A DNA stretch of 60,026 nt. Origin: a phage. The stretch is taken from the sequence record PV806339.1; one strand, given 5' to 3'. Below are positions 1 through 60,026 of the stretch, piece after piece. How positions within the stretch are numbered: position 1 is the stretch's first letter; the number at the start of each line of letters is the position of its first letter. Under the pieces are notes generated by a model that worked only from the letters and a program-made list of their open reading frames with translations, was not told the origin of the DNA and did not search any database. The translations under genes and the position numbers were made by a program.

Positions 1-288
1 ATGGCCGAGCCGATAATCAGAGAATCGAAGGTCGAAAAGCGCTGCTGCGAATACGCGCAGGGGCGCGGGTGGTGGGTGTCAAAATTCACCTCCCCCGGCA
101 AAAAAGCCGTCCCGGATCGCGTGCTGATCCGTGGCGGCATTGTGCTTTTTATCGAATTCAAACGCCCCGGCGAAGAACCAACGGCGCAGCAGTATCACCG
201 CCACAAGGAAATGCGTAAGGCCGGGGCTAACGTGACATGGGTGGACAATTTTGCAGACTTTAAAAACTACATTATCGCCTTTGAGTAG
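1..288 (+). CDS. VRR-NUC domain nuclease (95 aa)
   Basis: ORF starts at window edge; VRR-NUC-like pattern (VPDRVLI...LFIEFKRPGE...Q..W); immediately upstream of and overlapping SNF2 helicase. Confidence 0.6.
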   Translation: MAEPIIRESKVEKRCCEYAQGRGWWVSKFTSPGKKAVPDRVLIRGGIVLFIEFKRPGEEPTAQQYHRHKEMRKAGANVTWVDNFADFKNYIIAFE

Positions 289-334
289 AGCGCTCGCGTA
301 CTGCCTGCGGACGGTTAAACTGAACCGCAGCGAC

Positions 335-1810
335 ATGCACGACTATCAGGACGAAGGCGTCCAGTTCATCAAAGACCATCCGTACTGCGGCATGTTCGTA
401 GACCTCGGCTTGGGTAAGACTGTCATGACCGGGACGGCCATGCTAGACCTGATCGCGGACGGCGAAATCAACAAAGTCCTCGTCGTCGCGCCGAAGCGAG
501 TGGCCCGTACCGGGTGGCCGACGGAATTCGACGAGTGGGGGCATCTGTGCTTCTACAAGATGTCGATTATCGCCGGAAACGCCAAAGAGCGCGCAGCGGC
601 CGCGAGTAAGGACTGTCACTTCTACACGATCAGCGTGGATAACATCGCGTGGCTATGTGAGCACTTCAAGACGAAATGGCCGTTCGACGCCGTGGTGCTG
701 GACGAGTCGAGCATGTTCAAATCCCACACCTCGCAGCGCTTCAAACTGCTGCGCCGGGTGCGGAAGTACATCAAACGGATCGTCGAGTTGACGGCCACGC
801 CTGCGGCCGAAGGGTACATGGGTATCTTCTCGCAAATTTACCTGCTGGACGAAGGCGAGCGCTTTGGCTCCACCATCGGCGGTTATCAGGAAAACTACTT
901 CACGCAGAACCGCTACAACTTCAAATGGAAACTTCGCCCCGGTGCGGAAGACGAGATTATTCGGAAGATTTCTGATATATGTTTAGTCATGAAAGCGGAA
1001 GACTACCTTGACATGCACGAACCGAATTTCGTTCCTGTCCCGGTCGAGTTAGACGGGGAGACGGCCGAGCGGTACCGCATGATGGAGGAAGAGAGCCTCG
1101 TCGAGATTATGCCGGACGATTTCGATGAACATCTGGATGACCCAATCGTGATCGAAGCGGAGCAGGCCGCGTCTTTGCAGTCGAAGCTATTGCAGATGTG
1201 CTCAGGCTTCATCTACGACACGAAAATCGTTGGCATAACGCAAGACGACAAGGTCATTAAGCAGAAGGACACGTACAGGCTGCACGACCTGAAATTCGAT
1301 GCACTGGAAGAACTACTGGAAACCACGCTGGCCGATAAAAACGTGCTGATCGCCTATCACTTCAAGCCGACCCTCGAACGACTGAAAGAGCGGTTTAAAG
1401 ATCTGGTGGTCATGGATGATGACGGTAAGTGCATCAAGAAGTGGAACGCCGGAAAGATTCGACTGCTGGCCGCGCACCCTCAGTCAGCGGGACACGGTTT
1501 AAACCTCCAGCATGGCGGCCACGTCATCGTCTACATCGACAATCCGTGGTCACTCGAACGCTTCCTGCAATTCAATGGCCGATTGCACCGTCAGGGGCAG
1601 AAGTACCCGGTTACGATCTACCAGTTCAAAGCCATGCTGCGAACACCGAACGGGCTTCTGGCCGAGACGGCGGACGACGTAGTCATACAGGCGCTGGTCG
1701 AAAAGGAAGACGTGCAGGACGCGTTCTTCGAACTGCTCGAACGTATCAAAGGGCGCATCAAACGCCGCAAGAAATCGAAAAATAAAGGGGTATGGGATGA
1801 CGAAGAGTAA
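335..1810 (+). CDS. SNF2-family DNA helicase (alternative start at 251)
   Basis: Q-motif region HDYQDEGVQF, P-loop GLGKT, DESS (DExx) box, C-terminal helicase motif GLNLQHGG; ends ...VWDDEE. Confidence 0.75.
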   Translation: MHDYQDEGVQFIKDHPYCGMFVDLGLGKTVMTGTAMLDLIADGEINKVLVVAPKRVARTGWPTEFDEWGHLCFYKMSIIAGNAKERAAAASKDCHFYTISVDNIAWLCEHFKTKWPFDAVVLDESSMFKSHTSQRFKLLRRVRKYIKRIVELTATPAAEGYMGIFSQIYLLDEGERFGSTIGGYQENYFTQNRYNFKWKLRPGAEDEIIRKISDICLVMKAEDYLDMHEPNFVPVPVELDGETAERYRMMEEESLVEIMPDDFDEHLDDPIVIEAEQAASLQSKLLQMCSGFIYDTKIVGITQDDKVIKQKDTYRLHDLKFDALEELLETTLADKNVLIAYHFKPTLERLKERFKDLVVMDDDGKCIKKWNAGKIRLLAAHPQSAGHGLNLQHGGHVIVYIDNPWSLERFLQFNGRLHRQGQKYPVTIYQFKAMLRTPNGLLAETADDVVIQALVEKEDVQDAFFELLERIKGRIKRRKKSKNKGVWDDEE

Positions 1811-2366
1811 TGCGCCACTGGCAACCCGGAATCGCCGCTCTAATGCGCCGGACGCCGATACCGAAGCGATGATCTTTCAGGGCTGCAACATCACGCAACT
1901 GGCGAAGCTGTTTCGCATGGAGCGCCGGGACATCACGCCGAAAATCATGGATGTCCCGCCTGTCGGCGAGCGTGGCGGGTACCCGATCTACGCGGTTCAC
2001 GAAGTGGCCCCGTACCTCGTTAAGCCGCTGTACGATGTCGAGACGTACCTGCGCCGCATGAATTTCAAGGATCTGCCGAAGGAGTTGTCGAAAGAGTTTT
2101 GGGCCGGGCAGCGTGCAAAGCAGGACTTCGACATCAAAGCGGGAAACCTGTGGGAAACCGAGAAGGTGATCGAGCACTTCGGCGAGGCGGTGAAGGTGCT
2201 GCGCATGTCGATGTTGCTCATTCCCGACACGCTGGCGCGTCAGGCCGGACTCAGCGAGCCGCAACGTCAGGTCATCACGTCATCCATTGACGCCATGCTG
2301 AACGACCTGTCGAGCGCGCTGATCGATAAGTTCAACGGCGACGAGGTGGATGACGATGAAGTTTAA
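1797..2366 (+). CDS. putative terminase small subunit (189 aa)
   Basis: Position directly upstream of and overlapping TerL; N-terminal HTH-like segment ITQLAKLF; C-terminus ...DEVDDDEV; call by synteny only. Confidence 0.45.
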   Translation: MTKSNAPLATRNRRSNAPDADTEAMIFQGCNITQLAKLFRMERRDITPKIMDVPPVGERGGYPIYAVHEVAPYLVKPLYDVETYLRRMNFKDLPKELSKEFWAGQRAKQDFDIKAGNLWETEKVIEHFGEAVKVLRMSMLLIPDTLARQAGLSEPQRQVITSSIDAMLNDLSSALIDKFNGDEVDDDEV

Positions 2367-4431
2367 GAGCATCGGGCAGATTATCAGTTCGGTGGCCGAG
2401 CAGTTACGGCCGCCAATGCGCATGACGGTGGCCGACGCGGCCGCCAAGTATCGCTACGTCAACCAACCCGGCGCATACGTCGGGGATTGGCTTAACTCGA
2501 CGACGCCGTACATGGTCGAGCCGATGAACATGATGAACAGCCGGGCGTACGACAAGATGGCCTTTGTCGGCCCGGCGCAGTCCGGTAAAACCGATGCGCT
2601 GATCCTGAATAGCATTGTCTATTCGGTGAAAGTTGACCCGATGGATCTGATGGTCTACTGCCCGACGTCAACGGCCGCGCGCGACTTCTCGATGCGACGT
2701 GTAGACCGTCTTCACCGCCATAGCCCGAAGGTGGGCGAAATGCTGATGAAGAACCGCGACGCCGACAACAAATTCGACAAACACTACGTCACAGGCATCA
2801 TCCTGACGTTGAGTTATCCGTCAGTAACCGAACTGGCCGGGCGTCCCGTTGGCCGCATCATCATCACCGACTACGACCGTATTGACGACGACATCGGTGG
2901 CGACGGTAACGCCTTCGACCTCGCATCAAAACGTACGACGACCTTCGGGTCGTTTGCCATGTGTGCAGCCGAGTCATCACCATCGCGCCCGATTAAAGAC
3001 CCAAGCTGGATTAAGCGCACGCCCCACGAAGCCCCGCCGTGTGACGGGATTGTCGGCCTGTACAACCGAGGCGACCGCCGCCGCTGGAAATGGCCGTGTC
3101 CGCATTGCGACCAGTATTTCGAAGGTACCTTCCAGCTTTTGAAGTGGAACACGAAAGACGCCGATGGCAACCCTCTAACCAACCTCGAAAAGTCGGAGAC
3201 AGTGCGCATGGCCTGTCCACACTGCGGCTGCGAAATAGACCCGGTTGATAAGTATGAAATGAACCTGTGGGGGATGTGGGTGCCGGAAGGCTGTCATGTC
3301 AACGAGTTGGGCCAACTGGCCGGGGTACCGATGCGCTCGTCGTTCGCGTCCTTCTGGCTTCGCGGAACGGCGGCCGCATTCATCACATGGCAGAAACTGG
3401 TTCTGAACTACCTCGATGCGATGGATGACTACGAGCGTACGATGTCCGAAGAGTCCTTGAAGAAATTCTGGAACAACGACATGGGCGAACCGTACGTGCC
3501 GAAGGCGATCGAGACGGTACGCGTTCCGGAAGCGCTGAAAGCCCGCGCCGAGAAGTGGCCGGAACAGACGGTGCCGAAGAATGTGCGGTTCTTGGCGGCC
3601 ACGGTGGACGTGCAGAAGCATAGCTTTGAAGTGTCGGTGCATGGCGTGGCCCCCGGCTACCCATTCGACACCTACCTGATCGACCGCTTCAACATCACGA
3701 AATCGCGCCGACTCGATGACGATGGCGACCCGAAAATCCTGCACCCGGGCGCGTACCTCGAAGATTGGGATCTCATTGAAACCGAAGTGATGAACAAGAC
3801 GTATCCGCTGTCCGATAATTCGGGCCGTTCGCTGCCGATCAAGATGACCGCGTGCGACTCCGGTGGTGAAGCCGGGGTAACGGGCAACGCGTACGAATTC
3901 TTCCGGAAACTGCGGAAGGAAGGGAAAACCGGGCGCTTCTGTCTGGTGAAGGGCGACCCGAAAGCGAACAACCCGCGCACCCGTGTAGCGCTACCGGACT
4001 CCAACCAGAAAGACAAGAAAGCCATCGCACGCGGCGACGTTCCGGTGCTGATGATTAACTCGAACGTGATGAAAGACAGCCTGAACGGCCGACTGGACGT
4101 CGTGGAGCCGGGCAAAGGCATGTACCACATCCCGGACTGGATGGGCGACGCGGTATTCGCCGAACTGTGTACGGAGACGCGTGACGAGAAAGGCTGGCAC
4201 AACCCATCCCACGCCCGAAACGAAACGTGGGACTTGGCATATTATTTATTGGGAATTTGCGTCAGTGGCCGCGTGCTCGGGATTGAGCAGATAGATTGGG
4301 ATAACCCGCCATCATGGGCGGCCGAGTGGGACGATAACAGCATGGTTATTTTACCGCAGAGCGATGAACCTATTGATGCACCGAAAGATACCGAATACAG
4401 TTTCGAGAAACTCGCAATGGCGTTAGCATAG
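2350..4431 (+). CDS. terminase large subunit, lambda GpA-like (693 aa)
   Basis: Walker A VGPAQSGKT; zinc-finger-like CPHCDQYF...CPHCGCEID; size and position match GpA-family terminases. Confidence 0.85.
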   Translation: MTMKFKSIGQIISSVAEQLRPPMRMTVADAAAKYRYVNQPGAYVGDWLNSTTPYMVEPMNMMNSRAYDKMAFVGPAQSGKTDALILNSIVYSVKVDPMDLMVYCPTSTAARDFSMRRVDRLHRHSPKVGEMLMKNRDADNKFDKHYVTGIILTLSYPSVTELAGRPVGRIIITDYDRIDDDIGGDGNAFDLASKRTTTFGSFAMCAAESSPSRPIKDPSWIKRTPHEAPPCDGIVGLYNRGDRRRWKWPCPHCDQYFEGTFQLLKWNTKDADGNPLTNLEKSETVRMACPHCGCEIDPVDKYEMNLWGMWVPEGCHVNELGQLAGVPMRSSFASFWLRGTAAAFITWQKLVLNYLDAMDDYERTMSEESLKKFWNNDMGEPYVPKAIETVRVPEALKARAEKWPEQTVPKNVRFLAATVDVQKHSFEVSVHGVAPGYPFDTYLIDRFNITKSRRLDDDGDPKILHPGAYLEDWDLIETEVMNKTYPLSDNSGRSLPIKMTACDSGGEAGVTGNAYEFFRKLRKEGKTGRFCLVKGDPKANNPRTRVALPDSNQKDKKAIARGDVPVLMINSNVMKDSLNGRLDVVEPGKGMYHIPDWMGDAVFAELCTETRDEKGWHNPSHARNETWDLAYYLLGICVSGRVLGIEQIDWDNPPSWAAEWDDNSMVILPQSDEPIDAPKDTEYSFEKLAMALA

Positions 4432-4441
4432 GAGAACCACC

Positions 4442-4696
4442 ATGACACCCGAAGAATGCCGCGCGCAATATCGCCTCATGCTCAAAGAAGCGATGGATGC
4501 GTACCACCAATTAAACCTCGGCGGCTCGGTGCGCGTCGTGGTGGATCAGAACAGTGAACGCGTGGAATATACCGCAGCGAACCGACAAAGCCTATGGGCC
4601 TACATCGTTCGACTGCAAAACGCGATTAATTCGGACAACCCTTGCGCGGCCTTCATGGGCCTACCAAGTTCACCAGCAGGATTCTTATTCCCATGA
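4442..4696 (+). CDS. head-to-tail joining protein, lambda gpW-like (84 aa)
   Basis: Small ORF between TerL and portal; sequence pattern resembles lambda W; ends ...PAGFLFP. Confidence 0.6.
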   Translation: MTPEECRAQYRLMLKEAMDAYHQLNLGGSVRVVVDQNSERVEYTAANRQSLWAYIVRLQNAINSDNPCAAFMGLPSSPAGFLFP

Positions 4697-6372
4697 CCGA
4701 GAAAAAGAGAAGCACTACACAACGGGCGAAGAAAGCGGCAAAGACCGCCGACGTCGCTACGTTGGACGCCACGCCGCAGAATCCTTCGGCACTCGGTGGC
4801 GGCTTAGAGGGGGCTGAACGGAACACGCGTGAAATGTTCCGCTGGACGCCTGCCATCATTTCACCAGACCAGCAGATCGCCCAAGACGGTACGCTGGCGC
4901 TTTCGCGTGCGCAGGACATCGTACAGAACGATGGCTACGCATTTGGCGCGGTGGCGATTCACCGTGACAGCGTCGTCGGCTCGCAGTACAAACTCAACTC
5001 GAAACCGAATTCGCTGGTGCTCGGCGCGCCGGAAGGTTGGGCGGATGAATTTCAGGAGGTAGTCGAGGCGCGCTTCAACATGGTGGCCGAGTCTCCTGAA
5101 AACTGGTTCGATGCCCGCCGGATGAACACGCTGACCGGGCTTGTCCGTCTGGCCGTTGGCGGCTTCATCATGACCGGGGAAGTTCTGGCGTCATGCGAGT
5201 GGATGAAGCCGAAGGGAACCCGTATGCAGCGCCGTCCGTTCGGCACTGCGATCCAGATGATTTCGCCGTACCGTCTGTCCAACCCGGACAACATCATGGA
5301 CGACAAGTATCTGCGCTCCGGCGTCAAACTGGATGAAATGGGCGCTCCGATCGGCTACTGGCTGCGTAAAGCGTTCCCGGGCGACCCGACTGACCTCGAA
5401 CAATGGCGATGGGAATACCAGCCCGCTCGCTTCGATTGGGGCCGACGTCGGATGATCCACATCATCGAAGCGCTGCTGCCGGGCCAGACTCGCGGTATCA
5501 GTGAAATGGTCGCAGCGTTGAAGCAGATGAAGATGACCCGAAACTTTCAGGAAGTCACGCTGCAAAACGCCATCGTCAACGCGACCTACGCGGCCGCCAT
5601 CGAATCAGAATTGCCGTCTGACGTGGTCTTCAATCAGATGGGGATGGGACAGACGCCGTTCGGCGACATCCTGAAAACCTACATGGGGAGTCTGGCCGAG
5701 TACATCGCCGGATCGAAAAACATCGCAATCGACGGGGCGAAAATCCCGCACCTGTTCCCCGGTACGAAACTGAAAATGCAGCCCGCAGGAACGCCGGGCG
5801 GAGTCGGAACCGATTATGAAGAATCGTTGCTCAGGAACATCGCCGCATCACTCGGCCTTTCGTACGAGCAGTTCAGCCGCGACTATACGAAAACGAACTA
5901 CTCTTCTGCCCGCGCTTCGATGGCTGAAACGTGGAAGTACATGGAAAGCCGTAAAAAGCTGGTAGCCGACCGTTTCGCGTCGATGATTTATACGTTGTGG
6001 TTGGAAGAAGAGGTTAACGCTGGTAATGTTCCACTGCCGCCGGGCTTCACTTGGCGCGACTTCTACGACCCGATGAAACGTGACGCGCTTTGCAACGCAG
6101 AATGGATCGGCGCGAGTCGCGGCCAGATCGACGAGAAGAAAGAAACCGAAGCCGCTATCCTTCGCATCAAGAATGGCCTGTCAACGTACGAAGCAGAAAT
6201 CGCCCGCCTCGGTGGGGACTTCCGCGAAGTATTCAAACAGCGCGCCCGCGAAGAAGGCATCATCAAAGATTTGGGCCTTGATTTCTCCGGCAAGATGGTC
6301 GAAGGGACGGAGGCAAGCGGTTCAACTGGCAGCACTGGCTCGGACAACAACGAAGAGGATACGAAGGAATGA
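4693..6372 (+). CDS. portal protein, lambda gpB-like
   Basis: About 560 aa ORF; ATGA overlap with W stop; lambda synteny W-B-C-D-E. Confidence 0.8.
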   Translation: MTEKKRSTTQRAKKAAKTADVATLDATPQNPSALGGGLEGAERNTREMFRWTPAIISPDQQIAQDGTLALSRAQDIVQNDGYAFGAVAIHRDSVVGSQYKLNSKPNSLVLGAPEGWADEFQEVVEARFNMVAESPENWFDARRMNTLTGLVRLAVGGFIMTGEVLASCEWMKPKGTRMQRRPFGTAIQMISPYRLSNPDNIMDDKYLRSGVKLDEMGAPIGYWLRKAFPGDPTDLEQWRWEYQPARFDWGRRRMIHIIEALLPGQTRGISEMVAALKQMKMTRNFQEVTLQNAIVNATYAAAIESELPSDVVFNQMGMGQTPFGDILKTYMGSLAEYIAGSKNIAIDGAKIPHLFPGTKLKMQPAGTPGGVGTDYEESLLRNIAASLGLSYEQFSRDYTKTNYSSARASMAETWKYMESRKKLVADRFASMIYTLWLEEEVNAGNVPLPPGFTWRDFYDPMKRDALCNAEWIGASRGQIDEKKETEAAILRIKNGLSTYEAEIARLGGDFREVFKQRAREEGIIKDLGLDFSGKMVEGTEASGSTGSTGSDNNEEDTKE

Positions 6373-7685
6373 GCAACCACGTAAGAGCGAGCGTCTCAAT
6401 GGCGCTCAGTCGAATGAACGGCCAGCCGATCGCCATTCGCGAGAATGACCCGACGCTGCTGACCAACATGCAGCAGATGATGTCCTGCGATGACGAAGAT
6501 TTTCAGGAGCGCGCTGAACAGCAGATGCGCGAAAACCTGTGTGCAGCGTACGGCGTTGGCCGACCGTCTGCGGACAAGCCTTTCGCCTTCTCGAACGGCC
6601 TCGCCATCATCCCGATTCACGGCACCCTGATTAACCGCTATGGCGGGTATTACTACGGCTACGTGACGGGCTACAATTTTATCCGCAGTCAGCGTAATGC
6701 AGCGCTGGCCGACCCAGATGTCGAGGCTATCATCTACGACGTTAACTCGAACGGCGGGGAAGCAGCAGGCTGTTTCGAGCTGTCACAGGAAATGTTTGAT
6801 ACACGCGGCGAGAAACCTTCGCTGGCGGTTGTCGATTCAAACTGCTATTCTGCGGCATATGCGTTGGCGAGCGCAGCGGATAAAATCGTTGTAACGCCGT
6901 CCGGCGGTGCCGGAAGCATCGGTGTTATCGCCCTCCACATCGACATGTCGAAGATGTTGGCGGACATCGGTATCACCGTGAATATCATCAAGTCCGGGGA
7001 GCACAAAGCCGACGGCAACCCGTACGAACCAATGAGCGATGAAGTACGAGCAGACTGGCAAGCGAGCGTAGATTCAATGCGTACCGACTTCGTCAATCTT
7101 GTCGCTCAAAACAGGGATTTAGATCCGAAAGTGGTGCGCGACACCGAAGCGATGTGCTATAACGCTGGTGAAGCGATGTCAATCGGTCTAATTGACGCGG
7201 TATCAACGCCTTCGAAGGCTGTTACCGAATTCCTCAACGGGCCGTCCGATAACAGCCCGGATCACTCAGGAGCGAACGCAATGAGCTTTACGCAAGAAGA
7301 AATGGACGCAGCCCGCGCAGAGGCGGCGACCAACGAACGAACCCGCATTGCCGGGATCATGGGCTGTGATGCAGCGGCTAACCGTACCAAACTGGCAAAC
7401 CACATCGCCTTCAACACGAATATGTCCGTTGAAGACGCGACTGCAATGCTGACCAATTCCGCCGAAGAACCGAAAGCCGCTGTTACGACTACCGTCGTTG
7501 ACGCTGCTGCGCCGGGTAAAACCGGAACCGAAGCGAAGGGTGACAGCCCGTTCGATTCAGTGATGGCAAGCGCGGAACATCCTAACGCTGGTGCCGATGC
7601 AGGCAACGAGCAGGAAGGCGCGAAAGAAACGGCTGGCCTGATGGCGGCAATGACCGCTGTCGCTGGCAACAACATGGCTAAGTAA
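6369..7685 (+). CDS. head maturation protease / scaffold, S49 peptidase, lambda gpC-like (438 aa)
   Basis: Strong resemblance to lambda C: GLAIIPIHGTLINR, SNGGEAAG, GSIGVIALH, IIKSGEHKADGNPY; ATGA overlap with portal. Confidence 0.85.
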   Translation: MSNHVRASVSMALSRMNGQPIAIRENDPTLLTNMQQMMSCDDEDFQERAEQQMRENLCAAYGVGRPSADKPFAFSNGLAIIPIHGTLINRYGGYYYGYVTGYNFIRSQRNAALADPDVEAIIYDVNSNGGEAAGCFELSQEMFDTRGEKPSLAVVDSNCYSAAYALASAADKIVVTPSGGAGSIGVIALHIDMSKMLADIGITVNIIKSGEHKADGNPYEPMSDEVRADWQASVDSMRTDFVNLVAQNRDLDPKVVRDTEAMCYNAGEAMSIGLIDAVSTPSKAVTEFLNGPSDNSPDHSGANAMSFTQEEMDAARAEAATNERTRIAGIMGCDAAANRTKLANHIAFNTNMSVEDATAMLTNSAEEPKAAVTTTVVDAAAPGKTGTEAKGDSPFDSVMASAEHPNAGADAGNEQEGAKETAGLMAAMTAVAGNNMAK

Positions 7686-7699
7686 TAGGGGATCTTCGG

Positions 7700-8119
7700 A
7701 TGAATCTTTTGACTATGATGGCCGCCTCCAGCCTGCCTAACTATCTGGCTGGAAACGGCGACCTCGGCTCTTGGGAGCCAACCCAAATCTTCGCAGGTGA
7801 AGCGGATATTGTGACCGAAGGCGGTGCCGCTGGCGCTGACATCGAGATCTATCAGGTTATCGCGAAGAACGCCGCTGGCGCTATGGTGCCACATGACCCG
7901 ACTGCGACCACTGGCACGTCTCCGGACGAAGTACCAGCACCGCAGTCTGTGGCTATCGGTATCGCAGCGCAGCCCGCGAAGTCCGGCCAGAACGTGCCGT
8001 ACTACATCGGTGGTGTATTCAACCACGCTGCCCTCGGTTGGCACGCGTCGCTTGATACGCTGGCAAAACGTCAGGCGGTCTTCGACCGTACTAACATCCA
8101 CATCGGCAATCTGTACTAA
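7700..8119 (+). CDS. head decoration protein, lambda gpD-like (139 aa)
   Basis: Position between protease and major capsid; D-like pattern. Confidence 0.55.
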   Translation: MNLLTMMAASSLPNYLAGNGDLGSWEPTQIFAGEADIVTEGGAAGADIEIYQVIAKNAAGAMVPHDPTATTGTSPDEVPAPQSVAIGIAAQPAKSGQNVPYYIGGVFNHAALGWHASLDTLAKRQAVFDRTNIHIGNLY

Positions 8120-8131
8120 GGAGCAGCGCAA

Positions 8132-9196
8132 ATGGCTGGACTTTACACTACTTACCAACTGCTCGAAGTACAGCGCAAGCTGAAAACGCTGCCTGCGTTC
8201 TTCCTGCAATGGTTCCCGCGCCAGATTAACTTTCAGGAAGACATGATTGCCTTCGATAAAGTTATTCAGGACGTAACCCGCGTCGCTCCGTTCGTTGCAC
8301 CCAACGTACAGGGCCGCGTGATCAAAGAAAGCGGCTACAACACGAAGACTTTTAAACCTGCCTACGTGAAGCCGAAACATGTCATCGACCCTAACATGAT
8401 CATCCCGCGTCAGCCGGGTGAAGCGTTGGGTACTGGCACCCTGTCTATCGCGCAGCGCCGCGACCGTGTCATCGCATATCTGCTGATGAAACACCGCGCC
8501 ATGCACGAAAATACGTGGGAATGGATGGCGGCGCAGGCTGCGCAATACGGTTACGTTGACGTTCAGGGTCAGGACTACCCGCTGGTGCGTGTAGACTTCG
8601 GCCGTGATGCAGCGCTGACCATGACAACCGACTGGACTGCCAGCGGCGTCACCCTGATGGACATGATTGCTGACCTGCGTGACGGTCAACGTCTGGTGTC
8701 CGATAAGTCCATGTCCGGCACCGTGATCCGCGACTACGTCTTCGGCGGCGACGCTTGGGATCAGTTCGTCAAGGTCGGCGGTAAAGAACTGTGGGGCAAA
8801 GACGGCCTGATGGACTCAACCATCCGTGGGTCTGAAACCAACGTTACCCGCCTGTGGGACGACGTGGAAGGCGTTCAGTACATGGGCGAACTGGTAGGGG
8901 CTAACGGTGCTGGCCGTATGCGTATTTGGGTGAACACTCAGAAATACCGCGACCAGAACGACCAAGAACAGTTCCTGATGAAGCAGAAGGCGGTAATGGG
9001 TATTTCCTCGGCGATCGAGGGCGTACGTTGCTTCGGCGCGATTCTGGACAAAGGTGCGGGCTATCAGGCGCTTGATTACTTCCCGAAAATGTGGGATCAG
9101 GAAGACCCGAGTGTGGAATACCTGATGTCTCAGGGCGCACCACTGATGGTTCCGGCCGACCCGAACGCGTCGTTCCTGCTGACCGTGATGTCCTAA
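8132..9196 (+). CDS. major capsid protein, lambda gpE-like (354 aa)
   Basis: YTTYQLL N-terminus, YVKPKH, C-terminal APLMVPADP pattern as in lambda E. Confidence 0.85.
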   Translation: MAGLYTTYQLLEVQRKLKTLPAFFLQWFPRQINFQEDMIAFDKVIQDVTRVAPFVAPNVQGRVIKESGYNTKTFKPAYVKPKHVIDPNMIIPRQPGEALGTGTLSIAQRRDRVIAYLLMKHRAMHENTWEWMAAQAAQYGYVDVQGQDYPLVRVDFGRDAALTMTTDWTASGVTLMDMIADLRDGQRLVSDKSMSGTVIRDYVFGGDAWDQFVKVGGKELWGKDGLMDSTIRGSETNVTRLWDDVEGVQYMGELVGANGAGRMRIWVNTQKYRDQNDQEQFLMKQKAVMGISSAIEGVRCFGAILDKGAGYQALDYFPKMWDQEDPSVEYLMSQGAPLMVPADPNASFLLTVMS

Positions 9197-9218
9197 TAAC
9201 CCGTAATTCAAACCTACG

Positions 9219-9245
9219 ATCCGCCTGTACCGGGCGGGTCGCTTT
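9219..9245 (+). terminator. possible weak intrinsic terminator after major capsid gene
   Basis: Hairpin CCGCC-tgtaccg-GGCGG followed by gtcgcttt; T-tract is poor. Confidence 0.25.
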
Positions 9246-9257
9246 GAGGAAAGAGCC

Positions 9258-9551
9258 ATGCCAAAACGTAAAGTTCTCCAGACCGTCATCGTTTACCGCG
9301 ACGGCGCGCGTATCAAACCGTCCATCGGCGAGATCTTCGATTTCAAACAAGCCGAACTGGACAGCATCAACAAAATCAACCCGGATGCCATCGGCCGCCC
9401 GGTGATGGAAGTTGACGTTGAAAATCAGGCTGCACAGGAAGCCGCAGCGCAGCAGGCGAAAGCTGACGCGTCCAAAAAAGACGAGAAGGCTGACGGTGCT
9501 AAGAAAAACGCCAAAGACGATAAAAAGTCTGGCGCGGAAGATGAAGTCTAA
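9258..9551 (+). CDS. hypothetical protein in lambda FI position (97 aa), Lys/Ala-rich, ends ...AEDEV
   Basis: ORF after capsid gene; low-complexity KKDEKADGAKKNAKDDKK region; acidic DEV C-terminus. Confidence 0.45.
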   Translation: MPKRKVLQTVIVYRDGARIKPSIGEIFDFKQAELDSINKINPDAIGRPVMEVDVENQAAQEAAAQQAKADASKKDEKADGAKKNAKDDKKSGAEDEV

Positions 9552-9553
9552 TC

Positions 9554-9919
9554 ATGGCTTCTAACTTCGCCGCAATTAAAGCGAAGGCTCGCAGGGACGT
9601 ACATGCGTCCCTGTCTGTCGCTGCTCGCTATGAGAATTATGCGCAGGATGTCATCGTAGACGACATTAGCGTCCGCTGGCACAACAAGATCGCCATCATG
9701 GGCGACTTGGAAAACGGTGGTTACGCTAACGTTATCGAGGGCATCGAGCGCATCATTTTTATGCGTGACGAGTTAAATGCAAAAGGGATCATGCTGTCCG
9801 AAGGCGATAGCATCATCATGACGGCCGAGGGGTACGAGAACGCCCGTTTGGTACTCAAAACGCAGGAACCTATCGTCGGGCCAGTGGAAATCGTCTGGCA
9901 GGTGGCGAGGGCCGACTGA
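9554..9919 (+). CDS. putative head-tail connector/head completion protein (FII position)
   Basis: 121 aa ORF; call by lambda-like gene order only. Confidence 0.35.
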   Translation: MASNFAAIKAKARRDVHASLSVAARYENYAQDVIVDDISVRWHNKIAIMGDLENGGYANVIEGIERIIFMRDELNAKGIMLSEGDSIIMTAEGYENARLVLKTQEPIVGPVEIVWQVARAD

Positions 9920-10545
9920 TGCCTGTTAACGTGTTAGCGATCGGCTCCGACGAGTTGAAAGGGTATCTGGAACAGGTACCGGAAATCGCTAACAATTCGA
10001 TCCGCATGGCGATTAATAGCGTGGCTGCTGGCAAGGGCATGACCCTTATCAAGAAGTCGATGACCGACGAGATTGCCTTCCCAACCGGGTATCTCAACGC
10101 AGACCGCCTCAAGCTGACTAAGCGCGCCACCACATCCAACCTCGAAGCTGTCATTGTCGGCCGTAAGCGCGCCACCAGCCTCGCCCGTTTCGTTACAGGC
10201 GGCGCAATGGTGACGAATAGCAAACGGCCCGGCGGTGTACAGGTGCGGGTGAAGAAGGGCAAGACGACGTACCTGAAAAATGCGTTTCTTGTGCGGCTAA
10301 ACAAAGGCGCGAGCCTCACCGAAGACCAGTATAACGTCGGTCTGGCCGTGCGACTTTCTGCCGGGGAATCCCTGTCCAATAAACGCTCGCAGCACAAATC
10401 ATGGCTCGTACCGGGCCGGGTGGCATTGCTGTACGGGCCGTCCGTGGATCAGGTCTTTGCGGAAGTGTCCGGCACCGTCGCGCCGAAGATTGGCGACATG
10501 GTGGCCGCTGAATTCCATCGTAACTTTGCGAGGCTGTCTAAATGA
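9919..10545 (+). CDS. putative tail completion protein (Z position)
   Basis: 208 aa ORF, start overlaps previous stop; synteny only. Confidence 0.3.
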   Translation: MPVNVLAIGSDELKGYLEQVPEIANNSIRMAINSVAAGKGMTLIKKSMTDEIAFPTGYLNADRLKLTKRATTSNLEAVIVGRKRATSLARFVTGGAMVTNSKRPGGVQVRVKKGKTTYLKNAFLVRLNKGASLTEDQYNVGLAVRLSAGESLSNKRSQHKSWLVPGRVALLYGPSVDQVFAEVSGTVAPKIGDMVAAEFHRNFARLSK

Positions 10546-11045
10546 GTCAAAGGCTTGACATTCTTAAAGCATTGACAGCGCACCTTGAACAGATCACCAT
10601 TGAGAACGGATACGCCTACGACCTGAAAGGTAAAGTGTATCGCGGGCGCGACCGATTCGGCGCGGACTTCACGTCCAAACTGCCAATCGTGTCGATCCTC
10701 GAAGCGAAGGCCACGGACTACGGAGCCTTTGCCAACGAGGAACAGACCGTACGAATGGACGATTGGGTGCTGCTGGTGCAGGGGTGGGTCAAAGATGACC
10801 CGAGAAACCCGACCGACCCGGCGTACGAACTGCTGGCCGAGGTGGAAAAGCGACTGGCGATGTTGGTGGCGAAGGACGAGAACGGACAACCGATGTATCC
10901 GGCCCTCTACCGCTTGGGTGGGAAGATTGCTAAACTCACACTCGCGCAGCCCGTTGTCAGGCCACCCGAAGACGGCTTGTCCGATACAGCGTTTTTCTTC
11001 CTACCTGTTAGGGTAGGACTCAAAGTGGACATTAGGAATCCTTAA
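10542..11045 (+). CDS. putative tail terminator protein (U position)
   Basis: 167 aa ORF overlapping previous stop; synteny only. Confidence 0.3.
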   Translation: MSQRLDILKALTAHLEQITIENGYAYDLKGKVYRGRDRFGADFTSKLPIVSILEAKATDYGAFANEEQTVRMDDWVLLVQGWVKDDPRNPTDPAYELLAEVEKRLAMLVAKDENGQPMYPALYRLGGKIAKLTLAQPVVRPPEDGLSDTAFFFLPVRVGLKVDIRNP

Positions 11046-11058
11046 CAGGAGAAACAGA

Positions 11059-12198
11059 ATGAACGATAACTACCAAAACAACTACGTGGTAGGTCGCGGA
11101 ACGGTCTACTTTGACCGATTCCAAGACGGCACTAACCGTAAGACGGGTGAAATGTATTTCGGTAACACGCCGGAATTCACCATCAACACCGATTCCGAAA
11201 CGCTGGATCACTACTCTTCCGATCACGGTATGCGCGTGATGGATGCGTCCGTCCTGCTGGAAGCGTCTCAGGGCGGTACCTTTACCTGTGACAACATCAA
11301 CGCGGATAACCTCGCGCTGTGGTTCCTCGGTGAAGTATCGAACACCACTCAGACGCAGCAGACCGACGCGAAAGAAGTGTTCAACCCGATCATGCGCGGC
11401 CGTTACTATCAACTCGGCACCACTGACGATAACCCGACGGGTGTTCGCAGCGTGACTAACTTCCAGATGGTCAAGGCTGACGCGTCCATCGCAATTTCCG
11501 TTGGTACAGGCGACATCACTTCTATCGTGGGTGCCACTGTCGTTAACCCGGCGGGTAACTACGAAATTGATCTGGAAGCTGGCCGTATCTACATCGAGCC
11601 GGATTCAGCCGACCTCGCGGGCAACGTGCAGATCGCGGTTCAGTACGACGTTGATGCGCAGAAACGTACGCTGGTCATCGGCAAGTCCAACATGGTGTAT
11701 GGCGCGCTGCGCATGATCTCCGATAACCCGGTGGGTCTGAACAAGAACTACTACTTCCCGAAAGTGTCCATCGCGCCGGACGGCGATTATGCACTGAAAG
11801 GCGACGACTGGCAGGTCATGTCCTTCACCTTCAAGGCCATGCAGCTTAACAACATCACGCAGCGCGTCTACATCGACATCGTCGAAGCGGCCGCAGCGGT
11901 TGACCCGACCACGCAACGCACCATCGAGATTTCGCCTGCATCGACCTCGGCCGCATCCGGTGGCGCAGGTGTCGTTTGTACGGTGACTGTCCGTGACGGC
12001 ACTGGCACAGCAGTTCAGGGCGATGCAGTGACGTTTACCACCGTTTCCGGTGCGACCGTTACGCCTAACAGCGCGACGACCGGGTCTACCGGGACGGCGA
12101 CCACCACCGTCAACCGTGCCGCCGCTGGTACCGCGACTGTCACCGCCACGCTGGCGAACGGCAAAGCGGCCACGACTGGCACCATTACCTTCTCGTAA
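11059..12198 (+). CDS. major tail protein with C-terminal bacterial Ig-like domain (379 aa)
   Basis: Position before G/GT and tape measure; Thr/Ala/Gly-rich Ig-like C-terminus (VTVRDGTGTAVQGDAVTF...TATVTATLANG) as in lambda gpV; RBS AGGAG upstream. Confidence 0.6.
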   Translation: MNDNYQNNYVVGRGTVYFDRFQDGTNRKTGEMYFGNTPEFTINTDSETLDHYSSDHGMRVMDASVLLEASQGGTFTCDNINADNLALWFLGEVSNTTQTQQTDAKEVFNPIMRGRYYQLGTTDDNPTGVRSVTNFQMVKADASIAISVGTGDITSIVGATVVNPAGNYEIDLEAGRIYIEPDSADLAGNVQIAVQYDVDAQKRTLVIGKSNMVYGALRMISDNPVGLNKNYYFPKVSIAPDGDYALKGDDWQVMSFTFKAMQLNNITQRVYIDIVEAAAAVDPTTQRTIEISPASTSAASGGAGVVCTVTVRDGTGTAVQGDAVTFTTVSGATVTPNSATTGSTGTATTTVNRAAAGTATVTATLANGKAATTGTITFS

Positions 12199-12214
12199 TA
12201 CATGCCAAACTGAT

Positions 12215-12240
12215 AAAGCGCCTTCGGGCGCTTTTCTTTT
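12215..12240 (+). terminator. Rho-independent terminator after major tail gene
   Basis: Stem AAGCGCC / GGCGCTT with UUCG tetraloop followed by TTTTCTTTT. Confidence 0.7.
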
Positions 12241-12294
12241 ATCTGCAAGTATGTGCTACATTAACGACGGATTAGCGCAAAGGAGATCCGTCAA

Positions 12295-12756
12295 ATGTCA
12301 TTAGCAGATTACGCACCAGAAATCGAAGAAATCACCATCCCGGCCAGACACGGTAAAAAGGCTGGCTCGTTTAACGTCCGTGGGCTTTCCTTCCACGACA
12401 TTTCCAAAATCATCCGCGTCCACTATCACGACCTTGATGGCCTGTTCGACCTGTATCAGAAGACTGCCGGGGAAGACCTGACGGCCATCGCTACGGGGCG
12501 ATTCGCCGTGTCGCTGGTATCGGACGCGCCGGGGCTGGTGGCACATGTCATCGCGCTGGCCGCAGACGAAGAAGCCGAACTGGAAAAGGTACAGACGCTG
12601 CCGCTTCTGGTGCAGTTCGACGCCTTGAAAAAGATTGCTGGTCTGACGTTCTCGGACGTTGAAGAAGTAAAAAAGATGTTCGCTCAGGTAATGGAGCAGA
12701 TCGGCAAGATGAAGGGCGAAGAGGCGGGGTCGAAACCCGGTCAAAGCGCGAAATAG
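12295..12756 (+). CDS. tail assembly chaperone, lambda gpG-like (153 aa)
   Basis: ORF immediately upstream of tape measure; contains slippery heptamer near 3' end. Confidence 0.6.
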   Translation: MSLADYAPEIEEITIPARHGKKAGSFNVRGLSFHDISKIIRVHYHDLDGLFDLYQKTAGEDLTAIATGRFAVSLVSDAPGLVAHVIALAADEEAELEKVQTLPLLVQFDALKKIAGLTFSDVEEVKKMFAQVMEQIGKMKGEEAGSKPGQSAK

Positions 12757-12998
12757 TTCTCGACTTCCACAATAACCTTCGTGCCACGGTGTCCTTCCTC
12801 ATGTCCGAGGGACACCCGGCCGCCCGGCATTACCCGTTAGGATATTTGTGGTCAGAAACGAAAATCGCGAAGCGCCGGGTAAACGCGGGTTATGTCACCC
12901 AAAGTTTACTGATGCAGTCCTGTATCGGCGCTGTACTCAACGGCAAGAAAGGCGGGAAAGAGTATAAAAAACTAATCAAGGAATTATCTGATGGCTAA
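12295..12998 (+). CDS. tail assembly chaperone G-T fusion via programmed -1 frameshift
   Basis: Heptamer A_AAA_AAG at 12669-12675 in zero frame (gtA AAA AAG); -1 frame is open from 12675 to stop at 12998, overlapping tape measure start at 12991. Confidence 0.6.
12669..12675 (+). other. slippery heptamer A_AAA_AAG for -1 ribosomal frameshift
   Basis: Read directly; codons GTA AAA AAG encode V-K-K of ...SDVEEVKKMF... Confidence 0.6.
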
Positions 12999-15900
12999 CA
13001 GTAAAGACGTCGAGCTACGAATCCGGGCGAGGGACTACAGCCAGAAGCCCCTAAAGGCTGTGACCAGTGCCATCGAGCAGATGGCGAAGGCGCAGGACGA
13101 ACAGCGTAAAGCAGCCGAGCGCGGTGAAGTCTCGACGCGTGATCTGGAAGCCGCATACAAAAAGCTGGAAAGTGCCGGGAACCAACTGCTTAAACTCAAC
13201 TCGCTGATCGAGGTGTTCAAACGGCAGAATCAGGCCATGACGGAGGCGACGGCCAAGACCGAAGGACTCCGCCAGAAACAGGCCGATCTCCAGAAGACCT
13301 ACGATTCCACCGAGAAGGTTACGCAGAAACAGGAACGGGCGCTGGCCCGGGTAACACGTCAGGTTGAAGCCGCAACCCGCGCGGAAGCGAATCAGGCCGA
13401 GCGCGTGTCCCGGGCTACCCGCGACCTCGAACGATACGGGATCGAGACGTCGAAAGTTGGGGCGGCCCAAGCGGGTATCGTCACCAGCGTCGCGCAGGTC
13501 AACCGTGTCCTCGAACGTCAGGACGAAATCATTTCAACGTCTGCCGCTGCGGCCGCACAAGCGAAGGTCATTCGTGGATTGCAGCAGCAGGCTGATCAGG
13601 CGATGGCGACGGCGCGCGGGTACCAAACCCTCGGCCGCGTGGTGCAGCAGGCAACCGGGCAACTCGGGCCGCTTGGCACGCAGATCCAGACTATCGTCAG
13701 CCCGGCAGAAGCGGCGCGCCGCACGCTGTCCGGCCTTGAGAATCAGGTACACGGCGTTACTACCGAACTGGCCCGTAACAGTAAGGAAGTGGAAAACGTC
13801 GCTCAGAAAGTCCGAATGCTCAACGAGGCGAATAAAACCGTCTCGGCGCTGGCGCAGCAAATCGACCTGTACCGCCAGCAGGTGTCAACCCTTCGGAACG
13901 CCCGCACTGAATACCAACAAGCGCGACAAGACGTCATCAAGTTAGCACAGCAGATGCGCACCGCGACAACTGATACGGGCGCTTTAGGTATTCAGATGCA
14001 GGCCGCCCAACAACGGCTTTCCGCAGCCGCGACGGCCATGCGAAACACGGCCACGGCCGCCCGGTCTACCCAAGCCGCGTTACGAGCGGCGCAGGTGGAC
14101 ACGCGTAACCTGTCCGATGCGGAAGCCCGGCTGATCTCCACCAGCCAACAATCGGCCGCAGCGCTTAACACGCTGTCCACCGCGACGAACCGGAACAGCC
14201 AAGCGGCGCGCGACGGCTCGAAGGCGTGGTCACTGTTCCGAGACGAGGGCCGTACCACGCTGTCCTTCCTGCAACGTATTCGCGGTGAAGTGCTGGCGCT
14301 GACGACCACTTACATCGGTTTTCAGGGGGCTATCAATCTGGCGGGAGGCGCGATCGACGCGTACAAGAACCGTCAGCAGGCGATGGTCAAAATTGCGAAC
14401 GTGGTGGGTAACAGCCAAGCGGCCATCAACAAAGAGTGGGAATACATGGTCGGTCTGGCGAATACGCTCGGGATCGACATCACCACCCTGTCACAGTCGT
14501 ACACGAAATTCGCCGTATCCGCGAAGGCGGTCGGCCTGTCATTGCAGGACTCAAAGTTCATCTTCGAAAGCGTAGCGAAAGCGGGCCGCGTCTTCCACCT
14601 GTCACAAGATGACATGGAAGGCGTATTCCGCGCGCTGGAACAGATGTTGTCGAAGGGTCAGGTGTATGCGGAAGAACTGCGCGGCCAATTGGGTGAACGT
14701 CTCCCGGCGGCCTTCGCGCTGTTCGCAAAAGGCATGGACATGACCACCGCCGAACTGATGAAGGCGATGGAAAACGGGGAAGTCACTGGCGAGGCGGTTA
14801 TCAACTTCGCCCGCGAGCAGGCCAAAGCGATTGACGCTCAACTCGCCACGGCGCAGAAAGGTGTCGATGCGATGGAAGCGCGCGCCCGCAACGCCATGAA
14901 CGCGTTTCAACTGGCATTGGCCGACGCAGGCTTTATCGAAGCGTACGTGCAGATGCTTAACAAGATCACCGACTTCCTGAACAGCGAGGATGGTCGGGCG
15001 GCCGCCGTTAAACTCGGCGAGGCGTTCGGCACGTTGGCCGACGCTGTGACGTGGTGCATCGAGAACGTGGACACGCTGATCACCGCGTTAAGCGTTCTGG
15101 CCGGGCTGAAAGTGGTGCAGTTCATCGGCGGCATGATTTCGGGCCTTAAAAACCTGCTGCCGCTGTTCAGCACGCTCGGTAAAATCGGCGATGGCATTAT
15201 CACGATGCTAGAAGGTGTCGCGGCCAGAATGATTGCGGCACAAGGGGCCGTAGGGCTTCTCGGCATCGCGTTGAAAGGGCTGACCCGGTTAATCCCGATT
15301 GTCGGATGGGCGCTGCTGGCGTACGACATCGGTGCCATCATGTACGACCAGTCGCAGACCTTCCGCGAGGCGGTCAACGCGATCATCCGGGACTTCAAGA
15401 ACCTCGGGAATCAACTGGCAGCCGTCGTCGAGTCCATCCCGGCGCTGCTGTACGATCTGGCGGTATCGGTGCTGCGCCCTATTACCACGATGTTCGCCGA
15501 CACCACGCAGGCGATTATTAAGTGGATCGCGGATGTCCTGAAACTGATCCCGGGCGTTGGTCAAGGGCTGTCCGAGTGGGCCATGTCCATTGGCGACGAC
15601 CTGACGAAAGAGCAGCGTGGCTTCCTCGAATCGACTGGCCGCATTTGGGACAACGTCAATAAACAGTGGGTGAAACTGAACGACGAAATGGTCGCGAAGA
15701 ACGCCGATGCGACTGACAAGATTCGCGGGCAGGTCAACCAACTGGCCGCCGACATGGCCGCTATCACGAAGGGCGAAGGCTTCCAGTTCACCCAAGACCC
15801 GGGAACAGGCGTCACGAAGCGCAGCCGCGAGATCGCGGGCCTGACGAAAGAGTTAGGCAAGATGGAAGAGGCGGCCAAGAAGGCGGACGTTGCGTCGCGT

Positions 15901-17286
15901 AAAGCGGAACAGCGGAAAAGCCTGTCCGGACGCCTTGCCATTATCGACGAGGAATTCGCGCCGCAGTACGCCCGCGCTAAGTCGATCGGCGGCTCGGAGG
16001 GTGATGCCCTTACCAAACGTCTCGACGCCGTTGTGGCCGCGCGCAAGAAGGCAGAAACGACCCTCTTCAACTCGCAGCAACGTACGACGGGTGGTATCAA
16101 GAAACAGGAAAACGCATTACAGGCGCTGATCAACAAGTACAACGAGTTGAATGCCGCCGTCGGCGTGAAGGAAGTTAAGATTGACCCGAATGCCACGTTT
16201 GACGACCGTCTGGCCGCTAAACTGGCCGCTGTCAATACGCAGTACGATCAGCTGATCGCCAAGTCGAAGAAACTCGGGACTGGCGGGCAGAATCTGGCCG
16301 GGCAGTTCGAAGACCTTCGCAAACGCAATCTGGAATACGCGACCACGCAGGCCAAACTCGAAGAACTGAAACGCATTGAGGATCAGTTAAACTCGCAGCA
16401 GGAGACGAAGAAAAACCTGCTGGACGAAATCAATGCCAAACGGCAGGCCGGGGTTATCTCCGAAAATGAAGCCGTCGCGCAGACGGTAGCCTTGTATCAG
16501 AACATGAATACGGGCATCGCGTCGTCAGCCGAGCAGCTTGACGCCTTCGCGCAGAAGATTAAAGACACGATGTCGCCGGAAGAATTCAGCCGCATCATGG
16601 CGCAGATTGCATCCGTCAAAGCCGGGCTGGTGGACGTCACAGGCACCTTCACGACGATGGACACGACTGTCGTTCAGGGCGTGCTGGACGGAATGAGCAC
16701 GGCGCTGTCATCCATCGTTGACGAAATGGCGTTGGTCGTGGCCGGGTCGCAAAGCATTGGCGATGCGTTCTCAAACCTCGGCGTGGCCGTGGCACGGTTC
16801 TTCGCGGACTTCTTGCAGAAGATCGCAATGGCAATCTTGCAGCAGATGGCGCTCAACGCACTGGCCTCTATGGGGGGTGGCATCGGTTCGGCGGCCGTTG
16901 CATTAGGCGGCACCGTGGCGAAACACAATGGCGGCACCGTCGGCAGTAAGACAACTGGCGGCACGCAGATGAAGGGCGGCATCAGCCCGGCCATGTTCGC
17001 GAATGCCCCGCGCTTCCACGACGGCGGTCTGCCGGGCTTGCGTTCTGACGAGGTTCCGACCATTCTGCAAAAAGGCGAACAGGTGCTGTCGAAGGATGAC
17101 CCGAACAACGTGCTTAACCAATCACGCGGAGGCGGCCAGACGGCGCAGTCGCCACAAGGTCTTCGCTTCGTGCTGGTGGATGATAGGTCGAAAGTGCCGG
17201 AAGCCATGAACACGCCGGAAGGAGAAAAGGCGGTGATGCAGATTCTTCAACGCAACGTACCGACGTTGAAAAACTTAGTGGGATAA
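12991..17286 (+). CDS. tail tape measure protein (1431 aa)
   Basis: Very long ORF after G/GT; coiled-coil-rich N-terminus, Ala/Gly-rich hydrophobic middle region. Confidence 0.85.
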   Translation: MANSKDVELRIRARDYSQKPLKAVTSAIEQMAKAQDEQRKAAERGEVSTRDLEAAYKKLESAGNQLLKLNSLIEVFKRQNQAMTEATAKTEGLRQKQADLQKTYDSTEKVTQKQERALARVTRQVEAATRAEANQAERVSRATRDLERYGIETSKVGAAQAGIVTSVAQVNRVLERQDEIISTSAAAAAQAKVIRGLQQQADQAMATARGYQTLGRVVQQATGQLGPLGTQIQTIVSPAEAARRTLSGLENQVHGVTTELARNSKEVENVAQKVRMLNEANKTVSALAQQIDLYRQQVSTLRNARTEYQQARQDVIKLAQQMRTATTDTGALGIQMQAAQQRLSAAATAMRNTATAARSTQAALRAAQVDTRNLSDAEARLISTSQQSAAALNTLSTATNRNSQAARDGSKAWSLFRDEGRTTLSFLQRIRGEVLALTTTYIGFQGAINLAGGAIDAYKNRQQAMVKIANVVGNSQAAINKEWEYMVGLANTLGIDITTLSQSYTKFAVSAKAVGLSLQDSKFIFESVAKAGRVFHLSQDDMEGVFRALEQMLSKGQVYAEELRGQLGERLPAAFALFAKGMDMTTAELMKAMENGEVTGEAVINFAREQAKAIDAQLATAQKGVDAMEARARNAMNAFQLALADAGFIEAYVQMLNKITDFLNSEDGRAAAVKLGEAFGTLADAVTWCIENVDTLITALSVLAGLKVVQFIGGMISGLKNLLPLFSTLGKIGDGIITMLEGVAARMIAAQGAVGLLGIALKGLTRLIPIVGWALLAYDIGAIMYDQSQTFREAVNAIIRDFKNLGNQLAAVVESIPALLYDLAVSVLRPITTMFADTTQAIIKWIADVLKLIPGVGQGLSEWAMSIGDDLTKEQRGFLESTGRIWDNVNKQWVKLNDEMVAKNADATDKIRGQVNQLAADMAAITKGEGFQFTQDPGTGVTKRSREIAGLTKELGKMEEAAKKADVASRKAEQRKSLSGRLAIIDEEFAPQYARAKSIGGSEGDALTKRLDAVVAARKKAETTLFNSQQRTTGGIKKQENALQALINKYNELNAAVGVKEVKIDPNATFDDRLAAKLAAVNTQYDQLIAKSKKLGTGGQNLAGQFEDLRKRNLEYATTQAKLEELKRIEDQLNSQQETKKNLLDEINAKRQAGVISENEAVAQTVALYQNMNTGIASSAEQLDAFAQKIKDTMSPEEFSRIMAQIASVKAGLVDVTGTFTTMDTTVVQGVLDGMSTALSSIVDEMALVVAGSQSIGDAFSNLGVAVARFFADFLQKIAMAILQQMALNALASMGGGIGSAAVALGGTVAKHNGGTVGSKTTGGTQMKGGISPAMFANAPRFHDGGLPGLRSDEVPTILQKGEQVLSKDDPNNVLNQSRGGGQTAQSPQGLRFVLVDDRSKVPEAMNTPEGEKAVMQILQRNVPTLKNLVG

Positions 17287-17291
17287 TAACA

Positions 17292-18980
17292 ATGGCTTTG
17301 AGCGGACTGCGCCCCGCGCGCGAACAGTTTAACCAAGCAATCTACGACGCCCTTAACGGGGCGTACCAGCTTTACGTTCAGGACGTCTTCGGTCAGGCTG
17401 CGGCCAACCAGACGTACTACATGGCGAAGTGGATGAAGTTGAAGGCCGGGTCTTATACGGCGGTCATGTATGTCGATGACTCCGGCACCCTGTCTATCGA
17501 TCATGCCGTCGTCGCGACTGCGGCCATCGGCACCAATCCGAACAGCGGGGAGTTTACGATCTCCGCCGACGGCGTGTACCGCTTTGACTGCATCTACTCC
17601 AACGTCCCGGCCGACACCCCGGCGTACATGGCATTCCAGCTAATCCTTGACGGCCAGACCGTCGAGGTTAGCCGGGCCAACGACTTTATCGCGGACATCG
17701 TGCCGATCCCGGATAAGGCATTGGGGCCGAAGCCGCCATACTCCGACGACGTCCGCCTGACGTACCCGGTGTTCCTGCCGCTGCCGAACTGGAAAGACGG
17801 CGTCACCGAGCGCATCGAGTGGCAAACTGACGTCATGATTTCCGAGTCCGGCGCAGAACAGCGACGCCCGATCCGCCTGCACCCTCGCCGCTCATTCGAA
17901 GCGACGTTCCTGCGTTGGGAAGAAAAGCGTACGCTGCTCGATACGACCATCGCGGGCGTCGGCCAGTCTCCGTTACTCCTGCCTTTGTGGCACGACATGA
18001 CAGCCACGGAAAACGATGCGCCAGCCGGGTCGGTGGACATCTTCGGCCAGTTCCGGGTGAAAGACTTCAACGTGGGTGACGTGGTCATGTTCAACCGTGG
18101 CACGACGTGGGACTATGAGACGAACATCATCGCCGGGCTGGACATTGACGCCGGGCATATGACGCTGACGTTTGGCCTCCAGTCGGACACGCCGCGAGGC
18201 ACGCGCCTGTATCCGGTTCGCGTTGCGCAGATCCGGGAGGCGATGAACGGCCAGCAGATGACCGATAGCGTGTCACAGACCCAAGTCCGGTTCTTCTGCA
18301 CCGAGAACTATGACCTGACGCCATCGTGGTCAGACTTCCCTGTCTACACCCGTACCGGGCTGCACATCTTCGTCCTGCCGGAAGATTGGGGATCGTCCAA
18401 TGAAATCACGTCTGACCGCCTGACCTACAATTTCGATAACCAGTCCGGCCCGGTGGTCATTGTTGACCCGGGCGGCCAGAACTACGGCACCGTGAAGAAG
18501 TCGTACACCATTAACGGCCGCACAGCGGATCGGCAGTTCCGGCAGATCCTGTTCGCGCTCCGTGGCCGCACCAAGACTTTCCACCTGCCGCTCGATACGA
18601 ATGACTTCATTCTGTCCCGCGACATCAACCCGGCCGACGGCGCGCTCGTAGTCCGGCGCTGCGGTTATACTCAGTACATCGGCGGGACGCAGGAAACGAA
18701 ACGTGACATCATGGTCGAACTGTACGACGGCACCAGAATCCCGACCACCATCATTTCGAGTCGTATCGTTGGGGATGAAGAGTGGCTATTCCTGTCACAG
18801 TCCATCCCGGCGACGTCCAGAAACGACGTCCGGCGCATCGGATATATCCCCGTAGCGCGATTAGATGTTGACGGAATCGAAATAAAACGGTTGACTGACT
18901 CGGCGGGCGTAAGTCAAGTTTCTCTGACCTTCAAGTTTTTCGACGATCGGAGGATTGCAACGCCCTTACCATTATCATAA
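17292..18980 (+). CDS. minor (distal) tail protein (562 aa)
   Basis: First ORF after tape measure; synteny. Confidence 0.5.
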   Translation: MALSGLRPAREQFNQAIYDALNGAYQLYVQDVFGQAAANQTYYMAKWMKLKAGSYTAVMYVDDSGTLSIDHAVVATAAIGTNPNSGEFTISADGVYRFDCIYSNVPADTPAYMAFQLILDGQTVEVSRANDFIADIVPIPDKALGPKPPYSDDVRLTYPVFLPLPNWKDGVTERIEWQTDVMISESGAEQRRPIRLHPRRSFEATFLRWEEKRTLLDTTIAGVGQSPLLLPLWHDMTATENDAPAGSVDIFGQFRVKDFNVGDVVMFNRGTTWDYETNIIAGLDIDAGHMTLTFGLQSDTPRGTRLYPVRVAQIREAMNGQQMTDSVSQTQVRFFCTENYDLTPSWSDFPVYTRTGLHIFVLPEDWGSSNEITSDRLTYNFDNQSGPVVIVDPGGQNYGTVKKSYTINGRTADRQFRQILFALRGRTKTFHLPLDTNDFILSRDINPADGALVVRRCGYTQYIGGTQETKRDIMVELYDGTRIPTTIISSRIVGDEEWLFLSQSIPATSRNDVRRIGYIPVARLDVDGIEIKRLTDSAGVSQVSLTFKFFDDRRIATPLPLS

Positions 18981-18989
18981 GAGGGCATT

Positions 18990-19808
18990 ATGTCTTACAA
19001 CATTATCGAGACGTCCAACGACAACGGCAGGCCCGTATTTATGTACGAGTTTCGCCTGCTGGATAAATACTGGCGTTATACCTCCGCAGACGCTAAAGTA
19101 AGTGCGCTGGGGAGCATTTGGGAACCGATGGGAGTGTCCGACGACGGGATTAAACAAACGGGCGAGGCTAAGACGGATGCGCTAAATCTGACGCTGCCAA
19201 ACTCGAATCCCGTCGTCGGCCTCTTCATCGGGACTCCCCCCGGCTCCCCCGTAACCCTGACTATCCGACGGATGCACCTTGACGATAACGACCCGGTGGT
19301 CTGTTATGTCGGCACCGTCGATAGCATCAATCAGGGCGAAAACCCTACCGTAGCAACTGTCACCTGTTCAACCCTGTCGGCCACGATGGACAGAAATGGT
19401 CTGCGCCTGTCGTGGAGCCGTGGTTGTCCGCACGCGCTGTATGACGGCCAATGCCGCGTTAACAAAGAAGCCTTCCGCGTGGATGCCACGATCCTTACCG
19501 TTGGCGCGGGTACCGTTACGGCTGCTGCATACGCCACACGGCCAGATGGGTATTTCGCAGGCGGCTTCATCGAGTGGATAGATCCGGTGTACGGCGTGGA
19601 ACGTCGCGGCATCGAAACCCATACCGGGAATACCATTACCATCTTTGGTACCGTAGACGGCTTGGCCGGGGGCTACATCCTCAAGACTTACCCGGGATGC
19701 CCGCGCACCAGTACGGCCTGTGATACCATCTTCAACAATCTGGCGAACTTCGGCGGTATCCCGTCGCTGCCAGACCGTTCCCCGTTCGACGGCAACCCAA
19801 TCTTTTAA
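18990..19808 (+). CDS. minor tail protein (272 aa), possibly DUF2163/BR0599-like
   Basis: Position; Cys-containing motif GCPHALYDGQC...GCPRTSTACD. Confidence 0.4.
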   Translation: MSYNIIETSNDNGRPVFMYEFRLLDKYWRYTSADAKVSALGSIWEPMGVSDDGIKQTGEAKTDALNLTLPNSNPVVGLFIGTPPGSPVTLTIRRMHLDDNDPVVCYVGTVDSINQGENPTVATVTCSTLSATMDRNGLRLSWSRGCPHALYDGQCRVNKEAFRVDATILTVGAGTVTAAAYATRPDGYFAGGFIEWIDPVYGVERRGIETHTGNTITIFGTVDGLAGGYILKTYPGCPRTSTACDTIFNNLANFGGIPSLPDRSPFDGNPIF

Positions 19809-19819
19809 GGAGAATCGCT

Positions 19820-20050
19820 ATGTGGTGGGCGTTAGCTATGCTGGTGGCCTCGGTGCTGATCAACGCGGCCCTCGCGCCGAAGCCTGCATCGGCAAAACCA
19901 GCAACAATTCAGGACTTCGACATCCCGCAGGTGAAGGAAGGCACGCCGCAGTCCGTGGTATTCGGCGAGGTGTGGACAGCCGACTGGCAGGTATTGGGCT
20001 TCGGCAACTTCCGAACCAAAGCAGTTAAAGCGAAACAGGCGAAAAAATAA
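19820..20050 (+). CDS. small hydrophobic protein (76 aa)
   Basis: N-terminal hydrophobic helix WWALAMLVASVLINAALAP; RBS AAGGAG. Confidence 0.4.
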   Translation: MWWALAMLVASVLINAALAPKPASAKPATIQDFDIPQVKEGTPQSVVFGEVWTADWQVLGFGNFRTKAVKAKQAKK

Positions 20051-20289
20051 TGAGCAGACACGACGAGCCGCAGGATCAGCCGCGCATCTTTATGCGCCAT
20101 GCCCGGAAACTCGGGTATTGCAAAAACGGGTCGGAGCGCTTGGCCGAGCGCTTCGGAATCACCTTCGAACAATTCCTACGGGAAGGCTACCCGGTAGCGG
20201 AAGCCATGAAGTCCGCAAACCCGCTGCTGCGTAAAGCCGCAGCCGTGGCCCAACAAGAATGGGACGAGGCGCACGCACATGGGAAGTAA
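20050..20289 (+). CDS. hypothetical protein (79 aa)
   Basis: ORF overlapping neighbours in tail module. Confidence 0.35.
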   Translation: MSRHDEPQDQPRIFMRHARKLGYCKNGSERLAERFGITFEQFLREGYPVAEAMKSANPLLRKAAAVAQQEWDEAHAHGK

Positions 20290-23200
20290 AGCCAAGAAGA
20301 TTACGGTTGGGTACAAATACTACATGGGCCTGTTTATGGGCCTTTTCCGTGGCCCGGTGAATGAGATTGTCGAGATCCGCGTGGGCGACCGTACCGCGTG
20401 GACAGGCTCAATCACTGGCAACACAACCATCCAGATTAACCGCGAAGACTTGTTCGGCGGCACGAAGGCGGAAGGCGGCATTGATGGCCCGCTAGAACTG
20501 TACATGGGCGCGCCGACGCAGACCGTCAGCCAGAAGTTAAAGAACATGCTCGGTGGCCGCCAGCCGGAATTCCGTGGTGTCGTTACCGCGTATTTCGACG
20601 GCCTGATCTGCGCCATGAACCCATACCCGAAGCAGTGGAAATTCAAGGCCCGCCGCTCTACGGCCGGGTGGACTGGCGGCGTCTGGTATCCGGAAAAATG
20701 TCTGGTCAAGATGCAGGGGTACGACGGTCAGGGCAATCAGCACGAAATCCATGCCATGAACCCTGCGCACATCCTGTATGAGTGCCAGTCGAACTTCGAA
20801 TGGGGCCGTGGCCTGTCACGCTCGCTTATCGACGATACGACGTTCCGCCTTGTGGCCGACACCCTGTTTAACGAGAACTTCGGCCTTTGCATCCGATGGA
20901 ACCGTCAGGACACGCTCGAATCGTTCATGCAGCTTATCCTCGACCACATTGGCGGTGCGATGTACGTCAGCAAAGTGACGGGCAAACTGTCCCTGCGGTT
21001 GATCCGGAAGGACTACGACTTCGACACGCTGCCGATCTTCGACACGGATTCCGGGCTGCTGTCCATTCAGGAAGCGACCAACGCGTCTCCGGCCAATCTG
21101 GTTAACGAAGTGGTCGTGACCTACCACAACCCGATCATGGACGAAGACCAGCAGGTGCGTAGCCACAACCTCGCGCAGATCCAGAATCAGGGCTGTCTGA
21201 ACAGCAACACGATTGAATACCTCGGCATCCCTACCGGGAAACTGGCGATGCAGGTGGCACAGCGTGACTTGCGCGCCGCGTCTACCAACGTCCGCCGTTT
21301 CACCGTGATCTGTGACCGCCGGGCATGGAACGTGCAGCCGGGCGACGTGCTGAAAGTGCGTGACCCGAAACAGCGCGGCCTGACCGAAGTTGTTATCCGC
21401 GTCGGTACCGTTGAAGATGGCACGCTGCCGGACGGCAAGATCAAGATTGTCGCGCTGCAAGACCAGTTCGCCTTCCAGTTAAACACGTTCAACCAAGTCG
21501 AGCCACCATCCGGATACGAGCCTGACCTGACTCCCGCGATTGCCCGCCGTATCGTGTACGAAATGCCGTACGTGGATCTGGTGCAGCAGCTACCGGACGG
21601 CGAACTGAACGCCGTTGGCCCGAACGATGCGTTCATCAACTCGCAGGCCGAGAAGCCGACTGACATGTCCGCCGCGTATGACATGGGTATCATGGCCGAA
21701 GGTGAATCGGGCTTCGACATCCGTGGCAACGGTGACTTCGGCGCGTTCGGATCACTGGCCGCCGACATCGACTACCTGTCAACGCAAATCGTTCTGTCCG
21801 AAATGACCGACATGTGGGACGACGTGCAGCCCGGATTTGTGGCGCGCATCGCCAAGCCTGTTCTTGACGGCCAACGCACGCAGATGGAAATCGCGGAAGA
21901 GTTTGTCCGCATCGACGCCATCAATGGCAACGTGATTACCGTGGCGCGCGGCGTACTTGACACCATCCCATTCCGCCACCAGAAAAGCGAAATGCTTTGG
22001 GTGACGACGTACGACGGCGGTACCGACTGGCAGAAATACGCGGGCAACGAGTCCATCGACATCAAGATTCTGCCGTGGACATTGGGCGGTGGCCGCTTCC
22101 CGATTGAAGATGCGCCGATTGATCATCTGGACATGGACTTCCGCCAGATCCGCCCATACCCGCCGGGCAACGTGCAGCACTATCTCGCTTCGACGTCAAC
22201 GCTGCAACGCTGGTATGTCCCGTCCGCGCTTACCTACACGGCCAACGCCGGGGAAACGCCTGACACGTACACCCTGACTTGGGCGCACCGCGACCGTATC
22301 CTGCAAGCGGATAAGCCTGTGCCGCACACCGACGGCGACATCGGGCCAGAACCGGGTACCACGTACACCATCCGCGTCTACAATCAGGAAGGCACGTTAG
22401 TTCGCACCGAATCCGGCATCAACGGCACGTCGTGGAATTGGCCGTACGCAACCGCAGCGGCTGACATGAATGTCGAAGCCAGTCTGTTCGACCCGGTGCT
22501 CGCGACGCTCCGCCTGACGTCTGTCCGCAGTGGCCGCGAAAGTTGGGAATACTACGAAATGAAGGTCAGCGTTTATAAAAAGCCGCCGCAGTTCGTGTAT
22601 GACGCCAGCCTGATGCAGTTCGCCGCGCAGCCGTACAACGCCGCCAGTGATCCTAACCCGCCAACGCCACCGATGGACGGCCCGTATGTTTCGTCCCTGA
22701 TGCAGTTCGCCGCGCAGCCGGATGGTAGCGGTGATTTCGGCGAAGCAGATAGCATGAGTGGCCCGAACGTGGCGCTGCTGCCGCACCAAGTTACGCAGAC
22801 GTCGTCCATCATTACGCCGCTCGATACGCTGCTGTACGAAACACCGTACATCCAGTTATCCCGCGACGGCCGTGACCTGAACACGTCGAAAGTCAGCGCG
22901 TACGTGGCGCGTTCGTCCGACCGTACCGTCGATTCGTATACCCTGTTCACCAAGCATGAAGCCGATGCGGATTACGCTTCCGCCGGGACTCAGCCGTGGA
23001 CACCGTGGGGCATGACAACCGTCGGCCTCGGCTTCTTCACGGACGAAGTGACGATTGACCCGACGTCGGATAAAGACGGCGTTCCTATCGCGGGCGCGCA
23101 GGTGGGCGATCTTCTGCTTATCGATCAGGAATTGATGTCCATCACCGCCATCAACGGCCGCACGTACAAGATTGGGCGTGGCGTGGCTGACACCATTCCG

Positions 23201-24169
23201 GCGCAGCACTACAGCCGCCGTCCGGTCTGGCTGATCTCCGTGGGCTTCGGCTACTCCGACATGGCATTCGGCGATAACGAAAAGGCGATGGTCATCGTCC
23301 GCCCGGATACCTACGGCACCGACATCCCGCTGAACAAGCTGTACCCGCTCCAGTTGCAGATGCAGTACCGCCCGAAACGTCCATACCCGCCGGGCCTGAT
23401 GATGATTGGCGGCCAACCGTTCTTCAACACCGCGAGCGGACTGGCAGACGATTTCAACCCGTACAACAACCTGAAAGCGAAAGACGTGGCCTGCACGTAC
23501 GCCCACCGCAACCGCGTAACTCAGGCAAACACGGCGCGCGACCATTTCGCCGTCGGTATCAACCCGGAACCGGGCGTGAAGTACCGCGTGCGTATCGGCT
23601 ATGCGTACTGGTCGCAGTCCGGCAGTGGATTCTCGCTGCTGTCTCAGTTCGACACGGAAGACGCGGGCTTCATCATGCGCGCGGCCGACCTTGAACGTTG
23701 GGGCCGTCAGGCGGGCTATGCGCAAGACGCTGGCGGATACTCCACGTTAAACGTGACCGTCAACGCGATTCGTGATGGAATGCTGAACTGGCAGGGATAC
23801 ACGATGACCGTGCGCGTGCCGTCCTTCCCGCTTCCTCCGGGTCAGAAACCGGGCGGTGGCGATGGGCCGTGGAACCCGCCGGGCGGAGGCAATACAGGCG
23901 GTACCACGCCACCTACGGAGCCGCCGGATCGTCCAGACCCGAGCGAGCCGGGTACAACCGACCCATCCGAGCCGACCAAGCCGGACGAACCGGAAGATCC
24001 GCAACCGCCTGTAGACCCGGAAGACCCGGATACTGATCCGCCGACTCCGCCAGACCCGCCGATCGACCCGACCAACGTGCCGGGCTGGTCATTGAGTTGG
24101 GATCACGGTTGGGCGATGACGCTGCCAGATTTCCGATACGTTCCACCAGCAGAAGAGGAACCTGAATAA
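20279..24169 (+). CDS. host specificity / central tail fibre protein (1296 aa)
   Basis: Largest tail-tip ORF; Pro/acidic low-complexity C-terminus; internal repeat SLMQFAAQP x2. Confidence 0.6.
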   Translation: MGSKAKKITVGYKYYMGLFMGLFRGPVNEIVEIRVGDRTAWTGSITGNTTIQINREDLFGGTKAEGGIDGPLELYMGAPTQTVSQKLKNMLGGRQPEFRGVVTAYFDGLICAMNPYPKQWKFKARRSTAGWTGGVWYPEKCLVKMQGYDGQGNQHEIHAMNPAHILYECQSNFEWGRGLSRSLIDDTTFRLVADTLFNENFGLCIRWNRQDTLESFMQLILDHIGGAMYVSKVTGKLSLRLIRKDYDFDTLPIFDTDSGLLSIQEATNASPANLVNEVVVTYHNPIMDEDQQVRSHNLAQIQNQGCLNSNTIEYLGIPTGKLAMQVAQRDLRAASTNVRRFTVICDRRAWNVQPGDVLKVRDPKQRGLTEVVIRVGTVEDGTLPDGKIKIVALQDQFAFQLNTFNQVEPPSGYEPDLTPAIARRIVYEMPYVDLVQQLPDGELNAVGPNDAFINSQAEKPTDMSAAYDMGIMAEGESGFDIRGNGDFGAFGSLAADIDYLSTQIVLSEMTDMWDDVQPGFVARIAKPVLDGQRTQMEIAEEFVRIDAINGNVITVARGVLDTIPFRHQKSEMLWVTTYDGGTDWQKYAGNESIDIKILPWTLGGGRFPIEDAPIDHLDMDFRQIRPYPPGNVQHYLASTSTLQRWYVPSALTYTANAGETPDTYTLTWAHRDRILQADKPVPHTDGDIGPEPGTTYTIRVYNQEGTLVRTESGINGTSWNWPYATAAADMNVEASLFDPVLATLRLTSVRSGRESWEYYEMKVSVYKKPPQFVYDASLMQFAAQPYNAASDPNPPTPPMDGPYVSSLMQFAAQPDGSGDFGEADSMSGPNVALLPHQVTQTSSIITPLDTLLYETPYIQLSRDGRDLNTSKVSAYVARSSDRTVDSYTLFTKHEADADYASAGTQPWTPWGMTTVGLGFFTDEVTIDPTSDKDGVPIAGAQVGDLLLIDQELMSITAINGRTYKIGRGVADTIPAQHYSRRPVWLISVGFGYSDMAFGDNEKAMVIVRPDTYGTDIPLNKLYPLQLQMQYRPKRPYPPGLMMIGGQPFFNTASGLADDFNPYNNLKAKDVACTYAHRNRVTQANTARDHFAVGINPEPGVKYRVRIGYAYWSQSGSGFSLLSQFDTEDAGFIMRAADLERWGRQAGYAQDAGGYSTLNVTVNAIRDGMLNWQGYTMTVRVPSFPLPPGQKPGGGDGPWNPPGGGNTGGTTPPTEPPDRPDPSEPGTTDPSEPTKPDEPEDPQPPVDPEDPDTDPPTPPDPPIDPTNVPGWSLSWDHGWAMTLPDFRYVPPAEEEPE

Positions 24170-24909
24170 TGCCGAAAAAGACAGCCCCGAATCAGGGGCT
24201 ACCCTACGGGTGGATTCGCGGGGAAGACTATTGGGGTGGCCCGATGTCCGACTCGCAAATCTTCCTCGACACCACGCTATTCCTGACACTGGAATCGCTG
24301 ACCTTCTCCGCTCCGCCGCCTAACGCGGTGGACGGGGCCACCTACGTCGTCGCGGCCAACCCGACGGGGGCGTGGGCCGGGCATGAAGGCGATGTGGCCG
24401 TGTACGTGGAAAAGGTCTGGACGTTTTACACGCCTCGCTACGGGTGGCGCGCTCGCGTTCGTTCGTACGAGAAGTTCTTGTGGTTCAATGGCACGACGTG
24501 GATTGACGAGGCGACCGGGGAAGACCCGGTCAACCCTGACCCTGACCCAAGCGTTAAGCCGAAATGGTACGACATCGGGGTGACGGTGTCGGACAGCATG
24601 TACGCGAATGAGCCTGTCGTGCATCTGCCGATCCTTGACCCGATGTACCTGCCCGCCAACATGGTAGGATCTCAGTTTGACATGGCCGACGGTGCAAGCC
24701 CGGCCTATTATCAATTCCGCGTGCAGCGCAACGGCCAGAACGTCGCAACGATGACCGTGGAAATCGGAAACTTCAACGCGTCGTTTACCACTACCGGGGG
24801 CAACCCGATTTCCTTCGCGGCCGGGGATCGCATGACGGTTCGCGCGCAGCAGGAAGCCGTCGCCGGGATGAAAAACTTTGGCTTCGTAATTCGCATGGGA
24901 CTGGTCTAA
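24169..24909 (+). CDS. hypothetical tail-associated protein (246 aa)
   Basis: ATGA overlap with host specificity gene. Confidence 0.4.
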   Translation: MPKKTAPNQGLPYGWIRGEDYWGGPMSDSQIFLDTTLFLTLESLTFSAPPPNAVDGATYVVAANPTGAWAGHEGDVAVYVEKVWTFYTPRYGWRARVRSYEKFLWFNGTTWIDEATGEDPVNPDPDPSVKPKWYDIGVTVSDSMYANEPVVHLPILDPMYLPANMVGSQFDMADGASPAYYQFRVQRNGQNVATMTVEIGNFNASFTTTGGNPISFAAGDRMTVRAQQEAVAGMKNFGFVIRMGLV

Positions 24910-24918
24910 GGGGATCAC

Positions 24919-25926
24919 ATGGCAAGTTATTTTGATGGATATGAGCAGTTCCGGTCTACGGACAAGTCTAACCCGGGAACCTTTATGCGGCTCGCCGGGT
25001 ACACGGTTCGCGGTGCAATCTCCGCAGGTCTTGGTCGCCTCCAGACGAGCATCGGCCTGTACACACTGAACAGCGCCTACGAGCGCGATTGGACGTGGGG
25101 CGGTGACACCCTTACCATCGGCTTCGCGTGCAAGCAGCAGGCGCGTGGCGCGCTATTTGGGCTAAAGGTCGGTGACGCCACTGGCCGCGATGTTCCGCAT
25201 GTCGTTGTCTACACTGACCCGGTGTCGGCGCTCGTCACCATCCAGACCGGGCCAGACCAGTCGGAAGTCGGGTATGTCACGCCGATCCCGACACGCTGGT
25301 ATTACTATGAAGTCGTGATGAACCGCGCCACGAAGGTTATCGAGGTGTTTGTCAACGGGAAATCGGACGTAGCCTATACACTGCCGGACGTCCTTGCGGC
25401 GTCGGCCGTCGTGCGCATGGTCTTCAACCCGTTCGACATGCTGCCATCGTTCCCGGCCGACGCGGAGTACACGGAAGACACGAAGGTATTCGACGACATG
25501 TACGCGCAGGACGGCGGCCGCTTAGGGGCCATCCAGATCAGCGGACGTCTGCCGGACGGCGACCGCGATACCGAATGGGGCGTGGCCGGGCCTAACCCAA
25601 CGGCCGCACATAACCAGATGGTCGGCCGACTGCCGCCAGACATGGCAAACAAGTACATCTACACTGGCACGAATGACCGTCACGACTCGTTTATCTCGAC
25701 GAACAAACTGCCGGATAACGGGGCCATTCTGGCGCAGGGTCTGATCGCCTTAGTCCGGAAGGCCACGGCCGACCCGGTGTCGATTATCGCGAACATTGAC
25801 AGCCACACTGTTACCCTGTCGAATATCGGCCGTAATTGGGAATATCGTTACGCGCAATTCACCACAAGCGGTTATGATCAGGCCGCCATTGAAGCCGCCG
25901 AATTCGGTGTGCGTTCAGTTCTATAA
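24919..25926 (+). CDS. fibre-like protein, paralog 1 (335 aa)
   Basis: Shares MxxFxDG[YF][DE] N-terminus, WYY[YF]E[VI], I.ISGRLP..D.D.EW and FG[VI] C-terminus with next two ORFs. Confidence 0.5.
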   Translation: MASYFDGYEQFRSTDKSNPGTFMRLAGYTVRGAISAGLGRLQTSIGLYTLNSAYERDWTWGGDTLTIGFACKQQARGALFGLKVGDATGRDVPHVVVYTDPVSALVTIQTGPDQSEVGYVTPIPTRWYYYEVVMNRATKVIEVFVNGKSDVAYTLPDVLAASAVVRMVFNPFDMLPSFPADAEYTEDTKVFDDMYAQDGGRLGAIQISGRLPDGDRDTEWGVAGPNPTAAHNQMVGRLPPDMANKYIYTGTNDRHDSFISTNKLPDNGAILAQGLIALVRKATADPVSIIANIDSHTVTLSNIGRNWEYRYAQFTTSGYDQAAIEAAEFGVRSVL

Positions 25927-25936
25927 AGGGGTTACT

Positions 25937-26899
25937 ATGCTGAAATTTATGGACGGTTTTGACCAGCTACGCGGCTGGTCTGACGTTACGGATGGGCTGA
26001 CCAAATGCGGGTACACCGTGTCTGGCACGCCCACGTTAGAAGAAGGACGCGTGGCTACGCAGATGGCGGTATCACTGCCGGACACGGCCAGCCTGAAACG
26101 CGTGTTCACCTCCGGGGCCACGAAAGTCGTGTTTGGCTTTGCCTTCCGGGCCATCGGTCTGCGCCACACCCTGATCACCATCAAAGATGTCGTGACGATT
26201 ACGTGGAGCGAGACGGACGGGAAGATCACGGCCGCTGGCGGTACCGGAACGGCGGTGCTGCTGCTGGACTTGTGGTACTACATCGAAGTGGTTCTGGACA
26301 AGACCACCAGCACGATCGAGGTGTACGTGAACAACGGGCTGGACATCACCGCGCCATCGCCGTCGAGCGCTAACCCGGTCACTAACTATGAAGTCACATG
26401 GGCGGGCGTTGCCACGGCGCAGTACCTTCTCGACGACCTCCAGTTCATCGACAATCAGCCGGGCAAGTATACCGGGCGCATCGGGCCTATCCAGATCACC
26501 AGTCGCTTGCCGATGGTGGACGTGGACAAAGAATGGTCGCCGTCATCCGGCAACGACCACTACCCGCTCGTCTACAATCAGCCGCCCGTCGAGGGGTCGT
26601 ACATCCAGTCGAACACGTCCGGCGCGACCGACACGTTTCTATCAAACACCGTCATCCCTGATACGCAAAACATTCTGGCCGTCGGCATGACCGTGCTGAA
26701 TAAAAAGTCAGACGTGGACAACCGTCAGTTAGGCATGGTCATCGGCCAAAAAGGCGACACGCAAAAAGAAGTTATCGACGCGGCGCTATCCACGACTGAA
26801 AAGTATAGTTATGCTGTGTTCGAGACGAACGCGGCCGGGCAAGACTGGAATGACGAACGACTCAGCGAAGCGCCGTTCGGCGTCATCGTAAGACCATAA
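25937..26899 (+). CDS. fibre-like protein, paralog 2 (320 aa; start refined from ORF 25796)
   Basis: ATG at 25937 with RBS AAAGGGG after previous stop; paralog of 24919 and 26913 ORFs. Confidence 0.5.
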   Translation: MLKFMDGFDQLRGWSDVTDGLTKCGYTVSGTPTLEEGRVATQMAVSLPDTASLKRVFTSGATKVVFGFAFRAIGLRHTLITIKDVVTITWSETDGKITAAGGTGTAVLLLDLWYYIEVVLDKTTSTIEVYVNNGLDITAPSPSSANPVTNYEVTWAGVATAQYLLDDLQFIDNQPGKYTGRIGPIQITSRLPMVDVDKEWSPSSGNDHYPLVYNQPPVEGSYIQSNTSGATDTFLSNTVIPDTQNILAVGMTVLNKKSDVDNRQLGMVIGQKGDTQKEVIDAALSTTEKYSYAVFETNAAGQDWNDERLSEAPFGVIVRP

Positions 26900-26912
26900 G
26901 GAGCATACCGAA

Positions 26913-27932
26913 ATGTTTAAATTCTGTGACGGGTACGACCACTATGCCGAAATCGGCGTGAAGGGTACGGCCCTACAAGGTTATCTGGAAGCCGCCGGGT
27001 ACGTGGTGCGTAATGCCAGCGATACGACGTTTTCCGTTGTCGAGGGCCGCCGGACAGGTGCGCGTGCGCTGAAATTCACCGTGGCCGCCAGTTCATCGGT
27101 CAACGCCTCGCTGTCATGGGGATTCACCACGACGGCCTCGTCAGTCGTCTTCGGATTTGCCATGAAAGCCGGGCTGTCCCGTATGCGTATCGCGCGTATC
27201 GAGAACATCGTGGATATCGAGTGGGACACCACGACCGGGAAAATCCGCGTAGGCGAGCAGTTAGGCGTCAACCCGCTGATCCTGAACGCATGGTACTACT
27301 TCGAAATCGAGATCGATAAGACGGCCAACACCGTCAAGGTCTACGCGAATAACGAATTGCAGTTAACCGTTACGCCATCGAGTGCGCCGACCACCACGTA
27401 CACAATCGTTTGGGGCCAGACGGGTACCGCACCTAATGCGGGCGAACAGACACTGGATGACTTCTACGTGATCGACGGTTCCGGTAGCCGCAACAACGCG
27501 CGCCTGACTCCGGTCGAAGTGACCAGCCGTATGCCGACGGCCGACGTTTCTACGCAGTGGGACGTTGTGAACGCCTCGTCCTCCACGCCGCACTATCAGA
27601 TCGTGTCACAGCTTTCCCCGGGCGGCGAGTCGAAGCCATACCTGCAATCGAACACCGCAGGGGCCACGGATATGTACCGTTCGAACGTGACGCTGCCGAA
27701 CAATAACCAGATCTTCGCCGTATCTGTTATCGCGTACGCCCGTAAAGGCGACCTTGATGATCGTAAACTCGGTCTGGTGGTCAACACGGAAGGCGGTACG
27801 CCGACTGAAATTCAGGTGCCGCTTACCGAGTCGTATAAGTATTATCAGGCATCGTTCGAGCAAGCGCCGGGCGGAAGTGACTGGAACCAGAACAACGTCG
27901 AATCTTTGCAATTCGGCATCATCACGCGATAA
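26913..27932 (+). CDS. fibre-like protein, paralog 3 (339 aa)
   Basis: Paralogous motifs MFKFCDGYDHY, WYYFEIEIDKT, VEVTSRMPTADVSTQW, FGIITR. Confidence 0.5.
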   Translation: MFKFCDGYDHYAEIGVKGTALQGYLEAAGYVVRNASDTTFSVVEGRRTGARALKFTVAASSSVNASLSWGFTTTASSVVFGFAMKAGLSRMRIARIENIVDIEWDTTTGKIRVGEQLGVNPLILNAWYYFEIEIDKTANTVKVYANNELQLTVTPSSAPTTTYTIVWGQTGTAPNAGEQTLDDFYVIDGSGSRNNARLTPVEVTSRMPTADVSTQWDVVNASSSTPHYQIVSQLSPGGESKPYLQSNTAGATDMYRSNVTLPNNNQIFAVSVIAYARKGDLDDRKLGLVVNTEGGTPTEIQVPLTESYKYYQASFEQAPGGSDWNQNNVESLQFGIITR

Positions 27933-27946
27933 GGGAGGGACACACT

Positions 27947-29176
27947 ATGCCTGTAGTATGGCACTGCGGTTTTAATGGTTTTATCAACAATACGTCGGGG
28001 CAGGGTCAGTCGAACCTGTTTATCAACACAAACGATACCGGGACGGTGAGCCATGCCCTCTCCGCCGACAATTTAATTAATAACGTTTTTGGTCGTGGCG
28101 GAAACGGCTACCAAAACGGCGGCTTTCTCCCTTTGATCACTTACTACGGACGTAAATGGTCGTCGTCCGGGTCGTACGGGTCGTCTTATGTTTTTGGTCG
28201 TGTTAAGCCGTCTTTCTTTGATAACTCCGTGCCATGTCTAAGCACCGAACAATACCAACCTGCTAACACTTCCGACTGGTGGGGAGGGTGGCAGTTCCGT
28301 ATCGATTTGTGCTGGCCCTCGGCGGAACGCCTGACGACGTCGTGGCGCATGGGCTTCCGTATTGGCCGCGCAACACACCCCACATACAATATTGGTTATC
28401 AAGTCTATATCTGCCCGGCGGGTATTAACGAAGCAAACGGCCAAGACTTGTATCGTATCTCGATCTCTGCGGGTCAGGACGAGAAGTATATGGAGGTGGA
28501 ATGGTTGGCGGACAGCAAGACCCTTAACATCTATCTGAACGACGAACTTGTCTCGACCCGCACCAACTATACTGCCAACGATATGTCGTACGGCCTTATT
28601 TTGATGTGCGAACATTTCGTTGGCACTAACACTAGCTCCACACCGTTCTTCGGTTTTGAACTGCGGGACATGTATGTCCAGAAAATCGTTTCAGATGCAG
28701 ATCAACGCCTCGGGTCTTCGACGAAAGTATATGCGTTCAATCCCGTTAATGACGATGTTGTACAGTTCTCTCGGCCAGACGCATATTCGTCAAACGCCGC
28801 CGTCGCGGTAACGCCGATCGCTCCCGGGGGTATCACCCCGACGCCGTCGCAATCTCCCGCAATTCTCGGGGCGGACGTGGTCGGACAGCAAGACCTGTAT
28901 AACATTGACATTTCCAAAGTCAGCACACGTCTGGCGTCGATTGAAGCGGTCAACGTCCGGACGATGGCCCGAAATCCGTTGCTTGGAAATAGACAATCTG
29001 CCGCGATCGCTAAATCCGGGGCGACCCAAACCCAAAGCGAGAACACATCGACGCTCGAACAAGGCGGCCTGTGGCGTTTCAACACGTTGCAGATGGTGTC
29101 TGACCCGGCGGACGGCGCACGTTGGAACCTTACAAAACTGGCCGGGCTTAAAGTCGGTACCAAATTCGTCGCGTAA
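27947..29176 (+). CDS. fibre-like protein, divergent paralog 4 (409 aa)
   Basis: Gly/Asn-rich N-terminus; weaker shared motifs; position in the tandem array. Confidence 0.4.
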   Translation: MPVVWHCGFNGFINNTSGQGQSNLFINTNDTGTVSHALSADNLINNVFGRGGNGYQNGGFLPLITYYGRKWSSSGSYGSSYVFGRVKPSFFDNSVPCLSTEQYQPANTSDWWGGWQFRIDLCWPSAERLTTSWRMGFRIGRATHPTYNIGYQVYICPAGINEANGQDLYRISISAGQDEKYMEVEWLADSKTLNIYLNDELVSTRTNYTANDMSYGLILMCEHFVGTNTSSTPFFGFELRDMYVQKIVSDADQRLGSSTKVYAFNPVNDDVVQFSRPDAYSSNAAVAVTPIAPGGITPTPSQSPAILGADVVGQQDLYNIDISKVSTRLASIEAVNVRTMARNPLLGNRQSAAIAKSGATQTQSENTSTLEQGGLWRFNTLQMVSDPADGARWNLTKLAGLKVGTKFVA

Positions 29177-29185
29177 GGGGGCCAT

Positions 29186-31381
29186 GTGGCTGATGAAGAC
29201 GTAGGTATCAGCGCGGCCAAGTTGGTCGGCGAAGCCTTGCAGTGGAATGGCGAGAAGCCCAAACTCACATACCTGTCCCGGTGTGTAGGGGAAGCGTTAG
29301 CCATTTCCGCATTGAACATGGACGCGGCGAAAAACTTCGGGGAGGTTTTGCAGTGGGACGGTAAATTGCCGTCCATCTTCCGCGCCTCCAGACTGGTCGG
29401 CGAAGTGCTGGCGATTCAAAAGATGGAGATCCGCGCATCGTCAATGATTTGCGAAGCGCTGGTCAAAGAGCCGCAATTTATGGCGGCCGAAATGATCTGC
29501 GAGGCTATCGGTCAGGCGGCCACGGAACGGCCACCGCTTTACGCAGATGCGGTGTATGAGTATGTCACGCAGCACGACGTCGTACCGCCTTTGTCGGAAG
29601 TCATTTCTCCGGAAAGTCTGTACACGTTGTGGAATTACGCCATTGTCCAGCGGCCGATCGATGACCCGATTTCCTACAACATCGTGAAGCAGGCGGTGAC
29701 GCTGTCCGTTCTGGCGTCGCCTATCGTGACCATTTCGTACGACAAGGTGAAGACCGCGTGGTCGTATGCTGTGGTGTCCGCGACGCTCGGTGACTTCCCG
29801 CTGCCGGATGAAATGTGGTCGAAGATCAGCACGAAGCAGGTCTGGAATCTGGTATTGCAGTCGATCGACATCCCGTACGTCCCGACGTCTGGTGTGTTCG
29901 TTCGTCATGAATCGACGCTGGTGGTTCAGGCCCATCCGCTGCCGATGTACACGACGCCTGCGTCCGTGAAGTCGAACGCGGTTCTGGCCGCGCAGAAGCG
30001 CCCGGTTGAACGACTCCCGCGCTCAATGACTCGCGTGGCGCAGGGATTATCGCAGGCCGTTACCGCGCTGCCGATCCCGATGCCACGGTCTGACGTGTTC
30101 GCCGCGCAGATGCTGTCACAGGCTGTAATCCCGGCCGACTTCGTTGACCCGACTGTCGGCGTCGAGCACGCGGCCGCAGTGACGTCGTACGCCGTTTGCG
30201 AGTATCAGGTGTCGCTTCCTATCAGTTACACGCGCGCGAAGTCCCTGACGCCGCTGGTGCTGCAATTTAGCGATAACCAACGAGTCATTCCGCTGTCCAC
30301 GATGCGCACCAAACATGTTTCGTCTCAGTTCTTGGTCAAGTCTGACTTGCTCCCGGTGCTGTCCACGATGCGCACCGAACATGTTTCGTCTCAGTTCTTG
30401 GTCAAGTCTGACTTGCTCCCGGTGCTGTCTCGGACGCGCGTTAAACAGGTACGCGGCTATGCAGTGCGGGCGGAAGAGTACACGCCTCCGATTAACCTGC
30501 TGGTGTGGTCGCGCGCTGACGCTGTTCGCATGTCGGTGGTGCAGCAGGCAACGGACTACCCTGACCCGGGAATCCCTACAACGTCGGCCATCGTCAGCGC
30601 GGCCACGGCGTACCACGTCATGAAAGCGCTGGACTACGAAGATCCGAACGACATGTGGGAGGCGAGCAAGGTTCAGATCGTGCCGCAGTTCTTAGAGAAG
30701 GTGGTGAAAGCCCAACCGCTGCGGCTCCCGATCTCGTACGCTCCGCTGGCGCAATTTGTTGAACTGGTGACGCGGTACCAGTACATGCCGCCTCCGGGCG
30801 AAGTCGCCGAGTCCGGTATCCATGTTCGTCAGGTGATGCAGCCAGTGGCGTTCCGCGCGACGTACCCTGACCCGACTGTCCCGGTATCCCACCTGACGGT
30901 CAATCAGGTGCTGGAGCACATCGCGATCCCGGCCGACTATCCGGACGTCCACCTGCCGACGTCGGACGCGATTGTAAATCAGGTATTGGAACACGTTGCG
31001 CAGATTGACGATTTCCCTGATCCCGGTACCATGTTCCGGCCGCTTATTGTCAGCCAGATCATTCAGCAGGCGGCACAGGATGCGTCTTACCCGGATTGGA
31101 GCACACTGCATAAACCGCTTGCGGTTCAGCAGGTAATTCAGCATGTATCAATGACGGCGGAATACCCTGACAAGGACGTCCCGCAATCATTTGCAAAAGT
31201 GTCTCAAGTTTTGCAGCACTATGCCGATAAAGCTAATTACCCAGACAAAGATGCTCCCCAATCCACGCTACGAGTCCGTCAGGTACTTGAGCAGGTAATG
31301 ATGCGCGACAAGTCGATGTACGAAATGCCGCAGCCACCACGGAAACATCGGGTGCAAATCACTTGCCGCTTTGTGTACTGA
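29186..31381 (+). CDS. repeat-rich fibre-like protein (731 aa; GTG start)
   Basis: RBS AAGGGGG; periodic ~24-aa repeats (YPDxxxPxSxxxVxQVLxHV...) and a 22-aa exact tandem duplication. Confidence 0.55.
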   Translation: MADEDVGISAAKLVGEALQWNGEKPKLTYLSRCVGEALAISALNMDAAKNFGEVLQWDGKLPSIFRASRLVGEVLAIQKMEIRASSMICEALVKEPQFMAAEMICEAIGQAATERPPLYADAVYEYVTQHDVVPPLSEVISPESLYTLWNYAIVQRPIDDPISYNIVKQAVTLSVLASPIVTISYDKVKTAWSYAVVSATLGDFPLPDEMWSKISTKQVWNLVLQSIDIPYVPTSGVFVRHESTLVVQAHPLPMYTTPASVKSNAVLAAQKRPVERLPRSMTRVAQGLSQAVTALPIPMPRSDVFAAQMLSQAVIPADFVDPTVGVEHAAAVTSYAVCEYQVSLPISYTRAKSLTPLVLQFSDNQRVIPLSTMRTKHVSSQFLVKSDLLPVLSTMRTEHVSSQFLVKSDLLPVLSRTRVKQVRGYAVRAEEYTPPINLLVWSRADAVRMSVVQQATDYPDPGIPTTSAIVSAATAYHVMKALDYEDPNDMWEASKVQIVPQFLEKVVKAQPLRLPISYAPLAQFVELVTRYQYMPPPGEVAESGIHVRQVMQPVAFRATYPDPTVPVSHLTVNQVLEHIAIPADYPDVHLPTSDAIVNQVLEHVAQIDDFPDPGTMFRPLIVSQIIQQAAQDASYPDWSTLHKPLAVQQVIQHVSMTAEYPDKDVPQSFAKVSQVLQHYADKANYPDKDAPQSTLRVRQVLEQVMMRDKSMYEMPQPPRKHRVQITCRFVY
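30293..30424 (+). repeat. 66-bp tandem direct repeat, 2 copies, 65/66 identical, inside fibre-like CDS
   Basis: Copy 1 30293-30358, copy 2 30359-30424; single a/g difference at 30311 vs 30377. Confidence 0.9.
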
Positions 31382-31402
31382 CAATTGACGGGTTAATATT
31401 CT

Positions 31403-31428
31403 TAGCGGGCTTGTCCCGCTAATTTTTT
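31403..31428 (+). terminator. Rho-independent terminator after fibre genes
   Basis: Stem TAGCGGG / CCCGCTA followed by ATTTTTT. Confidence 0.6.
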
Positions 31429-31443
31429 GTGAGGAAGCACCCA

Positions 31444-31782
31444 ATGAGCGAAATGGAACGGGAACGGCCGGGGGATAACTCCGGCGGCATCAAGTTAGAC
31501 TTGTCTGTCAATCTCCCCACGATTCTGACGATGGCTTCGATGCTGGTGGCGGCGGTACTGTACGTCAACAACCGCTTCGCCGACCTATCAAACCAGAACA
31601 CGCAGACGGACACCCGGCTTACCAACGTCGAGAAACGTCAGGACTCCACTGACGCGGCGTTCACGGTTCTCCGGGCCGAAACCGTCTCGCAAAACTCCGC
31701 CCTTCGTTCAGACCTTCGCGCCGACATGCGCGACCTGAAACAAAGCGTGGATACCCTATCTTCCCAAATGATGAGGAAATAA
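31444..31782 (+). CDS. putative holin (single TM, about 112 aa)
   Basis: RBS GAGGAAG; one TM LPTILTMASMLVAAVLYV; first gene of lysis cassette. Confidence 0.4.
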   Translation: MSEMERERPGDNSGGIKLDLSVNLPTILTMASMLVAAVLYVNNRFADLSNQNTQTDTRLTNVEKRQDSTDAAFTVLRAETVSQNSALRSDLRADMRDLKQSVDTLSSQMMRK

Positions 31783-31785
31783 CCG

Positions 31786-32499
31786 ATGGCTAAACAGAAG
31801 CCGCGCGGGATTCGCAATAACAACCCGGGCAACATCGAGTGGGGGTCGCCGTGGCAAGGGCTGATCCCGCGCAGTGAAGCGACGGACAGCCGCTTCGCAC
31901 AGTTCAAAGACCCGGCATCCGGCATCCGCGCCATTGCCGTCACTCTGACCACCTACTACGACAAGCGCAAAGCGAATGACGGTAGCAAAATCGACTCGGT
32001 GCGAGAAGTTATCGAGCGGTGGGCACCCGCCGTTGAGAACAACGTATCGGCCTACGCTAAACAGGTTGCCGCCGTTCTGGCCGTTGACCCGAATAGCGAA
32101 ACGCTGAACCTCCACGACTACGACACCATGCGCGGTCTGGTGGAAGGCATCATCCGCCACGAAAACGGGAACCCGGAAGCGTTCGGCCTGACGTCGTACA
32201 GCAACGCGAATACGTGGTACTCGGACGAAGTGATCGAGGAAGGTCTGCGCCGGGCGGGCATCGTTAAGGCGGCCAAGCCTGTTAACCGTACCACCGTGGC
32301 CGCGACAAGCGTGGCAGGACTCGGCGCGGCGCAACTGGTTGACATGGTACAGCCCGTCAAGGCTGCGATGGACAGCGCCCACGGTGATATTTCTTCCGGT
32401 GATTGGGTACGCATCGCATTCGGCGCGGCCACAATCGCGATTGGCCTGTACATGGGATGGGTCGCGTACCGGAAGCATCGGGCCGGGGCCGCTGCATGA
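31786..32499 (+). CDS. putative endolysin with C-terminal transmembrane helix (237 aa)
   Basis: Position between holin-like and spanin genes; N-terminal RGIRNNNPGNIEWG motif; C-terminal TM WVRIAFGAATIAIGLYMGWVAY; enzyme family not verified. Confidence 0.4.
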   Translation: MAKQKPRGIRNNNPGNIEWGSPWQGLIPRSEATDSRFAQFKDPASGIRAIAVTLTTYYDKRKANDGSKIDSVREVIERWAPAVENNVSAYAKQVAAVLAVDPNSETLNLHDYDTMRGLVEGIIRHENGNPEAFGLTSYSNANTWYSDEVIEEGLRRAGIVKAAKPVNRTTVAATSVAGLGAAQLVDMVQPVKAAMDSAHGDISSGDWVRIAFGAATIAIGLYMGWVAYRKHRAGAAA

Positions 32500-32750
32500 C
32501 GGGGCTACTCGCCCGGATTAAGACGGGCGTCCTTGCGGCGCTCGTTTTCGTTGTGGCCCTCTTCGGCGTCTGGCGGGCAGGACGCACGAAGGGCAAACAG
32601 GATCAGATTAATAACCAGAACAATGACACGTTGCGGGAACAGGCAAACGCGGATAAAAATGTGGCCGAGGTGCATAATGAAATCAATAAACTCCCTGATG
32701 GTGGCGCTAACGATCTGCTTCGCCGTAAGTGGATGCGTCGAAAGGATTAA
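32496..32750 (+). CDS. i-spanin (Rz-like), N-terminal TM (84 aa)
   Basis: ATGA overlap with previous gene; TM GVLAALVFVVALFGVW followed by charged/coiled region. Confidence 0.5.
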   Translation: MTGLLARIKTGVLAALVFVVALFGVWRAGRTKGKQDQINNQNNDTLREQANADKNVAEVHNEINKLPDGGANDLLRRKWMRRKD

Positions 32751-32880
32751 CCCTGCGCCGTCTTTCTGTTCTGTCGCGCGCGCCATCTACATCGGTGAGG
32801 AAGACGTGCTGACAGATGAAACCGCACGGCAGATCGCCACCCACGATGAAATCGGCGAACGGCTATGCGGCTGGAAATAG
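32677..32880 (+). CDS. o-spanin (Rz1-like) outer-membrane lipoprotein, overlapping i-spanin in +1 frame
   Basis: Signal peptide with lipobox MKSINSLMVALTICFAVSG-C; starts inside i-spanin gene and extends beyond it. Confidence 0.55.
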   Translation: MKSINSLMVALTICFAVSGCVERINPAPSFCSVARAIYIGEEDVLTDETARQIATHDEIGERLCGWK

Positions 32881-33342
32881 TTAAATGGTCGGGTGGGTGA
32901 TAACCACCGTACGTTCACCCTCGATTGTCTGGTGGTACCGCAGTGAGGACACCAGATGATCGAGGTTATTGAAGACCGGGATATTCAGCCGCTTCGCCTC
33001 TTCCACCTCCGCGCGGGTACCTGAACTGCGCATCGCGTCTTCACCAATCAGCAGAACCGCGTCACAGCGGCGCATCAATTCCATCGTGCATTCCAGCCAA
33101 TATTCATCCGGTATCTCGCCCTCGGTCTTGTACTCGAAGTTGGCCGTGTTCAGGTGCGGCGTGACCGGGAACATCTTGTGGACGTAGAGTTGATCGACAA
33201 CCGACACGGCCGTCTCTTCGGCTTTCAGGATGTTGACCTTCGTCGGAACGGTGCAGCCAGAACCGATGATGTACGGGCGGTACGGCCCGGCCAGATAGAT
33301 CATGACGGGCTTGGCCGCCGGGTTACACATATTCACGTTCAT
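32881..33342 (-). CDS. nucleoside 2-deoxyribosyltransferase-like protein (153 aa)
   Basis: IYLAGPY N-terminal motif and CDAVLLIGEDAMRSSGTRAEVEEAKRLNIPVF C-terminal region typical of NDT/DUF4406-like fold. Confidence 0.45.
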   Translation of the reverse strand: MNVNMCNPAAKPVMIYLAGPYRPYIIGSGCTVPTKVNILKAEETAVSVVDQLYVHKMFPVTPHLNTANFEYKTEGEIPDEYWLECTMELMRRCDAVLLIGEDAMRSSGTRAEVEEAKRLNIPVFNNLDHLVSSLRYHQTIEGERTVVITHPTI

Positions 33343-33623
33343 ATTAAGCCTCGGTTATATTCGTCCACGTATTTTTCATTTTCAGGAGATCGGTCTACCT
33401 GATTAATCTCGCTGAACTCGCAGGAAATAATATCCCCGCTAGGCAGGCGCACCCGCCAAAAAATATCCTCTTCACGCGGCCCGGTGCGTTCCCATTCGAG
33501 CACGGTTCCGTAGTATTTATGCCCGTTGAATCGGTCAGTGAAATGCACGGAGTCGCCTTTAATCGGCCAGCCCGGTTTTATCTTGGCACGGTATTTCCGT
33601 TTTATAGCCTCAACGTCGATCAT
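33339..33623 (-). CDS. hypothetical protein (94 aa)
   Basis: ORF overlapping neighbours in - strand operon. Confidence 0.45.
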   Translation of the reverse strand: MIDVEAIKRKYRAKIKPGWPIKGDSVHFTDRFNGHKYYGTVLEWERTGPREEDIFWRVRLPSGDIISCEFSEINQVDRSPENEKYVDEYNRGLI

Positions 33624-34519
33624 ACTTCATCGTCCTCGAAGTCTTCGTCAAAAAGGTCAGACTGGAACGGCTCACATGATGATGTGCAGCCATCGCCGTC
33701 GTCCGGGTTAGTGCGGGTCAGGTACAGCAGGCGCTGGCGGTCTTCCAGTCCGGCGTCGGCCATAAGCTGATCCGTGTTTCGTTTGCCACGGAACCATGTG
33801 TGGCCGTCTTCCGCTTTAACGTGGCCGTACTGGATTTCCATGTCGCGGTTCCACGTAAACCATTCAGGGTGTTCGTGGGCTATCAGGTACAGCTTTGCAT
33901 TGCTCTTTTTAAAGCAGGTCAGGCAGTTCCCGTAATGCGGCGGGATGTTCAGTTTGAACGGCATGGCATCCCAATAATCGTTCACGTCCTGCTTATCGAA
34001 ACTCCCCCAATGGCAAAGGGGGTACACCAGATTGAATTTCTTGGCCGACGCTTTGTTCGGGTCAGCCCGCTCCGGCTCGTCCGACCGCATTCCGATGGCC
34101 GTCTTGGCACTCCACCCCCGGCGCGCAAGACCATTGCTGCGCATCCAGTGGCGAATCGTCTGCGTTTTCAGATAGTCGCTGCACTTCTGGCGCGATATGT
34201 TCGGGATGCCCTCGACGCTGATCAGGCTTTCAAACGGTTCGCCCTTCCGTGCGGCCGTCTCGAAACTGACGACCCGGTGGCGCATCCCGACACCGTGTTC
34301 CGGACTGGCGTAGCCCTCCAGCCACACCAGATTCAGGCCGAAGTGTTTATCCACCTTGTCGGCGAATATCAGTGTTTCTTCGTGCTCCCGGCCAGTATTG
34401 GCGAACACGAAACGCAGGTCATATTTGTGGCCGTAATTCTCGATCAGGTATGCACAAAGAAAGCCGGACGACTGGCCGCCGGAAAAGCTGACGACAAGCG
34501 GCTCTTTGTTAGTTGGCAT
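33620..34519 (-). CDS. PAPS-reductase-like PP-loop protein (about 299 aa from Met at 34519; ORF extends to 34603)
   Basis: PP-loop VVSFSGGQSS; C-terminal Cys cluster CLTCF...GDGCTSSC; ATG at 34519 after upstream stop; ends ...FEDDEV. Confidence 0.55.
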   Translation of the reverse strand: MPTNKEPLVVSFSGGQSSGFLCAYLIENYGHKYDLRFVFANTGREHEETLIFADKVDKHFGLNLVWLEGYASPEHGVGMRHRVVSFETAARKGEPFESLISVEGIPNISRQKCSDYLKTQTIRHWMRSNGLARRGWSAKTAIGMRSDEPERADPNKASAKKFNLVYPLCHWGSFDKQDVNDYWDAMPFKLNIPPHYGNCLTCFKKSNAKLYLIAHEHPEWFTWNRDMEIQYGHVKAEDGHTWFRGKRNTDQLMADAGLEDRQRLLYLTRTNPDDGDGCTSSCEPFQSDLFDEDFEDDEV

Positions 34520-35222
34520 CGGTTGAATCCTCGCATAATGGTATGAAGTCCTTCGGGCCGTCGCCTGAACCGGGGAAGCGCCGGAAGACCATTTCGTCTT
34601 CAATGGTCAGTTTATCCTTGCTGTTCCCGCGACGATAGAAGTCGGCCATGCCGCTGCCGTACGTGCGGTCAATCCCGGCACCATACGGATCTTGCGGGCA
34701 AAGTTCCAGCGCCAGCACTTCTCGCCAGTCCGGCCGATCGATGCGGCTGACGATGCGATGGTTATTCGACACCCGGCAGTACCCCGAGGCTATCAGCGTT
34801 TCCACCAGCCGGGCCTGTTCCTTGCCACGCATCGTTTTCGCGCGCTTGACGTCCTCTTTCCTTGCCCGGGCGAAATACTCCCGCGAGAAGCGGCTACCGA
34901 CGTTCTCCGCGAAGATGCGCAGGTCTTTGATGACCATGCCCCATTTCCGTCGGCTACCTTCTTCCACGTATCGAATGGCCCCGGCGTAGCGCAGCAGCAT
35001 TGCATCGGTCAGGCGGGCATTCTTCGGGTCTTTGGCCTTCCACCAGCCGTACACTTCCACCATGCGGGCCATCGCCTTGTCGCTGTACCATAGCTCGGCG
35101 TGGCTGGTGGGCGAGTATTCCGGGTAACACTTCGCTCCGCCGTCAAACGCCCGGTAGCAGTACCAGATCCCGCCGCTGTACTGGAAGTGCGGTATCTTGT
35201 GTCGCTCTTTCATCGTAGCCAT
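34509..35222 (-). CDS. hypothetical protein (237 aa)
   Basis: ORF directly upstream of PAPS-reductase-like gene. Confidence 0.5.
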   Translation of the reverse strand: MATMKERHKIPHFQYSGGIWYCYRAFDGGAKCYPEYSPTSHAELWYSDKAMARMVEVYGWWKAKDPKNARLTDAMLLRYAGAIRYVEEGSRRKWGMVIKDLRIFAENVGSRFSREYFARARKEDVKRAKTMRGKEQARLVETLIASGYCRVSNNHRIVSRIDRPDWREVLALELCPQDPYGAGIDRTYGSGMADFYRRGNSKDKLTIEDEMVFRRFPGSGDGPKDFIPLCEDSTDAN

Positions 35223-35223
35223 G

Positions 35224-35676
35224 TCAGCCCTCGGCCAGTTCAGGATTAATGGTAAACCGCAGCCCGTACTTAAAATCGTTTACGGACAGCAGATGGATGA
35301 TGTCGTCCGAGTTTTCTATCTTGATGCCCTTCGCGGCCAGCGCTTCCCTCGGCGGAAGCCACGGATCGATAGTCAACTGGCGGTATACCGGGGCCATGTG
35401 TATCGGCGAGCCTTCGCGCACGATGAATGGCAGCGGGTACGGACGGCCAGACCGGGCGTGGATACGACGTGGCACGGGCGAACGGGTAATACCGTAGAAC
35501 GATGCCATAACGTCGGTCAGCCCTTTGCCGTACATCGAGCGTATGACTTCTTCGTCGCCGCGCAGGAGCCGCTTAACGATATGCCGGACAAACGGGTACA
35601 GATCCCACTTCGCGCGTTGGCGGATGACCGAAGCCTGTCGGCGGGCCTCCTGCTGGAATAATGATCCGCGTTTCAT
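35224..35676 (-). CDS. hypothetical protein (150 aa)
   Basis: ORF in - strand operon. Confidence 0.5.
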   Translation of the reverse strand: MKRGSLFQQEARRQASVIRQRAKWDLYPFVRHIVKRLLRGDEEVIRSMYGKGLTDVMASFYGITRSPVPRRIHARSGRPYPLPFIVREGSPIHMAPVYRQLTIDPWLPPREALAAKGIKIENSDDIIHLLSVNDFKYGLRFTINPELAEG

Positions 35677-36020
35677 TTTTTATATTTATCCTCTTCGTTG
35701 AAATTACGGACAGGCACGCCGTCCCAAATGCGTACGATGCCCGGGTGCGCCTCGCGCCACGATCCGAGCAGGTGGTCAGCCCACTCCTTCAAGTCTTCGC
35801 TGTATGCGGCCAGAAGTCGGTCTTCAATGGACTGGCGTTCCGCTGCGGACATCGGCCCGACCTGATGGATGATGTCAAACCAGATCTCGTCGTGGACACC
35901 GTTGACGGCCACCAGATAGCCTTTTGCTTCCAGATCTGCGATGACGGCGTGGGTGCGGTCGGCTTTCATGCGCATGTAATTCATGCGGCGGCCCTCCCCC
36001 ATAAGATTTGTAGGGTGCAT
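35673..36020 (-). CDS. hypothetical protein (115 aa)
   Basis: ORF in - strand operon. Confidence 0.45.
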   Translation of the reverse strand: MHPTNLMGEGRRMNYMRMKADRTHAVIADLEAKGYLVAVNGVHDEIWFDIIHQVGPMSAAERQSIEDRLLAAYSEDLKEWADHLLGSWREAHPGIVRIWDGVPVRNFNEEDKYKK

Positions 36021-36262
36021 GGCGGCTCGTCCGGGTCGGAATAGATTTCGAACCCGGCGTCCTTGATCCAGCCGATAAGCATGGCGCGGGATTTATCGGA
36101 CAGCGGGTGGTCGTTGTGTAACAGCGCGACCGTAGTGGTGGTCAGCCCGGCCGATGCGGCCCGGCGGATAAGACGCTCTACCTCGCCACGTACTTCAATC
36201 GCTTCGGCGGTGTGGTGATCGGTAGCAGCTTTATACATTTCATCGGCAGTGATAGTCAGCAT
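35981..36262 (-). CDS. hypothetical protein (93 aa)
   Basis: ATG at 36262 preceded by GGGGG RBS, leader hairpin and promoter. Confidence 0.5.
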   Translation of the reverse strand: MLTITADEMYKAATDHHTAEAIEVRGEVERLIRRAASAGLTTTTVALLHNDHPLSDKSRAMLIGWIKDAGFEIYSDPDEPPCTLQILWGRAAA

Positions 36263-36306
36263 GTTGCCCCCTAAAGTAAAAATCCCCGTTGTTGCCTTCG
36301 GGGATA

Positions 36307-36335
36307 ATATAGGTTATACACGCGACGTATGTCAA
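36307..36335 (-). promoter_or_regulatory. sigma70-like promoter with conserved extended spacer (- strand)
   Basis: On - strand: TTGACA (36335-36330), 17-nt spacer TACGTCGCGTGTATAAC, -10 CTATAT/TATATT. Confidence 0.55.
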
Positions 36336-36342
36336 ACAGTTT

Positions 36343-36855
36343 CTAAGACTTTCTTTTCCGGGCGTGCTCCAGTCGATCACCGTGGCCCTTCTCGACCATG
36401 AAATCGCGGGTCTGTTTGTGCAGGTTGGCGATCGTCTCCTTCGTTTTCCGCCAGCGCGCCACTAACCCTTCGCGCACTTCCCGTTCGCGGAACAGGACGG
36501 CCAAGTCCGTCGCGGTGATGTCGTACCCTTCGCACGCGGCCAAAACTCCGGCCTTGAATTCGTAGAACAGGCTTTGGATCTCCCGGAATTCGGCCTCGGT
36601 TACGATCTCGATATTGACCGTTTTCCCTTCACCGATGTCGTCCTCGGTAAACAGGCACCCGGCTTCGCCAATGGCGCGGCCATCGTCCTTCCGGTAGCGC
36701 GTATTCCCTACGATGATCTGCGTCGGCGTGGTGCGCTCTACGCGTCGTTTCACGGCGAAGGTTACTTCCGGGCTGTACCCGATACGAATGCTGTTACGCT
36801 CCAGTGTCATGTCGCCAGTTTCGAGGTGTCCGAATCTCAATTTTTTATCGGCCAT
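36343..36855 (-). CDS. hypothetical protein (170 aa)
   Basis: ORF. Confidence 0.5.
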   Translation of the reverse strand: MADKKLRFGHLETGDMTLERNSIRIGYSPEVTFAVKRRVERTTPTQIIVGNTRYRKDDGRAIGEAGCLFTEDDIGEGKTVNIEIVTEAEFREIQSLFYEFKAGVLAACEGYDITATDLAVLFREREVREGLVARWRKTKETIANLHKQTRDFMVEKGHGDRLEHARKRKS

Positions 36856-37091
36856 TCTGCGTATTCTCCCTTCGGTAATTCGTCAGTCACGTCGCGCTCG
36901 GCCCATTTCAGGAACGCTTCGCGGGTGCAACTTGGATAGTGTCGGCCAAAGCCTACGACCGGGCCGTCATACTGGATGTGCGTGGCACCGATGTACAGGA
37001 TGGTGCGGTCGTTCACCAGTCCGCTGCGGTTCTGCGGCCGTTTACCGCGATAGGTGCGGCCGACTTTAAGTTTTAACGCTTCATCGGCCAT
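36837..37091 (-). CDS. hypothetical protein (84 aa)
   Basis: ORF. Confidence 0.4.
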   Translation of the reverse strand: MADEALKLKVGRTYRGKRPQNRSGLVNDRTILYIGATHIQYDGPVVGFGRHYPSCTREAFLKWAERDVTDELPKGEYAEWPIKN

Positions 37092-37326
37092 CGGTGTCCA
37101 CCTCGACTTCGAACGTGCGCGGAACGGTCATGGTCAGCACGTCATTCTCGGTGAACGGTGACAGCGGTTCGTCGCCCGGCTGGAAGCGCAGCGTCACGCT
37201 GCCGACGTTGTGATACGTGATATAGCGAAGGCGGAACTGCTCGCCGAAGATGGTCGCGAGTACGCCCGGCTTAACGTCTCCTGCGGGAATTTTCATGGTC
37301 ATAGTCTCCAGTCTAACGGCTCCCAT
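37081..37326 (-). CDS. hypothetical protein (81 aa)
   Basis: ORF. Confidence 0.4.
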   Translation of the reverse strand: MGAVRLETMTMKIPAGDVKPGVLATIFGEQFRLRYITYHNVGSVTLRFQPGDEPLSPFTENDVLTMTVPRTFEVEVDTDGR

Positions 37327-37493
37327 TGGCCGTCTCGTTTGATGTAGCAGCCGCTTAACGGGCTGTATTTGGTTGGTAGTTCGGTCTGGACGCTGACGTC
37401 GTTACACCCGATCGCCGCGCCCACACGGCCAATAACAAACAGCACACCGCAGATAATCAATACAAACAGCGTTAGCGCAGCGATCTTCTTCAT
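37299..37493 (-). CDS. small membrane/secreted protein (64 aa)
   Basis: N-terminal hydrophobic segment KKIAALTLFVLIICGVLFVIG. Confidence 0.4.
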   Translation of the reverse strand: MKKIAALTLFVLIICGVLFVIGRVGAAIGCNDVSVQTELPTKYSPLSGCYIKRDGQWEPLDWRL

Positions 37494-37503
37494 GGTGGCC
37501 CCT

Positions 37504-38322
37504 TTATTCCTTCGGTGGATTTGATTGGTGGCGATTTAGCCAGATGACAATCCCGGCAGTATAATTGATCACGCCGAGCAACTCCCTAACCCTTTGGTCA
37601 TGCGTTGGCAGGTTGACGCCTTCTACGACCTTCTTGCACACCTGATAGACCAAGCCGAGCGGGCTACCGATCAGGTCGGAAATAGCGTTCATCGGCTGCT
37701 GGTGGAAAGGCAGGTCGTTTGCGTGGCGTTCCCGCCCTTTACCATACGCGGCTTGCGTCAGCGCATCATGCAGCACTTTGACTAATTCGGAATAATCGTT
37801 GCTGTCTTTGACGTCCCGGAATTCGTATTTCCATGACCGGGGGGCCGAAGGTGCCACGGCTTCCGGCGCGACGAGGGCTTCGTTAAGCGGCCAGCCCTGC
37901 GCGAAGGAGAACATGATGTAATTCATTGCGTCGATGTACTGATTCTCTTCGAGACAACGACGAATGGCGTCGGAACATTGCTTCGGCCAGTCCGGCTGCA
38001 TCCATCCCAATTCCAGTCCCGGGTTTTTGCGCTCGAACTGCACCAGACGGTCAAGCATGTAGCCGAAAGTCTTCTCGGCCTGTTCAACCGTTGGCGCGCT
38101 CAGTTTAGGGCGGCGCAGCACGATGACCGTCTCGGCGTCGGCGGCTTTCGGGATGGCGATCTGATTGTCCATCATGGAATTGATAAGTTCGAGAACGTGG
38201 TCGGTCGCGTCGTCGTCCGTTTCAAAGTCGTCCATGTCGAGGTTCAGTGCGTTCATCACTGAATTGCGGAAACGCTGCGCGGATGGCTTGCCAGCGTGCT
38301 TTTGTTTTGATGCGTCTACCAT
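37504..38322 (-). CDS. hypothetical protein (272 aa)
   Basis: ATG at 38322 preceded by leader hairpin and promoter. Confidence 0.5.
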   Translation of the reverse strand: MVDASKQKHAGKPSAQRFRNSVMNALNLDMDDFETDDDATDHVLELINSMMDNQIAIPKAADAETVIVLRRPKLSAPTVEQAEKTFGYMLDRLVQFERKNPGLELGWMQPDWPKQCSDAIRRCLEENQYIDAMNYIMFSFAQGWPLNEALVAPEAVAPSAPRSWKYEFRDVKDSNDYSELVKVLHDALTQAAYGKGRERHANDLPFHQQPMNAISDLIGSPLGLVYQVCKKVVEGVNLPTHDQRVRELLGVINYTAGIVIWLNRHQSNPPKE

Positions 38323-38361
38323 AATAAAAAACTCCCGTTGGTGGATTAACCTTCGGGAGTA

Positions 38362-38390
38362 ATATTAATTACACATGTCGCGTGTGTCAA
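38362..38390 (-). promoter_or_regulatory. sigma70-like promoter with conserved extended spacer (- strand)
   Basis: On - strand: TTGACA (38390-38385), spacer CACGCGACATGTGTAAT (17), -10 TAATAT (38367-38362). Confidence 0.55.
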
Positions 38391-38399
38391 ACGCTTTCT

Positions 38400-39086
38400 T
38401 TAAATCTCGTCCCACATCTTGATCCAGCGGTTCCGGATCTTGGCCGATACGTTAGCCAGTGGCGCGCCGATTTCCAGTAGCGTTTCACGGTCGATATACT
38501 CGTTGGGGTGAATGCGGTCACTCTCCGGGTCGAAGATGTGGATGGCCGCGCCGAACCCGGCTGACGTGATTTCGCTGCTGCCTTCCTTCGGCCGGAACCA
38601 GACTGGCGGTTCAAACCCGATGCGCCCTTTGATGAAGATGGTACGCGTGGCGATAGCGTCCGGCCACCAGCTTTCTGATGTCGCGGACTTGGTCAGCCAG
38701 ATGGTTCCCGCACCTTTGGCCCGTTCTTCGTCGGCCTTGCGCATGATGTGCGTCATCCCGGTCAGGTGATCTTTCCCGGCGCGCTTCTGGCTGTAAGGGG
38801 GGTTAGCGTAGGCCCAAACGCGGGTCTTCTGGTCGAACCCGTCGCTGGCGTGGATCTCGGCCAGACGTTTTGACCAGTCCTGCTTTAACGCATTGTCTTC
38901 GGCGGTGAAGAAGCGCTGACATTTGGCGTTCTGGCCGTCGGTGAACAGGTCAAGCACGATTGGCCCGTACAGCTTGTTAATCGCTTGAAACAGCCATTCC
39001 GGCGTACGCCATTGGTCGCCGATCATCTTTGGTTCGTGTTCGTCCATGTTTTTCATGGCGTTGAGTGCATCAACATACTGGCTCAT
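38400..39086 (-). CDS. phage-type N6-adenine DNA methyltransferase (228 aa)
   Basis: WRTPEWLF motif and catalytic NPPY (ANPPYS) characteristic of N6A methyltransferases. Confidence 0.7.
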   Translation of the reverse strand: MSQYVDALNAMKNMDEHEPKMIGDQWRTPEWLFQAINKLYGPIVLDLFTDGQNAKCQRFFTAEDNALKQDWSKRLAEIHASDGFDQKTRVWAYANPPYSQKRAGKDHLTGMTHIMRKADEERAKGAGTIWLTKSATSESWWPDAIATRTIFIKGRIGFEPPVWFRPKEGSSEITSAGFGAAIHIFDPESDRIHPNEYIDRETLLEIGAPLANVSAKIRNRWIKMWDEI

Positions 39087-40186
39087 TAAAACGTGTCTCC
39101 GTTAAGCAGGTCTTCGGCCTCGCGGTAGAAGGCTTCGTATTTGTCCTCCGACATCATTGTCAGCGAATGGACGCCTGCATATTTGCGGGTCAGATCGCTG
39201 AACGTGGACGCGCTCGCGAGGGAGTGGAGGCGGTTGATCATGTCTTTGACCATTTGCTGCGTGACCGTCTTCGGTGGCGGTGACAGCAGCAGGTTATCGC
39301 ACATCGCATGGATGAACGACGTTACTTGTGGCGGAAGCCCGACTACCAGATCTGCATCAATGCGATAGTGCGGGATTTCGAGGTATTCCGCCGCCTGTAA
39401 CGGGTATGTGTGGAAGGCGGACAGGACAACCATGCGAGCGGCCGTAAGGTCGATGGCCGCCAGTTCTTCCCATGCCGCGCGAACCGAGGCGGACTGTCGG
39501 GTGTACCGTACGTTATTCTGTAGTGACTTGATCGTGGCGCGCAGCTTAGTGATTTCCCGGTCGTGCTCGGTGTTATCGTCGGCGTGACGGCGGTGGGCCT
39601 CGGATAACTGGATTTGCAGACTGGTGACAGCGCTTTCAGCAGTATCGAGACGGCGGCCTTTGTCGTCCAGCGCTTCGCGTAGTGCAGCCAGTTCGCCCGG
39701 CGTGATGTTGGCGAGGCGCAGCGGTTCGAAGTCTTTCAGCGTCAGCGGGCCATCGCTGGTCATCTGTCCGGTCAGGCGCTGTATGTCCTGCATGGCGAGG
39801 CTTCCGGCCAGTTCGAGGCTGGTGGTGCCTGCAATCTTCGCGTATTTAGCGCGGGCGCGTACCGTTTCGAGGATGGTGCTCAGGATCTGCTGGCACTGCT
39901 CGCGCTCCCACTCGGTCACTTCGGCGGCCGTTGGCGTAACTGCGGACGGACGTTTAACCCGCGTCCAGTGAATGCGGATCTCCCGGGGCATCGCGTCACC
40001 GTCCACCTCGACTTCATCGACTGACTGGATGTTCCCTTCCGGAACGCCGCAGTTATCGAGAAGGTATTTATGCGCCACGCACAGGATATGATTCGGGGAT
40101 ATGCCGCCTTCCTGCTCGATAGCCATGACGAGGATGTCTTTCAGGCTTTTGTCGTCGGTGATGTAAGTGACTTTTGGTTCGCTCAT
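39086..40186 (-). CDS. hypothetical protein (366 aa), coiled-coil-rich
   Basis: ORF; ATGA overlap with upstream gene. Confidence 0.5.
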   Translation of the reverse strand: MSEPKVTYITDDKSLKDILVMAIEQEGGISPNHILCVAHKYLLDNCGVPEGNIQSVDEVEVDGDAMPREIRIHWTRVKRPSAVTPTAAEVTEWEREQCQQILSTILETVRARAKYAKIAGTTSLELAGSLAMQDIQRLTGQMTSDGPLTLKDFEPLRLANITPGELAALREALDDKGRRLDTAESAVTSLQIQLSEAHRRHADDNTEHDREITKLRATIKSLQNNVRYTRQSASVRAAWEELAAIDLTAARMVVLSAFHTYPLQAAEYLEIPHYRIDADLVVGLPPQVTSFIHAMCDNLLLSPPPKTVTQQMVKDMINRLHSLASASTFSDLTRKYAGVHSLTMMSEDKYEAFYREAEDLLNGDTF

Positions 40187-40788
40187 TTGGATACCTTTAA
40201 GATGTTAGAGAATTCAACGATGTTGACGATTTTGTGCTGGCGGCCGCTGTTCGATCTGGCGAGGCTGGCCGACTCCATCACGCGAGGATTCATTTCAACG
40301 CGCGGCGTGCGCCCGGTACCGTATTGATCCATGCTGCTCATGCGGTCAACGCTGATGCTGTACATCTGGCTGGCCGTCATCCAGTTACCCATCGTATTGA
40401 TGAAAAATTCCATCGCCTGCAATGCGTCGAGCGCATAGACCAACGTGGACGCGTTGTCCGTGTACAGCACGTACGCGCCGACGGACGGCACAACCTTATC
40501 GACGCCGCTCATGTACTGCTCGATCCATTCTGGCGGCACTGGCGGCACGGCCAGACGTTCCCCGGTAGCCGGGCTGCCGTACGGATAGGCGAAAGCCGGG
40601 CTGGACGACACGCGACGTCCGGTAGGCGTGGTCGTCGCCATTGCTTTCGGCGCGTCGGACTCCGGCGCGGTGCATGGGGGTGGGTCGATGTCATTCGCAT
40701 CCCATGTCTTCTGGCAGTCCCGGCAATAGAATTGGTCACTATGCTGCACGACTGATAAGTGGCTTCCGCCAGTGGCTTCGATTCTCAT
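40183..40788 (-). CDS. hypothetical protein (ORF to 40851; likely Met at 40788)
   Basis: ATGA overlap at 40785-40788; N-terminal CRDC Cys pair. Confidence 0.45.
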   Translation of the reverse strand: MRIEATGGSHLSVVQHSDQFYCRDCQKTWDANDIDPPPCTAPESDAPKAMATTTPTGRRVSSSPAFAYPYGSPATGERLAVPPVPPEWIEQYMSGVDKVVPSVGAYVLYTDNASTLVYALDALQAMEFFINTMGNWMTASQMYSISVDRMSSMDQYGTGRTPRVEMNPRVMESASLARSNSGRQHKIVNIVEFSNILKVSK

Positions 40789-41531
40789 ATCTCGACTTCC
40801 CCTTCGGTTAAAATGCGAAACGCGCCGCCGCCGACTTTCCAGCCCTGCCATACGTCGGCCAGAAGCGCCGCCCGGTACTTCCGGTGAAACACGTTATAAA
40901 TCATGTCCCAATTCTCACTCGGCAGGTCAGACGCGATACCGCCGCCCTCCCACGCCCAATCACGCGGCGACTGCGTCAGCCATTTCAGCGGAGGACGGGG
41001 GTAGGTGTACGGATTCGCCAGACCGCAGGCCACCAGCCCGCGTTTAATCCATGCACGTTGCCACCATAAATCGTGAACCGTCTTCCCGGCGATGAATTCT
41101 TCGTCCAGCATCGCGCACAGGATCGTCATGGCGGCCTTTTCTGCGTTCATGGGTACGCCAATGTCGTCCCAATCTTCCAGCGCCGCCCTGACGCCGTCAG
41201 CGCTGCCGTCGTCGTTGCTGGTGGATGAACGGTCATGCAGGATGACGTCGAACACCATGAACGGGAACACGACCTGTTCGCCGTTCCGCGTGTATTTCGG
41301 GTTAGGCTCGCTGAACATGGCCGAGTACAGGCGGCGGATGTGGTCTTCGAGATCCGGGACGAAGCCAGTCAGGTTTTCGGTGGTGTCGGCGTTAACGACT
41401 TCAAGGTCGGTTCCGTTGGTGCGGACAAGGCAGCGCGGCCCGTACGGCAGGGGGAACACGTACAGCACTTCTTTCCCGATCAACGCTTGGTTGAAAGGTA
41501 CGAATTTCATTACGTGGGTCTTCATCGGCAT
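40785..41531 (-). CDS. hypothetical protein (248 aa)
   Basis: ATG at 41531 with AAGGAG RBS and upstream promoter. Confidence 0.5.
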   Translation of the reverse strand: MPMKTHVMKFVPFNQALIGKEVLYVFPLPYGPRCLVRTNGTDLEVVNADTTENLTGFVPDLEDHIRRLYSAMFSEPNPKYTRNGEQVVFPFMVFDVILHDRSSTSNDDGSADGVRAALEDWDDIGVPMNAEKAAMTILCAMLDEEFIAGKTVHDLWWQRAWIKRGLVACGLANPYTYPRPPLKWLTQSPRDWAWEGGGIASDLPSENWDMIYNVFHRKYRAALLADVWQGWKVGGGAFRILTEGEVEI

Positions 41532-41553
41532 GACTCCTTTGTTATGGTACGGG

Positions 41554-41582
41554 AATATTAGTCGTACACGCGACGTACGTCA
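41554..41582 (-). promoter_or_regulatory. sigma70-like promoter with conserved extended spacer (- strand)
   Basis: On - strand: TTGACG (41582-41577), spacer TACGTCGCGTGTACGAC (17), -10 TAATAT (41559-41554). Confidence 0.55.
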
Positions 41583-41720
41583 ATAACTTTATTCGGGGCA
41601 AAAGAAAGCCCGCGTAAAGGGATTGCGGGCTTTTGGAAGGTGGCATCCGAAGATTACCACTGGCTTAAAGCGGACAACGCAGGAGCCGATAAGGAAGCAC
41701 TATGCCGAGTCCGCAGTTAA

Positions 41721-41996
41721 TCATATGTCGGGGTTACTGTAAATAAGATTCCAGTATTTGTACTCCTTCAAGTCCAGTTCGATGACGCATGGGTCATCCA
41801 GCGCGCTCAGGCAGGTGCCGTAGTCCTCGACAAAGACGCAGGAGGATTCCGGGTGATGCAGCAGGCGTACCCGGCGGTAGTTCAGGTGCCATTCCGGACT
41901 GAACACATGATCCTCCGGCTGGCGTATCAGCATGATCTGGCCTGTCGTTTTGACCTGCCAGTATTGGTCTACTTGGGGCGTGGCATAGGCTCCCAT
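41721..41996 (-). CDS. hypothetical protein (about 92 aa from Met at 41996; ORF extends to 42128)
   Basis: AAGGAG RBS before ATG at 41996, just downstream of previous stop. Confidence 0.4.
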   Translation of the reverse strand: MGAYATPQVDQYWQVKTTGQIMLIRQPEDHVFSPEWHLNYRRVRLLHHPESSCVFVEDYGTCLSALDDPCVIELDLKEYKYWNLIYSNPDI

Positions 41997-42000
41997 TTCG

Positions 42001-42234
42001 TTACTCCTTTTTATCCGCTTTGTCCCGGTAAACGCGGGTACCCATCTTCCCGTAGATCTGGTCTTGCAACGTGAACCGGATGGACAGGCGGATGTTAAGC
42101 CGATAGCCCATTCGACGCAGATAGCCAAGATCCTGCGGCTTCACGCCTTCGATAAAGAACGAATCGCCGTCCTTCATCCCGAGCAGAAGTTTTTCGTGAG
42201 TTTCACGCACGCTTTTGTCGGTAGTCGCGGCCAT
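42001..42234 (-). CDS. hypothetical protein (77 aa)
   Basis: ORF. Confidence 0.4.
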   Translation of the reverse strand: MAATTDKSVRETHEKLLLGMKDGDSFFIEGVKPQDLGYLRRMGYRLNIRLSIRFTLQDQIYGKMGTRVYRDKADKKE

Positions 42235-42236
42235 TG

Positions 42237-43313
42237 TTAAACCTCGTCGTCGTCTTCTTCGTCGTTCAGCGTTCCGGTGTACTCGACTACCTGCCCGGCC
42301 TCGTCCAGCACGCTGATCACCGCACGCAGGGACTTATCGAGTTGGAACAGGTTAGCCATCATGGTCAGGAACTGGCCGCCGTCGGTGCCGTAGCGTTCGA
42401 GCGTGGCGTCGTAGTTCGCATCAACGTCGGCCTCGCCGATGTGGATACCGGACAGGATGGCTTTGTCGGACAGGCGGAAGTACACGGTGTCGATGCCCGG
42501 GCATTGCGTATCGACTTCGAGATCCAGCGCGCGGACAGTCCAGTGACGTGACAGCAGGTCAACCACCGACTCGTCTTTGAAGATGTCCGTGTCCTTCATC
42601 TTGACGTCGTCGCCATCGTCGTGTTTCAGGTGGATAAACGCATCGCCCTTGATGCCGTCCTGCTGGCCGAGAACCGCGCGCTGCATTAACTGGCGCAGCT
42701 CATACTCGCTCGGCAGGAGGTGTTCGACGGGCCATGTGCCGAGCGCGGTACGGATCAGCGCGCTGCACTCTTCTGCCGTCTTCGCGCTCGACGTGAACAC
42801 GTACACGAACGGGGCGGACAGGATGACGTTGACGCGGGAAGGGCGGATAGGCGCGTGTTTCAGCATTTCCGCTTCCACGTCGTCCTTCATCTGCGCCCAA
42901 TCCTTGCGGTTCGGCTCCCAACCCTCGATCTCTTTCTCCCGCAACGCGGCCATGCGCTTCACGACTTCATTTCGTACGCTGACGCCGGGCAACACACGTT
43001 CGCGCTTCTCGATCTGGAAGACGATGGCGTTTGTTCCGGGGATGGCGAGGGCGAATTTACTTTCAACCTCTTCGCCGTACGCTGCAAAGCCCATTGTCTT
43101 GTAAGACGCCTCCGGCGGATCTGACACTTCATGCTTTTCGAGTGCATCGCTAAACGCTCCTTTCGCGAAAGCCGTTACGGCCTCTTCGTCAACGTTCGGC
43201 AGGTTCAGGATCAGGCGGTGCAGCGGCTTGACCTTCTCGTTACCGTCGTTGGCCGCGTCATACAGCGCGCCGAGGTGCAAGATAATGGCTTTCTCATAAC
43301 CCTTGATTTTCAT
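42237..43313 (-). CDS. recombination-associated RdgC-like protein (358 aa), ends ...EEDDDEV
   Basis: Length and several colinear segments resemble RdgC (e.g. ALGTWPVEHLLPSEYEL); identification tentative. Confidence 0.4.
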   Translation of the reverse strand: MKIKGYEKAIILHLGALYDAANDGNEKVKPLHRLILNLPNVDEEAVTAFAKGAFSDALEKHEVSDPPEASYKTMGFAAYGEEVESKFALAIPGTNAIVFQIEKRERVLPGVSVRNEVVKRMAALREKEIEGWEPNRKDWAQMKDDVEAEMLKHAPIRPSRVNVILSAPFVYVFTSSAKTAEECSALIRTALGTWPVEHLLPSEYELRQLMQRAVLGQQDGIKGDAFIHLKHDDGDDVKMKDTDIFKDESVVDLLSRHWTVRALDLEVDTQCPGIDTVYFRLSDKAILSGIHIGEADVDANYDATLERYGTDGGQFLTMMANLFQLDKSLRAVISVLDEAGQVVEYTGTLNDEEDDDEV

Positions 43314-43656
43314 GCTCTATGGCTCCTACGTTAATTAAATTGGCTGGTGCTCCGTGGTACATCGACTGCGCAGCATGGAACATCGCGGCGCGTAGTGCTT
43401 CTTTGGCCGCCCGAAGGCCCGCCATTGATTCAGCGTACTGGTCGCTGACCGTGTTATACGCCGCCTCGTCGTTGTCCAGTGTGGCGAGGTCAAGCATTTT
43501 GGTACTGTGGGCCTGCACTTCGTCTTCCATGTCCTTGAAAAACGTCTCAAGGGCAGACAGTTTGCAGGTGATTTGGTCTAACCGGACTTTGCGCAGTTCT
43601 TGGAACTGCACGCGAACGAATTCAATGCCTTCCACCAGCCACCTCCACGACGACAT
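43294..43656 (-). CDS. hypothetical protein (120 aa)
   Basis: ORF. Confidence 0.45.
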   Translation of the reverse strand: MSSWRWLVEGIEFVRVQFQELRKVRLDQITCKLSALETFFKDMEDEVQAHSTKMLDLATLDNDEAAYNTVSDQYAESMAGLRAAKEALRAAMFHAAQSMYHGAPANLINVGAIEHENQGL

Positions 43657-43957
43657 TCTGCACTTCCGGGCATGGCATATTCGTCATGGCCCAATCCAGA
43701 AACTTCACGATGTACATGCGCATGGCCGTGCATTCATCCGCGCCGCGAGCCTCGCCGTGCTTCGCGATGGCCGGGTCGCCAGACTGATAGAAGGTCACGC
43801 GGTGATTCGTGGCCGCCGACACCTTGATCCCGGTGTGCGTGGCATGGATGGTCACGCTGTAGATCCGCTCGATAGCGCGGAACGCCGGGACGACGTCGAT
43901 GCGGCCTTTCGGGTGCATGGCGTTGTTCACCATCAACGCGGTATTAGTCGGCTGCAT
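43622..43957 (-). CDS. hypothetical protein (111 aa)
   Basis: ORF. Confidence 0.4.
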   Translation of the reverse strand: MQPTNTALMVNNAMHPKGRIDVVPAFRAIERIYSVTIHATHTGIKVSAATNHRVTFYQSGDPAIAKHGEARGADECTAMRMYIVKFLDWAMTNMPCPEVQNVVVEVAGGRH

Positions 43958-44384
43958 TCAGAGGTTCCTCTTTCAGACGGTAGGTGATGGTGTCCGGGCG
44001 AGTCGCGTCGATTTCCAGTTCAGGCATCTGCCCGGTGATCAGGCGGGACGGCGTAAGGACTGCGGTGCGCAGGCCATTCTCGAACATGATGTTGGCCGCC
44101 GTGACCAGCGAAATACTTTCGATGTGGTCTTGGGTCTGGTCGAGGCGGCGCTGTAACAGTTCGACCTTCTCCGCGTTCGTGTCCGGAATGTCGAAGGCAG
44201 ACCGCAAGCCATCGATCAACGCAATAGCGTCCGCGCGGGTCAGGGGGGTAACGATCTCGGTGTCGCCGTTGTCCTTCTCGATGTAGATCTCGCCGTCCTT
44301 CTGGCCGGGCTTCTTGTAGATAAAGGCCGTGCGGGTGATGTCGCGTACCGGACTCAGTTCAATAGGGTGGTGCGTGGTTTTCAT
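43944..44384 (-). CDS. hypothetical protein (146 aa)
   Basis: ORF. Confidence 0.45.
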   Translation of the reverse strand: MKTTHHPIELSPVRDITRTAFIYKKPGQKDGEIYIEKDNGDTEIVTPLTRADAIALIDGLRSAFDIPDTNAEKVELLQRRLDQTQDHIESISLVTAANIMFENGLRTAVLTPSRLITGQMPELEIDATRPDTITYRLKEEPLNAAD

Positions 44385-44455
44385 CGGTGTGCGTCCTATA
44401 GGGTGTCAGGTCAAAAGGGTGGTACGCCATTTTTCAGGCGTGCCGTCCTACGTTT

Positions 44456-44827
44456 TTAAACTTCGTCGTCGTCCGAAACGTCGGTGTCAGTACAGGTCAC
44501 AACGGCCTGAATGAACATGCGGCCAGACGGGTAAGTCACCAGCGCGGATTCCATGCTGAACCGTTGGCCGTGGTGTTTCATGGCGTTCCGGATGGAAGAA
44601 TTAAGGCTGGCCCGCATCTTCGCTTTGAGGGCATTGGCCTCGTCCTGTACCTGCGAAAGCGTACGGTCAAGCGGGAGTTCTTGGGACAGGGTGTACACGC
44701 CACCGACTTCCAGCGCAATGAGGTTCCCCACGACGCTGTACACGCGCACGCGTGACGGCAGTTCAACATCCGGCTCGGTCGTCATCATTGCGCCAGTCAG
44801 TTCGGCCGGGCTTAGTTCTTTGCTCAT
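44456..44827 (-). CDS. hypothetical protein (123 aa), ends ...VSDDDEV
   Basis: First gene of - strand early operon; GGAG RBS; promoter upstream. Confidence 0.5.
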   Translation of the reverse strand: MSKELSPAELTGAMMTTEPDVELPSRVRVYSVVGNLIALEVGGVYTLSQELPLDRTLSQVQDEANALKAKMRASLNSSIRNAMKHHGQRFSMESALVTYPSGRMFIQAVVTCTDTDVSDDDEV

Positions 44828-44869
44828 TGGGATGGCTCCAGTTGGTTCGTTAAATGTTACGTTCGGAGA

Positions 44870-44898
44870 ACAATAGTTCTACACGCGACGTATGTCAA
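44870..44898 (-). promoter_or_regulatory. sigma70-like promoter with conserved extended spacer (- strand)
   Basis: On - strand: TTGACA (44898-44893), spacer TACGTCGCGTGTAGAAC (17), -10 TATTGT (44875-44870). Confidence 0.55.
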
Positions 44899-44951
44899 TT
44901 CATTTCATCCAGTAATTATGATGACCGGGTGACACTCCAGTTTAGTTTCAG

Positions 44952-45187
44952 CCGGATGACTTTTTGAAGTAAGGCGGGTGGCCGGGCCGCCGGGCTTCAA
45001 CCGGGTAACTTTTTCAAGTAAGCGCGGAACGTCGCAACGACAACCGGACAGGTTTTTCAAGTAAGCCCGTCAGCCGGGTGAAATTGCCCCGACGCTGGTG
45101 GACAAAACCGTCAGCCGGGTAGGTTTTTGAAGTAAGAACTGGCCGCGTCGTTCAAAATTTTTCAACCGGGTAACTTTTTCAAGTAAG
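44952..45187. repeat. array of five 22-bp direct repeats CCGG(G/A)T(A/G)(A/G)(C/G)TTTTT(C/G)AAGTAAG
   Basis: Copies at 44952-44973, 45001-45022, 45044-45065, 45115-45136, 45166-45187; copies 2 and 5 identical. Confidence 0.85.
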
Positions 45188-45493
45188 CCCGTCGGGAATT
45201 TTTATAGAGAAAGTCAGGCCCGGCGCGGCCTGCCGTTGTGGGCGGTTGTCGTTTTTGGCGGGATTTCGTACAAATCGTTATAAATCAACGGCTTAACCTA
45301 TGCGCCGATCGGCCTGTTTTGGCCCGGTTGGCGTCGGTTTTTCGTATAGAGTTCAAGTGTTTAGGACGTGGCGCGGTGTGCCGTTTGGCGGTGTGCCGGG
45401 GCGGGGGCCGTGGGGCGCGGCGGTGCAATGCGGCCCGGCGTGGCGATCGGTGGCGCTTTTATGTGCGGTTAATCAAATAATATGAAAAAAGAT

Positions 45494-45522
45494 TTGACGC
45501 ACGCCGCGTATATCATTTACAT
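45494..45522 (+). promoter_or_regulatory. sigma70-like promoter with conserved extended spacer (+ strand)
   Basis: TTGACG (45494-45499), spacer CACGCCGCGTATATCAT (17), -10 TTACAT/TACATT; followed by CCCTTCGGGGG hairpin. Confidence 0.5.
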
Positions 45523-45587
45523 TTAAATTCCCTTCGGGGGACGGGGCAAAAAGTCCCGGCGATAAACTAACTTTATGAGGTGTCACG

Positions 45588-45848
45588 ATGGAAAAGGTAT
45601 ACAACGCGATCAAGGGTCAGACGTTGCAACATTGGTTATCAATCGTTATTAAGCGCGACGAAAGCGGCACGGCAACGGTTGAACTGCATAGCACGATCCA
45701 CGTTAACCGGGTGAGCACGCTTTCTTTTTCATGGGGGAAGGAATTCACCGACGCCGATATTTTAAATGACAATGATTTATTACGCGTTATTTATCAGAAG
45801 TACGGCCGCGAAATTTTCACCGCCGAATATACCCGCGATTTCAAATAA
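45588..45848 (+). CDS. hypothetical early protein (86 aa)
   Basis: ORF downstream of promoter. Confidence 0.5.
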   Translation: MEKVYNAIKGQTLQHWLSIVIKRDESGTATVELHSTIHVNRVSTLSFSWGKEFTDADILNDNDLLRVIYQKYGREIFTAEYTRDFK

Positions 45849-45861
45849 GAGGATCAACACA

Positions 45862-46401
45862 ATGCAAACTATCATTACCAAATATTCTAACGGTTCAATT
45901 ATGGCTAAATGCTGGAATGGTTGGACGCGTTCACAGTATGACGCTGAATTAAATAGCGAACAAAATCACCGCGCGGCCGCTGAAAAGTTGATCGCTAAAC
46001 TCAATGCGAATAAATCAGTTAGTTGGGGGATTGTTGCTAGTGCGCCATCCGTGCCGGGCGTGCGTGGTACGGATAATGGCTGGACGTTTATGATCGGTTA
46101 TATTCCAGAAGTCGCGCCGCTGGATATGTCGATCACTGTTAAATTCTGCCCGGCAACAAATAAAGGCCCGGCGTATATGCGCGTTTATTCGTGGTTAGTG
46201 CCGCGCGGGATCAAGGTTAACTATTCGCCACGCGTCGCCGACGGGTCAGACATTCAAGCCAATGCACGATACGCGGCCGGGATCATGTTAGAGCGAATTA
46301 ATGAAATATGCCGCGAGGGGGGCGATCTTTTAGGCTGGAAAATTGCGGACTATGTGCAATTGTACGACGGCGATCGCCTGTTCACACTGAAAGCTAATTA
46401 A
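45862..46401 (+). CDS. hypothetical early protein (about 180 aa; start refined from ORF 45766)
   Basis: RBS AAGAGG before ATG at 45862. Confidence 0.5.
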   Translation: MQTIITKYSNGSIMAKCWNGWTRSQYDAELNSEQNHRAAAEKLIAKLNANKSVSWGIVASAPSVPGVRGTDNGWTFMIGYIPEVAPLDMSITVKFCPATNKGPAYMRVYSWLVPRGIKVNYSPRVADGSDIQANARYAAGIMLERINEICREGGDLLGWKIADYVQLYDGDRLFTLKAN

Positions 46402-46415
46402 TCCGGGGGCGCGTC

Positions 46416-46616
46416 ATGTTAATGGCTATTATCTTGATCGGTTATTCAATTATTGCGGCTGTTATATATCGTGACGCGCGGGCGGTGTGGCGTCGCTGTA
46501 AGGTTGAGCGCCGTTATTCTTTCGGGCGTAAAACTTTTTATTTACGCGAGCGTAAAACAGGCCGTTTGATCGGCTGTTCAAATAATTTTTTCACTCTTCT
46601 GTTACAAGGGGCTTAA
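46416..46616 (+). CDS. small membrane protein (66 aa)
   Basis: N-terminal TM LMAIILIGYSIIAAVIY. Confidence 0.4.
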   Translation: MLMAIILIGYSIIAAVIYRDARAVWRRCKVERRYSFGRKTFYLRERKTGRLIGCSNNFFTLLLQGA

Positions 46617-46618
46617 TC

Positions 46619-47101
46619 ATGAATCTTAATTCTATCAATAAAGATCAACGTTTATACGTCATGAAAGCGGGCGCGGGCTTTACCTGCTACGGGTTCGACG
46701 TGCTGAACAATAAAGCGCGCCGGGCGTTGGAATGGTTAAAGCGTCACGGCCGCGCGGCTGAAATGCTGTTAGGGGCAAAGGGGATCGACGTCATCGCGCT
46801 GGATATTCCCGCCCGCGTTGGTACTAAAAAACATTTTGCCGCGTGCAATAAGGTATTCGACGCCGCGCGGATCTATTCCATCGCGAGCGGCAATAAATGC
46901 GATGCGGAATATACACCGCAATTAATCGGCCTTGAGGGTCGCCGCGTGGAAGTGGTGGACGCATACGGGGAAACGCGCCGCTTTACCGTGGGGCGGTCAT
47001 CCGGCTGGATGCCTTGCCACCTTGAGATCGCCCGCCGCGATTCCAACGGCGGCCCGGCGGTGACGGGCGCGCCTTTTAAATCCGTATCCGTAATTAACTA
47101 A
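46619..47101 (+). CDS. hypothetical early protein (160 aa)
   Basis: ORF. Confidence 0.5.
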   Translation: MNLNSINKDQRLYVMKAGAGFTCYGFDVLNNKARRALEWLKRHGRAAEMLLGAKGIDVIALDIPARVGTKKHFAACNKVFDAARIYSIASGNKCDAEYTPQLIGLEGRRVEVVDAYGETRRFTVGRSSGWMPCHLEIARRDSNGGPAVTGAPFKSVSVIN

Positions 47102-47112
47102 CCGGGGGATCT

Positions 47113-47316
47113 ATGGGTCATATGTATGGCGTTATCTTGTCAAATGGTACGCATTGCGACACGTCAACCACGGAAAAGGGCGCGAAAAATTACGCCACGC
47201 GCCACGGTTACAAGGAAGTAAGCCGCCGCCTGAATTGCGGCTATGACGTCGAAATCGTAGCACATCGCGCCGGGTCGAAATGGATCGACGGGCCTGCTAA
47301 CCACTCAACCAAATAA
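47113..47316 (+). CDS. hypothetical early protein (67 aa)
   Basis: RBS GGGGGAT. Confidence 0.4.
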   Translation: MGHMYGVILSNGTHCDTSTTEKGAKNYATRHGYKEVSRRLNCGYDVEIVAHRAGSKWIDGPANHSTK

Positions 47317-47326
47317 GGGGATCACC

Positions 47327-47875
47327 ATGAAACTAAATATCACCGCGCCGGGCCTGTTCTTTAATCGTAGCGGCGACCGCGTCACCGTGGATCAAATCGT
47401 TTTAGAGAATAGCGCCGGGGCCGTCGTGTCATTCCCTGTTAAGGGCCGGATCTGGAAAATGTACCGGGGCGCTTATCGTCCGCGTGAGTTCAAGATCTGG
47501 ACGGCGGCGGGCAAGTTTTACGCGGGCGAACAATCCCGATCGCCGTGGGATATTGTCGGCGAGGTTGTCGCGGACGATGTGCGCCCGGTGTACTGGCAAG
47601 ATCTGACCGATGTCCAGAAAGCGCAAGCCGCCGCCAAATATCACAACGGGGAAGGCACGCCGGAAGATTATTTCACCTATACGCCGGATCAATTCATCCT
47701 GATTAATGGTGACGTTTACGATCTGGACGCCGACGCGGCCGTTTATGAGGTGGAAGGGTTAAAAGGTCATGTGCGCATACTGGAAAGCTCAAAGGCGGAC
47801 GGGGCCGCGTTGGCGGTGCAATGTGTGGACGGCTGGCAAGTAATAAGCGTTTACCGCGTACAGGTGGCATCATGA
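47327..47875 (+). CDS. hypothetical early protein (182 aa)
   Basis: RBS AAGGGGAT. Confidence 0.5.
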   Translation: MKLNITAPGLFFNRSGDRVTVDQIVLENSAGAVVSFPVKGRIWKMYRGAYRPREFKIWTAAGKFYAGEQSRSPWDIVGEVVADDVRPVYWQDLTDVQKAQAAAKYHNGEGTPEDYFTYTPDQFILINGDVYDLDADAAVYEVEGLKGHVRILESSKADGAALAVQCVDGWQVISVYRVQVAS

Positions 47876-48093
47876 ATAAAACCGGATTTTCGGGGAACGC
47901 CGCAAGGGCCGCGATCAAGTTTACCGCGTGCGGCGCGATCGTGGCGTTTATCGGGGCGGCGGTTATTTTCGGCGACAACGTCGGGCCATATAAAGTGTTT
48001 TTGTATACCGTCGCCGGGGGCGTATGTGTGCGCCTGATTTGGCCGACTCAAGACGAGGGCGACGCGCTTTTAAAACGGGATGACGGCCCGTAA
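47872..48093 (+). CDS. small membrane protein (about 73 aa; start refined from ORF 47821)
   Basis: ATGA overlap; hydrophobic segments AIKFTACGAIVAFIGAAVIFG and VFLYTVAGGVCV. Confidence 0.4.
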   Translation: MNKTGFSGNAARAAIKFTACGAIVAFIGAAVIFGDNVGPYKVFLYTVAGGVCVRLIWPTQDEGDALLKRDDGP

Positions 48094-48127
48094 TGGTGAC
48101 GCGGCCGACGATTAAAGAGAAAAGTTA

Positions 48128-48157
48128 TTGACGCACGCCGCGTATATCATCTATTAT
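48128..48157 (+). promoter_or_regulatory. sigma70-like promoter with conserved extended spacer (+ strand)
   Basis: TTGACG (48128-48133), spacer CACGCCGCGTATATCAT (17), -10 CTATTA/TATTAT; followed by CCCTTCGGGGG hairpin. Confidence 0.55.
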
Positions 48158-48218
48158 TAAATTCCCTTCGGGGGCCGGGGGCAATGGGGCCGACGGTTAT
48201 CAAAACAGGTACATAAAA

Positions 48219-49388
48219 ATGACTCACGATCAAATCGTTGCAATGGTTAACAAATACAGCATTAAAGCCGATCGCGCCGTTTCTTATAACTTTGATAAAT
48301 ATGGTTCGACGCAAGTCGAGATCCGCGAGATTGACGGCGGCTGTTTAGTGTGGCGCGCGTGGTCTTATGAAAGCAATTTTGAAAACGTGTTAGAAAGCGC
48401 GCTCGATCATTCCGGTGTACTGAAAACCGCCGACGAAATCGCAGAACAGGAAGCCGCCGCACGCGCTCAAAAGCTCCGCAATGACGCGATTTTCTTTGAG
48501 GTTCACGGCTTCGAAGATGATTTCATTCTTAACCTGTCCGACTTTACCCGCGCTGAAATCGAAGCGGAGATCATCGCGATGAATGCAGAATTAAACGCGG
48601 CAAGCGCCGACGCCGACGCGGCAACGTTTGACGCCGCCGATCATGTTTTACGCTCAACCAATCCGGCCGGGGAATATGTGTATTTAAAGCGCGGTTTCTG
48701 GATGTTAGATCTTGAGGACGCGGAGATCCTGAACGCGCGCCCGGATATACACTGGACAAGCCTTTACGATACCCCGATCGAATATGTGACCGTTGAGCAG
48801 GCCCGCAAGGATGACCCGGAAAGCGATTTCATCAAGCAAATGAAAGCGGGCTATGTGACCGCCCCGGCCGACTATGTCGATCGCGCGTGCGCCGCCGTTG
48901 AGCGTGGCAACGTTAACGCATCGGGGATCGTGCTGCATACCTTGCGCGACAAAATCGACGGCGAATTTTACGAAATCTCGACCCGTATTAGCCCGGCCGA
49001 ATATCAGGTTTATCGTGTGCGCGTTGTCGTGTCGTGCTGCATTGATGGCGCGTTTCATAACGTCATTGAACTGGATCGCGACGTCAACACGGTTGAACAC
49101 GTCCGCGACGTGGTGCGCGTCGGCTGCATGAAACAATACATCAAGCAAGCCCGCGCGACGTTTGCCGCGACCGGGGCCGCAACGCTGAACAATGACAAGA
49201 CGGCGACCCGTATCAAGATTAAAACCGTTGCGGGCATGACGTTGATCGCTAAAACCGAAGACGTGATTTTTTCAGAAAGCGGCCTGTTTTGCTCCGCGTG
49301 GTTAATGCGCCTTGATTTACTGGAAAACAAGACATACGCGCAAGCCGTCCTAACGTCGCAAATCAAATCAATCGAATTTATCAAATAA
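48219..49388 (+). CDS. hypothetical early protein (389 aa)
   Basis: ORF downstream of promoter. Confidence 0.55.
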   Translation: MTHDQIVAMVNKYSIKADRAVSYNFDKYGSTQVEIREIDGGCLVWRAWSYESNFENVLESALDHSGVLKTADEIAEQEAAARAQKLRNDAIFFEVHGFEDDFILNLSDFTRAEIEAEIIAMNAELNAASADADAATFDAADHVLRSTNPAGEYVYLKRGFWMLDLEDAEILNARPDIHWTSLYDTPIEYVTVEQARKDDPESDFIKQMKAGYVTAPADYVDRACAAVERGNVNASGIVLHTLRDKIDGEFYEISTRISPAEYQVYRVRVVVSCCIDGAFHNVIELDRDVNTVEHVRDVVRVGCMKQYIKQARATFAATGAATLNNDKTATRIKIKTVAGMTLIAKTEDVIFSESGLFCSAWLMRLDLLENKTYAQAVLTSQIKSIEFIK

Positions 49389-49398
49389 GGGGATCGCG

Positions 49399-49623
49399 AT
49401 GTTTTACACCGTGCTTTTAAACGCCGACTTCGAAGGGGCGACAAACGTCAAAATCTTTTACGTGGAAGGGGAAACGGTAGAAGACGCCGTGACCGCCGCG
49501 ATCGATGACATCAACGCGACCGAAGCGGAGATCGGCGGGGATGACTTCGAACCGTTAGCGCGTGACCAGTTCACGATCATTGCAGTTTTTCCGGGCTATC
49601 AGCCTAACGTGTGGGAGGGTTAA
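49399..49623 (+). CDS. hypothetical early protein (74 aa)
   Basis: RBS AAGGGGAT. Confidence 0.4.
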   Translation: MFYTVLLNADFEGATNVKIFYVEGETVEDAVTAAIDDINATEAEIGGDDFEPLARDQFTIIAVFPGYQPNVWEG

Positions 49624-49626
49624 CCG

Positions 49627-49896
49627 ATGGAAATTAACGGCGTACAGGTCAAAAGCGTTGAGCGGTTCAGCAATTACGCGGAATGGTTAGCGCGTCAAAT
49701 GGTGGCGGGCGTGCCGTTGGCGTCGCACGCTTGCCCGCATTGCGGATCGGCGTTGCACGTCATCGCAAACGGTGACAAGGGCGATCAATGGGATTCTACT
49801 TGCGCTTGTCCGGTGTGCGCGGGCTTCTTTCATCGCTCAATCATTCACGGCGAAAAGCCGGAAATAACGATCGTTAAACTGGATCGAGGTTGGTAA
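49627..49896 (+). CDS. putative zinc-ribbon protein (89 aa)
   Basis: Cys motifs CPHCGS...CACPVC. Confidence 0.45.
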   Translation: MEINGVQVKSVERFSNYAEWLARQMVAGVPLASHACPHCGSALHVIANGDKGDQWDSTCACPVCAGFFHRSIIHGEKPEITIVKLDRGW

Positions 49897-50048
49897 TTAT
49901 GGCGGGCTTATGGTTTTTAGTGGTGACGATGTGCGGCGCGGTTGGCGCTGATAATATGGCGGCCGATTGTCACGATTATGTTATTGACGCGGGGATCTCT
50001 TATGACGATTGCCGCGCGGCCGTGGCGAGGCGGTAGAAGGGGGCAACG

Positions 50049-50300
50049 ATGAATAAAGGCCAATACCGCGCCGCGCGTCGCCTGATACGTGATAACGGGA
50101 TCTATGCGTTGCGATGGCTGGACGATGACACCGCGCCGATTATGGACGTGTTAGCAAGCCAGCCGGATGACCAGTTAGAGACAAGGGCGGCGATCGTGGC
50201 GTACAGCGCCCGCGCCGGGCTTGCGTGCAATGTGCGTAAAACGGCGTCACTTGACCTTTTAGCGCGGTACCATGACCGCAAGGCGGCCGCGAATGGATAA
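50049..50300 (+). CDS. hypothetical early protein (83 aa)
   Basis: ORF. Confidence 0.4.
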   Translation: MNKGQYRAARRLIRDNGIYALRWLDDDTAPIMDVLASQPDDQLETRAAIVAYSARAGLACNVRKTASLDLLARYHDRKAAANG

Positions 50301-50544
50301 GGCGCAACGCTTAACGGCCGCACGTATGGCGGCGGATCGGTATGCCGGGATCGCAAGGGCAAAAGGTTTTAAGCGTCATATTGATGGCGTGACGTTTACC
50401 CGGGCCGATGCGGATCTAACGTGGGATGACCGGGCGCGCGCTTTCCGTGTGACGCTGTACAAAATGGACGGGGCCGCGCGTCTTGCCGTTGCCACTGTAC
50501 GCGCTAACGCGATGCTTAACGTGCTGTTAAAAGCGTTTATCTAA
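50293..50544 (+). CDS. hypothetical early protein (about 83 aa; start refined from ORF 50272)
   Basis: ATG at 50293 overlapping previous stop. Confidence 0.4.
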   Translation: MDKAQRLTAARMAADRYAGIARAKGFKRHIDGVTFTRADADLTWDDRARAFRVTLYKMDGAARLAVATVRANAMLNVLLKAFI

Positions 50545-50613
50545 AACCGAATTTTCGGGGAACGCCGCACGATCCCTTTTAACCTGTTTTGACATATTCC
50601 CCATGTATCAAAG

Positions 50614-50637
50614 GCCGCCTATCCGGGCGGCTTTTTT
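50614..50637 (+). terminator. Rho-independent terminator ending the + strand early cluster
   Basis: Stem GCCGCC / GGCGGC with loop tatccg followed by TTTTTT. Confidence 0.7.
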
Positions 50638-50648
50638 ATTGCCTTTCT

Positions 50649-50846
50649 GATATACGCGGCGTGCGTTGGTGTGCCGTGTATCGGGCCTATGGTGCGCCGC
50701 TGTAGTTGATATACGCGGCGTGCGTATGGCGGCCCGTCCTGCTTTCTTCCTTCCTGATATACACGACGTGCATCAATGCGGCCTTATGTGCGCGCTATGC
50801 CGTATGGCGGCCCGCTATGGTGCTGCATGATATACGCGGCGTGCGT
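50649..50846. repeat. four copies of the promoter-core motif in reverse orientation (GATATACGCGGCGTGCGT)
   Basis: Copies at 50649-50666, 50708-50725, 50755-50775 (variant), 50829-50846; reverse complement of the spacer core of the 45494 and 48128 promoters; no matching -10 on the - strand. Confidence 0.8.
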
Positions 50847-51307
50847 TGGTGTGCGGCTGTATATGGCTATCTATTCCCCTTTCTATGGTATCCCCTGCTA
50901 TATGGTGTGACGGGGCGTTATTGTATGCCCTTATTTCGGCCGCTATGGGGGCTAGGCGGGGCGATCGTGGTGTAAGGTATGCCTACCTATTACGATCTAT
51001 CTTGCGAGGCGTGGCGGGCGGCTGAGAAAGAATTACGGTCACGATTTCAAAAAGGTACTTACCCGCCAGTCGGTCGGCCCGGGGGTGCGCAGAGCCGCTT
51101 TCTCGGAAAATGGGCCGGATCTGCCATAGCCCCGCTTTGCGAAATCAATAACTTAGCCGAAAAACCGAATTTCTCCCGTAGGGAGTCTCCAAATCGCGGT
51201 GGTGACGGGGGTGCGGGCGGAACGGCGCTTTAGCCCCGCAATCGGTTGATTGTATTACTGTTTTACCCGGTGGGCGGGTGCTGACCAAGTCCACGGCAGC
51301 AGTATCA

Positions 51308-51590
51308 GGTTACAAGTTACAGACGGGTTACAAGTTTTTCGCTTTGTAACCTCTAACTATCTCACTGTTTTTACTGCGTTTTTCTCCTATAAAGTTACAA
51401 GTTACAAATAAAGTATAGTAATAGTCCAGAAATAGAGAAAACGAGGTAAAAATGTGAATTTTATATAGGGGGGAATTTTACCCGGGCGCTAAACCACTTC
51501 GGTTTGTAACCTGAATACCCGGATCGCTGAGAGCCGCGCCACCACTGGCCCGAACATGGTTACAAACGGCGAAAATGGTATGTAACCTTT
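51308..51590. repeat. iteron array of GTTACAA / TTGTAAC heptamers (at least 8 copies, both orientations)
   Basis: GGTTACAAG at 51308 and 51325, TTGTAACC at 51344 and 51504, tandem GTTACAAGTTACAA at 51394-51407, GGTTACAAAC at 51558, TGTAACC at 51580; AT-rich surroundings. Confidence 0.8.
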
Positions 51591-51608
51591 TGCCCGTTTT
51601 GGCCGTTT

Positions 51609-51662
51609 TCTTGCGTTTCAATAACAAATTTGTTATACGTCTTGCCCCGAATCCTGCTATAA
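51609..51662 (+). promoter_or_regulatory. candidate promoter/operator region upstream of XRE regulator
   Basis: Palindrome ACAAATTTGT, TATAAT hexamer, repeated TTTGTTATA. Confidence 0.35.
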
Positions 51663-51696
51663 TTTATTTGTTATAAACAGCAAAAATAGGTCAAAA

Positions 51697-51984
51697 ATGC
51701 AGCACGATGAATGCCGTGAAACGTTGATGGATTTCAAACGACAATTACAGACACATTTGAAGGCGATTTTACGTCGTCAGGGGGTCACACAGAGCGCGCT
51801 TGCGACGATGATCGGCGTACACCAGTCAAGATTAAGTTTCATGCTTAACAGTGACGCAGACAGAGTTTCGATCGATAAACTCATTGAAGCGATAGTGAAA
51901 CTGGACGGCGTGTTTATGGTGAAAATCGGAGATCAAACAGACATAAATCGAGTGCGGTACAAGGAGTGCGAAGACAACGTTTGA
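51697..51984 (+). CDS. XRE-family helix-turn-helix transcriptional regulator (95 aa)
   Basis: HTH GVTQSALATMIGVHQSRLSFML typical of Cro/CI-type regulators. Confidence 0.65.
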   Translation: MQHDECRETLMDFKRQLQTHLKAILRRQGVTQSALATMIGVHQSRLSFMLNSDADRVSIDKLIEAIVKLDGVFMVKIGDQTDINRVRYKECEDNV

Positions 51985-51995
51985 CAGACAAAAAT

Positions 51996-52020
51996 AAGGC
52001 CGGATTTCCCGGCCTTTTTA
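51996..52020. terminator. bidirectional Rho-independent terminator between convergent genes
   Basis: Stem AAGGCCGG / CCGGCCTT with loop atttc; A-run upstream and T-run downstream. Confidence 0.7.
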
Positions 52021-52024
52021 TCGA

Positions 52025-54610
52025 CTAAACTTCGTCTTCATCGTCAAACGGGTCTGGCTTTTTGCCGACCAGTTTTTCGACTTCTGCGTCATGCCGTTTT
52101 AACGTAGTCTGCACCCACGACGAGTTAAGTTTCCCCGCGTCGTCGAATGCCCCTTTGACCCGCTTCCTGACATAAACGCGGCCAGATTCGCCGCCAAATT
52201 TGACCACGCCGCCCGGCTTGAAGCCCAATTCCATAAGCATGTTTTTCAGGCGGTTCGTCTTCGGCATTTCCACGTCTGTCATTTCGAGGAATGCGTTTTT
52301 CAGGGACGGCACGAAGATGACGTCGCGGTGTACGCCCGGCGTCGTTCCGTCACGAAGCATTTGTGCGATTGCGCCTTCCACGCCATCGTCAGACGCGTCG
52401 GCCATGACCGCGAATGCTTCGGTGTCCTGCGGTGCGTGTCCTTTGGCATCGAAATCCTTTCCGATCTCCCAATCGAGGAACCACTTTTTGATAGCAGGTG
52501 CGTGGTTTTCGATTGCCCGGTACACGTTTTTGAAGAAGCGCGCGCGTTCAGTCTTCGACCCGTAAACCCGCTCCATGTCCAGATGATTTTCTGCCTGCGT
52601 GGACACCACCAGATAACGACGCTGGTTTTCATCGAGTGGCAATGCGTTGAAGTGGTTGGTGAACATCATTTTGCTGCTGGTGTTCACGACTTCCTTCGGC
52701 TTGCGGCCCTTTGGCTCAATCTGGAAGCGATCGTTTGTGATGAATTCCTTCTGGCGTTCCACCGCGCTGTACCGATCGCCTTTGTCGTAGATCTCTTCCA
52801 CGATTTTCAGGATGTGGCCCTCGGCCCAATCGCTGAAACGGCCATTCATCACGGTGTTTGACACATAGCCCACGTTCGACGCGCCGAGCATCCGCGACAT
52901 GATGATGCCGAGCGTCGTTTTACCAGAACCATGCGCACCACGGATCAGAAGCGAGTAGTTGATGCGTTTCGTTGGGTGCTGAATAACCCACGCCATCCAG
53001 TCCAGAACATAGCGGCGTTCCTTCTCGTTCGGGAAAAGCACGATGAAGAAGTCTTTGATGATCTCCAGCGCCTTTTTGTCGTACGGAGAAAGGTCAGTCG
53101 CGGCCTCCGGAATGGATTCAGGGTCAAAAGAGTTCAGCCACGTACGCCCACGGTCGTCAATAAAGAATTCCGGCCCGATCACCCCCTCTTTCGGCTTCCA
53201 CACAGATTCCGGCATGTCACCGTGCATCGCCGGGTAGTACATCGCGTCCCAAACGATAGGAACCGGGCGGACTACCGACGCATAGTGGACAGGCTTGAAG
53301 GCTTCTTCCTCAAACACGCATTTTTTCGCAAAAGCGACGTCGAAAGCGCCTTTTGTGATGTAATCGCCCGTGGTTTTTTCGATAAAACTGTCATTTGCCT
53401 TCGAGAAAACGAAGTTTTTCAGCCACTGCGGAGTCTCTTTTGACCCGTAATCGAAGCCCAAAAGCTCCCTTTTGTCACCAGCAGTGAGGCGGAAGTTGTT
53501 GATCCTGCGGTATGCTTCGGCCGCAATCTGGACGATGGCCTTGCGGGTAAGCCCGAAAATCTGCGCTTTTTTGAATGATTCGGCCCACGCATTCCAGTCA
53601 TTCGCCTCGGTACACTCGGCGAAAGCCTCGCGGTACTCGATGGCGCGTTCTTCCTGCTCGGCTTTCTCGATGTCCTGCACTTCTTTGATGATGGTGCCGA
53701 GCGTGATCAGTCGAGTCGAGTTGTGCGCGAAGCCCTTATCCCACTTGTATTCGAAATCACCTTCGTCGAAGTTGTGTGCCTGCATGGCCCATTCGCGGGC
53801 AATGGCCTTCGCCTCGTCCTGATCGCGGCAGGAAATTTGCAGCGCGGCCAGTACGGTGATGTAGTTCTCGTAATCTTCCGGGTTCGGGTATTTCAGGACG
53901 ATGTCGCGCAGTTCATCGTACGTGCCGTCCCACTTTTTGACGTCAGACAGCGCGGCCCAATCGTCATCGTCTGCCGAACCGATAGACTCATAACCGTTCA
54001 TTGGCCGTTTGACCATTGTCCAGCCCAAGTCCTTCGCGTATCGGTCGAATTCGGCGGCGATCTCGCGAGCGGTATCGAGGCTGATCTCTTCGAGGTCAAG
54101 GTCGGCGGCGTTGTTCAGCGGATTCTCGCCATCAATCCAGTAATAGTCGCGCTTGGTGTCCGGGTGGATACCGTACGCAACGAACTGCTGGCCGTCGGCG
54201 AGGATTTCAACTGCATGGCGCTGGCCGAAGTCGTCTTCCCACACGCCGGATTTCACTTTGGCGAACGGGTTTTCGGTTCGGTACAGGTAGAGTTTCTTCG
54301 GCTCCCGGCCGATACGACATGGCGCTGCACCGACGTTCTCGGCGATCCAGTCTGCCATGTGCGCCACGGCGTCTTCATCGTAAACGTCGATGTCAACCGC
54401 CGGGGTGTATTTGGTCAGAATCCCGATGCCGTTATTCGTATAGCGTTTCGCCCAACGCTGGATCTGCTCCTTATCATTGATTGTTCGTTCCCAATCTTCA
54501 CCGATAGGGCGTTTGCCCGCACCCTTCTTATCGGCGTCCGGGGCGTAGATAGGTACGATGGTGTACCCATTCCCCCAAAGCGTTTCGCCGTACTCTTGCC
54601 AGTAGTTCAT
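52025..54610 (-). CDS. bifunctional DNA primase-polymerase / SF3 (D5/P4-type) helicase (861 aa), ends ...DDEDEV
   Basis: N-terminal prim-pol-like region (GIGILTKYTPAVDIDVYD); C-terminal Walker A LIRGAHGSGKTTLG. Confidence 0.7.
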   Translation of the reverse strand: MNYWQEYGETLWGNGYTIVPIYAPDADKKGAGKRPIGEDWERTINDKEQIQRWAKRYTNNGIGILTKYTPAVDIDVYDEDAVAHMADWIAENVGAAPCRIGREPKKLYLYRTENPFAKVKSGVWEDDFGQRHAVEILADGQQFVAYGIHPDTKRDYYWIDGENPLNNAADLDLEEISLDTAREIAAEFDRYAKDLGWTMVKRPMNGYESIGSADDDDWAALSDVKKWDGTYDELRDIVLKYPNPEDYENYITVLAALQISCRDQDEAKAIAREWAMQAHNFDEGDFEYKWDKGFAHNSTRLITLGTIIKEVQDIEKAEQEERAIEYREAFAECTEANDWNAWAESFKKAQIFGLTRKAIVQIAAEAYRRINNFRLTAGDKRELLGFDYGSKETPQWLKNFVFSKANDSFIEKTTGDYITKGAFDVAFAKKCVFEEEAFKPVHYASVVRPVPIVWDAMYYPAMHGDMPESVWKPKEGVIGPEFFIDDRGRTWLNSFDPESIPEAATDLSPYDKKALEIIKDFFIVLFPNEKERRYVLDWMAWVIQHPTKRINYSLLIRGAHGSGKTTLGIIMSRMLGASNVGYVSNTVMNGRFSDWAEGHILKIVEEIYDKGDRYSAVERQKEFITNDRFQIEPKGRKPKEVVNTSSKMMFTNHFNALPLDENQRRYLVVSTQAENHLDMERVYGSKTERARFFKNVYRAIENHAPAIKKWFLDWEIGKDFDAKGHAPQDTEAFAVMADASDDGVEGAIAQMLRDGTTPGVHRDVIFVPSLKNAFLEMTDVEMPKTNRLKNMLMELGFKPGGVVKFGGESGRVYVRKRVKGAFDDAGKLNSSWVQTTLKRHDAEVEKLVGKKPDPFDDEDEV

Positions 54611-54888
54611 TCAAGGATTTCCCCTGTTTCGCTGTCCGTTTTGATCCATGAAGGGTTAGTCAGCCAATGCGGACGGATGCCGCAGTGAGGGACAGCTTTG
54701 CAAACTTTTTCGGCCACGCTGCTCGTTACGTTGTTCTGCACGGCCCATAACAATGTCGGGTAACTGATCTTCGCTGCCTTCGCCAGTTCGGCCATTCTGG
54801 CGTTCGGGTCTACCTCCAAAGCCGCTTGCATCATGAGAAATTTGACCCGCATCCGGTCGTCGTTTAAAGCCCAATCTGGAAATCGCAT
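54607..54888 (-). CDS. small HTH-like protein (93 aa), upstream of primase
   Basis: HTH-like MAELAKAAKISYPTLLWAVQ; ATGA overlap with primase start. Confidence 0.45.
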   Translation of the reverse strand: MRFPDWALNDDRMRVKFLMMQAALEVDPNARMAELAKAAKISYPTLLWAVQNNVTSSVAEKVCKAVPHCGIRPHWLTNPSWIKTDSETGEILE

Positions 54889-54930
54889 AGTGATGCCCTC
54901 GCGTAATGTGCGCGTGTTATAGATTTGCGG

Positions 54931-54959
54931 ATATTATATCCGGGCTTGACATCTGTCAA
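54931..54959 (-). promoter_or_regulatory. sigma70-like promoter for primase operon (- strand)
   Basis: On - strand: TTGACA, 17-nt spacer GATGTCAAGCCCGGATA, -10 TAATAT; -35 lies within palindrome TTGACATCTGTCAA. Confidence 0.5.
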
Positions 54960-55048
54960 GTTGGCCAGTTATTCGGGTACCAAAGGCGCTTTATGTCCGG
55001 AAAACAAAGGGCTTGCGGTACCCGAATAAAAAATTTCTAAAAAAGTGT

Positions 55049-55078
55049 TTGACAGTGATTCGGCGTTTGGGCCATACT
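55049..55078 (+). promoter_or_regulatory. sigma70-like promoter for + strand replication genes
   Basis: TTGACA (55049-55054), 18-nt spacer, -10 CATACT (55073-55078). Confidence 0.5.
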
Positions 55079-55130
55079 TCATCCCGTCAACACGACACGA
55101 CCTTTTAAACACTTAACGGAGTAGAAAATT

Positions 55131-55547
55131 ATGTCTGGTATCTTCGAACAACTGCTGGCTGAACAACAAAAAACCAACACCCTGCTGGAAGGCGTTCTGG
55201 CAGCACTGAAAGGCGGCGCGGTGAACACTTCCGCTGACGCTGGTAGCGAAACTACTGAAAAAACCACCACCACCAAAGGCGGTGCTAAGGGCGGCGCGAA
55301 AGGCGGTGCAGGTAAAACCGAAACTAAAGCGGTCAAGCCTAAACACACCAAAGACGAAGTAGTCGCGGCTGTCGTTGCGGTTAAAGACGCGTTCGGCGCG
55401 CCGGAAGCCAAGAAAATCACCGCACACTTCGGCCTCGCCAAAGTCGCGGAAGCGAAGGAAGAACACTTCGACGAAATCGTCGAAATGTGTGAAGCCAAAC
55501 TGGCTGAAAAAGATGAAGGCGGTAACGGCGAAGAAGACGACGTTTAA
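55131..55547 (+). CDS. hypothetical Lys/Ala/Gly-rich protein (138 aa), ends ...GEEDDV
   Basis: RBS GGAG; KGGAKGGAKGGAGK repeat; flanked by promoter and terminator. Confidence 0.55.
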   Translation: MSGIFEQLLAEQQKTNTLLEGVLAALKGGAVNTSADAGSETTEKTTTTKGGAKGGAKGGAGKTETKAVKPKHTKDEVVAAVVAVKDAFGAPEAKKITAHFGLAKVAEAKEEHFDEIVEMCEAKLAEKDEGGNGEEDDV

Positions 55548-55562
55548 TCTTTCGCCCCGCAT

Positions 55563-55587
55563 CGGCTCCCTTCGGGGGGCCGTTTTT
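55563..55587 (+). terminator. Rho-independent terminator with UUCG tetraloop
   Basis: Stem CGGCTCCC / GGGGGCCG, loop TTCG, then TTTTT. Confidence 0.65.
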
Positions 55588-55608
55588 CACACCAACGGAG
55601 AGGCAATT

Positions 55609-55938
55609 GTGACCAGCATTACTTTCACCAACGTAGCAACATCCGGCGGCGCAGTTCTCGCGCGCACTTGGGCGGAGTTTCGTTTTCAAATCGGTGATCG
55701 CGATGTGCTGTTCAGAGTTACTTCACCTGTTTCGAAACACGAAGCGCCGCTGCTCGTAACCCATGCTGCATCGGGCTATCGAGTGTGCGACGTCTGGTGG
55801 GACGACGTGGCGAAGACTCGCTTTAACGCAGGCCGCAATAATTACAGCGGGGCAGGCGCTAGGGCATTGGTAGCGACGATTGAGCGAGTCGGCGAACACC
55901 GATTCCTCAATGCGATAAAGGCGTATCCGAATGAGTAG
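55609..55938 (+). CDS. hypothetical protein (109 aa; GTG start within ORF 55375..55938)
   Basis: RBS ACGGAGAGG before GTG at 55609. Confidence 0.4.
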   Translation: MTSITFTNVATSGGAVLARTWAEFRFQIGDRDVLFRVTSPVSKHEAPLLVTHAASGYRVCDVWWDDVAKTRFNAGRNNYSGAGARALVATIERVGEHRFLNAIKAYPNE

Positions 55939-57268
55939 TAAGTCACTGTTAGTCCGCATCATGCGGGAATTCGGCGGTGGCGGCCACTCAATCTTCGCGC
56001 CTTCTGCGTCAGCGCGTTGGATCGCATGTTCTGGAAGCCTGATAGCCGGGCTTTTCGAGCATGACGAAACCATCTACGAGGCGGCGGAAGGCACGGTGGC
56101 CCACGGAATCGCCGAACAATGGCTGCGAACGGATGTCCGGCCAACCCATTTAATCGGTACGGTCGAGACGATCACGGAAGGCGGTGTCAGCCATGACATC
56201 CCCATTACTCGGTCAATGCTCGACTCGGTTCAGGAGTACGTTGACTGGTGCCGATTTGAAGAGGGTGAAATGTTCACGGAAATCCGGGTCTGGTTTACCG
56301 ACCTGATGCCGCGAGCGAACCCGGATGAACCTGACGAAGACCCGATCGAGTTTGTCGCTCAGGGCGGAACGGCGGATAATATCATCATCCGCGACCGAAC
56401 CTTGATCGTGACCGACCTGAAATACGGGACTGGCGTTCAGGTTTTCGCGGAAGGGAACCCGCAGGCGCTACTTTACGCGTACGGTGCGTACCGCGCTTTC
56501 TCGGATGAATACGAGTTTGACCGTATTGTCATCCGGATCGCGCAGCCGAGGCTCGACCATTTCGATACGTGGGAAATCACGATTGACGAATTGTTAGAGT
56601 TCGCGGAGTATGCCCGGGAGCGAATTGCAGCGGCATGGAGCCTTACCGCGCCGCGCCGCGCATCCCTGAAAGGGTGTCGCTTTTGCCGGGCAGCACATAA
56701 CTGCGCAGCGATAGCGTACATGATGGAATGCGCAGTGGGCGGGGACGTGGAATTCCTTGAAGCTGAATTCGGGGAGGAAGAAATGTCAGTATTGCGTGAT
56801 GCGCTGGCGCAGGAATATAAGTTCCGGCGTGCGCAGTTCGGAAACCTGACAACCGAGCAGATGGCGAAGATCCTGCCATACCGCAAGGTGGTCGAAAACT
56901 GGTTCTCGCGCCTTGACTTCGAACTGGAACGCCGCGCAATGAACGGCGAGAAGGTACCGGGTCAAAAGCTGGTGGAGTCGCGGACAAACCGTAAATTCGC
57001 CAACGAGAAAGATGCGATCGCGCTGTTCCGGTTCCTCGATATTGACGAGGACAAGTACATCGAACGCAAACTGCGTACCCCGGCGCAGATGGAAGAAGTG
57101 CTTAGGGATGAATTGGGCGTGTCCCGGGCTGGCGCGCCGAACATCATCGCGGGGATCGTCTACAAGCCGGAAGGCAAGCCGACACTGGCACCGCTGACCG
57201 ATAAGCGGCCACCACTGGACGGCAAGTATTCCGGGGCGTGGGACGACGAAGATGATGACGAAGTGTAA
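55931..57268 (+). CDS. PD-(D/E)xK exonuclease, Cas4/RecB-like with Cys cluster (DUF2800-like, 445 aa), ends ...DDEDDDEV
   Basis: Nuclease motif region IVTDLKYG; N-terminal Cys (WIACSG) plus C-terminal CRFCRAAHNC; position before SSB and DNA polymerase. Confidence 0.55.
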   Translation: MSSKSLLVRIMREFGGGGHSIFAPSASARWIACSGSLIAGLFEHDETIYEAAEGTVAHGIAEQWLRTDVRPTHLIGTVETITEGGVSHDIPITRSMLDSVQEYVDWCRFEEGEMFTEIRVWFTDLMPRANPDEPDEDPIEFVAQGGTADNIIIRDRTLIVTDLKYGTGVQVFAEGNPQALLYAYGAYRAFSDEYEFDRIVIRIAQPRLDHFDTWEITIDELLEFAEYARERIAAAWSLTAPRRASLKGCRFCRAAHNCAAIAYMMECAVGGDVEFLEAEFGEEEMSVLRDALAQEYKFRRAQFGNLTTEQMAKILPYRKVVENWFSRLDFELERRAMNGEKVPGQKLVESRTNRKFANEKDAIALFRFLDIDEDKYIERKLRTPAQMEEVLRDELGVSRAGAPNIIAGIVYKPEGKPTLAPLTDKRPPLDGKYSGAWDDEDDDEV

Positions 57269-57322
57269 ACCCGTAAAACCGTAGAAAGTAAACCCGTAAA
57301 ACAGTAAACCGAGGATATTAAG

Positions 57323-57919
57323 ATGGCCGAGAAATTAGTCCCTGCGAAAAAAGTCAAGAATGGCGTGCTGTACAAATCTGGTCACATCAAGATTTCTAAC
57401 GTACGTGCTTCTTACCCGCACCTCGATAAGCCGTACGGCGGTGAAGACGGCGGCGAGCCGAAATACTCGCTGACGCTTTTGATGCCGAAAGACAGCCACG
57501 GCGAGATCGAGAAAATCATCCGTGAGCAGATCGAAGTCACCAAGAAGAACCACAAGACAGGCGCGCTGAAAGTCGCCCCGTCCATGTTGTTCATCAAAGA
57601 CGGTGATACCGATTTTCCGGATAAACCGGAATGCGAAGGGATGTGGGTTATCTCCGCACGCGAAAGCAAACGCCCGGATGTGTATAACATCGAGCGCGAA
57701 GAGTTGACTACCTCTTCCGAAATTCTGGAAGAGATCTACGGTGGTTGTTGGGTGTCGGTTGTCATCCGTCCGTGGTCGCAGGAAAACAAATTCGGCAAAC
57801 GCGTTAACGCCAACCTGATTTCCGTTCTGAAACGCAAAGACGACGAGCCGTTCGGTGAAGGTCGTGTGGACACGTCCGACGCGTGGGATGAAGACGAAGA
57901 TTGGGAAGACGAAGTGTAA
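57323..57919 (+). CDS. single-stranded DNA-binding protein, T7 gp2.5-like (DUF2815-like, 198 aa), ends ...EDWEDEV
   Basis: ASYPHLDKPY and F.KDGD motifs colinear with T7 gp2.5; acidic C-terminal tail. Confidence 0.65.
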   Translation: MAEKLVPAKKVKNGVLYKSGHIKISNVRASYPHLDKPYGGEDGGEPKYSLTLLMPKDSHGEIEKIIREQIEVTKKNHKTGALKVAPSMLFIKDGDTDFPDKPECEGMWVISARESKRPDVYNIEREELTTSSEILEEIYGGCWVSVVIRPWSQENKFGKRVNANLISVLKRKDDEPFGEGRVDTSDAWDEDEDWEDEV

Positions 57920-57985
57920 TGTACGCCCTCGGGCGGTAATACAAGGCCCGCCGCGTGCGGGCTTTTTTCATACAGGAGCGTTAAC

Positions 57986-60025
57986 GTGACCGATTGCATT
58001 AATCTGGACTATGAATCCCGAAGCCGGGTGAACCTTAAAACGAACGGATTCGACCGATATTCGAACGACGAATCGACTAAAATTCTGATGGGCGCATGGT
58101 CTATCAATGGCGGAGCGGTGCAGCACATCGACCTTCACCGAGGGAAGAAGTTGCCCGGCGAACTGCGTGAAGCGCTGGAAGACCCGGCCGTCGAGAAGTG
58201 GGCCTTTAACGCGCAGTTCGAACGCGTAATGACCCGCCGGGTGCTCGGCATCAAGACGCCGTATAAATCGTGGCGCTGTACGATGGCGCTGGCGTACATG
58301 CTCGGCTTTGCTGGCGACCTTCTGGCCGTCGGCACGCAGATCGGCTTGCCGGAAGAGAAACTGAAAGACCCGGAAGGCAAGCGCCTGATCGACCTGTTCA
58401 GCAAGCCGCAGCGTGTCACGAAGAAAAACCCGTTTGAGTGGCGCAATGAAGCGACCGACCCGGAAGACTGGTGGCACTTCTGCAAATATAACGTGCGGGA
58501 CGTTGAAACCGAACTGGCGATTAAAGCCCGCCTGATGCGGTACCCGGTTCTGGATGCCGAATGGGACATGTACGCGCTGGATCAGTTCATCAACGATACA
58601 GGCGTGATGATTGACCGCGAATTCGCGTACTCGGCGCTGGCGCTCGCAGAGGCGCGCAAACCGCAGATTATCGAAGAAATGGCCGACATCACTGGCCTGA
58701 ACAACCCCAATTCCCCGGCTCAGTTAACACCGTGGCTCAAAGAGCGCGGCTATCCGTTCAGCGACCTTCGCAGTGACACCGTCAACAAGGTCATTCGCGA
58801 AGCCGATGAAAACGGCGTTGACCCGGATGCGATCCGCGTGCTGCGGATGCGCCTGAATAGCGCGAAAAACTCCCTGTCAAAATATCAGACCATGATTGAC
58901 GCGGCTGGCGAAGATGGCCGATTCCGCTTCTCGCTGCAATTCGCCGGGGCAAGCCGCACGAACCGTTGGGCTGGCCGCCGTATTCAGACTCAAAACCTGC
59001 CGAGAACGCCGAAGCTGATCGAGGACGTGACCGACCTGTCCATCGTTAACAAGATGATCCACCAGCGCGACCTTGATGCGTTGACGCTGTATGTGGGCGA
59101 GCCGATGGACGCGCTGGTGGGCTGCATTCGCTCCGCCTTCATCCCGACGCCGGGCCACAAGTTCATCGTTGCCGACCTGTCGTCCATCGAATCCGTGGTC
59201 ATCGGGTGGCTGACAAACTGCAAATGGTTCATGGACACGCTGGCGGCCAAGCACGACCTTTACCGTTCATTCGCGGCTCACTGGCTGCACCTGCCGTACG
59301 AAGAAACGAAGCCACACCGCCCGAAAGCCAAACCTGCTACCCTCGGCGCGGGCTATCGCCTCGGCGGCGGCCACATGGACGAGAATGGCAAGAAGACCGG
59401 ACTGTGGGGCTACGCCGAAAACATGGGCGTACACATGACGCAGAAAGAGGCAGAAGAGTCGGTACAGGCGTTCCGCGACCTTTGCCCGGAAATTGTGCGC
59501 GCATGGTATGACCTCGAAAACGCGGTATTCAAGGTTATCCGTACCCGTCAGGCCGTCGTATGGGGCTGTCTGATCATCGAATACACAAAACCTTTCCTGA
59601 CCATCCGTCTGCCGTCTGGCCGCAAAATGTATTACTTCCGTCCGCGTCTGGTCGAGCGCCAGATGACCGTTCAGAAAGGGCCGAAGAAGGGTGAGAAGTA
59701 CACAAAGACCAACTTCCAGTACGAAGGCAAGGTGGAAGGCAGCGGCACCAAGTGGGGCAAGATTTACAGCCACGGCGGTAAGCTGGTGGAAAACATCGTT
59801 CAGGCGCTGGCGCGCGACGTGCTCGCCGAAGGTCTGAAAAAGGCGCACCGCATGGGCTTCCGGATCGTCATGCACATCCACGATGAAATCGTAACCGAAG
59901 TGCCGGAAGACAGCCCGCTGACCGTGGACGACCTTATTTCCTGCATGGCGGCCGAACTACCGTGGGCCGAAGGGCTACCGCTTGGCGCTGCCGGGTGGGA
60001 AGGCTATTTCTACCGTAAGGATTAA
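57986..60025 (+). CDS. family A DNA polymerase with N-terminal 3'-5' exonuclease domain (679 aa)
   Basis: Exo I LDYESRS; motif A ADLSSIES; motif B region KAKPATLGAGYRLG; motif C HIHDEIV. Confidence 0.75.
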   Translation: MTDCINLDYESRSRVNLKTNGFDRYSNDESTKILMGAWSINGGAVQHIDLHRGKKLPGELREALEDPAVEKWAFNAQFERVMTRRVLGIKTPYKSWRCTMALAYMLGFAGDLLAVGTQIGLPEEKLKDPEGKRLIDLFSKPQRVTKKNPFEWRNEATDPEDWWHFCKYNVRDVETELAIKARLMRYPVLDAEWDMYALDQFINDTGVMIDREFAYSALALAEARKPQIIEEMADITGLNNPNSPAQLTPWLKERGYPFSDLRSDTVNKVIREADENGVDPDAIRVLRMRLNSAKNSLSKYQTMIDAAGEDGRFRFSLQFAGASRTNRWAGRRIQTQNLPRTPKLIEDVTDLSIVNKMIHQRDLDALTLYVGEPMDALVGCIRSAFIPTPGHKFIVADLSSIESVVIGWLTNCKWFMDTLAAKHDLYRSFAAHWLHLPYEETKPHRPKAKPATLGAGYRLGGGHMDENGKKTGLWGYAENMGVHMTQKEAEESVQAFRDLCPEIVRAWYDLENAVFKVIRTRQAVVWGCLIIEYTKPFLTIRLPSGRKMYYFRPRLVERQMTVQKGPKKGEKYTKTNFQYEGKVEGSGTKWGKIYSHGGKLVENIVQALARDVLAEGLKKAHRMGFRIVMHIHDEIVTEVPEDSPLTVDDLISCMAAELPWAEGLPLGAAGWEGYFYRKD

Positions 60026-60026
60026 C

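What the first reader, a model, noticed from the sequence alone, without database searches (positions are those of the whole stretch)
31444..32880. Lysis cassette with a C-terminally membrane-anchored endolysin candidate and overlapped spanins
Order is holin-like (1 TM), a 237-aa protein with an N-terminal RGIRNNNPGNIEWG domain and a C-terminal TM helix, an i-spanin with N-terminal TM, and an o-spanin lipoprotein (lipobox AVSG-C) starting inside the i-spanin gene in the +1 frame. A C-terminal rather than N-terminal (SAR) membrane anchor on an endolysin is unusual and may indicate a different release mechanism; alternatively the 237-aa protein is not the endolysin.
Basis: partly seen in the sequence, partly recalled or inferred. 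Interest (0 to 1): 0.45.

Follow-up and report, generated by a model that had tools for sequence, protein, structure and literature searches.

The report
Chi-phage lysis cassette, membrane-anchored endolysin
This is the four-gene cell-bursting module of a Chi-like Salmonella phage, and its odd wall-degrading enzyme with a membrane anchor at the tail end is real but already published (M4Lys of phage BSPM4, Enc34 endolysin); how it crosses the membrane is still unsolved.

Summary
The window is a circularly permuted whole genome of a Chi-like Salmonella siphophage (Chivirus, Casjensviridae). Positions 31444-32880 hold four + strand genes:
- g1: 112 aa, one N-terminal TM helix followed by a coiled-coil tail.
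- g2: 237 aa.
- g3: an 84-aa i-spanin.
- g4: a 67-aa o-spanin lipoprotein, lipobox VSG|C, +1 frame, 74-nt overlap with g3.

g2 is 234/237 identical to M4Lys of phage BSPM4. It matches the Enc34 endolysin crystal structure 7Q47 at E=2e-73, and the AF2 model gives TM 0.91. The catalytic residues W79/Y90/E126 are conserved.

Published experiments on those orthologues show four things. The N-terminal domain degrades peptidoglycan. The full-length protein lyses E. coli alone, insensitive to azide. The C-terminal membrane domain is required. The g1 orthologue, 100% identical here, is neither lytic nor needed.

The feature is already known (Siskin 2019, M4Lys 2020, Enc34 2022, spanins 2018).

My additions:
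- A charge pattern conserved across 45 homologues favours an N-in/C-in hairpin.
- The same catalytic domain is a free soluble endolysin in Seurat and 9g.
- The endolysin-spanin block travels with different upstream partners.

The parts
31402..31432 (+). Terminator-like hairpin (8-bp stem, 5 GC pairs) plus T-run, between the upstream 731-aa virion gene and the lysis cassette
   Evidence: Annotated as a terminator at the same place in Siskin and Season12.
31444..31782 (+). g1: 112-aa membrane protein (acidic N-terminus, TM at about 20-40, roughly 70-aa coiled-coil-like C-terminal domain). Called 'lysis protein B' or putative holin; its function is unproven.
   Evidence: 100% identical to BSPM4 ORF_37. 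phrog_7686, E=6e-58. Homologues sit upstream of the endolysin in Redjacvirus, Lavrentievavirus and Maxdohrnvirus.
31786..32499 (+). g2: M4Lys/Enc34-type endolysin, 237 aa
   Evidence: 234/237 identical to M4Lys. E=2e-73 to PDB 7Q47. phrog_873 'endolysin', E=1e-82.
31786..32265 (+). g2 catalytic domain (aa 1-160), all-helical lysozyme-like PHA02564 fold. Catalytic Glu126 is the codon at 32161-32163; Trp79 and Tyr90 are also conserved.
   Evidence: AF2 pLDDT above 90 over about 40-160. Foldseek to 7Q47: TM 0.91, E=1e-19. W79/Y90/E126 are invariant in 8 and in 45 homologues and correspond to Enc34 W79/Y95/E131 (PMC8943055).
32290..32349 (+). g2 proximal weakly hydrophobic helix H1 (aa 169-188; Ala/Gly/Ser/Thr-rich; conserved Q183 and D/E186), preceded by the cationic linker RRAGIVKAAKPVNR
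   Evidence: Predicted by TMHMM only, according to PMC7143992 and PMC6498227.
32350..32403 (+). g2 acidic inter-helix loop (aa 189-206) carrying the conserved GD-I-S-S-G-D motif (S204 and G205 invariant)
32404..32496 (+). g2 distal TM helix H2 (aa 207-228, G213 invariant) plus the cationic tail RKHRAGAAA. This is the part whose 13-aa truncation abolishes lysis in M4Lys.
   Evidence: PMC7143992 Fig. 5.
32496..32750 (+). g3: i-spanin, 84 aa. N-terminal TM at about 8-26, then two short predicted helices separated by PDGG, ending in a basic C-terminus with a conserved W-x-R motif.
   Evidence: phrog_1026, E=1e-23. Alignment of 6 diverged homologues. Listed as the 'Chi' i-spanin family in PMC6139136.
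32677..32880 (+). g4: o-spanin lipoprotein, 67 aa. Lipobox VSG|C20 at 32725-32736. The mature form is 48 aa with conserved Cys31 and Cys64 and an acidic C-half ending in CGWK. +1 frame, 74-nt overlap with g3.
   Evidence: phrog_1275, E=4e-24. G19/C20/C31/C64/W66 invariant in 5 lineages. Homologous ORFs found unannotated in Pseudomonas and Aeromonas phages. 'Chi' o-spanin family in PMC6139136.

Best explanation
Positions 31444-32880 are the late lysis cassette of a Chi-like phage.

Shown by sequence or structure comparison here, plus published experiments on orthologues:
- g2 is the orthologue of M4Lys and Enc34 ORF39.
- It has an N-terminal all-helical, lysozyme-like glycosidase domain with catalytic Glu126, assisted by Trp79 and Tyr90. 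This domain cleaves peptidoglycan.
- A cationic linker joins that domain to a C-terminal membrane module: weak helix H1, an acidic loop, TM helix H2 and a basic tail.
- In the 99%-identical M4Lys, the soluble domain degrades murein. The full-length protein alone lyses E. coli within 20-60 min, insensitive to azide. Removing the last 13 residues abolishes lysis. The module alone is bacteriostatic.

Inferred here:
- The module inserts as an N-in/C-in hairpin, so the enzyme accumulates tethered to the cytoplasmic face of the inner membrane.
- At a critical concentration the module itself compromises the membrane, much as a holin does, and this gives its own catalytic domain access to the wall.
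- g1 is an accessory timer or regulator rather than the obligatory holin.
- g3 (inner membrane) and g4 (outer-membrane lipoprotein) form a two-component spanin. It bridges the periplasm through charge-complementary C-termini and disrupts the outer membrane once the wall is gone.
For: Identity of g2:
- 99% identical to M4Lys.
- E=2e-73 to 7Q47.
- AF2 model against 7Q47: TM 0.91.
- Catalytic residues invariant.
- phrog_873, annotated endolysin.

Published function: PMC7143992 and PMC8943055.

Topology inference from 45 homologues of 53-82% identity:
- The pre-H1 linker carries 3 to 7 Lys/Arg (4-6 in most).
- The H1-H2 loop is net negative.
- The tail carries +2 to +4 positive charges.
- This is the positive-inside signature of an N-in/C-in hairpin.
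- All 120 best database homologues keep this architecture.
- Siskin's authors reached the same prediction with TMHMM.

The anchor is an add-on module: the same catalytic domain is a 145-aa soluble endolysin next to an ordinary multi-TM holin candidate and an Rz-like gene in Seurat and 9g.

g1 is dispensable or variable:
- BSPM4 ORF_37, 100% identical, is not toxic, is not required, and does not rescue the TMD-less enzyme.
- SSU5 has an unrelated upstream protein with a C-terminal TM helix.
- Aeromonas phage 4_4512 has no such gene on the same strand.
- The endolysin / i-spanin / o-spanin block itself is constant.

Spanins.
Against: - H1 is only marginally hydrophobic (KD about 0.8-1.5) and carries conserved Q183 and D/E186.
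- AF2 models the whole module at low confidence (pLDDT 40-67) and places the helix at 182-199 rather than 169-188. The hairpin is therefore not established.
- The M4Lys authors' predictors (Phobius, Phyre2) gave a single span with the N-terminus outside.
- The module has no detectable similarity to any holin family in Pfam or PHROGs, nor to the S21 pinholin.
- Self-lysis was seen only under T7-promoter overexpression and may not reflect infection.
- An in-trans test (domain plus module as separate proteins) is listed among the M4Lys constructs, but no result is reported.
- Azide insensitivity is only a weak test of Sec independence.
Confidence: 0.85

Rival explanations
1. Reverse-SAR model. 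Only H2 spans the membrane (N-out/C-in). The catalytic domain is exported to the periplasm by a Sec-independent route and held inactive at the membrane surface. g1 acts as a pinholin whose depolarisation releases or activates the enzyme, as with SAR endolysins.
For: - Phobius and Phyre2 predict this topology for M4Lys.
- The basic tail after H2 fits a C-in orientation.
- H1 and H2 are rich in Ala/Gly, as SAR domains are.
- Holin-independent lysis on overexpression is also seen with SAR endolysins, and the Enc34 authors raise this possibility.
Against: - It needs translocation of about 206 N-terminal residues with no signal peptide, past a conserved linker of 3 to 7 Lys/Arg. No known pathway does this.
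- No N-terminal hydrophobic segment is present.
- ORF_37 alone has minimal effect on growth, whereas a pinholin should arrest growth.
- g1 is absent or replaced in SSU5 and in Aeromonas 4_4512.
Confidence: 0.2
2. g1 is the genuine holin during infection, possibly a new single-TM class as the Siskin authors proposed, and controls when g2 acts. The holin-independent lysis of M4Lys would then be an overexpression artefact.
For: - Its position is canonical: first gene of the cassette, just upstream of the endolysin.
- It is small, with one TM helix and a charged C-terminus, and has two nearby Met codons (M1, M4).
- It is conserved across four Casjensviridae genera.
- Co-expression slightly delays M4Lys lysis, which suggests an interaction.
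Against: - The identical protein is not toxic when induced and does not release the soluble TMD-less enzyme.
- It is not universally linked to this endolysin type.
- It has no match to a holin family. PHROGs and NCBIfam see only weak Rz/LysB-like resemblance, with TIGR03495 at E=0.013, far below cutoff.
Confidence: 0.35
3. g2 is a virion-associated (ejection-stage) peptidoglycan hydrolase rather than the endolysin, and another gene provides lysis from within.
For: - The catalytic domain family was named 'virion protein V / P5' (PHA02564).
- It occurs at the N-terminus of internal virion and tail proteins in T7-like and other phages and of 9VVP Gp29.
- Some GenBank records call g2 'structural protein'.
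Against: - g2 sits between the holin-like gene and the spanins.
- It carries a membrane anchor.
- The 99%-identical protein lyses cells from within.
- No other endolysin is present in the genome (also stated for Enc34).
Confidence: 0.02

Closest known systems
M4Lys (ORF_38, 'lysis protein A') of Salmonella phage BSPM4, KY620117 (Bai, Lee & Ryu 2020, PMC7143992)
   Same: Same length (237 aa) and 234/237 identical, with an identical C-terminal module. The upstream ORF_37 is 100% identical to g1, and the cassette is the same.
   Different: Three substitutions only (S30N, T106M, S137P). The BSPM4 record lacks the i-spanin call and annotates an antisense ORF in its place.
Enc34 ORF39 endolysin, PDB 7Q47 (Cernooka et al. 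2022, PMC8943055)
   Same: Same fold and catalytic residues, about 70% identity over the catalytic domain. Same domain-plus-C-terminal-two-helix architecture and same four-gene cassette with overlapped spanins.
   Different: Enc34 has a 5-residue insertion after the W79-A-P motif, so its residue numbering is shifted by 5. The host is different (Hafnia).
Siskin gp38 and the Siskin lysis cassette (O'Leary et al. 2019, PMC6498227)
   Same: 99.2% nucleotide identity over the cassette. This was the first report of the C-terminal TMD endolysin and of the single-TM holin candidate.
   Different: None of substance.
SAR endolysins (P1 Lyz, phage 21 R21)
   Same: Membrane-tethered muralytic enzymes with a Gly/Ala-rich, weakly hydrophobic helix. 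They lyse without a canonical holin when overexpressed.
   Different: The SAR domain is N-terminal and exported by Sec. Here the N-terminus has no hydrophobic segment, the anchor is C-terminal, and lysis is azide-insensitive. This protein is not a member of that family.
Soluble PHA02564 endolysins of Seurat and 9g (Queuovirinae)
   Same: Homologous catalytic domain (46-50% identity), with the same invariant residues.
   Different: About 145 aa with no membrane module. They are paired with a separate multi-TM holin candidate and a full-size (about 158-166 aa) Rz-like gene.
Class II holins / pinholin S21-68 (two TMDs, N-in/C-in, SAR-like TMD1, basic tail)
   Same: The inferred layout of the g2 C-terminal module is analogous, and the module alone is bacteriostatic in M4Lys.
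   Different: No sequence similarity. Here the module is fused to an enzyme. Hole formation has not been shown.
Two-component spanins, overlapped architecture (P2 LysB/LysC; 'Chi' families in Kongari et al. 2018, PMC6139136)
   Same: N-terminal-TM i-spanin plus an overlapped +1-frame lipoprotein o-spanin with periplasmic cysteines.
   Different: The i-spanin is very short: 84 aa with about 58 periplasmic residues, against 153 aa for lambda Rz.

Membership tests
Enc34/M4Lys-type (PHA02564) endolysin with C-terminal TMD | Sequence homology of the N-terminal domain to Enc34 ORF39 and M4Lys | tested here: met
   E=2e-73 to 7Q47. 234/237 identical to M4Lys. phrog_873, E=1e-82.
Enc34/M4Lys-type (PHA02564) endolysin with C-terminal TMD | Catalytic Glu (Enc34 E131) plus Trp79 and Tyr95 | tested here: met
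   E126, W79 and Y90 are present and invariant in the 8- and 45-sequence alignments.
Enc34/M4Lys-type (PHA02564) endolysin with C-terminal TMD | All-helical lysozyme-alpha-lobe-like fold | tested here: met
   AF2 pLDDT above 90 over the domain. Foldseek to 7Q47_B: TM 0.91, rmsd 2.3 A.
Enc34/M4Lys-type (PHA02564) endolysin with C-terminal TMD | C-terminal transmembrane module with a basic tail and no N-terminal signal | tested here: met
   Hydropathy analysis. Conserved in 120/120 top homologues.
Enc34/M4Lys-type (PHA02564) endolysin with C-terminal TMD | Muralytic activity and TMD-dependent lysis from within | not testable with these tools
   Shown experimentally for the 99%-identical M4Lys and for Enc34 ORF39 (PMC7143992, PMC8943055).
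SAR endolysin | N-terminal signal-anchor-release helix | tested here: not met
   No window with KD above 1.0 in residues 1-168.
Two-component spanin, overlapped class | i-spanin with a single N-terminal TMD and a helical periplasmic domain | tested here: met
   TM at 8-26, KD 2.19. phrog_1026. Conserved across 6 lineages.
Two-component spanin, overlapped class | o-spanin with a lipobox and a non-Asp +2 residue; its gene starts inside the i-spanin gene out of frame and extends beyond it | tested here: met
   VSG|C20 followed by V. Offset of 181 nt (+1 frame), with a 74-nt overlap. The lipobox Cys and two further Cys are invariant.
Two-component spanin, overlapped class | Outer-membrane disruption required for lysis | not testable with these tools
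   Catalogued bioinformatically as the 'Chi' spanin families (PMC6139136). I found no functional test.
Holin (for g1) | Small phage membrane protein with at least one TMD and a charged C-terminus, encoded next to the endolysin | tested here: met
Holin (for g1) | Lethal membrane-hole formation that releases or activates the endolysin | not testable with these tools
   The published test on the 100%-identical ORF_37 was negative: minimal growth effect, and no lysis when combined with the TMD-less enzyme. There is no significant hit to any holin family; phrog_25947 'hol-like chemotaxis' appears only at E=0.045.

The most novel reading that the evidence does not exclude
The C-terminal module of g2 is a built-in holin. 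On this reading, Chi-type endolysins are natural holin-endolysin fusions. They sit N-in/C-in on the cytoplasmic face and open the membrane for their own catalytic domain. g1 would then be not a holin but an antiholin-like timer acting on the fusion protein. That would be a lysis logic distinct from both the canonical holin-endolysin pathway and the pinholin-SAR pathway.
Probability: 0.3. Interest if true: 0.55.

Novelty: already known. Interest (0 to 1): 0.2.

Why it matters
The sequence feature adds no new knowledge. The cassette, the C-terminally anchored endolysin, its activity, its crystal structure and the spanin families are all published, and M4Lys is already used as a synthetic lysis gene.

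What still matters is the open mechanistic question. No known pathway moves a 160-residue N-terminal domain across the inner membrane using a C-terminal anchor, yet this enzyme lyses cells alone. Resolving its topology and the role of g1 would define a third route of endolysin delivery in Gram-negative hosts.

The block is widespread. It occurs in Casjensviridae, in SSU5/pHCM2-type phage-plasmids of Salmonella, Cronobacter and Klebsiella, and in Aeromonas and Pseudomonas phages.

Tried and rejected
- Pfam and NCBIfam gave no significant hit for g2, g3 or g4. g1 gave only sub-threshold coiled-coil noise and a weak LysB-like hit.
- I searched the C-terminal module alone for relatives. In phage genomes (tblastn) it turned up almost only under genes annotated as lysis protein A or endolysin. 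Against Pfam and PHROGs holin families, only its own phrog_873 scored.
- A tblastn piece suggested that the gene downstream of the Seurat-type endolysin might be homologous to the module. Direct comparison found no alignment.
- I tested whether g1 is a paralogue of the i-spanin g3 by profile-profile comparison. It is not.
- I compared the module with the S21 pinholin, using a sequence recalled from memory. There was no similarity.
- AF2 on the full-length protein was intended to settle hairpin against single span. The module came out at pLDDT 40-67, so this was inconclusive.
- I looked for a second endolysin in the window, using tblastn with the g2 domain and with T4 E, lambda R and T7 amidase sequences from memory. 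Nothing scored below E=0.08, so this was a weak test. The Siskin whole-genome annotation likewise shows none.
- A literature search for M4Lys and PHA02564 found no later mechanistic study.
Full report
**1. What the window is.** The region 31300-33000 is 99.0-99.5% identical at the nucleotide level to many Chi-like Salmonella siphophages (KNP6, PMBT21, Siskin, Season12 and others; genus Chivirus, family Casjensviridae). The Chi/Siskin cohesive-end sequence GGTGCGCAGAGC occurs once, at 51084 (PMC6498227). The 60-kb window is therefore a circularly permuted complete Chi-like genome.

**2. Checking the observation.**
- g1, 31444-31782, 112 aa.
- g2, 31786-32499, 237 aa.
- g3, 32496-32750, 84 aa. 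Its ATG overlaps the g2 stop codon as ATGA.
- g4, 32677-32880, 67 aa. It starts 181 nt into g3, which is the +1 frame, shares 74 nt with g3 and runs 130 nt beyond it.

A terminator-like hairpin at 31402-31422 separates the cassette from the upstream 731-aa virion gene.

Hydropathy analysis gives the following.
- g1 has one TM segment at about residues 20-40.
- g2 has no hydrophobic segment in residues 1-168. It has a weak one at 169-188 (KD 1.2-1.3, 55% Ala/Gly/Ser/Thr) and a clear one at 207-228, followed by RKHRAGAAA.
- g3 has a strong N-terminal TM helix at 8-26.
- g4 has a signal sequence ending in the lipobox V-S-G-C20.

The RGIRNNNPGNIEWG motif lies at g2 residues 7-20. The only refinement is that the anchor may be two helices rather than one.

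**3. What g2 is.** Pfam and NCBIfam have no model for it. PHROGs places it in phrog_873 'endolysin' at E=1e-82, with weaker hits to virion-associated lytic domains. [quoted passage not shown]

It is 234/237 identical to ORF_38 (M4Lys) of Salmonella phage BSPM4, and g1 is 112/112 identical to BSPM4 ORF_37. An AlphaFold2 model built on 45 homologues is confident over the catalytic domain (pLDDT above 90) and superposes on 7Q47 with TM 0.91. The residues identified as catalytically important in Enc34 (Trp79, Tyr95, Glu131) correspond to W79, Y90 and E126 here. All three are invariant in both of my alignments.

**4. What is already published.**
- O'Leary et al. 2019 (PMC6498227) noted for Siskin a putative endolysin with two C-terminal TMDs (N-in, C-in) and a single-TM holin candidate, and proposed new classes for both.
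- Bai, Lee and Ryu 2020 (PMC7143992) studied M4Lys directly.
  - M4Lys alone lyses E. coli 20-60 min after induction.
  - 1-10 mM azide delays lysis but does not block it.
  - M4Lys 1-206 is soluble, non-toxic and degrades purified peptidoglycan. LC-MS shows loss of GlcNAc, read as glycosidase activity, with a possible endopeptidase signal.
  - Residues 158-237 alone are bacteriostatic.
  - Deleting 13 C-terminal residues abolishes lysis.
  - ORF_37 alone does nothing. It is not needed, slightly delays lysis when co-expressed, and does not rescue the TMD-less enzyme.
- Cernooka et al. 2022 (PMC8943055) solved the Enc34 catalytic domain. They measured its muralytic activity and described the same four-gene cassette with overlapped spanins. 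They stated that no known mechanism explains translocation of the domain.
- Kongari et al. 2018 (PMC6139136) already list 'Chi' i-spanin and o-spanin families of the overlapped class.

Searches for M4Lys and PHA02564 found no later mechanistic work. The finding is therefore real, correctly interpreted, and already known.

**5. No alternative endolysin.** The fully annotated Siskin genome has a single endolysin. The window contains no second copy of the g2 domain and nothing resembling T4 E, lambda R or T7 amidase (a weak test). The Enc34 authors reached the same conclusion for their phage.

**6. Comparative anatomy (my additions).**

(a) The catalytic domain is modular. In Seurat and 9g (Queuovirinae) it is a free endolysin of about 145 aa with no membrane segment. 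Seurat pairs it with a downstream multi-TM holin candidate and a full-size Rz-like gene. 9g pairs it with an Rz-like gene upstream and an annotated holin downstream. In T7-like Kayfunaviruses, D3112-like Pseudomonas phages, PM2 and others it is the N-terminus of virion proteins.

(b) The C-terminal module, searched on its own, turned up almost only under genes annotated as lysis protein A or endolysin. I confirmed the fusion to this catalytic domain in every locus I examined: Chivirus, Redjacvirus, Lavrentievavirus, Maxdohrnvirus, SSU5-type phage-plasmids and Aeromonas phage 4_4512. All 120 best hits in the 5.8-billion-protein search keep the full architecture at 229-289 aa. The module resembles no holin family.

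(c) Across 45 homologues of 53-82% identity the charge layout is constant. The linker before H1 carries 3 to 7 Lys/Arg (4-6 in most), the H1-H2 loop is net acidic with an invariant S-G in the motif (D/H)-(I/L)-(S/T)-S-G-(D/S/N), and the tail carries +2 to +4. By the positive-inside rule (von Heijne; established knowledge) this favours an N-in/C-in hairpin with the enzyme on the cytoplasmic side.

(d) The block g2-g3-g4 is constant, but the upstream partner is not.
- g1-type proteins occur in four Casjensviridae genera.
- SSU5 has an unrelated protein with a C-terminal TM helix.
- Aeromonas 4_4512 has no such gene on the same strand.

(e) g3 and g4 are conserved as a pair.
- In g3 the TM helix and a C-terminal L...W-x-R motif are conserved (L75, W79 and R81 invariant).
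- In g4 the lipobox Cys, two further Cys, and a D-x-x-T...H...G...C-x-W core are invariant.
- The basic C-terminus of g3 (LLRRKWMRRKD) and the acidic C-half of g4 (GEEDVLTDETARQIATHDEIGERL) are charge-complementary. This fits the C-terminal i/o-spanin contact known from lambda Rz-Rz1 (an inference).

**7. Mechanism.**

Shown for the near-identical orthologue:
- The domain hydrolyses murein.
- The membrane module is necessary for lysis from within.
- Neither g1 nor azide-sensitive SecA function is required.

Inferred:
- The enzyme accumulates tethered to the cytoplasmic face through an N-in/C-in hairpin.
- The module is bacteriostatic on its own. At high density it compromises the bilayer so that its attached domain reaches the wall.
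- g1 tunes the timing.
- The g3/g4 spanin then removes the outer membrane.

The weak points of this model:
- H1 is marginal as a TM helix.
- AF2 does not resolve the module.
- The M4Lys authors' predictors favoured a single N-out span.
- All functional data come from T7-driven overexpression in E. coli.

The main rival is a reverse-SAR model with a periplasmic tethered enzyme and g1 as pinholin. It has to explain export of about 206 residues past a strongly basic linker without a signal, and the harmlessness of g1.

**8. Verdict.** Novelty is 'already known'. The residual interest lies only in the unsolved translocation mechanism and the true role of g1, which this sequence does not advance beyond the published orthologues.

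Noticed in passing
window 30292-30429 (inside ORF 29186-31381): A 66-bp tandem duplication (2.1 copies, 98% match) adds 22 aa (VSSQFLVKSDLLPVLS...) to the 731-aa repeat-rich virion protein just upstream of the cassette. The gene is 2196 nt here and in Siskin but 2130 nt in BSPM4, Season12 and sal3, so this looks like a length polymorphism.
   Followed up: partly
window 51084-51095: The Chi/Siskin cos overhang sequence GGTGCGCAGAGC occurs once, so the window is a circularly permuted complete Chi-like genome rather than a fragment opened at cos.
   Followed up: partly
L004 (BSPM4) 5026-5307; L003 (sal3); L005 (RefSeq Siskin): Public annotation of this cassette is inconsistent. BSPM4 annotates an antisense ORF over the i-spanin. 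sal3 calls g1 'putative endolysin 2'. RefSeq Siskin labels g1, g3 and g4 all 'Rz-like spanin' (phrog_7686 carries that label for g1). Other records call g2 'structural protein', 'virion protein' or 'putative phosphoesterase'.
   Followed up: partly
hits H1, H88, H100, H77: Records named 'Listeria phage LM 4-14-1' and 'Staphylococcus phage SA1' carry the Chi-type g2 at 99-100% protein identity (the Listeria record also at 99.5% nucleotide identity over the cassette), and 'Serratia phage KpYy 1 41' carries the C-terminal module at 100%. 'Staphylococcus phage SVV09-A' carries a Proteus-phage-like version at 54%. These are probably contaminated or host-misattributed entries.
   Followed up: no
L011 (SSU5) 1730-3174; P0091 'HCM2.0049c'; P0055-P0100 on ~110-kb contigs: The same endolysin / mini-i-spanin / o-spanin block is carried by SSU5/pHCM2-type phage-plasmids of Salmonella, Cronobacter and Klebsiella. 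There the upstream small protein is different, with its TM helix at the C-terminus.
   Followed up: partly
window 32881-34603, minus strand: Immediately downstream, and convergent with the cassette, lie a nucleoside 2-deoxyribosyltransferase-like gene (153 aa), a 94-aa ORF and a 327-aa PAPS-reductase-like ORF. This segment differs in gene content between Chi-like phages. Siskin has different ORFs here, and Season12 has a 299-aa PAPS-reductase-like gene.
   Followed up: no
PMC7143992 Table 1: The M4Lys paper lists a construct co-expressing the TMD-less enzyme and the module in trans (M4LysdeltaTMD-TMD), but no result is reported for it. That experiment would discriminate holin-like from cis-only action.
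   Followed up: yes
window 31756-32478, minus strand: A 240-aa antisense ORF spans almost all of g2. It has no family support and is most likely a GC-rich shadow ORF.
   Followed up: no

What the first reader, a model, noticed from the sequence alone, without database searches (positions are those of the whole stretch)
36265..38361. Leader hairpins with U-tracts between promoter and start codon of two - strand genes
Downstream of the 36335 promoter the leader reads ATCCCCG-aaggcaacaa-CGGGGAT-TTTTT before RBS GGGGG and ATG at 36262, which is terminator-like (possible attenuator). Downstream of the 38390 promoter the leader reads CTCCCG-(16 nt)-CGGGAG-TTTTTT and the 3' arm CGGGAG is the only Shine-Dalgarno-like sequence before ATG at 38322, so the hairpin would sequester the RBS. 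Both suggest post-initiation control of these early genes.
Basis: seen in the sequence. Interest (0 to 1): 0.5.

Follow-up and report, generated by a model that had tools for sequence, protein, structure and literature searches.

The report
Promoters nested inside upstream terminators
The two "leader hairpins" in this Chi-like phage are most likely the terminators of the preceding gene blocks, each with the next block's promoter tucked just upstream so that its own transcripts skip the hairpin; phage phiX174 has the same layout, so this is tidy but ordinary.

Summary
The window is a Chi-like siphophage (Chivirus). The sequence features are real. Two near-consensus sigma-70 promoters on the - strand (TTGACA-17-TAATAT at 38390; TTGACA-18-TATATT at 36335) are each followed by a 7-bp GC-rich hairpin, a T-tract and the next start codon.

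In both, the 5' arm begins 0-1 nt after the -10 hexamer. The expected start site, 7-8 nt after the -10, is therefore the G that closes the 5' arm. The promoter's own mRNA should lack that arm and be unstructured with a free Shine-Dalgarno. Only RNA read through from the upstream genes can fold the terminator.

The most likely function is a terminator-promoter overlap that marks early transcription-unit boundaries, not a leader attenuator. The layout matches phiX174 pA/TH, where the annotated start site lies inside the terminator's 5' arm and the gene A Shine-Dalgarno lies in the 3' arm. It also matches the Salmonella tufB-secE type "operon concatenation".

The module is conserved across four Casjensviridae genera with compensatory stem changes, and relatives' GenBank records already annotate the homologous hairpin as a terminator. 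No start-site data exist for these phages, so the central step is inferred. Verdict: new member of a known kind, modest interest.

The parts
38385..38390 (-). Junction A: -35 hexamer TTGACA, 9 nt after the Dam gene stop codon (38402-38400)
   Evidence: Dam assignment
38371..38387 (.). Junction A: palindromic operator-like site (AYRYACG-N3-CGTRYRT) overlapping the -35 hexamer and most of the spacer
   Evidence: 11 sites in the window against 0.64 expected
38362..38367 (-). Junction A: -10 hexamer TAATAT (17-nt spacer)
38354..38360 (-). Junction A: 5' arm ACTCCCG, which is also the promoter's discriminator; predicted start site G38354 (8th nt after the -10; plausible range 38355-38353)
   Evidence: start-site rule from PMC5730371; inferred, not measured
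38338..38353 (-). Junction A: 16-nt loop with an inner 3-bp helix GGU/ACC flanked by a 2x2 internal loop
   Evidence: the inner G-C pair covaries to A-U in Redjacvirus
38331..38337 (-). Junction A: 3' arm CGGGAGT, which contains the only Shine-Dalgarno (GGGAG 38336-38332) for the gene starting at 38322
38323..38331 (-). Junction A: T-tract TTTTTTATT abutting the ATG at 38322-38320
36330..36335 (-). Junction B: -35 hexamer TTGACA, 7 nt after the stop codon 36345-36343 of the 170-aa gene
36316..36332 (.). Junction B: palindromic operator-like site overlapping the -35 hexamer and most of the spacer
36306..36311 (-). Junction B: -10 hexamer TATATT (18-nt spacer)
36299..36305 (-). Junction B: 5' arm ATCCCCG, starting 0 nt after the -10; predicted start site G36299 (7th nt after the -10)
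   Evidence: inferred
36282..36288 (-). Junction B: 3' arm CGGGGAT (10-nt loop 36298-36289 lies between the arms)
36273..36281 (-). Junction B: T-tract TTTTACTTT
36267..36271 (-). Junction B: separate Shine-Dalgarno GGGGG for ATG 36262-36260, outside the hairpin
41600..41630 (-). Comparison site: conventional terminator (GCCCGC-11-GCGGGC + TTTCTTTT) placed upstream of the sister promoter P41583 (-35 at 41583-41578). Same unit-boundary role in the ordinary order

Best explanation
Each hairpin plus T-tract is the intrinsic terminator of the preceding - strand early transcription unit. Junction A ends the P41583 unit after Dam. Junction B ends the P38390 unit after the 170-aa gene. The sigma-70 promoter of the next unit sits between the upstream stop codon and the terminator, so the terminator's 5' arm coincides with promoter positions about -6 to +1. 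RNA polymerase arriving from upstream transcribes both arms, forms the hairpin and releases at the U-tract just before the next start codon. If it reads through at junction A, the next gene's Shine-Dalgarno stays buried in the stem. Polymerase that initiates at the nested promoter starts at the last base of the 5' arm. Its RNA cannot form the hairpin, so it continues with an unstructured leader and a free Shine-Dalgarno. The result is compact insulation between successive units. All of these units are driven by one promoter family that shares one operator. What is shown: the sequence anatomy, stability beyond chance, conservation, covariation and the phiX174 parallel. What is inferred: the start site, actual termination and its efficiency.
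For: (1) Geometry: the 5' arm begins 1 nt (A) or 0 nt (B) after the -10. The start-site rule gives G38354 and G36299 (PMC5730371). Folding from each possible start shows the hairpin is gone for starts at or beyond nt 6-7, and the own-transcript leaders are no more structured than shuffles (z +1.3 and -0.8). (2) Unit architecture: the only - strand terminator-like sites in the early region are 41630-41600, 38360-38331 and 36305-36282, each paired with a family promoter and each after a co-directional stop codon. (3) Conservation: the same promoter-hairpin-T-tract module sits at the syntenic junctions in Chivirus, Enchivirus (Enc34), Redjacvirus and Yonseivirus, and in Serratia phage Smarc5, whose record gives no genus. 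blastn matches only the intergenic module in these phages. (4) Structure is under selection: 100% of stem cells are paired and three pairs carry compensatory changes. A G.U wobble works only on the sense RNA. Loop length varies from 10 to 16 nt, which argues against a protein-binding palindrome. Redjacvirus junction B has a different 10-bp stem and tetraloop at the same 0-nt offset. (5) Precedent with a mapped start: phiX174 reads TTGACA-17-TTTCAT-GCCTCCAA-atc-TTGGAGGC-T6-ATG. The RefSeq start site at 3962 is the 7th nt after the -10, inside the 5' arm, and SD GGAGG lies in the 3' arm. (6) GenBank records of phages Siskin and Soft annotate the homologous hairpin as 'terminator' with the RBS inside it.
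Against: No start-site or 3'-end mapping exists for any Chi-like phage, so the key step rests on a rule. The loops (10 and 16 nt) are longer than in typical efficient terminators. The built-in scanner missed both sites. A published ARNold run on two Chi-like phages found no terminators (PMC9783114). Siskin's annotators flagged junction A but not junction B. In Redjacvirus junction B, a transcript starting at the predicted site could still form a 6-bp hairpin (-6.5 kcal/mol) abutting the U-tract, so exemption of the promoter's own transcripts may not be universal. Most stem positions are invariant, so covariation rests on about two independent events.
Confidence: 0.7

Rival explanations
1. Leader attenuator and RBS-sequestering hairpin acting on the promoter's own transcripts.
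For: The hairpin and U-tract lie between the -10 and the ATG. The SD sits in the 3' arm at junction A. In Redjacvirus B a residual hairpin could form in the promoter's own transcript. A conserved DNA element lies between -35 and -10, where lambda Q binds.
Against: The full 5' arm would be transcribed only if initiation occurred 1-2 nt after the -10, outside the known 6-9 nt range. No better alternative -10 exists. There is no antiterminator alternative fold, leader peptide or Rfam family. Four of the six promoters with the same spacer element have no terminator. That element is a palindrome also found four times in a non-coding region, which fits a dimeric repressor or initiator better than a Q-type site.
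Confidence: 0.1
2. The main role is post-transcriptional rather than termination. The hairpin would protect the 3' end of the upstream mRNA, mark a processing site, or silence translation of the downstream gene on read-through transcripts, while most polymerases read through.
For: The long loops suggest modest termination efficiency, and standard predictors disagree. At junction A the SD is occluded only in read-through RNA.
Against: Junction B has its SD outside the hairpin yet keeps the hairpin and T-tract. [quoted passage not shown]
Confidence: 0.12
3. No dedicated function. The inverted repeat would be a by-product of a conserved promoter cassette that spreads by recombination among mosaic phages.
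For: The module is more conserved than the flanking genes. In about 40 Chi-like phages homology to this window stops 7 nt after the ATG. Yonseivirus carries a hybrid of the A and B forms.
Against: Compensatory changes, a strand-specific G.U wobble and a non-homologous stem at the same position in Redjacvirus all indicate selection on pairing. Folding is far beyond shuffles.
Confidence: 0.05

Closest known systems
phiX174 pA promoter / TH terminator overlap (H-A intergenic region)
   Same: The order is stop codon, TTGACA, 17-nt spacer, -10, hairpin 5' arm immediately after the -10, T6, then ATG. The gene's SD lies in the 3' arm (as at junction A). The annotated start site is 7 nt after the -10, inside the 5' arm. 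Hairpin dG is similar, -12.8 against -11 and -14.
   Different: phiX174 has one such junction on a circular ssDNA genome, an 8-bp stem and a 3-nt loop. Here there are two junctions per dsDNA genome and 10-16-nt loops. The promoters also carry a palindromic operator, and junction B has its SD outside the hairpin. The start site here is predicted only.
[quoted passage not shown] 2019, PMC6735719)
   Same: The upstream unit's terminator overlaps the downstream unit's promoter. The layout is conserved over long evolutionary distance. Polymerase load on the terminator lowers initiation at the overlapped promoter.
   Different: That is a bacterial chromosome, not a phage. The exact register of promoter and hairpin was not compared here, and no expression data exist for Chi.
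Promoter-proximal terminators with antitermination (lambda PR'-tR'/Q) and classical leader attenuators
   Same: A terminator lies a short distance downstream of a promoter and ahead of the first gene.
   Different: In those systems the whole hairpin lies downstream of the start site and a dedicated antitermination device exists. Here the 5' arm is upstream of or at +1, and no alternative fold or factor site was found.
5'-terminal stabilising stem-loops (ompA type)
   Same: A stable hairpin lies close to the mRNA 5' end.
   Different: That type requires the hairpin to sit within a few nt of the 5' end of the transcript. Here the predicted start removes the 5' arm. The two + strand sister promoters (45494, 48128) may have this type instead.

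Membership tests
Intrinsic (Rho-independent) terminator | GC-rich stem-loop more stable than chance | tested here: met
   7-bp stems with 5 G-C pairs; -11.0 and -14.3 kcal/mol; z -3.5 and -4.0; found in the enriched scan set
Intrinsic (Rho-independent) terminator | U-tract directly abutting the 3' base of the stem | tested here: met
   T6 (A) and T5 (B) begin within the last stem pair; conserved in all homologues
Intrinsic (Rho-independent) terminator | Short loop (typically 3-8 nt) | tested here: not met
   Loops are 16 nt (A, partly closed by an inner GGU/ACC helix) and 10 nt (B). The built-in scanner and a published ARNold run miss them. This is a typical rather than strictly defining feature.
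Intrinsic (Rho-independent) terminator | Lies downstream of a co-directional gene with no other terminator in between | tested here: met
   The hairpin starts 39 nt (A) and 37 nt (B) after the upstream stop codon; there are no other - strand terminator-like sites between 41600 and 36282
Intrinsic (Rho-independent) terminator | RNA 3' ends produced at the U-tract | not testable with these tools
   No transcriptome for Chi-like phages was found
Terminator-promoter overlap (phiX174 pA/TH type) | Sigma-70 promoter located between the upstream stop codon and the terminator hairpin | tested here: met
   TTGACA-17/18-TAnnnT at 10-11 of 12 matches, starting 7-9 nt after the stop codon
Terminator-promoter overlap (phiX174 pA/TH type) | Hairpin 5' arm begins immediately after the -10 hexamer | tested here: met
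   Offset 1 nt (A) and 0 nt (B). Offsets are 0-1 nt in Enc34, Redjac, Stilesk, PSTCR9, Soft, KPN N137 and Smarc5, and 0 nt in phiX174.
Terminator-promoter overlap (phiX174 pA/TH type) | Transcription start lies inside or after the 5' arm, so the promoter's own transcripts lack the hairpin | not testable with these tools
   Predicted from the 7-bp, Y(-1)R(+1) rule and fold tables. It is annotated for phiX174 at 3962.
Terminator-promoter overlap (phiX174 pA/TH type) | Downstream gene's SD within the 3' arm, with the U-tract next to the start codon | tested here: met
   Met at junction A (GGGAG 38336-38332, ATG 38322). Junction B differs: it has a separate SD at 36271-36267.
Leader attenuator / promoter-proximal regulated terminator | Complete terminator hairpin encoded downstream of the transcription start | tested here: not met
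   This would need a start 1-2 nt after the -10, and the best -10 assignments leave no such option. The test rests on a predicted, not a measured, start site.
Leader attenuator / promoter-proximal regulated terminator | Competing antiterminator fold, leader peptide, or ligand/protein-binding RNA element | tested here: not met
   Leaders from the predicted start site are unstructured, there is no Rfam match, and there is no ORF between the promoter and the ATG

The most novel reading that the evidence does not exclude
The nested arrangement may be a terminate-and-restart device. Polymerase that releases its RNA at the U-tract would stay on the DNA, slide back about 30 bp to the promoter it has just crossed, and re-initiate. 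Read-through transcription (SD buried, unit boundaries blurred) would thereby be converted into fresh, translatable transcripts. The output of each unit would also be coupled to traffic from the unit upstream and to the shared operator. Post-termination sliding and re-initiation have been demonstrated for hairpin terminators in single-molecule work, as cited in bioRxiv 10.64898/2026.02.12.705533. Promoter occlusion by terminating polymerases is documented for tufB-secE. Neither was tested here.
Probability: 0.1. Interest if true: 0.6.

Novelty: new member of a known kind. Interest (0 to 1): 0.3.

Why it matters
The result corrects how these intergenic regions should be read. They are unit boundaries, not attenuators. 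This gives a concrete transcription map for the leftward early region of Chi-like phages: four units, from P44898, P41583, P38390 and P36335, separated by three terminators. Those genomes currently have no promoters annotated in the records examined. It also shows that the phiX174-style promoter-in-terminator design recurs in a family of dsDNA siphophages, twice per genome and across genera. That is useful for annotation pipelines, which tend to discard terminators sitting "in a 5' UTR". It is also useful to anyone engineering these flagellotropic phages, because deleting or moving a gene at these junctions would remove both a terminator and a promoter.

Tried and rejected
- **RNA families:** Rfam at gathering thresholds over the whole window, and at E <= 10 over 36200-38450, gave nothing relevant.
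- **Literature on Chi transcription:** searches for start-site or transcriptome data on Chi or Casjensviridae found none.
- **Alternative promoters:** I looked for -10/-35 assignments that would place the start upstream of the hairpin (TATAAC in B, TAATTA/AATTAA in A). They have wrong spacing, lack the critical T, and are not conserved, so I rejected them.
- **Protein-binding palindrome:** rejected because arm spacing varies from 10 to 16 nt among homologues and a G.U wobble works only in RNA.
- **Q-type antitermination:** I considered a Q-type site in the promoter spacer. I rejected it because the element is a palindrome present at promoters without terminators and in a non-coding cluster.
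- **Neighbouring proteins:** Pfam and PHROGs searches gave only Dam and domains of unknown function, and no regulator candidate.
- **5' stabiliser reading:** rejected for these two promoters on start-site geometry.

Full report
**What the window is.** The 2.8 kb around the finding is 95-98% identical to Salmonella phage Chi and about 100 relatives. The window's length of 60,026 bp matches Escherichia phage Kompetensportalen (LuPh5), a Chivirus (PMC12671086). The genes concerned lie on the - strand in a block that includes Dam methyltransferase.

**Checking the observation.**
- Junction A: Dam stop codon (38402-38400), TTGACA (38390), 17 nt, TAATAT, T, ACTCCCG, 16 nt, CGGGAGT, T-run (six T in all), ATT, ATG (38322).

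The promoters are among the three best sigma-70 matches in 28-47 kb. The hairpins fold at -11.0 and -14.3 kcal/mol with z-scores of -3.5 and -4.0. In a scan of my own that allows loops up to 20 nt, they are two of 12 hairpin-plus-T-tract sites with dG <= -10, against 1-6 in shuffled sequence.

**The point that changes the interpretation.** The 5' arm starts 1 nt (A) or 0 nt (B) after the -10 hexamer. Bacterial RNA polymerase prefers to start 7 bp downstream of the -10, at a purine preceded by a pyrimidine. Pyrimidine-rich discriminators push the start further downstream, not upstream (PMC5730371). In A the sequence after the -10 is T-A-C-T-C-C-C-G-A, and in B it is A-T-C-C-C-C-G-A. The favoured starts are therefore G38354 (position 8) and G36299 (position 7), each the last base of the 5' arm.

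Folding from every possible start shows the hairpin is already lost for starts at position 6-7 or later. The resulting leaders are no more structured than shuffled sequence (z +1.3 and -0.8). The promoter's own mRNA should therefore have no terminator and a free Shine-Dalgarno. Only RNA that began further upstream contains both arms.

**Context within the genome.** These two promoters belong to a family of six that share a conserved spacer: P44898, P41583, P38390 and P36335 on the - strand, and P45494 and P48128 on the + strand. The - strand early region has just three terminator-like sites. One is a conventional terminator at 41630-41600, placed upstream of P41583. The other two are the hairpins of the finding, placed just downstream of P38390 and P36335. 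Each follows a co-directional stop codon. The simplest reading is four transcription units separated by three terminators, with two boundaries compacted by putting the next promoter ahead of the terminator.

**Comparative evidence.** In Enc34 (Enchivirus), Redjac, PSTCR9 and Stilesk (Redjacvirus), Soft and KPN N137 (Yonseivirus) and Serratia phage Smarc5, blastn matches little beyond the intergenic module. The module keeps the same register: -10, 0-1 nt, 5' arm.

On an alignment of 16 distinct variants, every stem cell pairs. Two adjacent pairs are swapped compensatorily between this window's junction B (AUCCCCG/CGGGGAU) and the others (ACUCCCG/CGGGAGU). An inner pair changes G-C to A-U in Redjacvirus. 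PSTCR9 has a U.G wobble that works only on the sense RNA. Loop length varies from 10 to 16 nt, which a dimeric DNA-binding site would not tolerate.

Redjacvirus junction B carries an unrelated 10-bp stem with a tetraloop and T6 at the same 0-nt offset. The structure and its position are therefore selected, not merely the sequence.

Junction A is triply constrained, as discriminator, stem and SD, and it is almost invariant. Junction B has its SD outside the hairpin and is the one that varies.

In about 40 Chi-like phages, homology to this window ends 7 nt past the ATG at junction A. The module therefore also sits at a mosaic joint.

**Comparison with known systems.** The GenBank records of phages Siskin and Soft already annotate the homologous hairpin as "terminator" with the RBS inside it, but they annotate no promoter.

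The closest described system is phiX174 pA/TH. [quoted passage not shown] I read the RefSeq sequence directly: TTGACA-17-TTTCAT-GCCTCCAA-atc-TTGGAGGC-TTTTTT-ATG. The annotated transcription start at 3962 is the 7th nt after the -10 and the 7th nt of the 8-nt 5' arm. The gene A Shine-Dalgarno, GGAGG, lies in the 3' arm, and the hairpin dG is -12.8. This is the same design as junction A.

[quoted passage not shown] There, polymerase load on the upstream terminator depresses initiation at the overlapped promoter (PMC6735719).

**Caveats.**
- No start-site or 3'-end data exist for these phages.
- The loops are long for efficient terminators, and predictors disagree.
- In Redjacvirus junction B, a transcript from the predicted start could still form a 6-bp hairpin next to the U-tract.
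- Covariation rests on about two independent events.

**Verdict.** The attenuator and RBS-sequestration reading is only partly right, because those effects should fall on read-through RNA rather than on the promoter's own transcripts. The feature is a new member of a known kind, a terminator-promoter overlap. I put confidence at about 0.7 and interest at about 0.3.

Noticed in passing
window 36316-36332, 38371-38387, 41564-41580, 44879-44895, 45497-45513, 48131-48147, and 50650-50666, 50709-50725, 50757-50773, 50830-50846: A 17-bp palindrome, AYRYACG-N3-CGTRYRT, overlaps the -35 hexamer and most of the spacer in all six early promoters. It recurs four times in a roughly 600-bp non-coding region (50640-51250) just after a strong terminator, and that region is also rich in TATGG(C/T)G repeats. 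The window has 11 sites against 0.64 expected. Related spacers (ACAYACG-N3-CGTRTGY) occur in Enc34, Redjac and Soft promoters. This suggests one dimeric DNA-binding protein that controls all early promoters and also binds an origin-like or titration region. No candidate protein was identified.
   Followed up: partly
window 45524-45560 (+) and 48158-48199 (+): The two + strand sister promoters are followed by TAAATT-CCC-TTCG-GGG, a UUCG-tetraloop hairpin beginning about 7 nt after the -10, and then a second GC-rich hairpin. Neither has a T-tract. These could be true 5'-terminal stabilising stem-loops, unlike the - strand junctions. The folds reach -16 kcal/mol but are only weakly better than shuffles.
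   Followed up: partly
L021 9060-9150 (+); also L012, L014, L015, L017, L028, L035, L037, L041-L046, L050, L052 (IMG/VR contigs unrelated to Chi): An unrelated family of viral contigs has TTGACA-17-TAATAT followed at 0 nt by TAAATGCG...CGCATTTA-T7. This is a 56-nt compound hairpin (-23.3 kcal/mol, z -5.9) lying between a 345-aa gene and the next gene on the same strand. It may be an independent case of a promoter placed directly ahead of a terminator stem, or it may be a small structured RNA.
   Followed up: partly
window 38313-38322 (junction A, just past the ATG): In about 40 Chi-like genomes (iEPS5, ST-101, phage 37 and others), nucleotide homology to this window stops 7 nt after the start codon, so the first gene of the P38390 unit is swapped for another allele. 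The promoter-terminator module acts as a mosaic boundary.
   Followed up: no
window 51996-52016 (both strands): A symmetric hairpin, AAGGCCGG-N5-CCGGCCTT, has T-runs on both strands between convergent genes. It looks like a bidirectional terminator.
   Followed up: no

What the first reader, a model, noticed from the sequence alone, without database searches (positions are those of the whole stretch)
36307..48157. Family of six sigma70-like promoters with a near-identical spacer and conserved start region
Six promoters share -35 TTGAC(A/G), a conserved 17-nt spacer yACGyCGCGTrTAnnn, a -10 TAnTAT-like hexamer, and a conserved TCCCG/CTCCG start region: - strand at 36335, 38390, 41582, 44898 and + strand at 45494, 48128. 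Ordinary sigma70 promoters do not conserve spacer sequence, so the GC-rich spacer core is probably recognised by a phage factor (activator, repressor or sigma appropriator) or sets a timing class. The promoters at 54931 and 55049 lack this spacer, suggesting at least two regulatory classes.
Basis: seen in the sequence. Interest (0 to 1): 0.65.

Follow-up and report, generated by a model that had tools for sequence, protein, structure and literature searches.

The report
Operator-bearing early promoters of Chi-like phage
Six strong host-type promoters of a Chi-like Salmonella phage each carry the same short palindromic protein-binding site between their two promoter boxes, with four extra copies beside the genome end. 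This layout is conserved across the phage family and points to an unidentified phage regulator, probably a repressor, that controls early transcription.

Summary
The window is a complete, circularly permuted Chi-like phage genome (Chivirus), with cos at 51084.

Five promoters match TTGACR-yACGyCGCGTrTA exactly, and 38390 is a divergent sixth member. There are 10 matches against 0.22 expected by chance.

The conserved spacer is the inside of an imperfect 17-bp palindrome, ACAyACG-N3-CGTrTGT. Its left arm is the ACA of the -35 hexamer and its centre lies near -24.

The six promoters are orthologous in Enc34, RedJac and Klebsiella phage Soft. Spacer nt 1-13 are as conserved as the -10 hexamer, while the flanks have diverged. 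More distant relatives (JS26, Aeromonas A18P4, Achromobacter phiAxp-2) have a palindrome at the same centre with other half-sites.

This fits an operator for a phage-encoded dimeric DNA-binding protein, most simply a shut-off repressor. The binder is unproven. The Cro/C1-like gp3 is the best candidate.

The 'TCCCG start region' at 36335 and 38390 is the 5' arm of a terminator hairpin that overlaps the start site.

The element is uncharacterised, but it is of a known kind.

The parts
36306..36335 (-). Promoter P36335 (TTGACA, 17/18 nt, CTATAT/TATATT). Embedded 17-bp operator at 36316-36332. Drives the gp46-to-gp41 block.
38362..38390 (-). Promoter P38390 (TTGACA, 17 nt, TAATAT). Divergent operator ACACACG-CGA-CATGTGT at 38371-38387. 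Drives gp51-gp47.
41555..41583 (-). Promoter P41583 (TTGACG, 17 nt, TAATAT). Operator at 41564-41580. Drives gp55-gp52.
44870..44898 (-). Promoter P44898 (TTGACA, 17 nt, TATTGT). Operator at 44879-44895. First leftward ('middle') operon, gp62-gp56.
45494..45523 (+). Promoter P45494 (TTGACG, 17/18 nt, TTACAT/TACATT). Operator at 45497-45513. First rightward ('early') operon, gp64-gp70.
48128..48157 (+). Promoter P48128 (TTGACG, 18 nt, TATTAT). Operator at 48131-48147. Second rightward operon, gp71-gp75.
50650..50846 (-). Array of four promoter-less operator copies at 50650-50666, 50709-50725, 50757-50773 (variant) and 50830-50846. They carry the rightward-promoter version of the core, lie 240-430 bp left of cos, and are spaced 59, 48 and 73 bp apart.
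   Evidence: equivalent arrays in Enc34, RedJac and (weaker) Soft
38326..38359 (-). Hairpin CTCCCG...CGGGAG plus a U-run directly after the -10 of P38390. Its 5' arm is the 'start region'. Inferred to be the terminator of the upstream operon, which transcripts starting at P38390 escape.
   Evidence: also conserved in Enc34, RedJac and Soft
36278..36305 (-). Hairpin ATCCCCG...CGGGGAT plus a U-run directly after the -10 of P36335. Same arrangement as at P38390.
45528..45559 (+). 5' leader of the P45494 transcript: CCCUUCGGGG hairpin followed by a second G/C hairpin (CGGGGC-AAAAA-GUCCCG).
   Evidence: similar leaders in JS26 and A18P4
48162..48196 (+). 5' leader of the P48128 transcript: CCCUUCGGG hairpin plus a second G/C hairpin.
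50610..50637 (+). Intrinsic terminator ending the rightward early operon, immediately before the operator array.
51084..51095 (+). cos overhang sequence GGTGCGCAGAGC. This is the physical genome end, so the array sits at the right chromosome end.
   Evidence: cos sequence from PMC4342425
54607..54888 (-). gp3, 93 aa, Cro/C1-like HTH protein. It is the only recognisable DNA-binding regulator conserved in every genus that has the operator, and is therefore the candidate binder (unproven).
51697..51984 (+). gp1, XRE-family HTH protein. It is not conserved outside Chivirus, so it is unlikely to be the binder.

Best explanation
**What it is.** Each of the six promoters is a near-consensus host sigma-70 promoter. 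Built into it is a 17-bp imperfect palindrome, ACAyACG-N3-CGTrTGT. The left arm of the palindrome begins inside the -35 hexamer (TTG-ACA). The symmetry centre is the 12th nucleotide from the start of the -35, at about -24.

**How it probably works.** I read this as an operator for a phage-encoded dimeric DNA-binding protein. Host RNA polymerase can use these promoters unaided as soon as the DNA enters. Once the protein accumulates, it occupies -32 to -16, competes with sigma region 4 and the spacer contacts, and shuts the rightward (early) and leftward (middle) operons off.

**The array.** The four promoter-less copies beside cos bind the same protein. They may act as auxiliary or cooperative sites, as a sink that sharpens the switch, or as a block to read-through across cos.

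**The two core versions.** The leftward promoters carry TACGTCGCGTGTA. The rightward promoters and the array carry CACGCCGCGTATATCA. The two versions could give different affinities and so different timing.

**What is shown.**
- The sequence family exists and is far more frequent than chance.
- It is symmetric and sits in a fixed register in the promoter.
- It is under purifying selection within and between genera.
- Half-sites are lineage-specific.
- Promoter-less copies exist.

**What is inferred.** That a protein binds, that it is phage-encoded, that it represses, and that it is gp3.
For: **Real and non-random.** 10 matches against 0.22 expected. The motif gives the top over-represented 11-mers of the genome.

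**Dyad symmetry.** In 18 promoters of three genera, the best symmetry centre among all those tried is nt 12, with 66% complementary pairs against 50% or less elsewhere. The window's six promoters score 3-6 of 9 pairs, against a mean of 2.3 for 160 other TTGACN sites.

**Independent confirmation of the centre.** Promoters not used to choose the centre also give nt 12 as their best centre:
- Soft;
- JS26 middle promoters, GACAkGC-N5-GCmTGTC;
- Aeromonas A18P4, with five identical spacers, GACACC-N7-GGTGTC;
- Achromobacter phiAxp-2, where the -35 is TTGACT and the mirror arm is AGTC instead of TGTC.

**Selection between genera.** Between orthologous promoters of Chivirus, Enchivirus and Redjacvirus, identity is:
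- 0.67 for spacer nt 1-13;
- 0.64 for the -10 hexamer;
- 0.38-0.42 for the flanks (information profile).

**Selection within Chivirus.** The 13-nt core is essentially invariant in five relatives, while bases immediately beside it vary. This holds at the promoter-less sites too.

**Promoter-less copies near cos.** They are conserved as a feature in Enc34 (3 copies), RedJac (3) and Soft (weak), and they carry the rightward-promoter version of the core. JS26 has three end-proximal repeats that share TCGGGCTAT, and 13 of 20 bases, with its own early-promoter spacer.

**Unaided use by host polymerase.** The -35 hexamers are at consensus, the spacing is 17-18 nt, and there is an A-tract at -42 to -40. 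Occupancy of the spacer is therefore most simply inhibitory.

**Timing in a relative.** In phage JS26 the syntenic blocks are early (5 min) and middle (20 min). The replication block, which holds the gp3 orthologue, is middle-late and classed essential (bioRxiv 10.64898/2025.12.19.695335; PMC8754663).

**gp3 as candidate.**
- It is conserved at 52-58% identity in all four Chi-like genera, with positional orthologues in JS26 and A18P4.
- Its orthologues give consistent sub-threshold Cro/C1-type HTH hits over residues about 30-65.
- A low-confidence model (pLDDT 64) has XRE/Cro/434-repressor folds as its top, non-significant, matches.
- The presumed recognition helix is similar among the genera that share the operator and different in JS26 and A18P4.
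Against: - No binding data exist, and no transcription start or time-course data exist for this phage.
- The palindrome is imperfect. The leftward promoters of this window score only 3-5 of 9 pairs.
- gp3's own promoter region has no copy of the operator. That is unusual for a Cro-type autoregulator.
- gp3's link to the operator is no stronger than shared phylogeny would give.
- gp3 has no significant Pfam, PDB-sequence or Foldseek hit.
- The role of the cos-proximal array is not explained by simple repression.
- Aeromonas phage A18P4 shows no such array in the regions read.
- The class of promoters that carries the palindrome differs between genera: early plus middle in Chi-like phages, middle in JS26, and the early-syntenic block in A18P4. 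More than one regulator may therefore be involved.
Confidence: 0.5

Rival explanations
1. The palindrome is a positive or timing element. A phage early protein binds the spacer and is needed to activate or re-programme polymerase at these promoters. This would resemble a MerR-type spacer activator or sigma appropriation.
For: - The site is centred at about -24, where MerR-family operators sit (established knowledge).
- In JS26 the promoters that carry the equivalent palindrome drive genes classed as middle (20 min), not early.
Against: - Spacers are 17-18 nt, not the 19-20 nt that MerR-type activation needs.
- The -35 hexamers are at consensus, unlike T4 middle promoters.
- In this phage and in A18P4 the element also sits in the block syntenic with the earliest genes, which must fire before any phage protein exists.
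- No MerR, MotA, AsiA or sigma-like protein was found among the early proteins scanned.
Confidence: 0.12
2. A host transcription factor binds the element, letting the phage read the state of its (motile) host. CtrA sites in pili- and flagellotropic phages of Alphaproteobacteria, and Spo0A boxes in phi29, work this way.
For: - There is precedent for clustered host-regulator sites in promoters of flagellotropic phages (PMC9437464).
- The same half-site is kept in phages of Salmonella, Hafnia, Providencia and Klebsiella.
- No convincing phage binder has been identified.
Against: - Half-sites follow phage phylogeny, not host phylogeny. JS26, which also infects a member of the Enterobacterales, has a different half-site. 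Phages of the distant host Providencia and of non-flagellated Klebsiella keep the Chi-type site.
- I could not match the consensus to any enterobacterial regulator site I know. This is from memory and was not tested.
Confidence: 0.12
3. The array and the promoter sites are recognised by a packaging or genome-end protein (for example the small terminase subunit or an end-binding protein). Promoter control would then be a side effect or second job of that protein.
For: - 3-4 copies lie 240-480 bp from cos in four genera.
- They are interleaved with eight same-strand TATGG repeats, which look like a second binding array.
- JS26 has its own end-proximal repeats related to its early-promoter spacer.
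Against: - If packaging runs as in lambda, terminase recognition sites are expected on the other side of cos. That side has its own GTTACAA repeat array.
- The early end is inferred to be injected first, and so packaged last.
- I know of no precedent for a terminase subunit acting as a general repressor.
- A18P4 has the promoter palindrome but showed no such array.
Confidence: 0.08
4. No dedicated factor is involved. The similarity reflects repeated promoter cassettes kept alike by duplication and gene conversion (like the PeSL promoter cassettes of T4-type phages), or a spacer that tunes polymerase binding or supercoiling response directly.
For: - The two rightward promoters share about 60 nt, including the leader.
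- In one relative (L004), one rightward promoter and all four array copies share the same T-to-C change at the base next to the core, which suggests concerted evolution.
- Five A18P4 promoters have identical 17-nt spacers.
Against: - Between genera the flanks have diverged to 38-42% identity while the spacer core stays at 67%. Recent copying cannot explain that.
- The element is symmetric, keeps its register, and changes half-site by lineage.
- Copies without a -35 or -10 are conserved.
Confidence: 0.08
5. The palindrome acts at the RNA level. In transcripts reading through from the upstream operon it forms a short hairpin, serving as a processing or stabilising site.
For: The leftward operons lie in series, so read-through RNA would contain the palindromes. 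Two of these junctions do carry genuine hairpin terminators.
Against: - The stems are only about 5 bp with a 3-nt loop.
- The register is fixed relative to the -35 rather than to any gene end.
- The array copies lie beyond a strong terminator.
- No Rfam family matches.
Confidence: 0.04

Closest known systems
Lambdoid operators within PR/PL (lambda OR1/OL1, phage 434 OR2) bound by CI/Cro-type HTH dimers
   Same: - A 14-17-bp partly symmetric site lies inside the core of a strong sigma-70 promoter, between or over the -35 and -10.
- The central bases are variable.
- Several copies share a half-site.
- The expected action is occlusion of polymerase.
- The candidate binder gp3 has a Cro/C1-like HTH signature.
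   Different: - The phage is lytic, with no immunity region.
- The operators are not clustered next to the regulator gene. They sit one per promoter in six operons spread over 12 kb, always in the same register and sharing the ACA of the -35.
- A promoter-less array lies beside cos.
- The binder is unidentified.
Dispersed multi-operator phage regulons: P1 C1 operators, mycobacteriophage L5/L1 'stoperators', phiC31 conserved inverted repeats (recalled from the literature; L1 example in PMC1934351)
   Same: One short motif is repeated about ten times over the genome. Some copies are in promoters and some are not, and the motif defines a regulon of one phage protein.
   Different: - Those systems belong to temperate phages and maintain lysogeny.
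- P1 and L5 sites are asymmetric, and L5 sites act as orientation-dependent elongation blocks.
- Here the sites are symmetric, sit at a fixed promoter position, and the phage family is virulent (PMC4342425).
MerR-family spacer operators
   Same: A dyad centred at about -24, starting right after or inside the -35 hexamer.
   Different: MerR promoters have 19-20-bp spacers and need DNA distortion for activation. Here the spacers are 17-18 bp, and no MerR-like protein was detected.
Host-regulator sites in flagellotropic or pilitropic phage promoters (CtrA 'lytic deferment', PMC9437464) and Spo0A boxes of phi29
   Same: In a phage that uses a cell appendage as receptor, a regulator's sites are concentrated in the promoters of one genome region.
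   Different: Those sites match a known host factor. Here no host factor is matched, and the half-site changes with phage lineage rather than with host.
Lambda Q-type late promoters (Q-binding element between -35 and -10, terminator downstream)
   Same: A specific DNA element lies in the spacer of a constitutive promoter, and a hairpin plus U-run lies just downstream at two of the six promoters.
   Different: - The hairpin overlaps the predicted start site, so the promoter's own transcripts should lack its 5' arm.
- Four of the six promoters have no such terminator.
- No Q-like protein was found.
- These are early/middle operons, not late ones.
PeSL promoter-stem-loop cassettes of T4-type phages (recalled; see also PMC2988022 for T4 mobile elements)
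   Same: Repeated early-promoter units with an adjacent stem-loop are scattered through the early region.
   Different: PeSLs are explained by recombination and shuffling, and no operator function is proposed for them. Here the conserved part is a symmetric spacer element, which is also found without a promoter.

Membership tests
Sigma-70 (housekeeping) promoter | -35 hexamer close to TTGACA and -10 hexamer close to TATAAT (A at position 2, T at position 6), 17 +/- 1 nt apart | tested here: met
   All six sites match 9-11 of 12 positions with 17-18-nt spacing. The total count of such matches in the region is no higher than in shuffles, so the hexamers alone prove nothing.
Sigma-70 (housekeeping) promoter | Placed in a non-coding gap upstream of a co-oriented gene block | tested here: met
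   Each site precedes a same-strand operon. The same six positions are occupied in Enc34 and RedJac, and in Soft by four leftward promoters plus two rightward ones with a weaker -35.
Sigma-70 (housekeeping) promoter | Transcription start mapped 6-8 nt downstream of the -10 | not testable with these tools
   No 5'-end data exist for this phage. RNA-seq exists only for the relative JS26 and has no start-site mapping.
Repressor operator embedded in a promoter (lambdoid type) | Dyad symmetry compatible with a dimeric HTH protein | tested here: met
   The best centre is nt 12, with 66% complementary pairs in 18 promoters. Four independent promoter sets give the same centre. The window family scores 3-6 of 9 pairs against a background mean of 2.3. 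The symmetry is imperfect.
Repressor operator embedded in a promoter (lambdoid type) | Overlaps core promoter elements, so that binding excludes polymerase | tested here: met
   The operator spans the last three bases of the -35 to about -16 in all six promoters.
Repressor operator embedded in a promoter (lambdoid type) | Cognate regulator gene identified and adjacent to, or regulated by, the operators | tested here: not met
   No regulator gene is adjacent. The only conserved HTH protein, gp3, lies 6-18 kb away, and no operator copy is found at its own promoter.
Repressor operator embedded in a promoter (lambdoid type) | Protein binding and repression demonstrated | not testable with these tools
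   This needs gel shift, footprinting or reporter assays.
Dispersed operator regulon of temperate phages (P1 C1, L5 stoperators, phiC31 CIR) | One motif in many dispersed copies, some not at promoters | tested here: met
   Six promoter copies plus four promoter-less copies.
Dispersed operator regulon of temperate phages (P1 C1, L5 stoperators, phiC31 CIR) | Belongs to a temperate phage with an immunity repressor that maintains lysogeny | tested here: not met
   Chi is described as lytic (PMC4342425). No CI-type repressor or integrase was detected among the early proteins scanned. Claims of lysogeny genes in PMC9783114 rest on annotation only.
MerR-type activator operator | Over-long 19-20-bp spacer | tested here: not met
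   Spacers are 17-18 bp.
MerR-type activator operator | MerR-family protein encoded | tested here: not met
   No MerR hit in Pfam or PHROG scans of about 30 early/middle proteins.
T4-type sigma appropriation (MotA/AsiA middle promoters) | The -35 element is replaced by an activator box at about -30 | tested here: not met
   The -35 is consensus TTGACA/G in all six promoters.
Lambda Q-type antitermination promoter | Q-binding element in the spacer, plus a promoter-proximal pause signal, plus a downstream terminator that needs Q to be passed | tested here: inconclusive
   A spacer element is present. A terminator-like hairpin is found at only two of the six promoters and overlaps the predicted start. 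A pause element was not examined. No Q-like protein was detected.
Iteron-type replication origin (considered for the cos-proximal array) | Regularly phased direct repeats next to an AT-rich unwinding region and an initiator gene | tested here: not met
   Spacings are 59, 48 and 73 bp, and 119/120 and 82/97 bp in other genera. They are not phased. A better origin candidate is the five-iteron array at 44961-45190.

The most novel reading that the evidence does not exclude
The promoter-less copies at the first-injected chromosome end may form a functional 'promoter-core decoy' array that works together with the promoter operators. In this reading one phage protein, made after entry or carried with the DNA, loads on the array beside cos and on every early and middle promoter. 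That would couple genome-end events (entry, circularisation, protection or packaging) to a genome-wide switch in transcription. The array would set the threshold or timing of the early-to-middle transition. No such link between a genome-end array and the promoters has been described for tailed phages, as far as I could find.
Probability: 0.15. Interest if true: 0.7.

Novelty: new member of a known kind. Interest (0 to 1): 0.5.

Why it matters
Chi-like phages (Casjensviridae) are classic flagellotropic phages and are being developed as biocontrol and therapy agents. Almost nothing is known about how they time gene expression. Most early genes are unannotated, and the genome papers I could read do not mention promoters.

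This element gives three things:
- a concrete map of the six early and middle transcription units;
- a defined 17-bp site that can be used directly as bait to fish out the regulator;
- a family-wide rule: a palindrome centred on nt 12 of the promoter, sharing the GAC(A/T) of the -35, with lineage-specific inner bases. This rule predicts operator specificity in other genera.

The promoters are also compact, strong and probably repressible parts for phage engineering. The terminator-overlapping-start arrangement is a neat way to insulate tandem operons.

Tried and rejected
**gp1 XRE as binder.** Rejected. It has no homologue in Enc34, RedJac or Soft.

**gp70 as binder.** A Soft homologue is annotated 'putative DNA binding'. 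Rejected, because the sequence looks like a membrane protein and has no family hit.

**JS26 gp30 (wHTH) and the A18P4 'GntR' protein as leads to a Chi homologue.** No homologue was found in the window.

**The GGTACC inverted repeat in the gp3/gp4 gap as gp3's own operator.** It is window-specific and is not conserved in RedJac or Soft, so it proves nothing either way.

**gp3 structure.** Only two database homologues were found. The AlphaFold model reached pLDDT 64, and the Foldseek hits were all XRE/Cro-like but with E around 1. This is suggestive only.

**Rfam scan of 33000-56000.** No match.

**IMG/VR search with gp71.** It returned only four close relatives, so the GenBank phage records were used instead.

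**Pectobacterium phage MA11.** No promoters were found with my pattern, and the record is partial.

**Extra motif hits inside genes.** Hits at 6812 in the protease gene and at 37755 are conserved in Enc34, but they lie in conserved coding sequence. They were treated as probable by-products of coding constraint.

**Literature.** Searches for an earlier description of these promoters or operators found none in the held library. The Enc34 genome paper could not be read.

Full report
**What the window is.** The region 44000-52000 is 93-96% identical to Salmonella phage Chi and its relatives, with 126 matching phage records. The published 12-base cos overhang of Chi, GGTGCGCAGAGC (PMC4342425), occurs once, at 51084. 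The window is therefore a complete, circularly permuted Chi-like genome.
- Structural genes run rightward from window position 1.
- A leftward block (Chi gp62 to gp41) occupies about 33600-44830.
- A rightward block (gp63 to gp75) occupies 45300-50544 and ends at the right chromosome end.
- The replication module (gp1-gp10) starts just after cos.

**The observation.** The consensus TTGACRYACGYCGCGTRTA matches five sites exactly: 36335-, 41583-, 44898-, 45494+ and 48128+. With up to three mismatches it matches ten sites, where shuffles give 0.22. The sixth site, 38390-, has a different spacer (CACGCGACATGTGTAAT) but belongs to the family at the level described below. All six are top sigma-70-type matches and each precedes a co-oriented operon. 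Motif 11-mers are the most repeated 11-mers in the genome. The two promoters of the replication module (54959-, 55049+) lack the element.

Four more copies of the rightward version of the core lie at 50650-50846. Three read ACGCACGCCGCGTATATCA exactly and one is a variant. They sit between the terminator that ends the rightward operon (50610-50637) and cos, at 240-430 bp from the chromosome end. They have no usable -35 (CCAACG, CATACG, TTGATG) and no -10.

**Anatomy.** I collected the six syntenic promoters from Hafnia phage Enc34 (Enchivirus) and Providencia phage RedJac (Redjacvirus). Aligning all 18 promoters shows information content of 0.8-1.7 bits at spacer positions 1-13, an A-tract at -42 to -40, and little else outside the hexamers. 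Scanning every possible symmetry centre gives one clear optimum: the 12th nucleotide from the first T of the -35 hexamer, with 66% complementary pairs. The element is therefore an imperfect 17-bp palindrome, ACAyACG-N3-CGTrTGT. Its left arm begins with the ACA of TTGACA and its centre lies at about -24. In the window alone the symmetry is moderate, at 3-6 of 9 pairs against a background mean of 2.3 for 160 other TTGACN sites. A weight matrix made from the spacer alone scores the sites on both strands, as expected for a palindrome.

**Comparative evidence.**
- *Between genera.* Between orthologous promoters of the three genera, identity is 0.94 for the -35, 0.67 for spacer nt 1-13, 0.64 for the -10, and only 0.38-0.42 for the upstream 40 nt, the last four spacer bases and the next 31 nt.
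- *Within Chivirus.* In Chi and four metagenomic relatives, the 13-nt core is essentially invariant at every promoter and every array site, while the adjoining bases vary freely.
- *Klebsiella phage Soft (Yonseivirus).* It keeps the architecture with GCACACG-N3-CGTGTGC and an AT-rich centre.
- *More distant family members.* These were not used to define the centre, yet they show a palindrome at exactly the same centre with other half-sites:
  - Serratia phage JS26 middle promoters, GACAkGC-N5-GCmTGTC;
  - Aeromonas phage A18P4, with five identical spacers, GACACC-N7-GGTGTC;
  - Achromobacter phage phiAxp-2, where the -35 is TTGACT and the mirror arm is AGTC rather than TGTC.
- *The array.* The promoter-less array near cos recurs in Enc34 (three copies, two of them identical to the cores of its two rightward promoters), in RedJac (three copies) and, degenerate, in Soft. 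JS26 has three repeats 160-280 bp from its early end that share 13 of 20 bases with its own, different, early-promoter spacer.

**Interpretation.** Five features argue for a trans-acting dimeric DNA-binding protein and against a property of RNA polymerase or recent copying:
- a symmetric element;
- a fixed register inside the promoter;
- purifying selection;
- conserved copies that have no promoter function;
- half-sites that change with phage lineage.

Half-sites follow phage phylogeny rather than host phylogeny. Providencia and Klebsiella phages share the Chi-type site, while JS26, from another member of the Enterobacterales, does not. I therefore favour a phage-encoded protein over a host factor, although host-regulator sites in flagellotropic phages have precedent (PMC9437464).

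The promoters have consensus -35 hexamers, optimal spacing and an upstream A-tract, so host polymerase should use them unaided. The simplest action of a protein sitting from -32 to -16 is repression. In JS26, RNA-seq assigns the syntenic blocks to early (5 min) and middle (20 min) classes. The replication block is middle-late, and transposon data suggest the early end is injected first (PMC8754663; bioRxiv 10.64898/2025.12.19.695335). A regulator made from the last-entering, later-expressed module could then shut the early and middle operons off. This sequence of events is inferred, not shown.

**Who binds.**
It has no homologue in Enc34, RedJac or Soft, so it cannot explain a conserved operator.
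- *gp3.* Among about 30 early, middle and replication-module proteins scanned, the only other regulator-like protein is gp3 (54607-54888). It has 52-58% identical orthologues in all four Chi-like genera, and positional orthologues next to the primase gene in JS26, or near it in A18P4.
- *gp3 fold evidence.* Its orthologues give consistent but sub-threshold Cro/C1-type HTH matches. A low-confidence model has XRE, Cro and 434-repressor folds as its best, non-significant, matches.
- *gp3 recognition helix.* The presumed helix is similar in the genera that share the operator and different in JS26 and A18P4. Phylogeny alone would predict the same, and gp3's own promoter lacks the operator.

gp3 is a candidate, no more. 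I put it at roughly one chance in four.

**The 'conserved start region'.** At P38390 and P36335 the bases after the -10 (CTCCCG..., ATCCCCG...) are the 5' arm of a hairpin followed by a U-run, with folding energies of -15.9 and -11.4 kcal/mol. RNA beginning at the G or A that lies 7-8 nt after the -10 cannot form it. The same arrangement is present in Enc34, RedJac and Soft. I infer a terminator for the upstream operon that is placed so that the next promoter's own transcripts escape it. At the two rightward promoters the start region is a leader with a CCCUUCGGGG hairpin and a second G/C hairpin. Related leaders follow the early promoters of JS26 and A18P4. No Rfam family matches.

**Comparison with known systems.**
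- *Closest in how it works:* lambdoid operators inside PR/PL.
- *Closest in layout:* the dispersed operator regulons of P1, L5 and phiC31.
- *How it differs from these:* the phage family is lytic, each operon has one operator in a fixed register sharing the -35, and an array lies next to cos.
- *Families that fail a defining test:* MerR-type control (spacer length), sigma appropriation (the -35 is intact), and an iteron origin (no phasing).
- *Inconclusive:* Q-type antitermination. The spacer element is present, but hairpins occur at only two of the six promoters, they overlap the predicted start, and no Q-like protein was found.

I found no earlier description of these promoters or operators in the papers available.

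**Verdict.** The feature is real and under selection. It is best read as a family-wide promoter-embedded operator regulon with an unidentified regulator. It is a new member of a known kind and of moderate interest. The cos-proximal array is the part that could turn out to be unusual.

Noticed in passing
window 44961-45190: Five same-strand iterons, (CCGGGTrr)nTTTTT[C/G]AAGTAAG, start 43-71 bp apart in the gap between the divergent promoters P44898 and P45494. The core TACTTGAAAAAG recurs in the same gap in Klebsiella phage Soft (four copies) and JS26 (six copies). This is a better replication-origin or regulator-array candidate than the cos-proximal sites.
   Followed up: partly
window 50688-50948: Eight copies of TATGG, all on the + strand, lie between and after the operator copies and before cos. 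That is 8 of the 32 in the whole genome within 444 bp, with none on the other strand. TATGG-type repeats also fill the same region in Enc34 and RedJac. They may be a packaging or end-recognition array.
   Followed up: partly
window 51309-51565: GTTACAA/TTGTAAC repeats (seven copies, both orientations) lie just inside the left chromosome end, upstream of gp1. RedJac has a different repeat (GTAAGAAGT) and a different ORF at the same place. This array may therefore pair with the genus-specific gp1-position protein, or with terminase.
   Followed up: partly
window 51621-51663: A perfect 16-bp palindrome, ATAACAAATTTGTTAT, lies upstream of an extended -10 (TGcTATAAT, 51655-51663) in front of the XRE gene gp1. 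It looks like gp1's own operator.
   Followed up: no
window 54968-55030: A 13-bp inverted repeat, TTATTCGGGTACC ... GGTACCCGAATAA, with arms 35 bp apart, lies in the gp3/gp4 divergent promoter gap. It is unique in the genome and only partly conserved in other genera.
   Followed up: partly
window 54898-54920 and 55083-55100: The leaders of the gp3 and gp4 transcripts contain conserved CA/CG-rich runs (ACACGCGCACATTACG; CAACACGACACGAC), present in all four Chi-like genera. They resemble operator half-sites (ACAyACG) but not the full palindrome.
   Followed up: partly
window 54946-54959: The -35 of promoter P54959 is part of a perfect inverted repeat, TTGACA-GA-TGTCAA.
   Followed up: no
window 6800-6812 and 37743-37755: Two operator-like hits lie inside genes (prohead protease; gp51) and are conserved at the same positions in Enc34. 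They are probably by-products of conserved coding sequence, but internal binding sites are not excluded.
   Followed up: partly
L012 (JS26) about 741-6350: A 22-nt leader, TAAACCGAACGCTTAGGAGTTC (including the ribosome-binding site), is repeated four to five times in front of genes of the early block.
   Followed up: no
L004 (FSL SP-030-like relative) 7870-12451: The base next to the core (TATATCA to TATACCA) has changed in one rightward promoter and in all four array copies together. This suggests concerted evolution among these sites.
   Followed up: partly
window 45528-45559, 48162-48196; L012; L014: Early-transcript leaders with a UUCG-type hairpin and/or a GGGCAA-containing hairpin are conserved from Chi-like phages to JS26 and Aeromonas phage A18P4. 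This hints at an RNA-level function such as 5'-end stabilisation or a cis-acting signal.
   Followed up: partly
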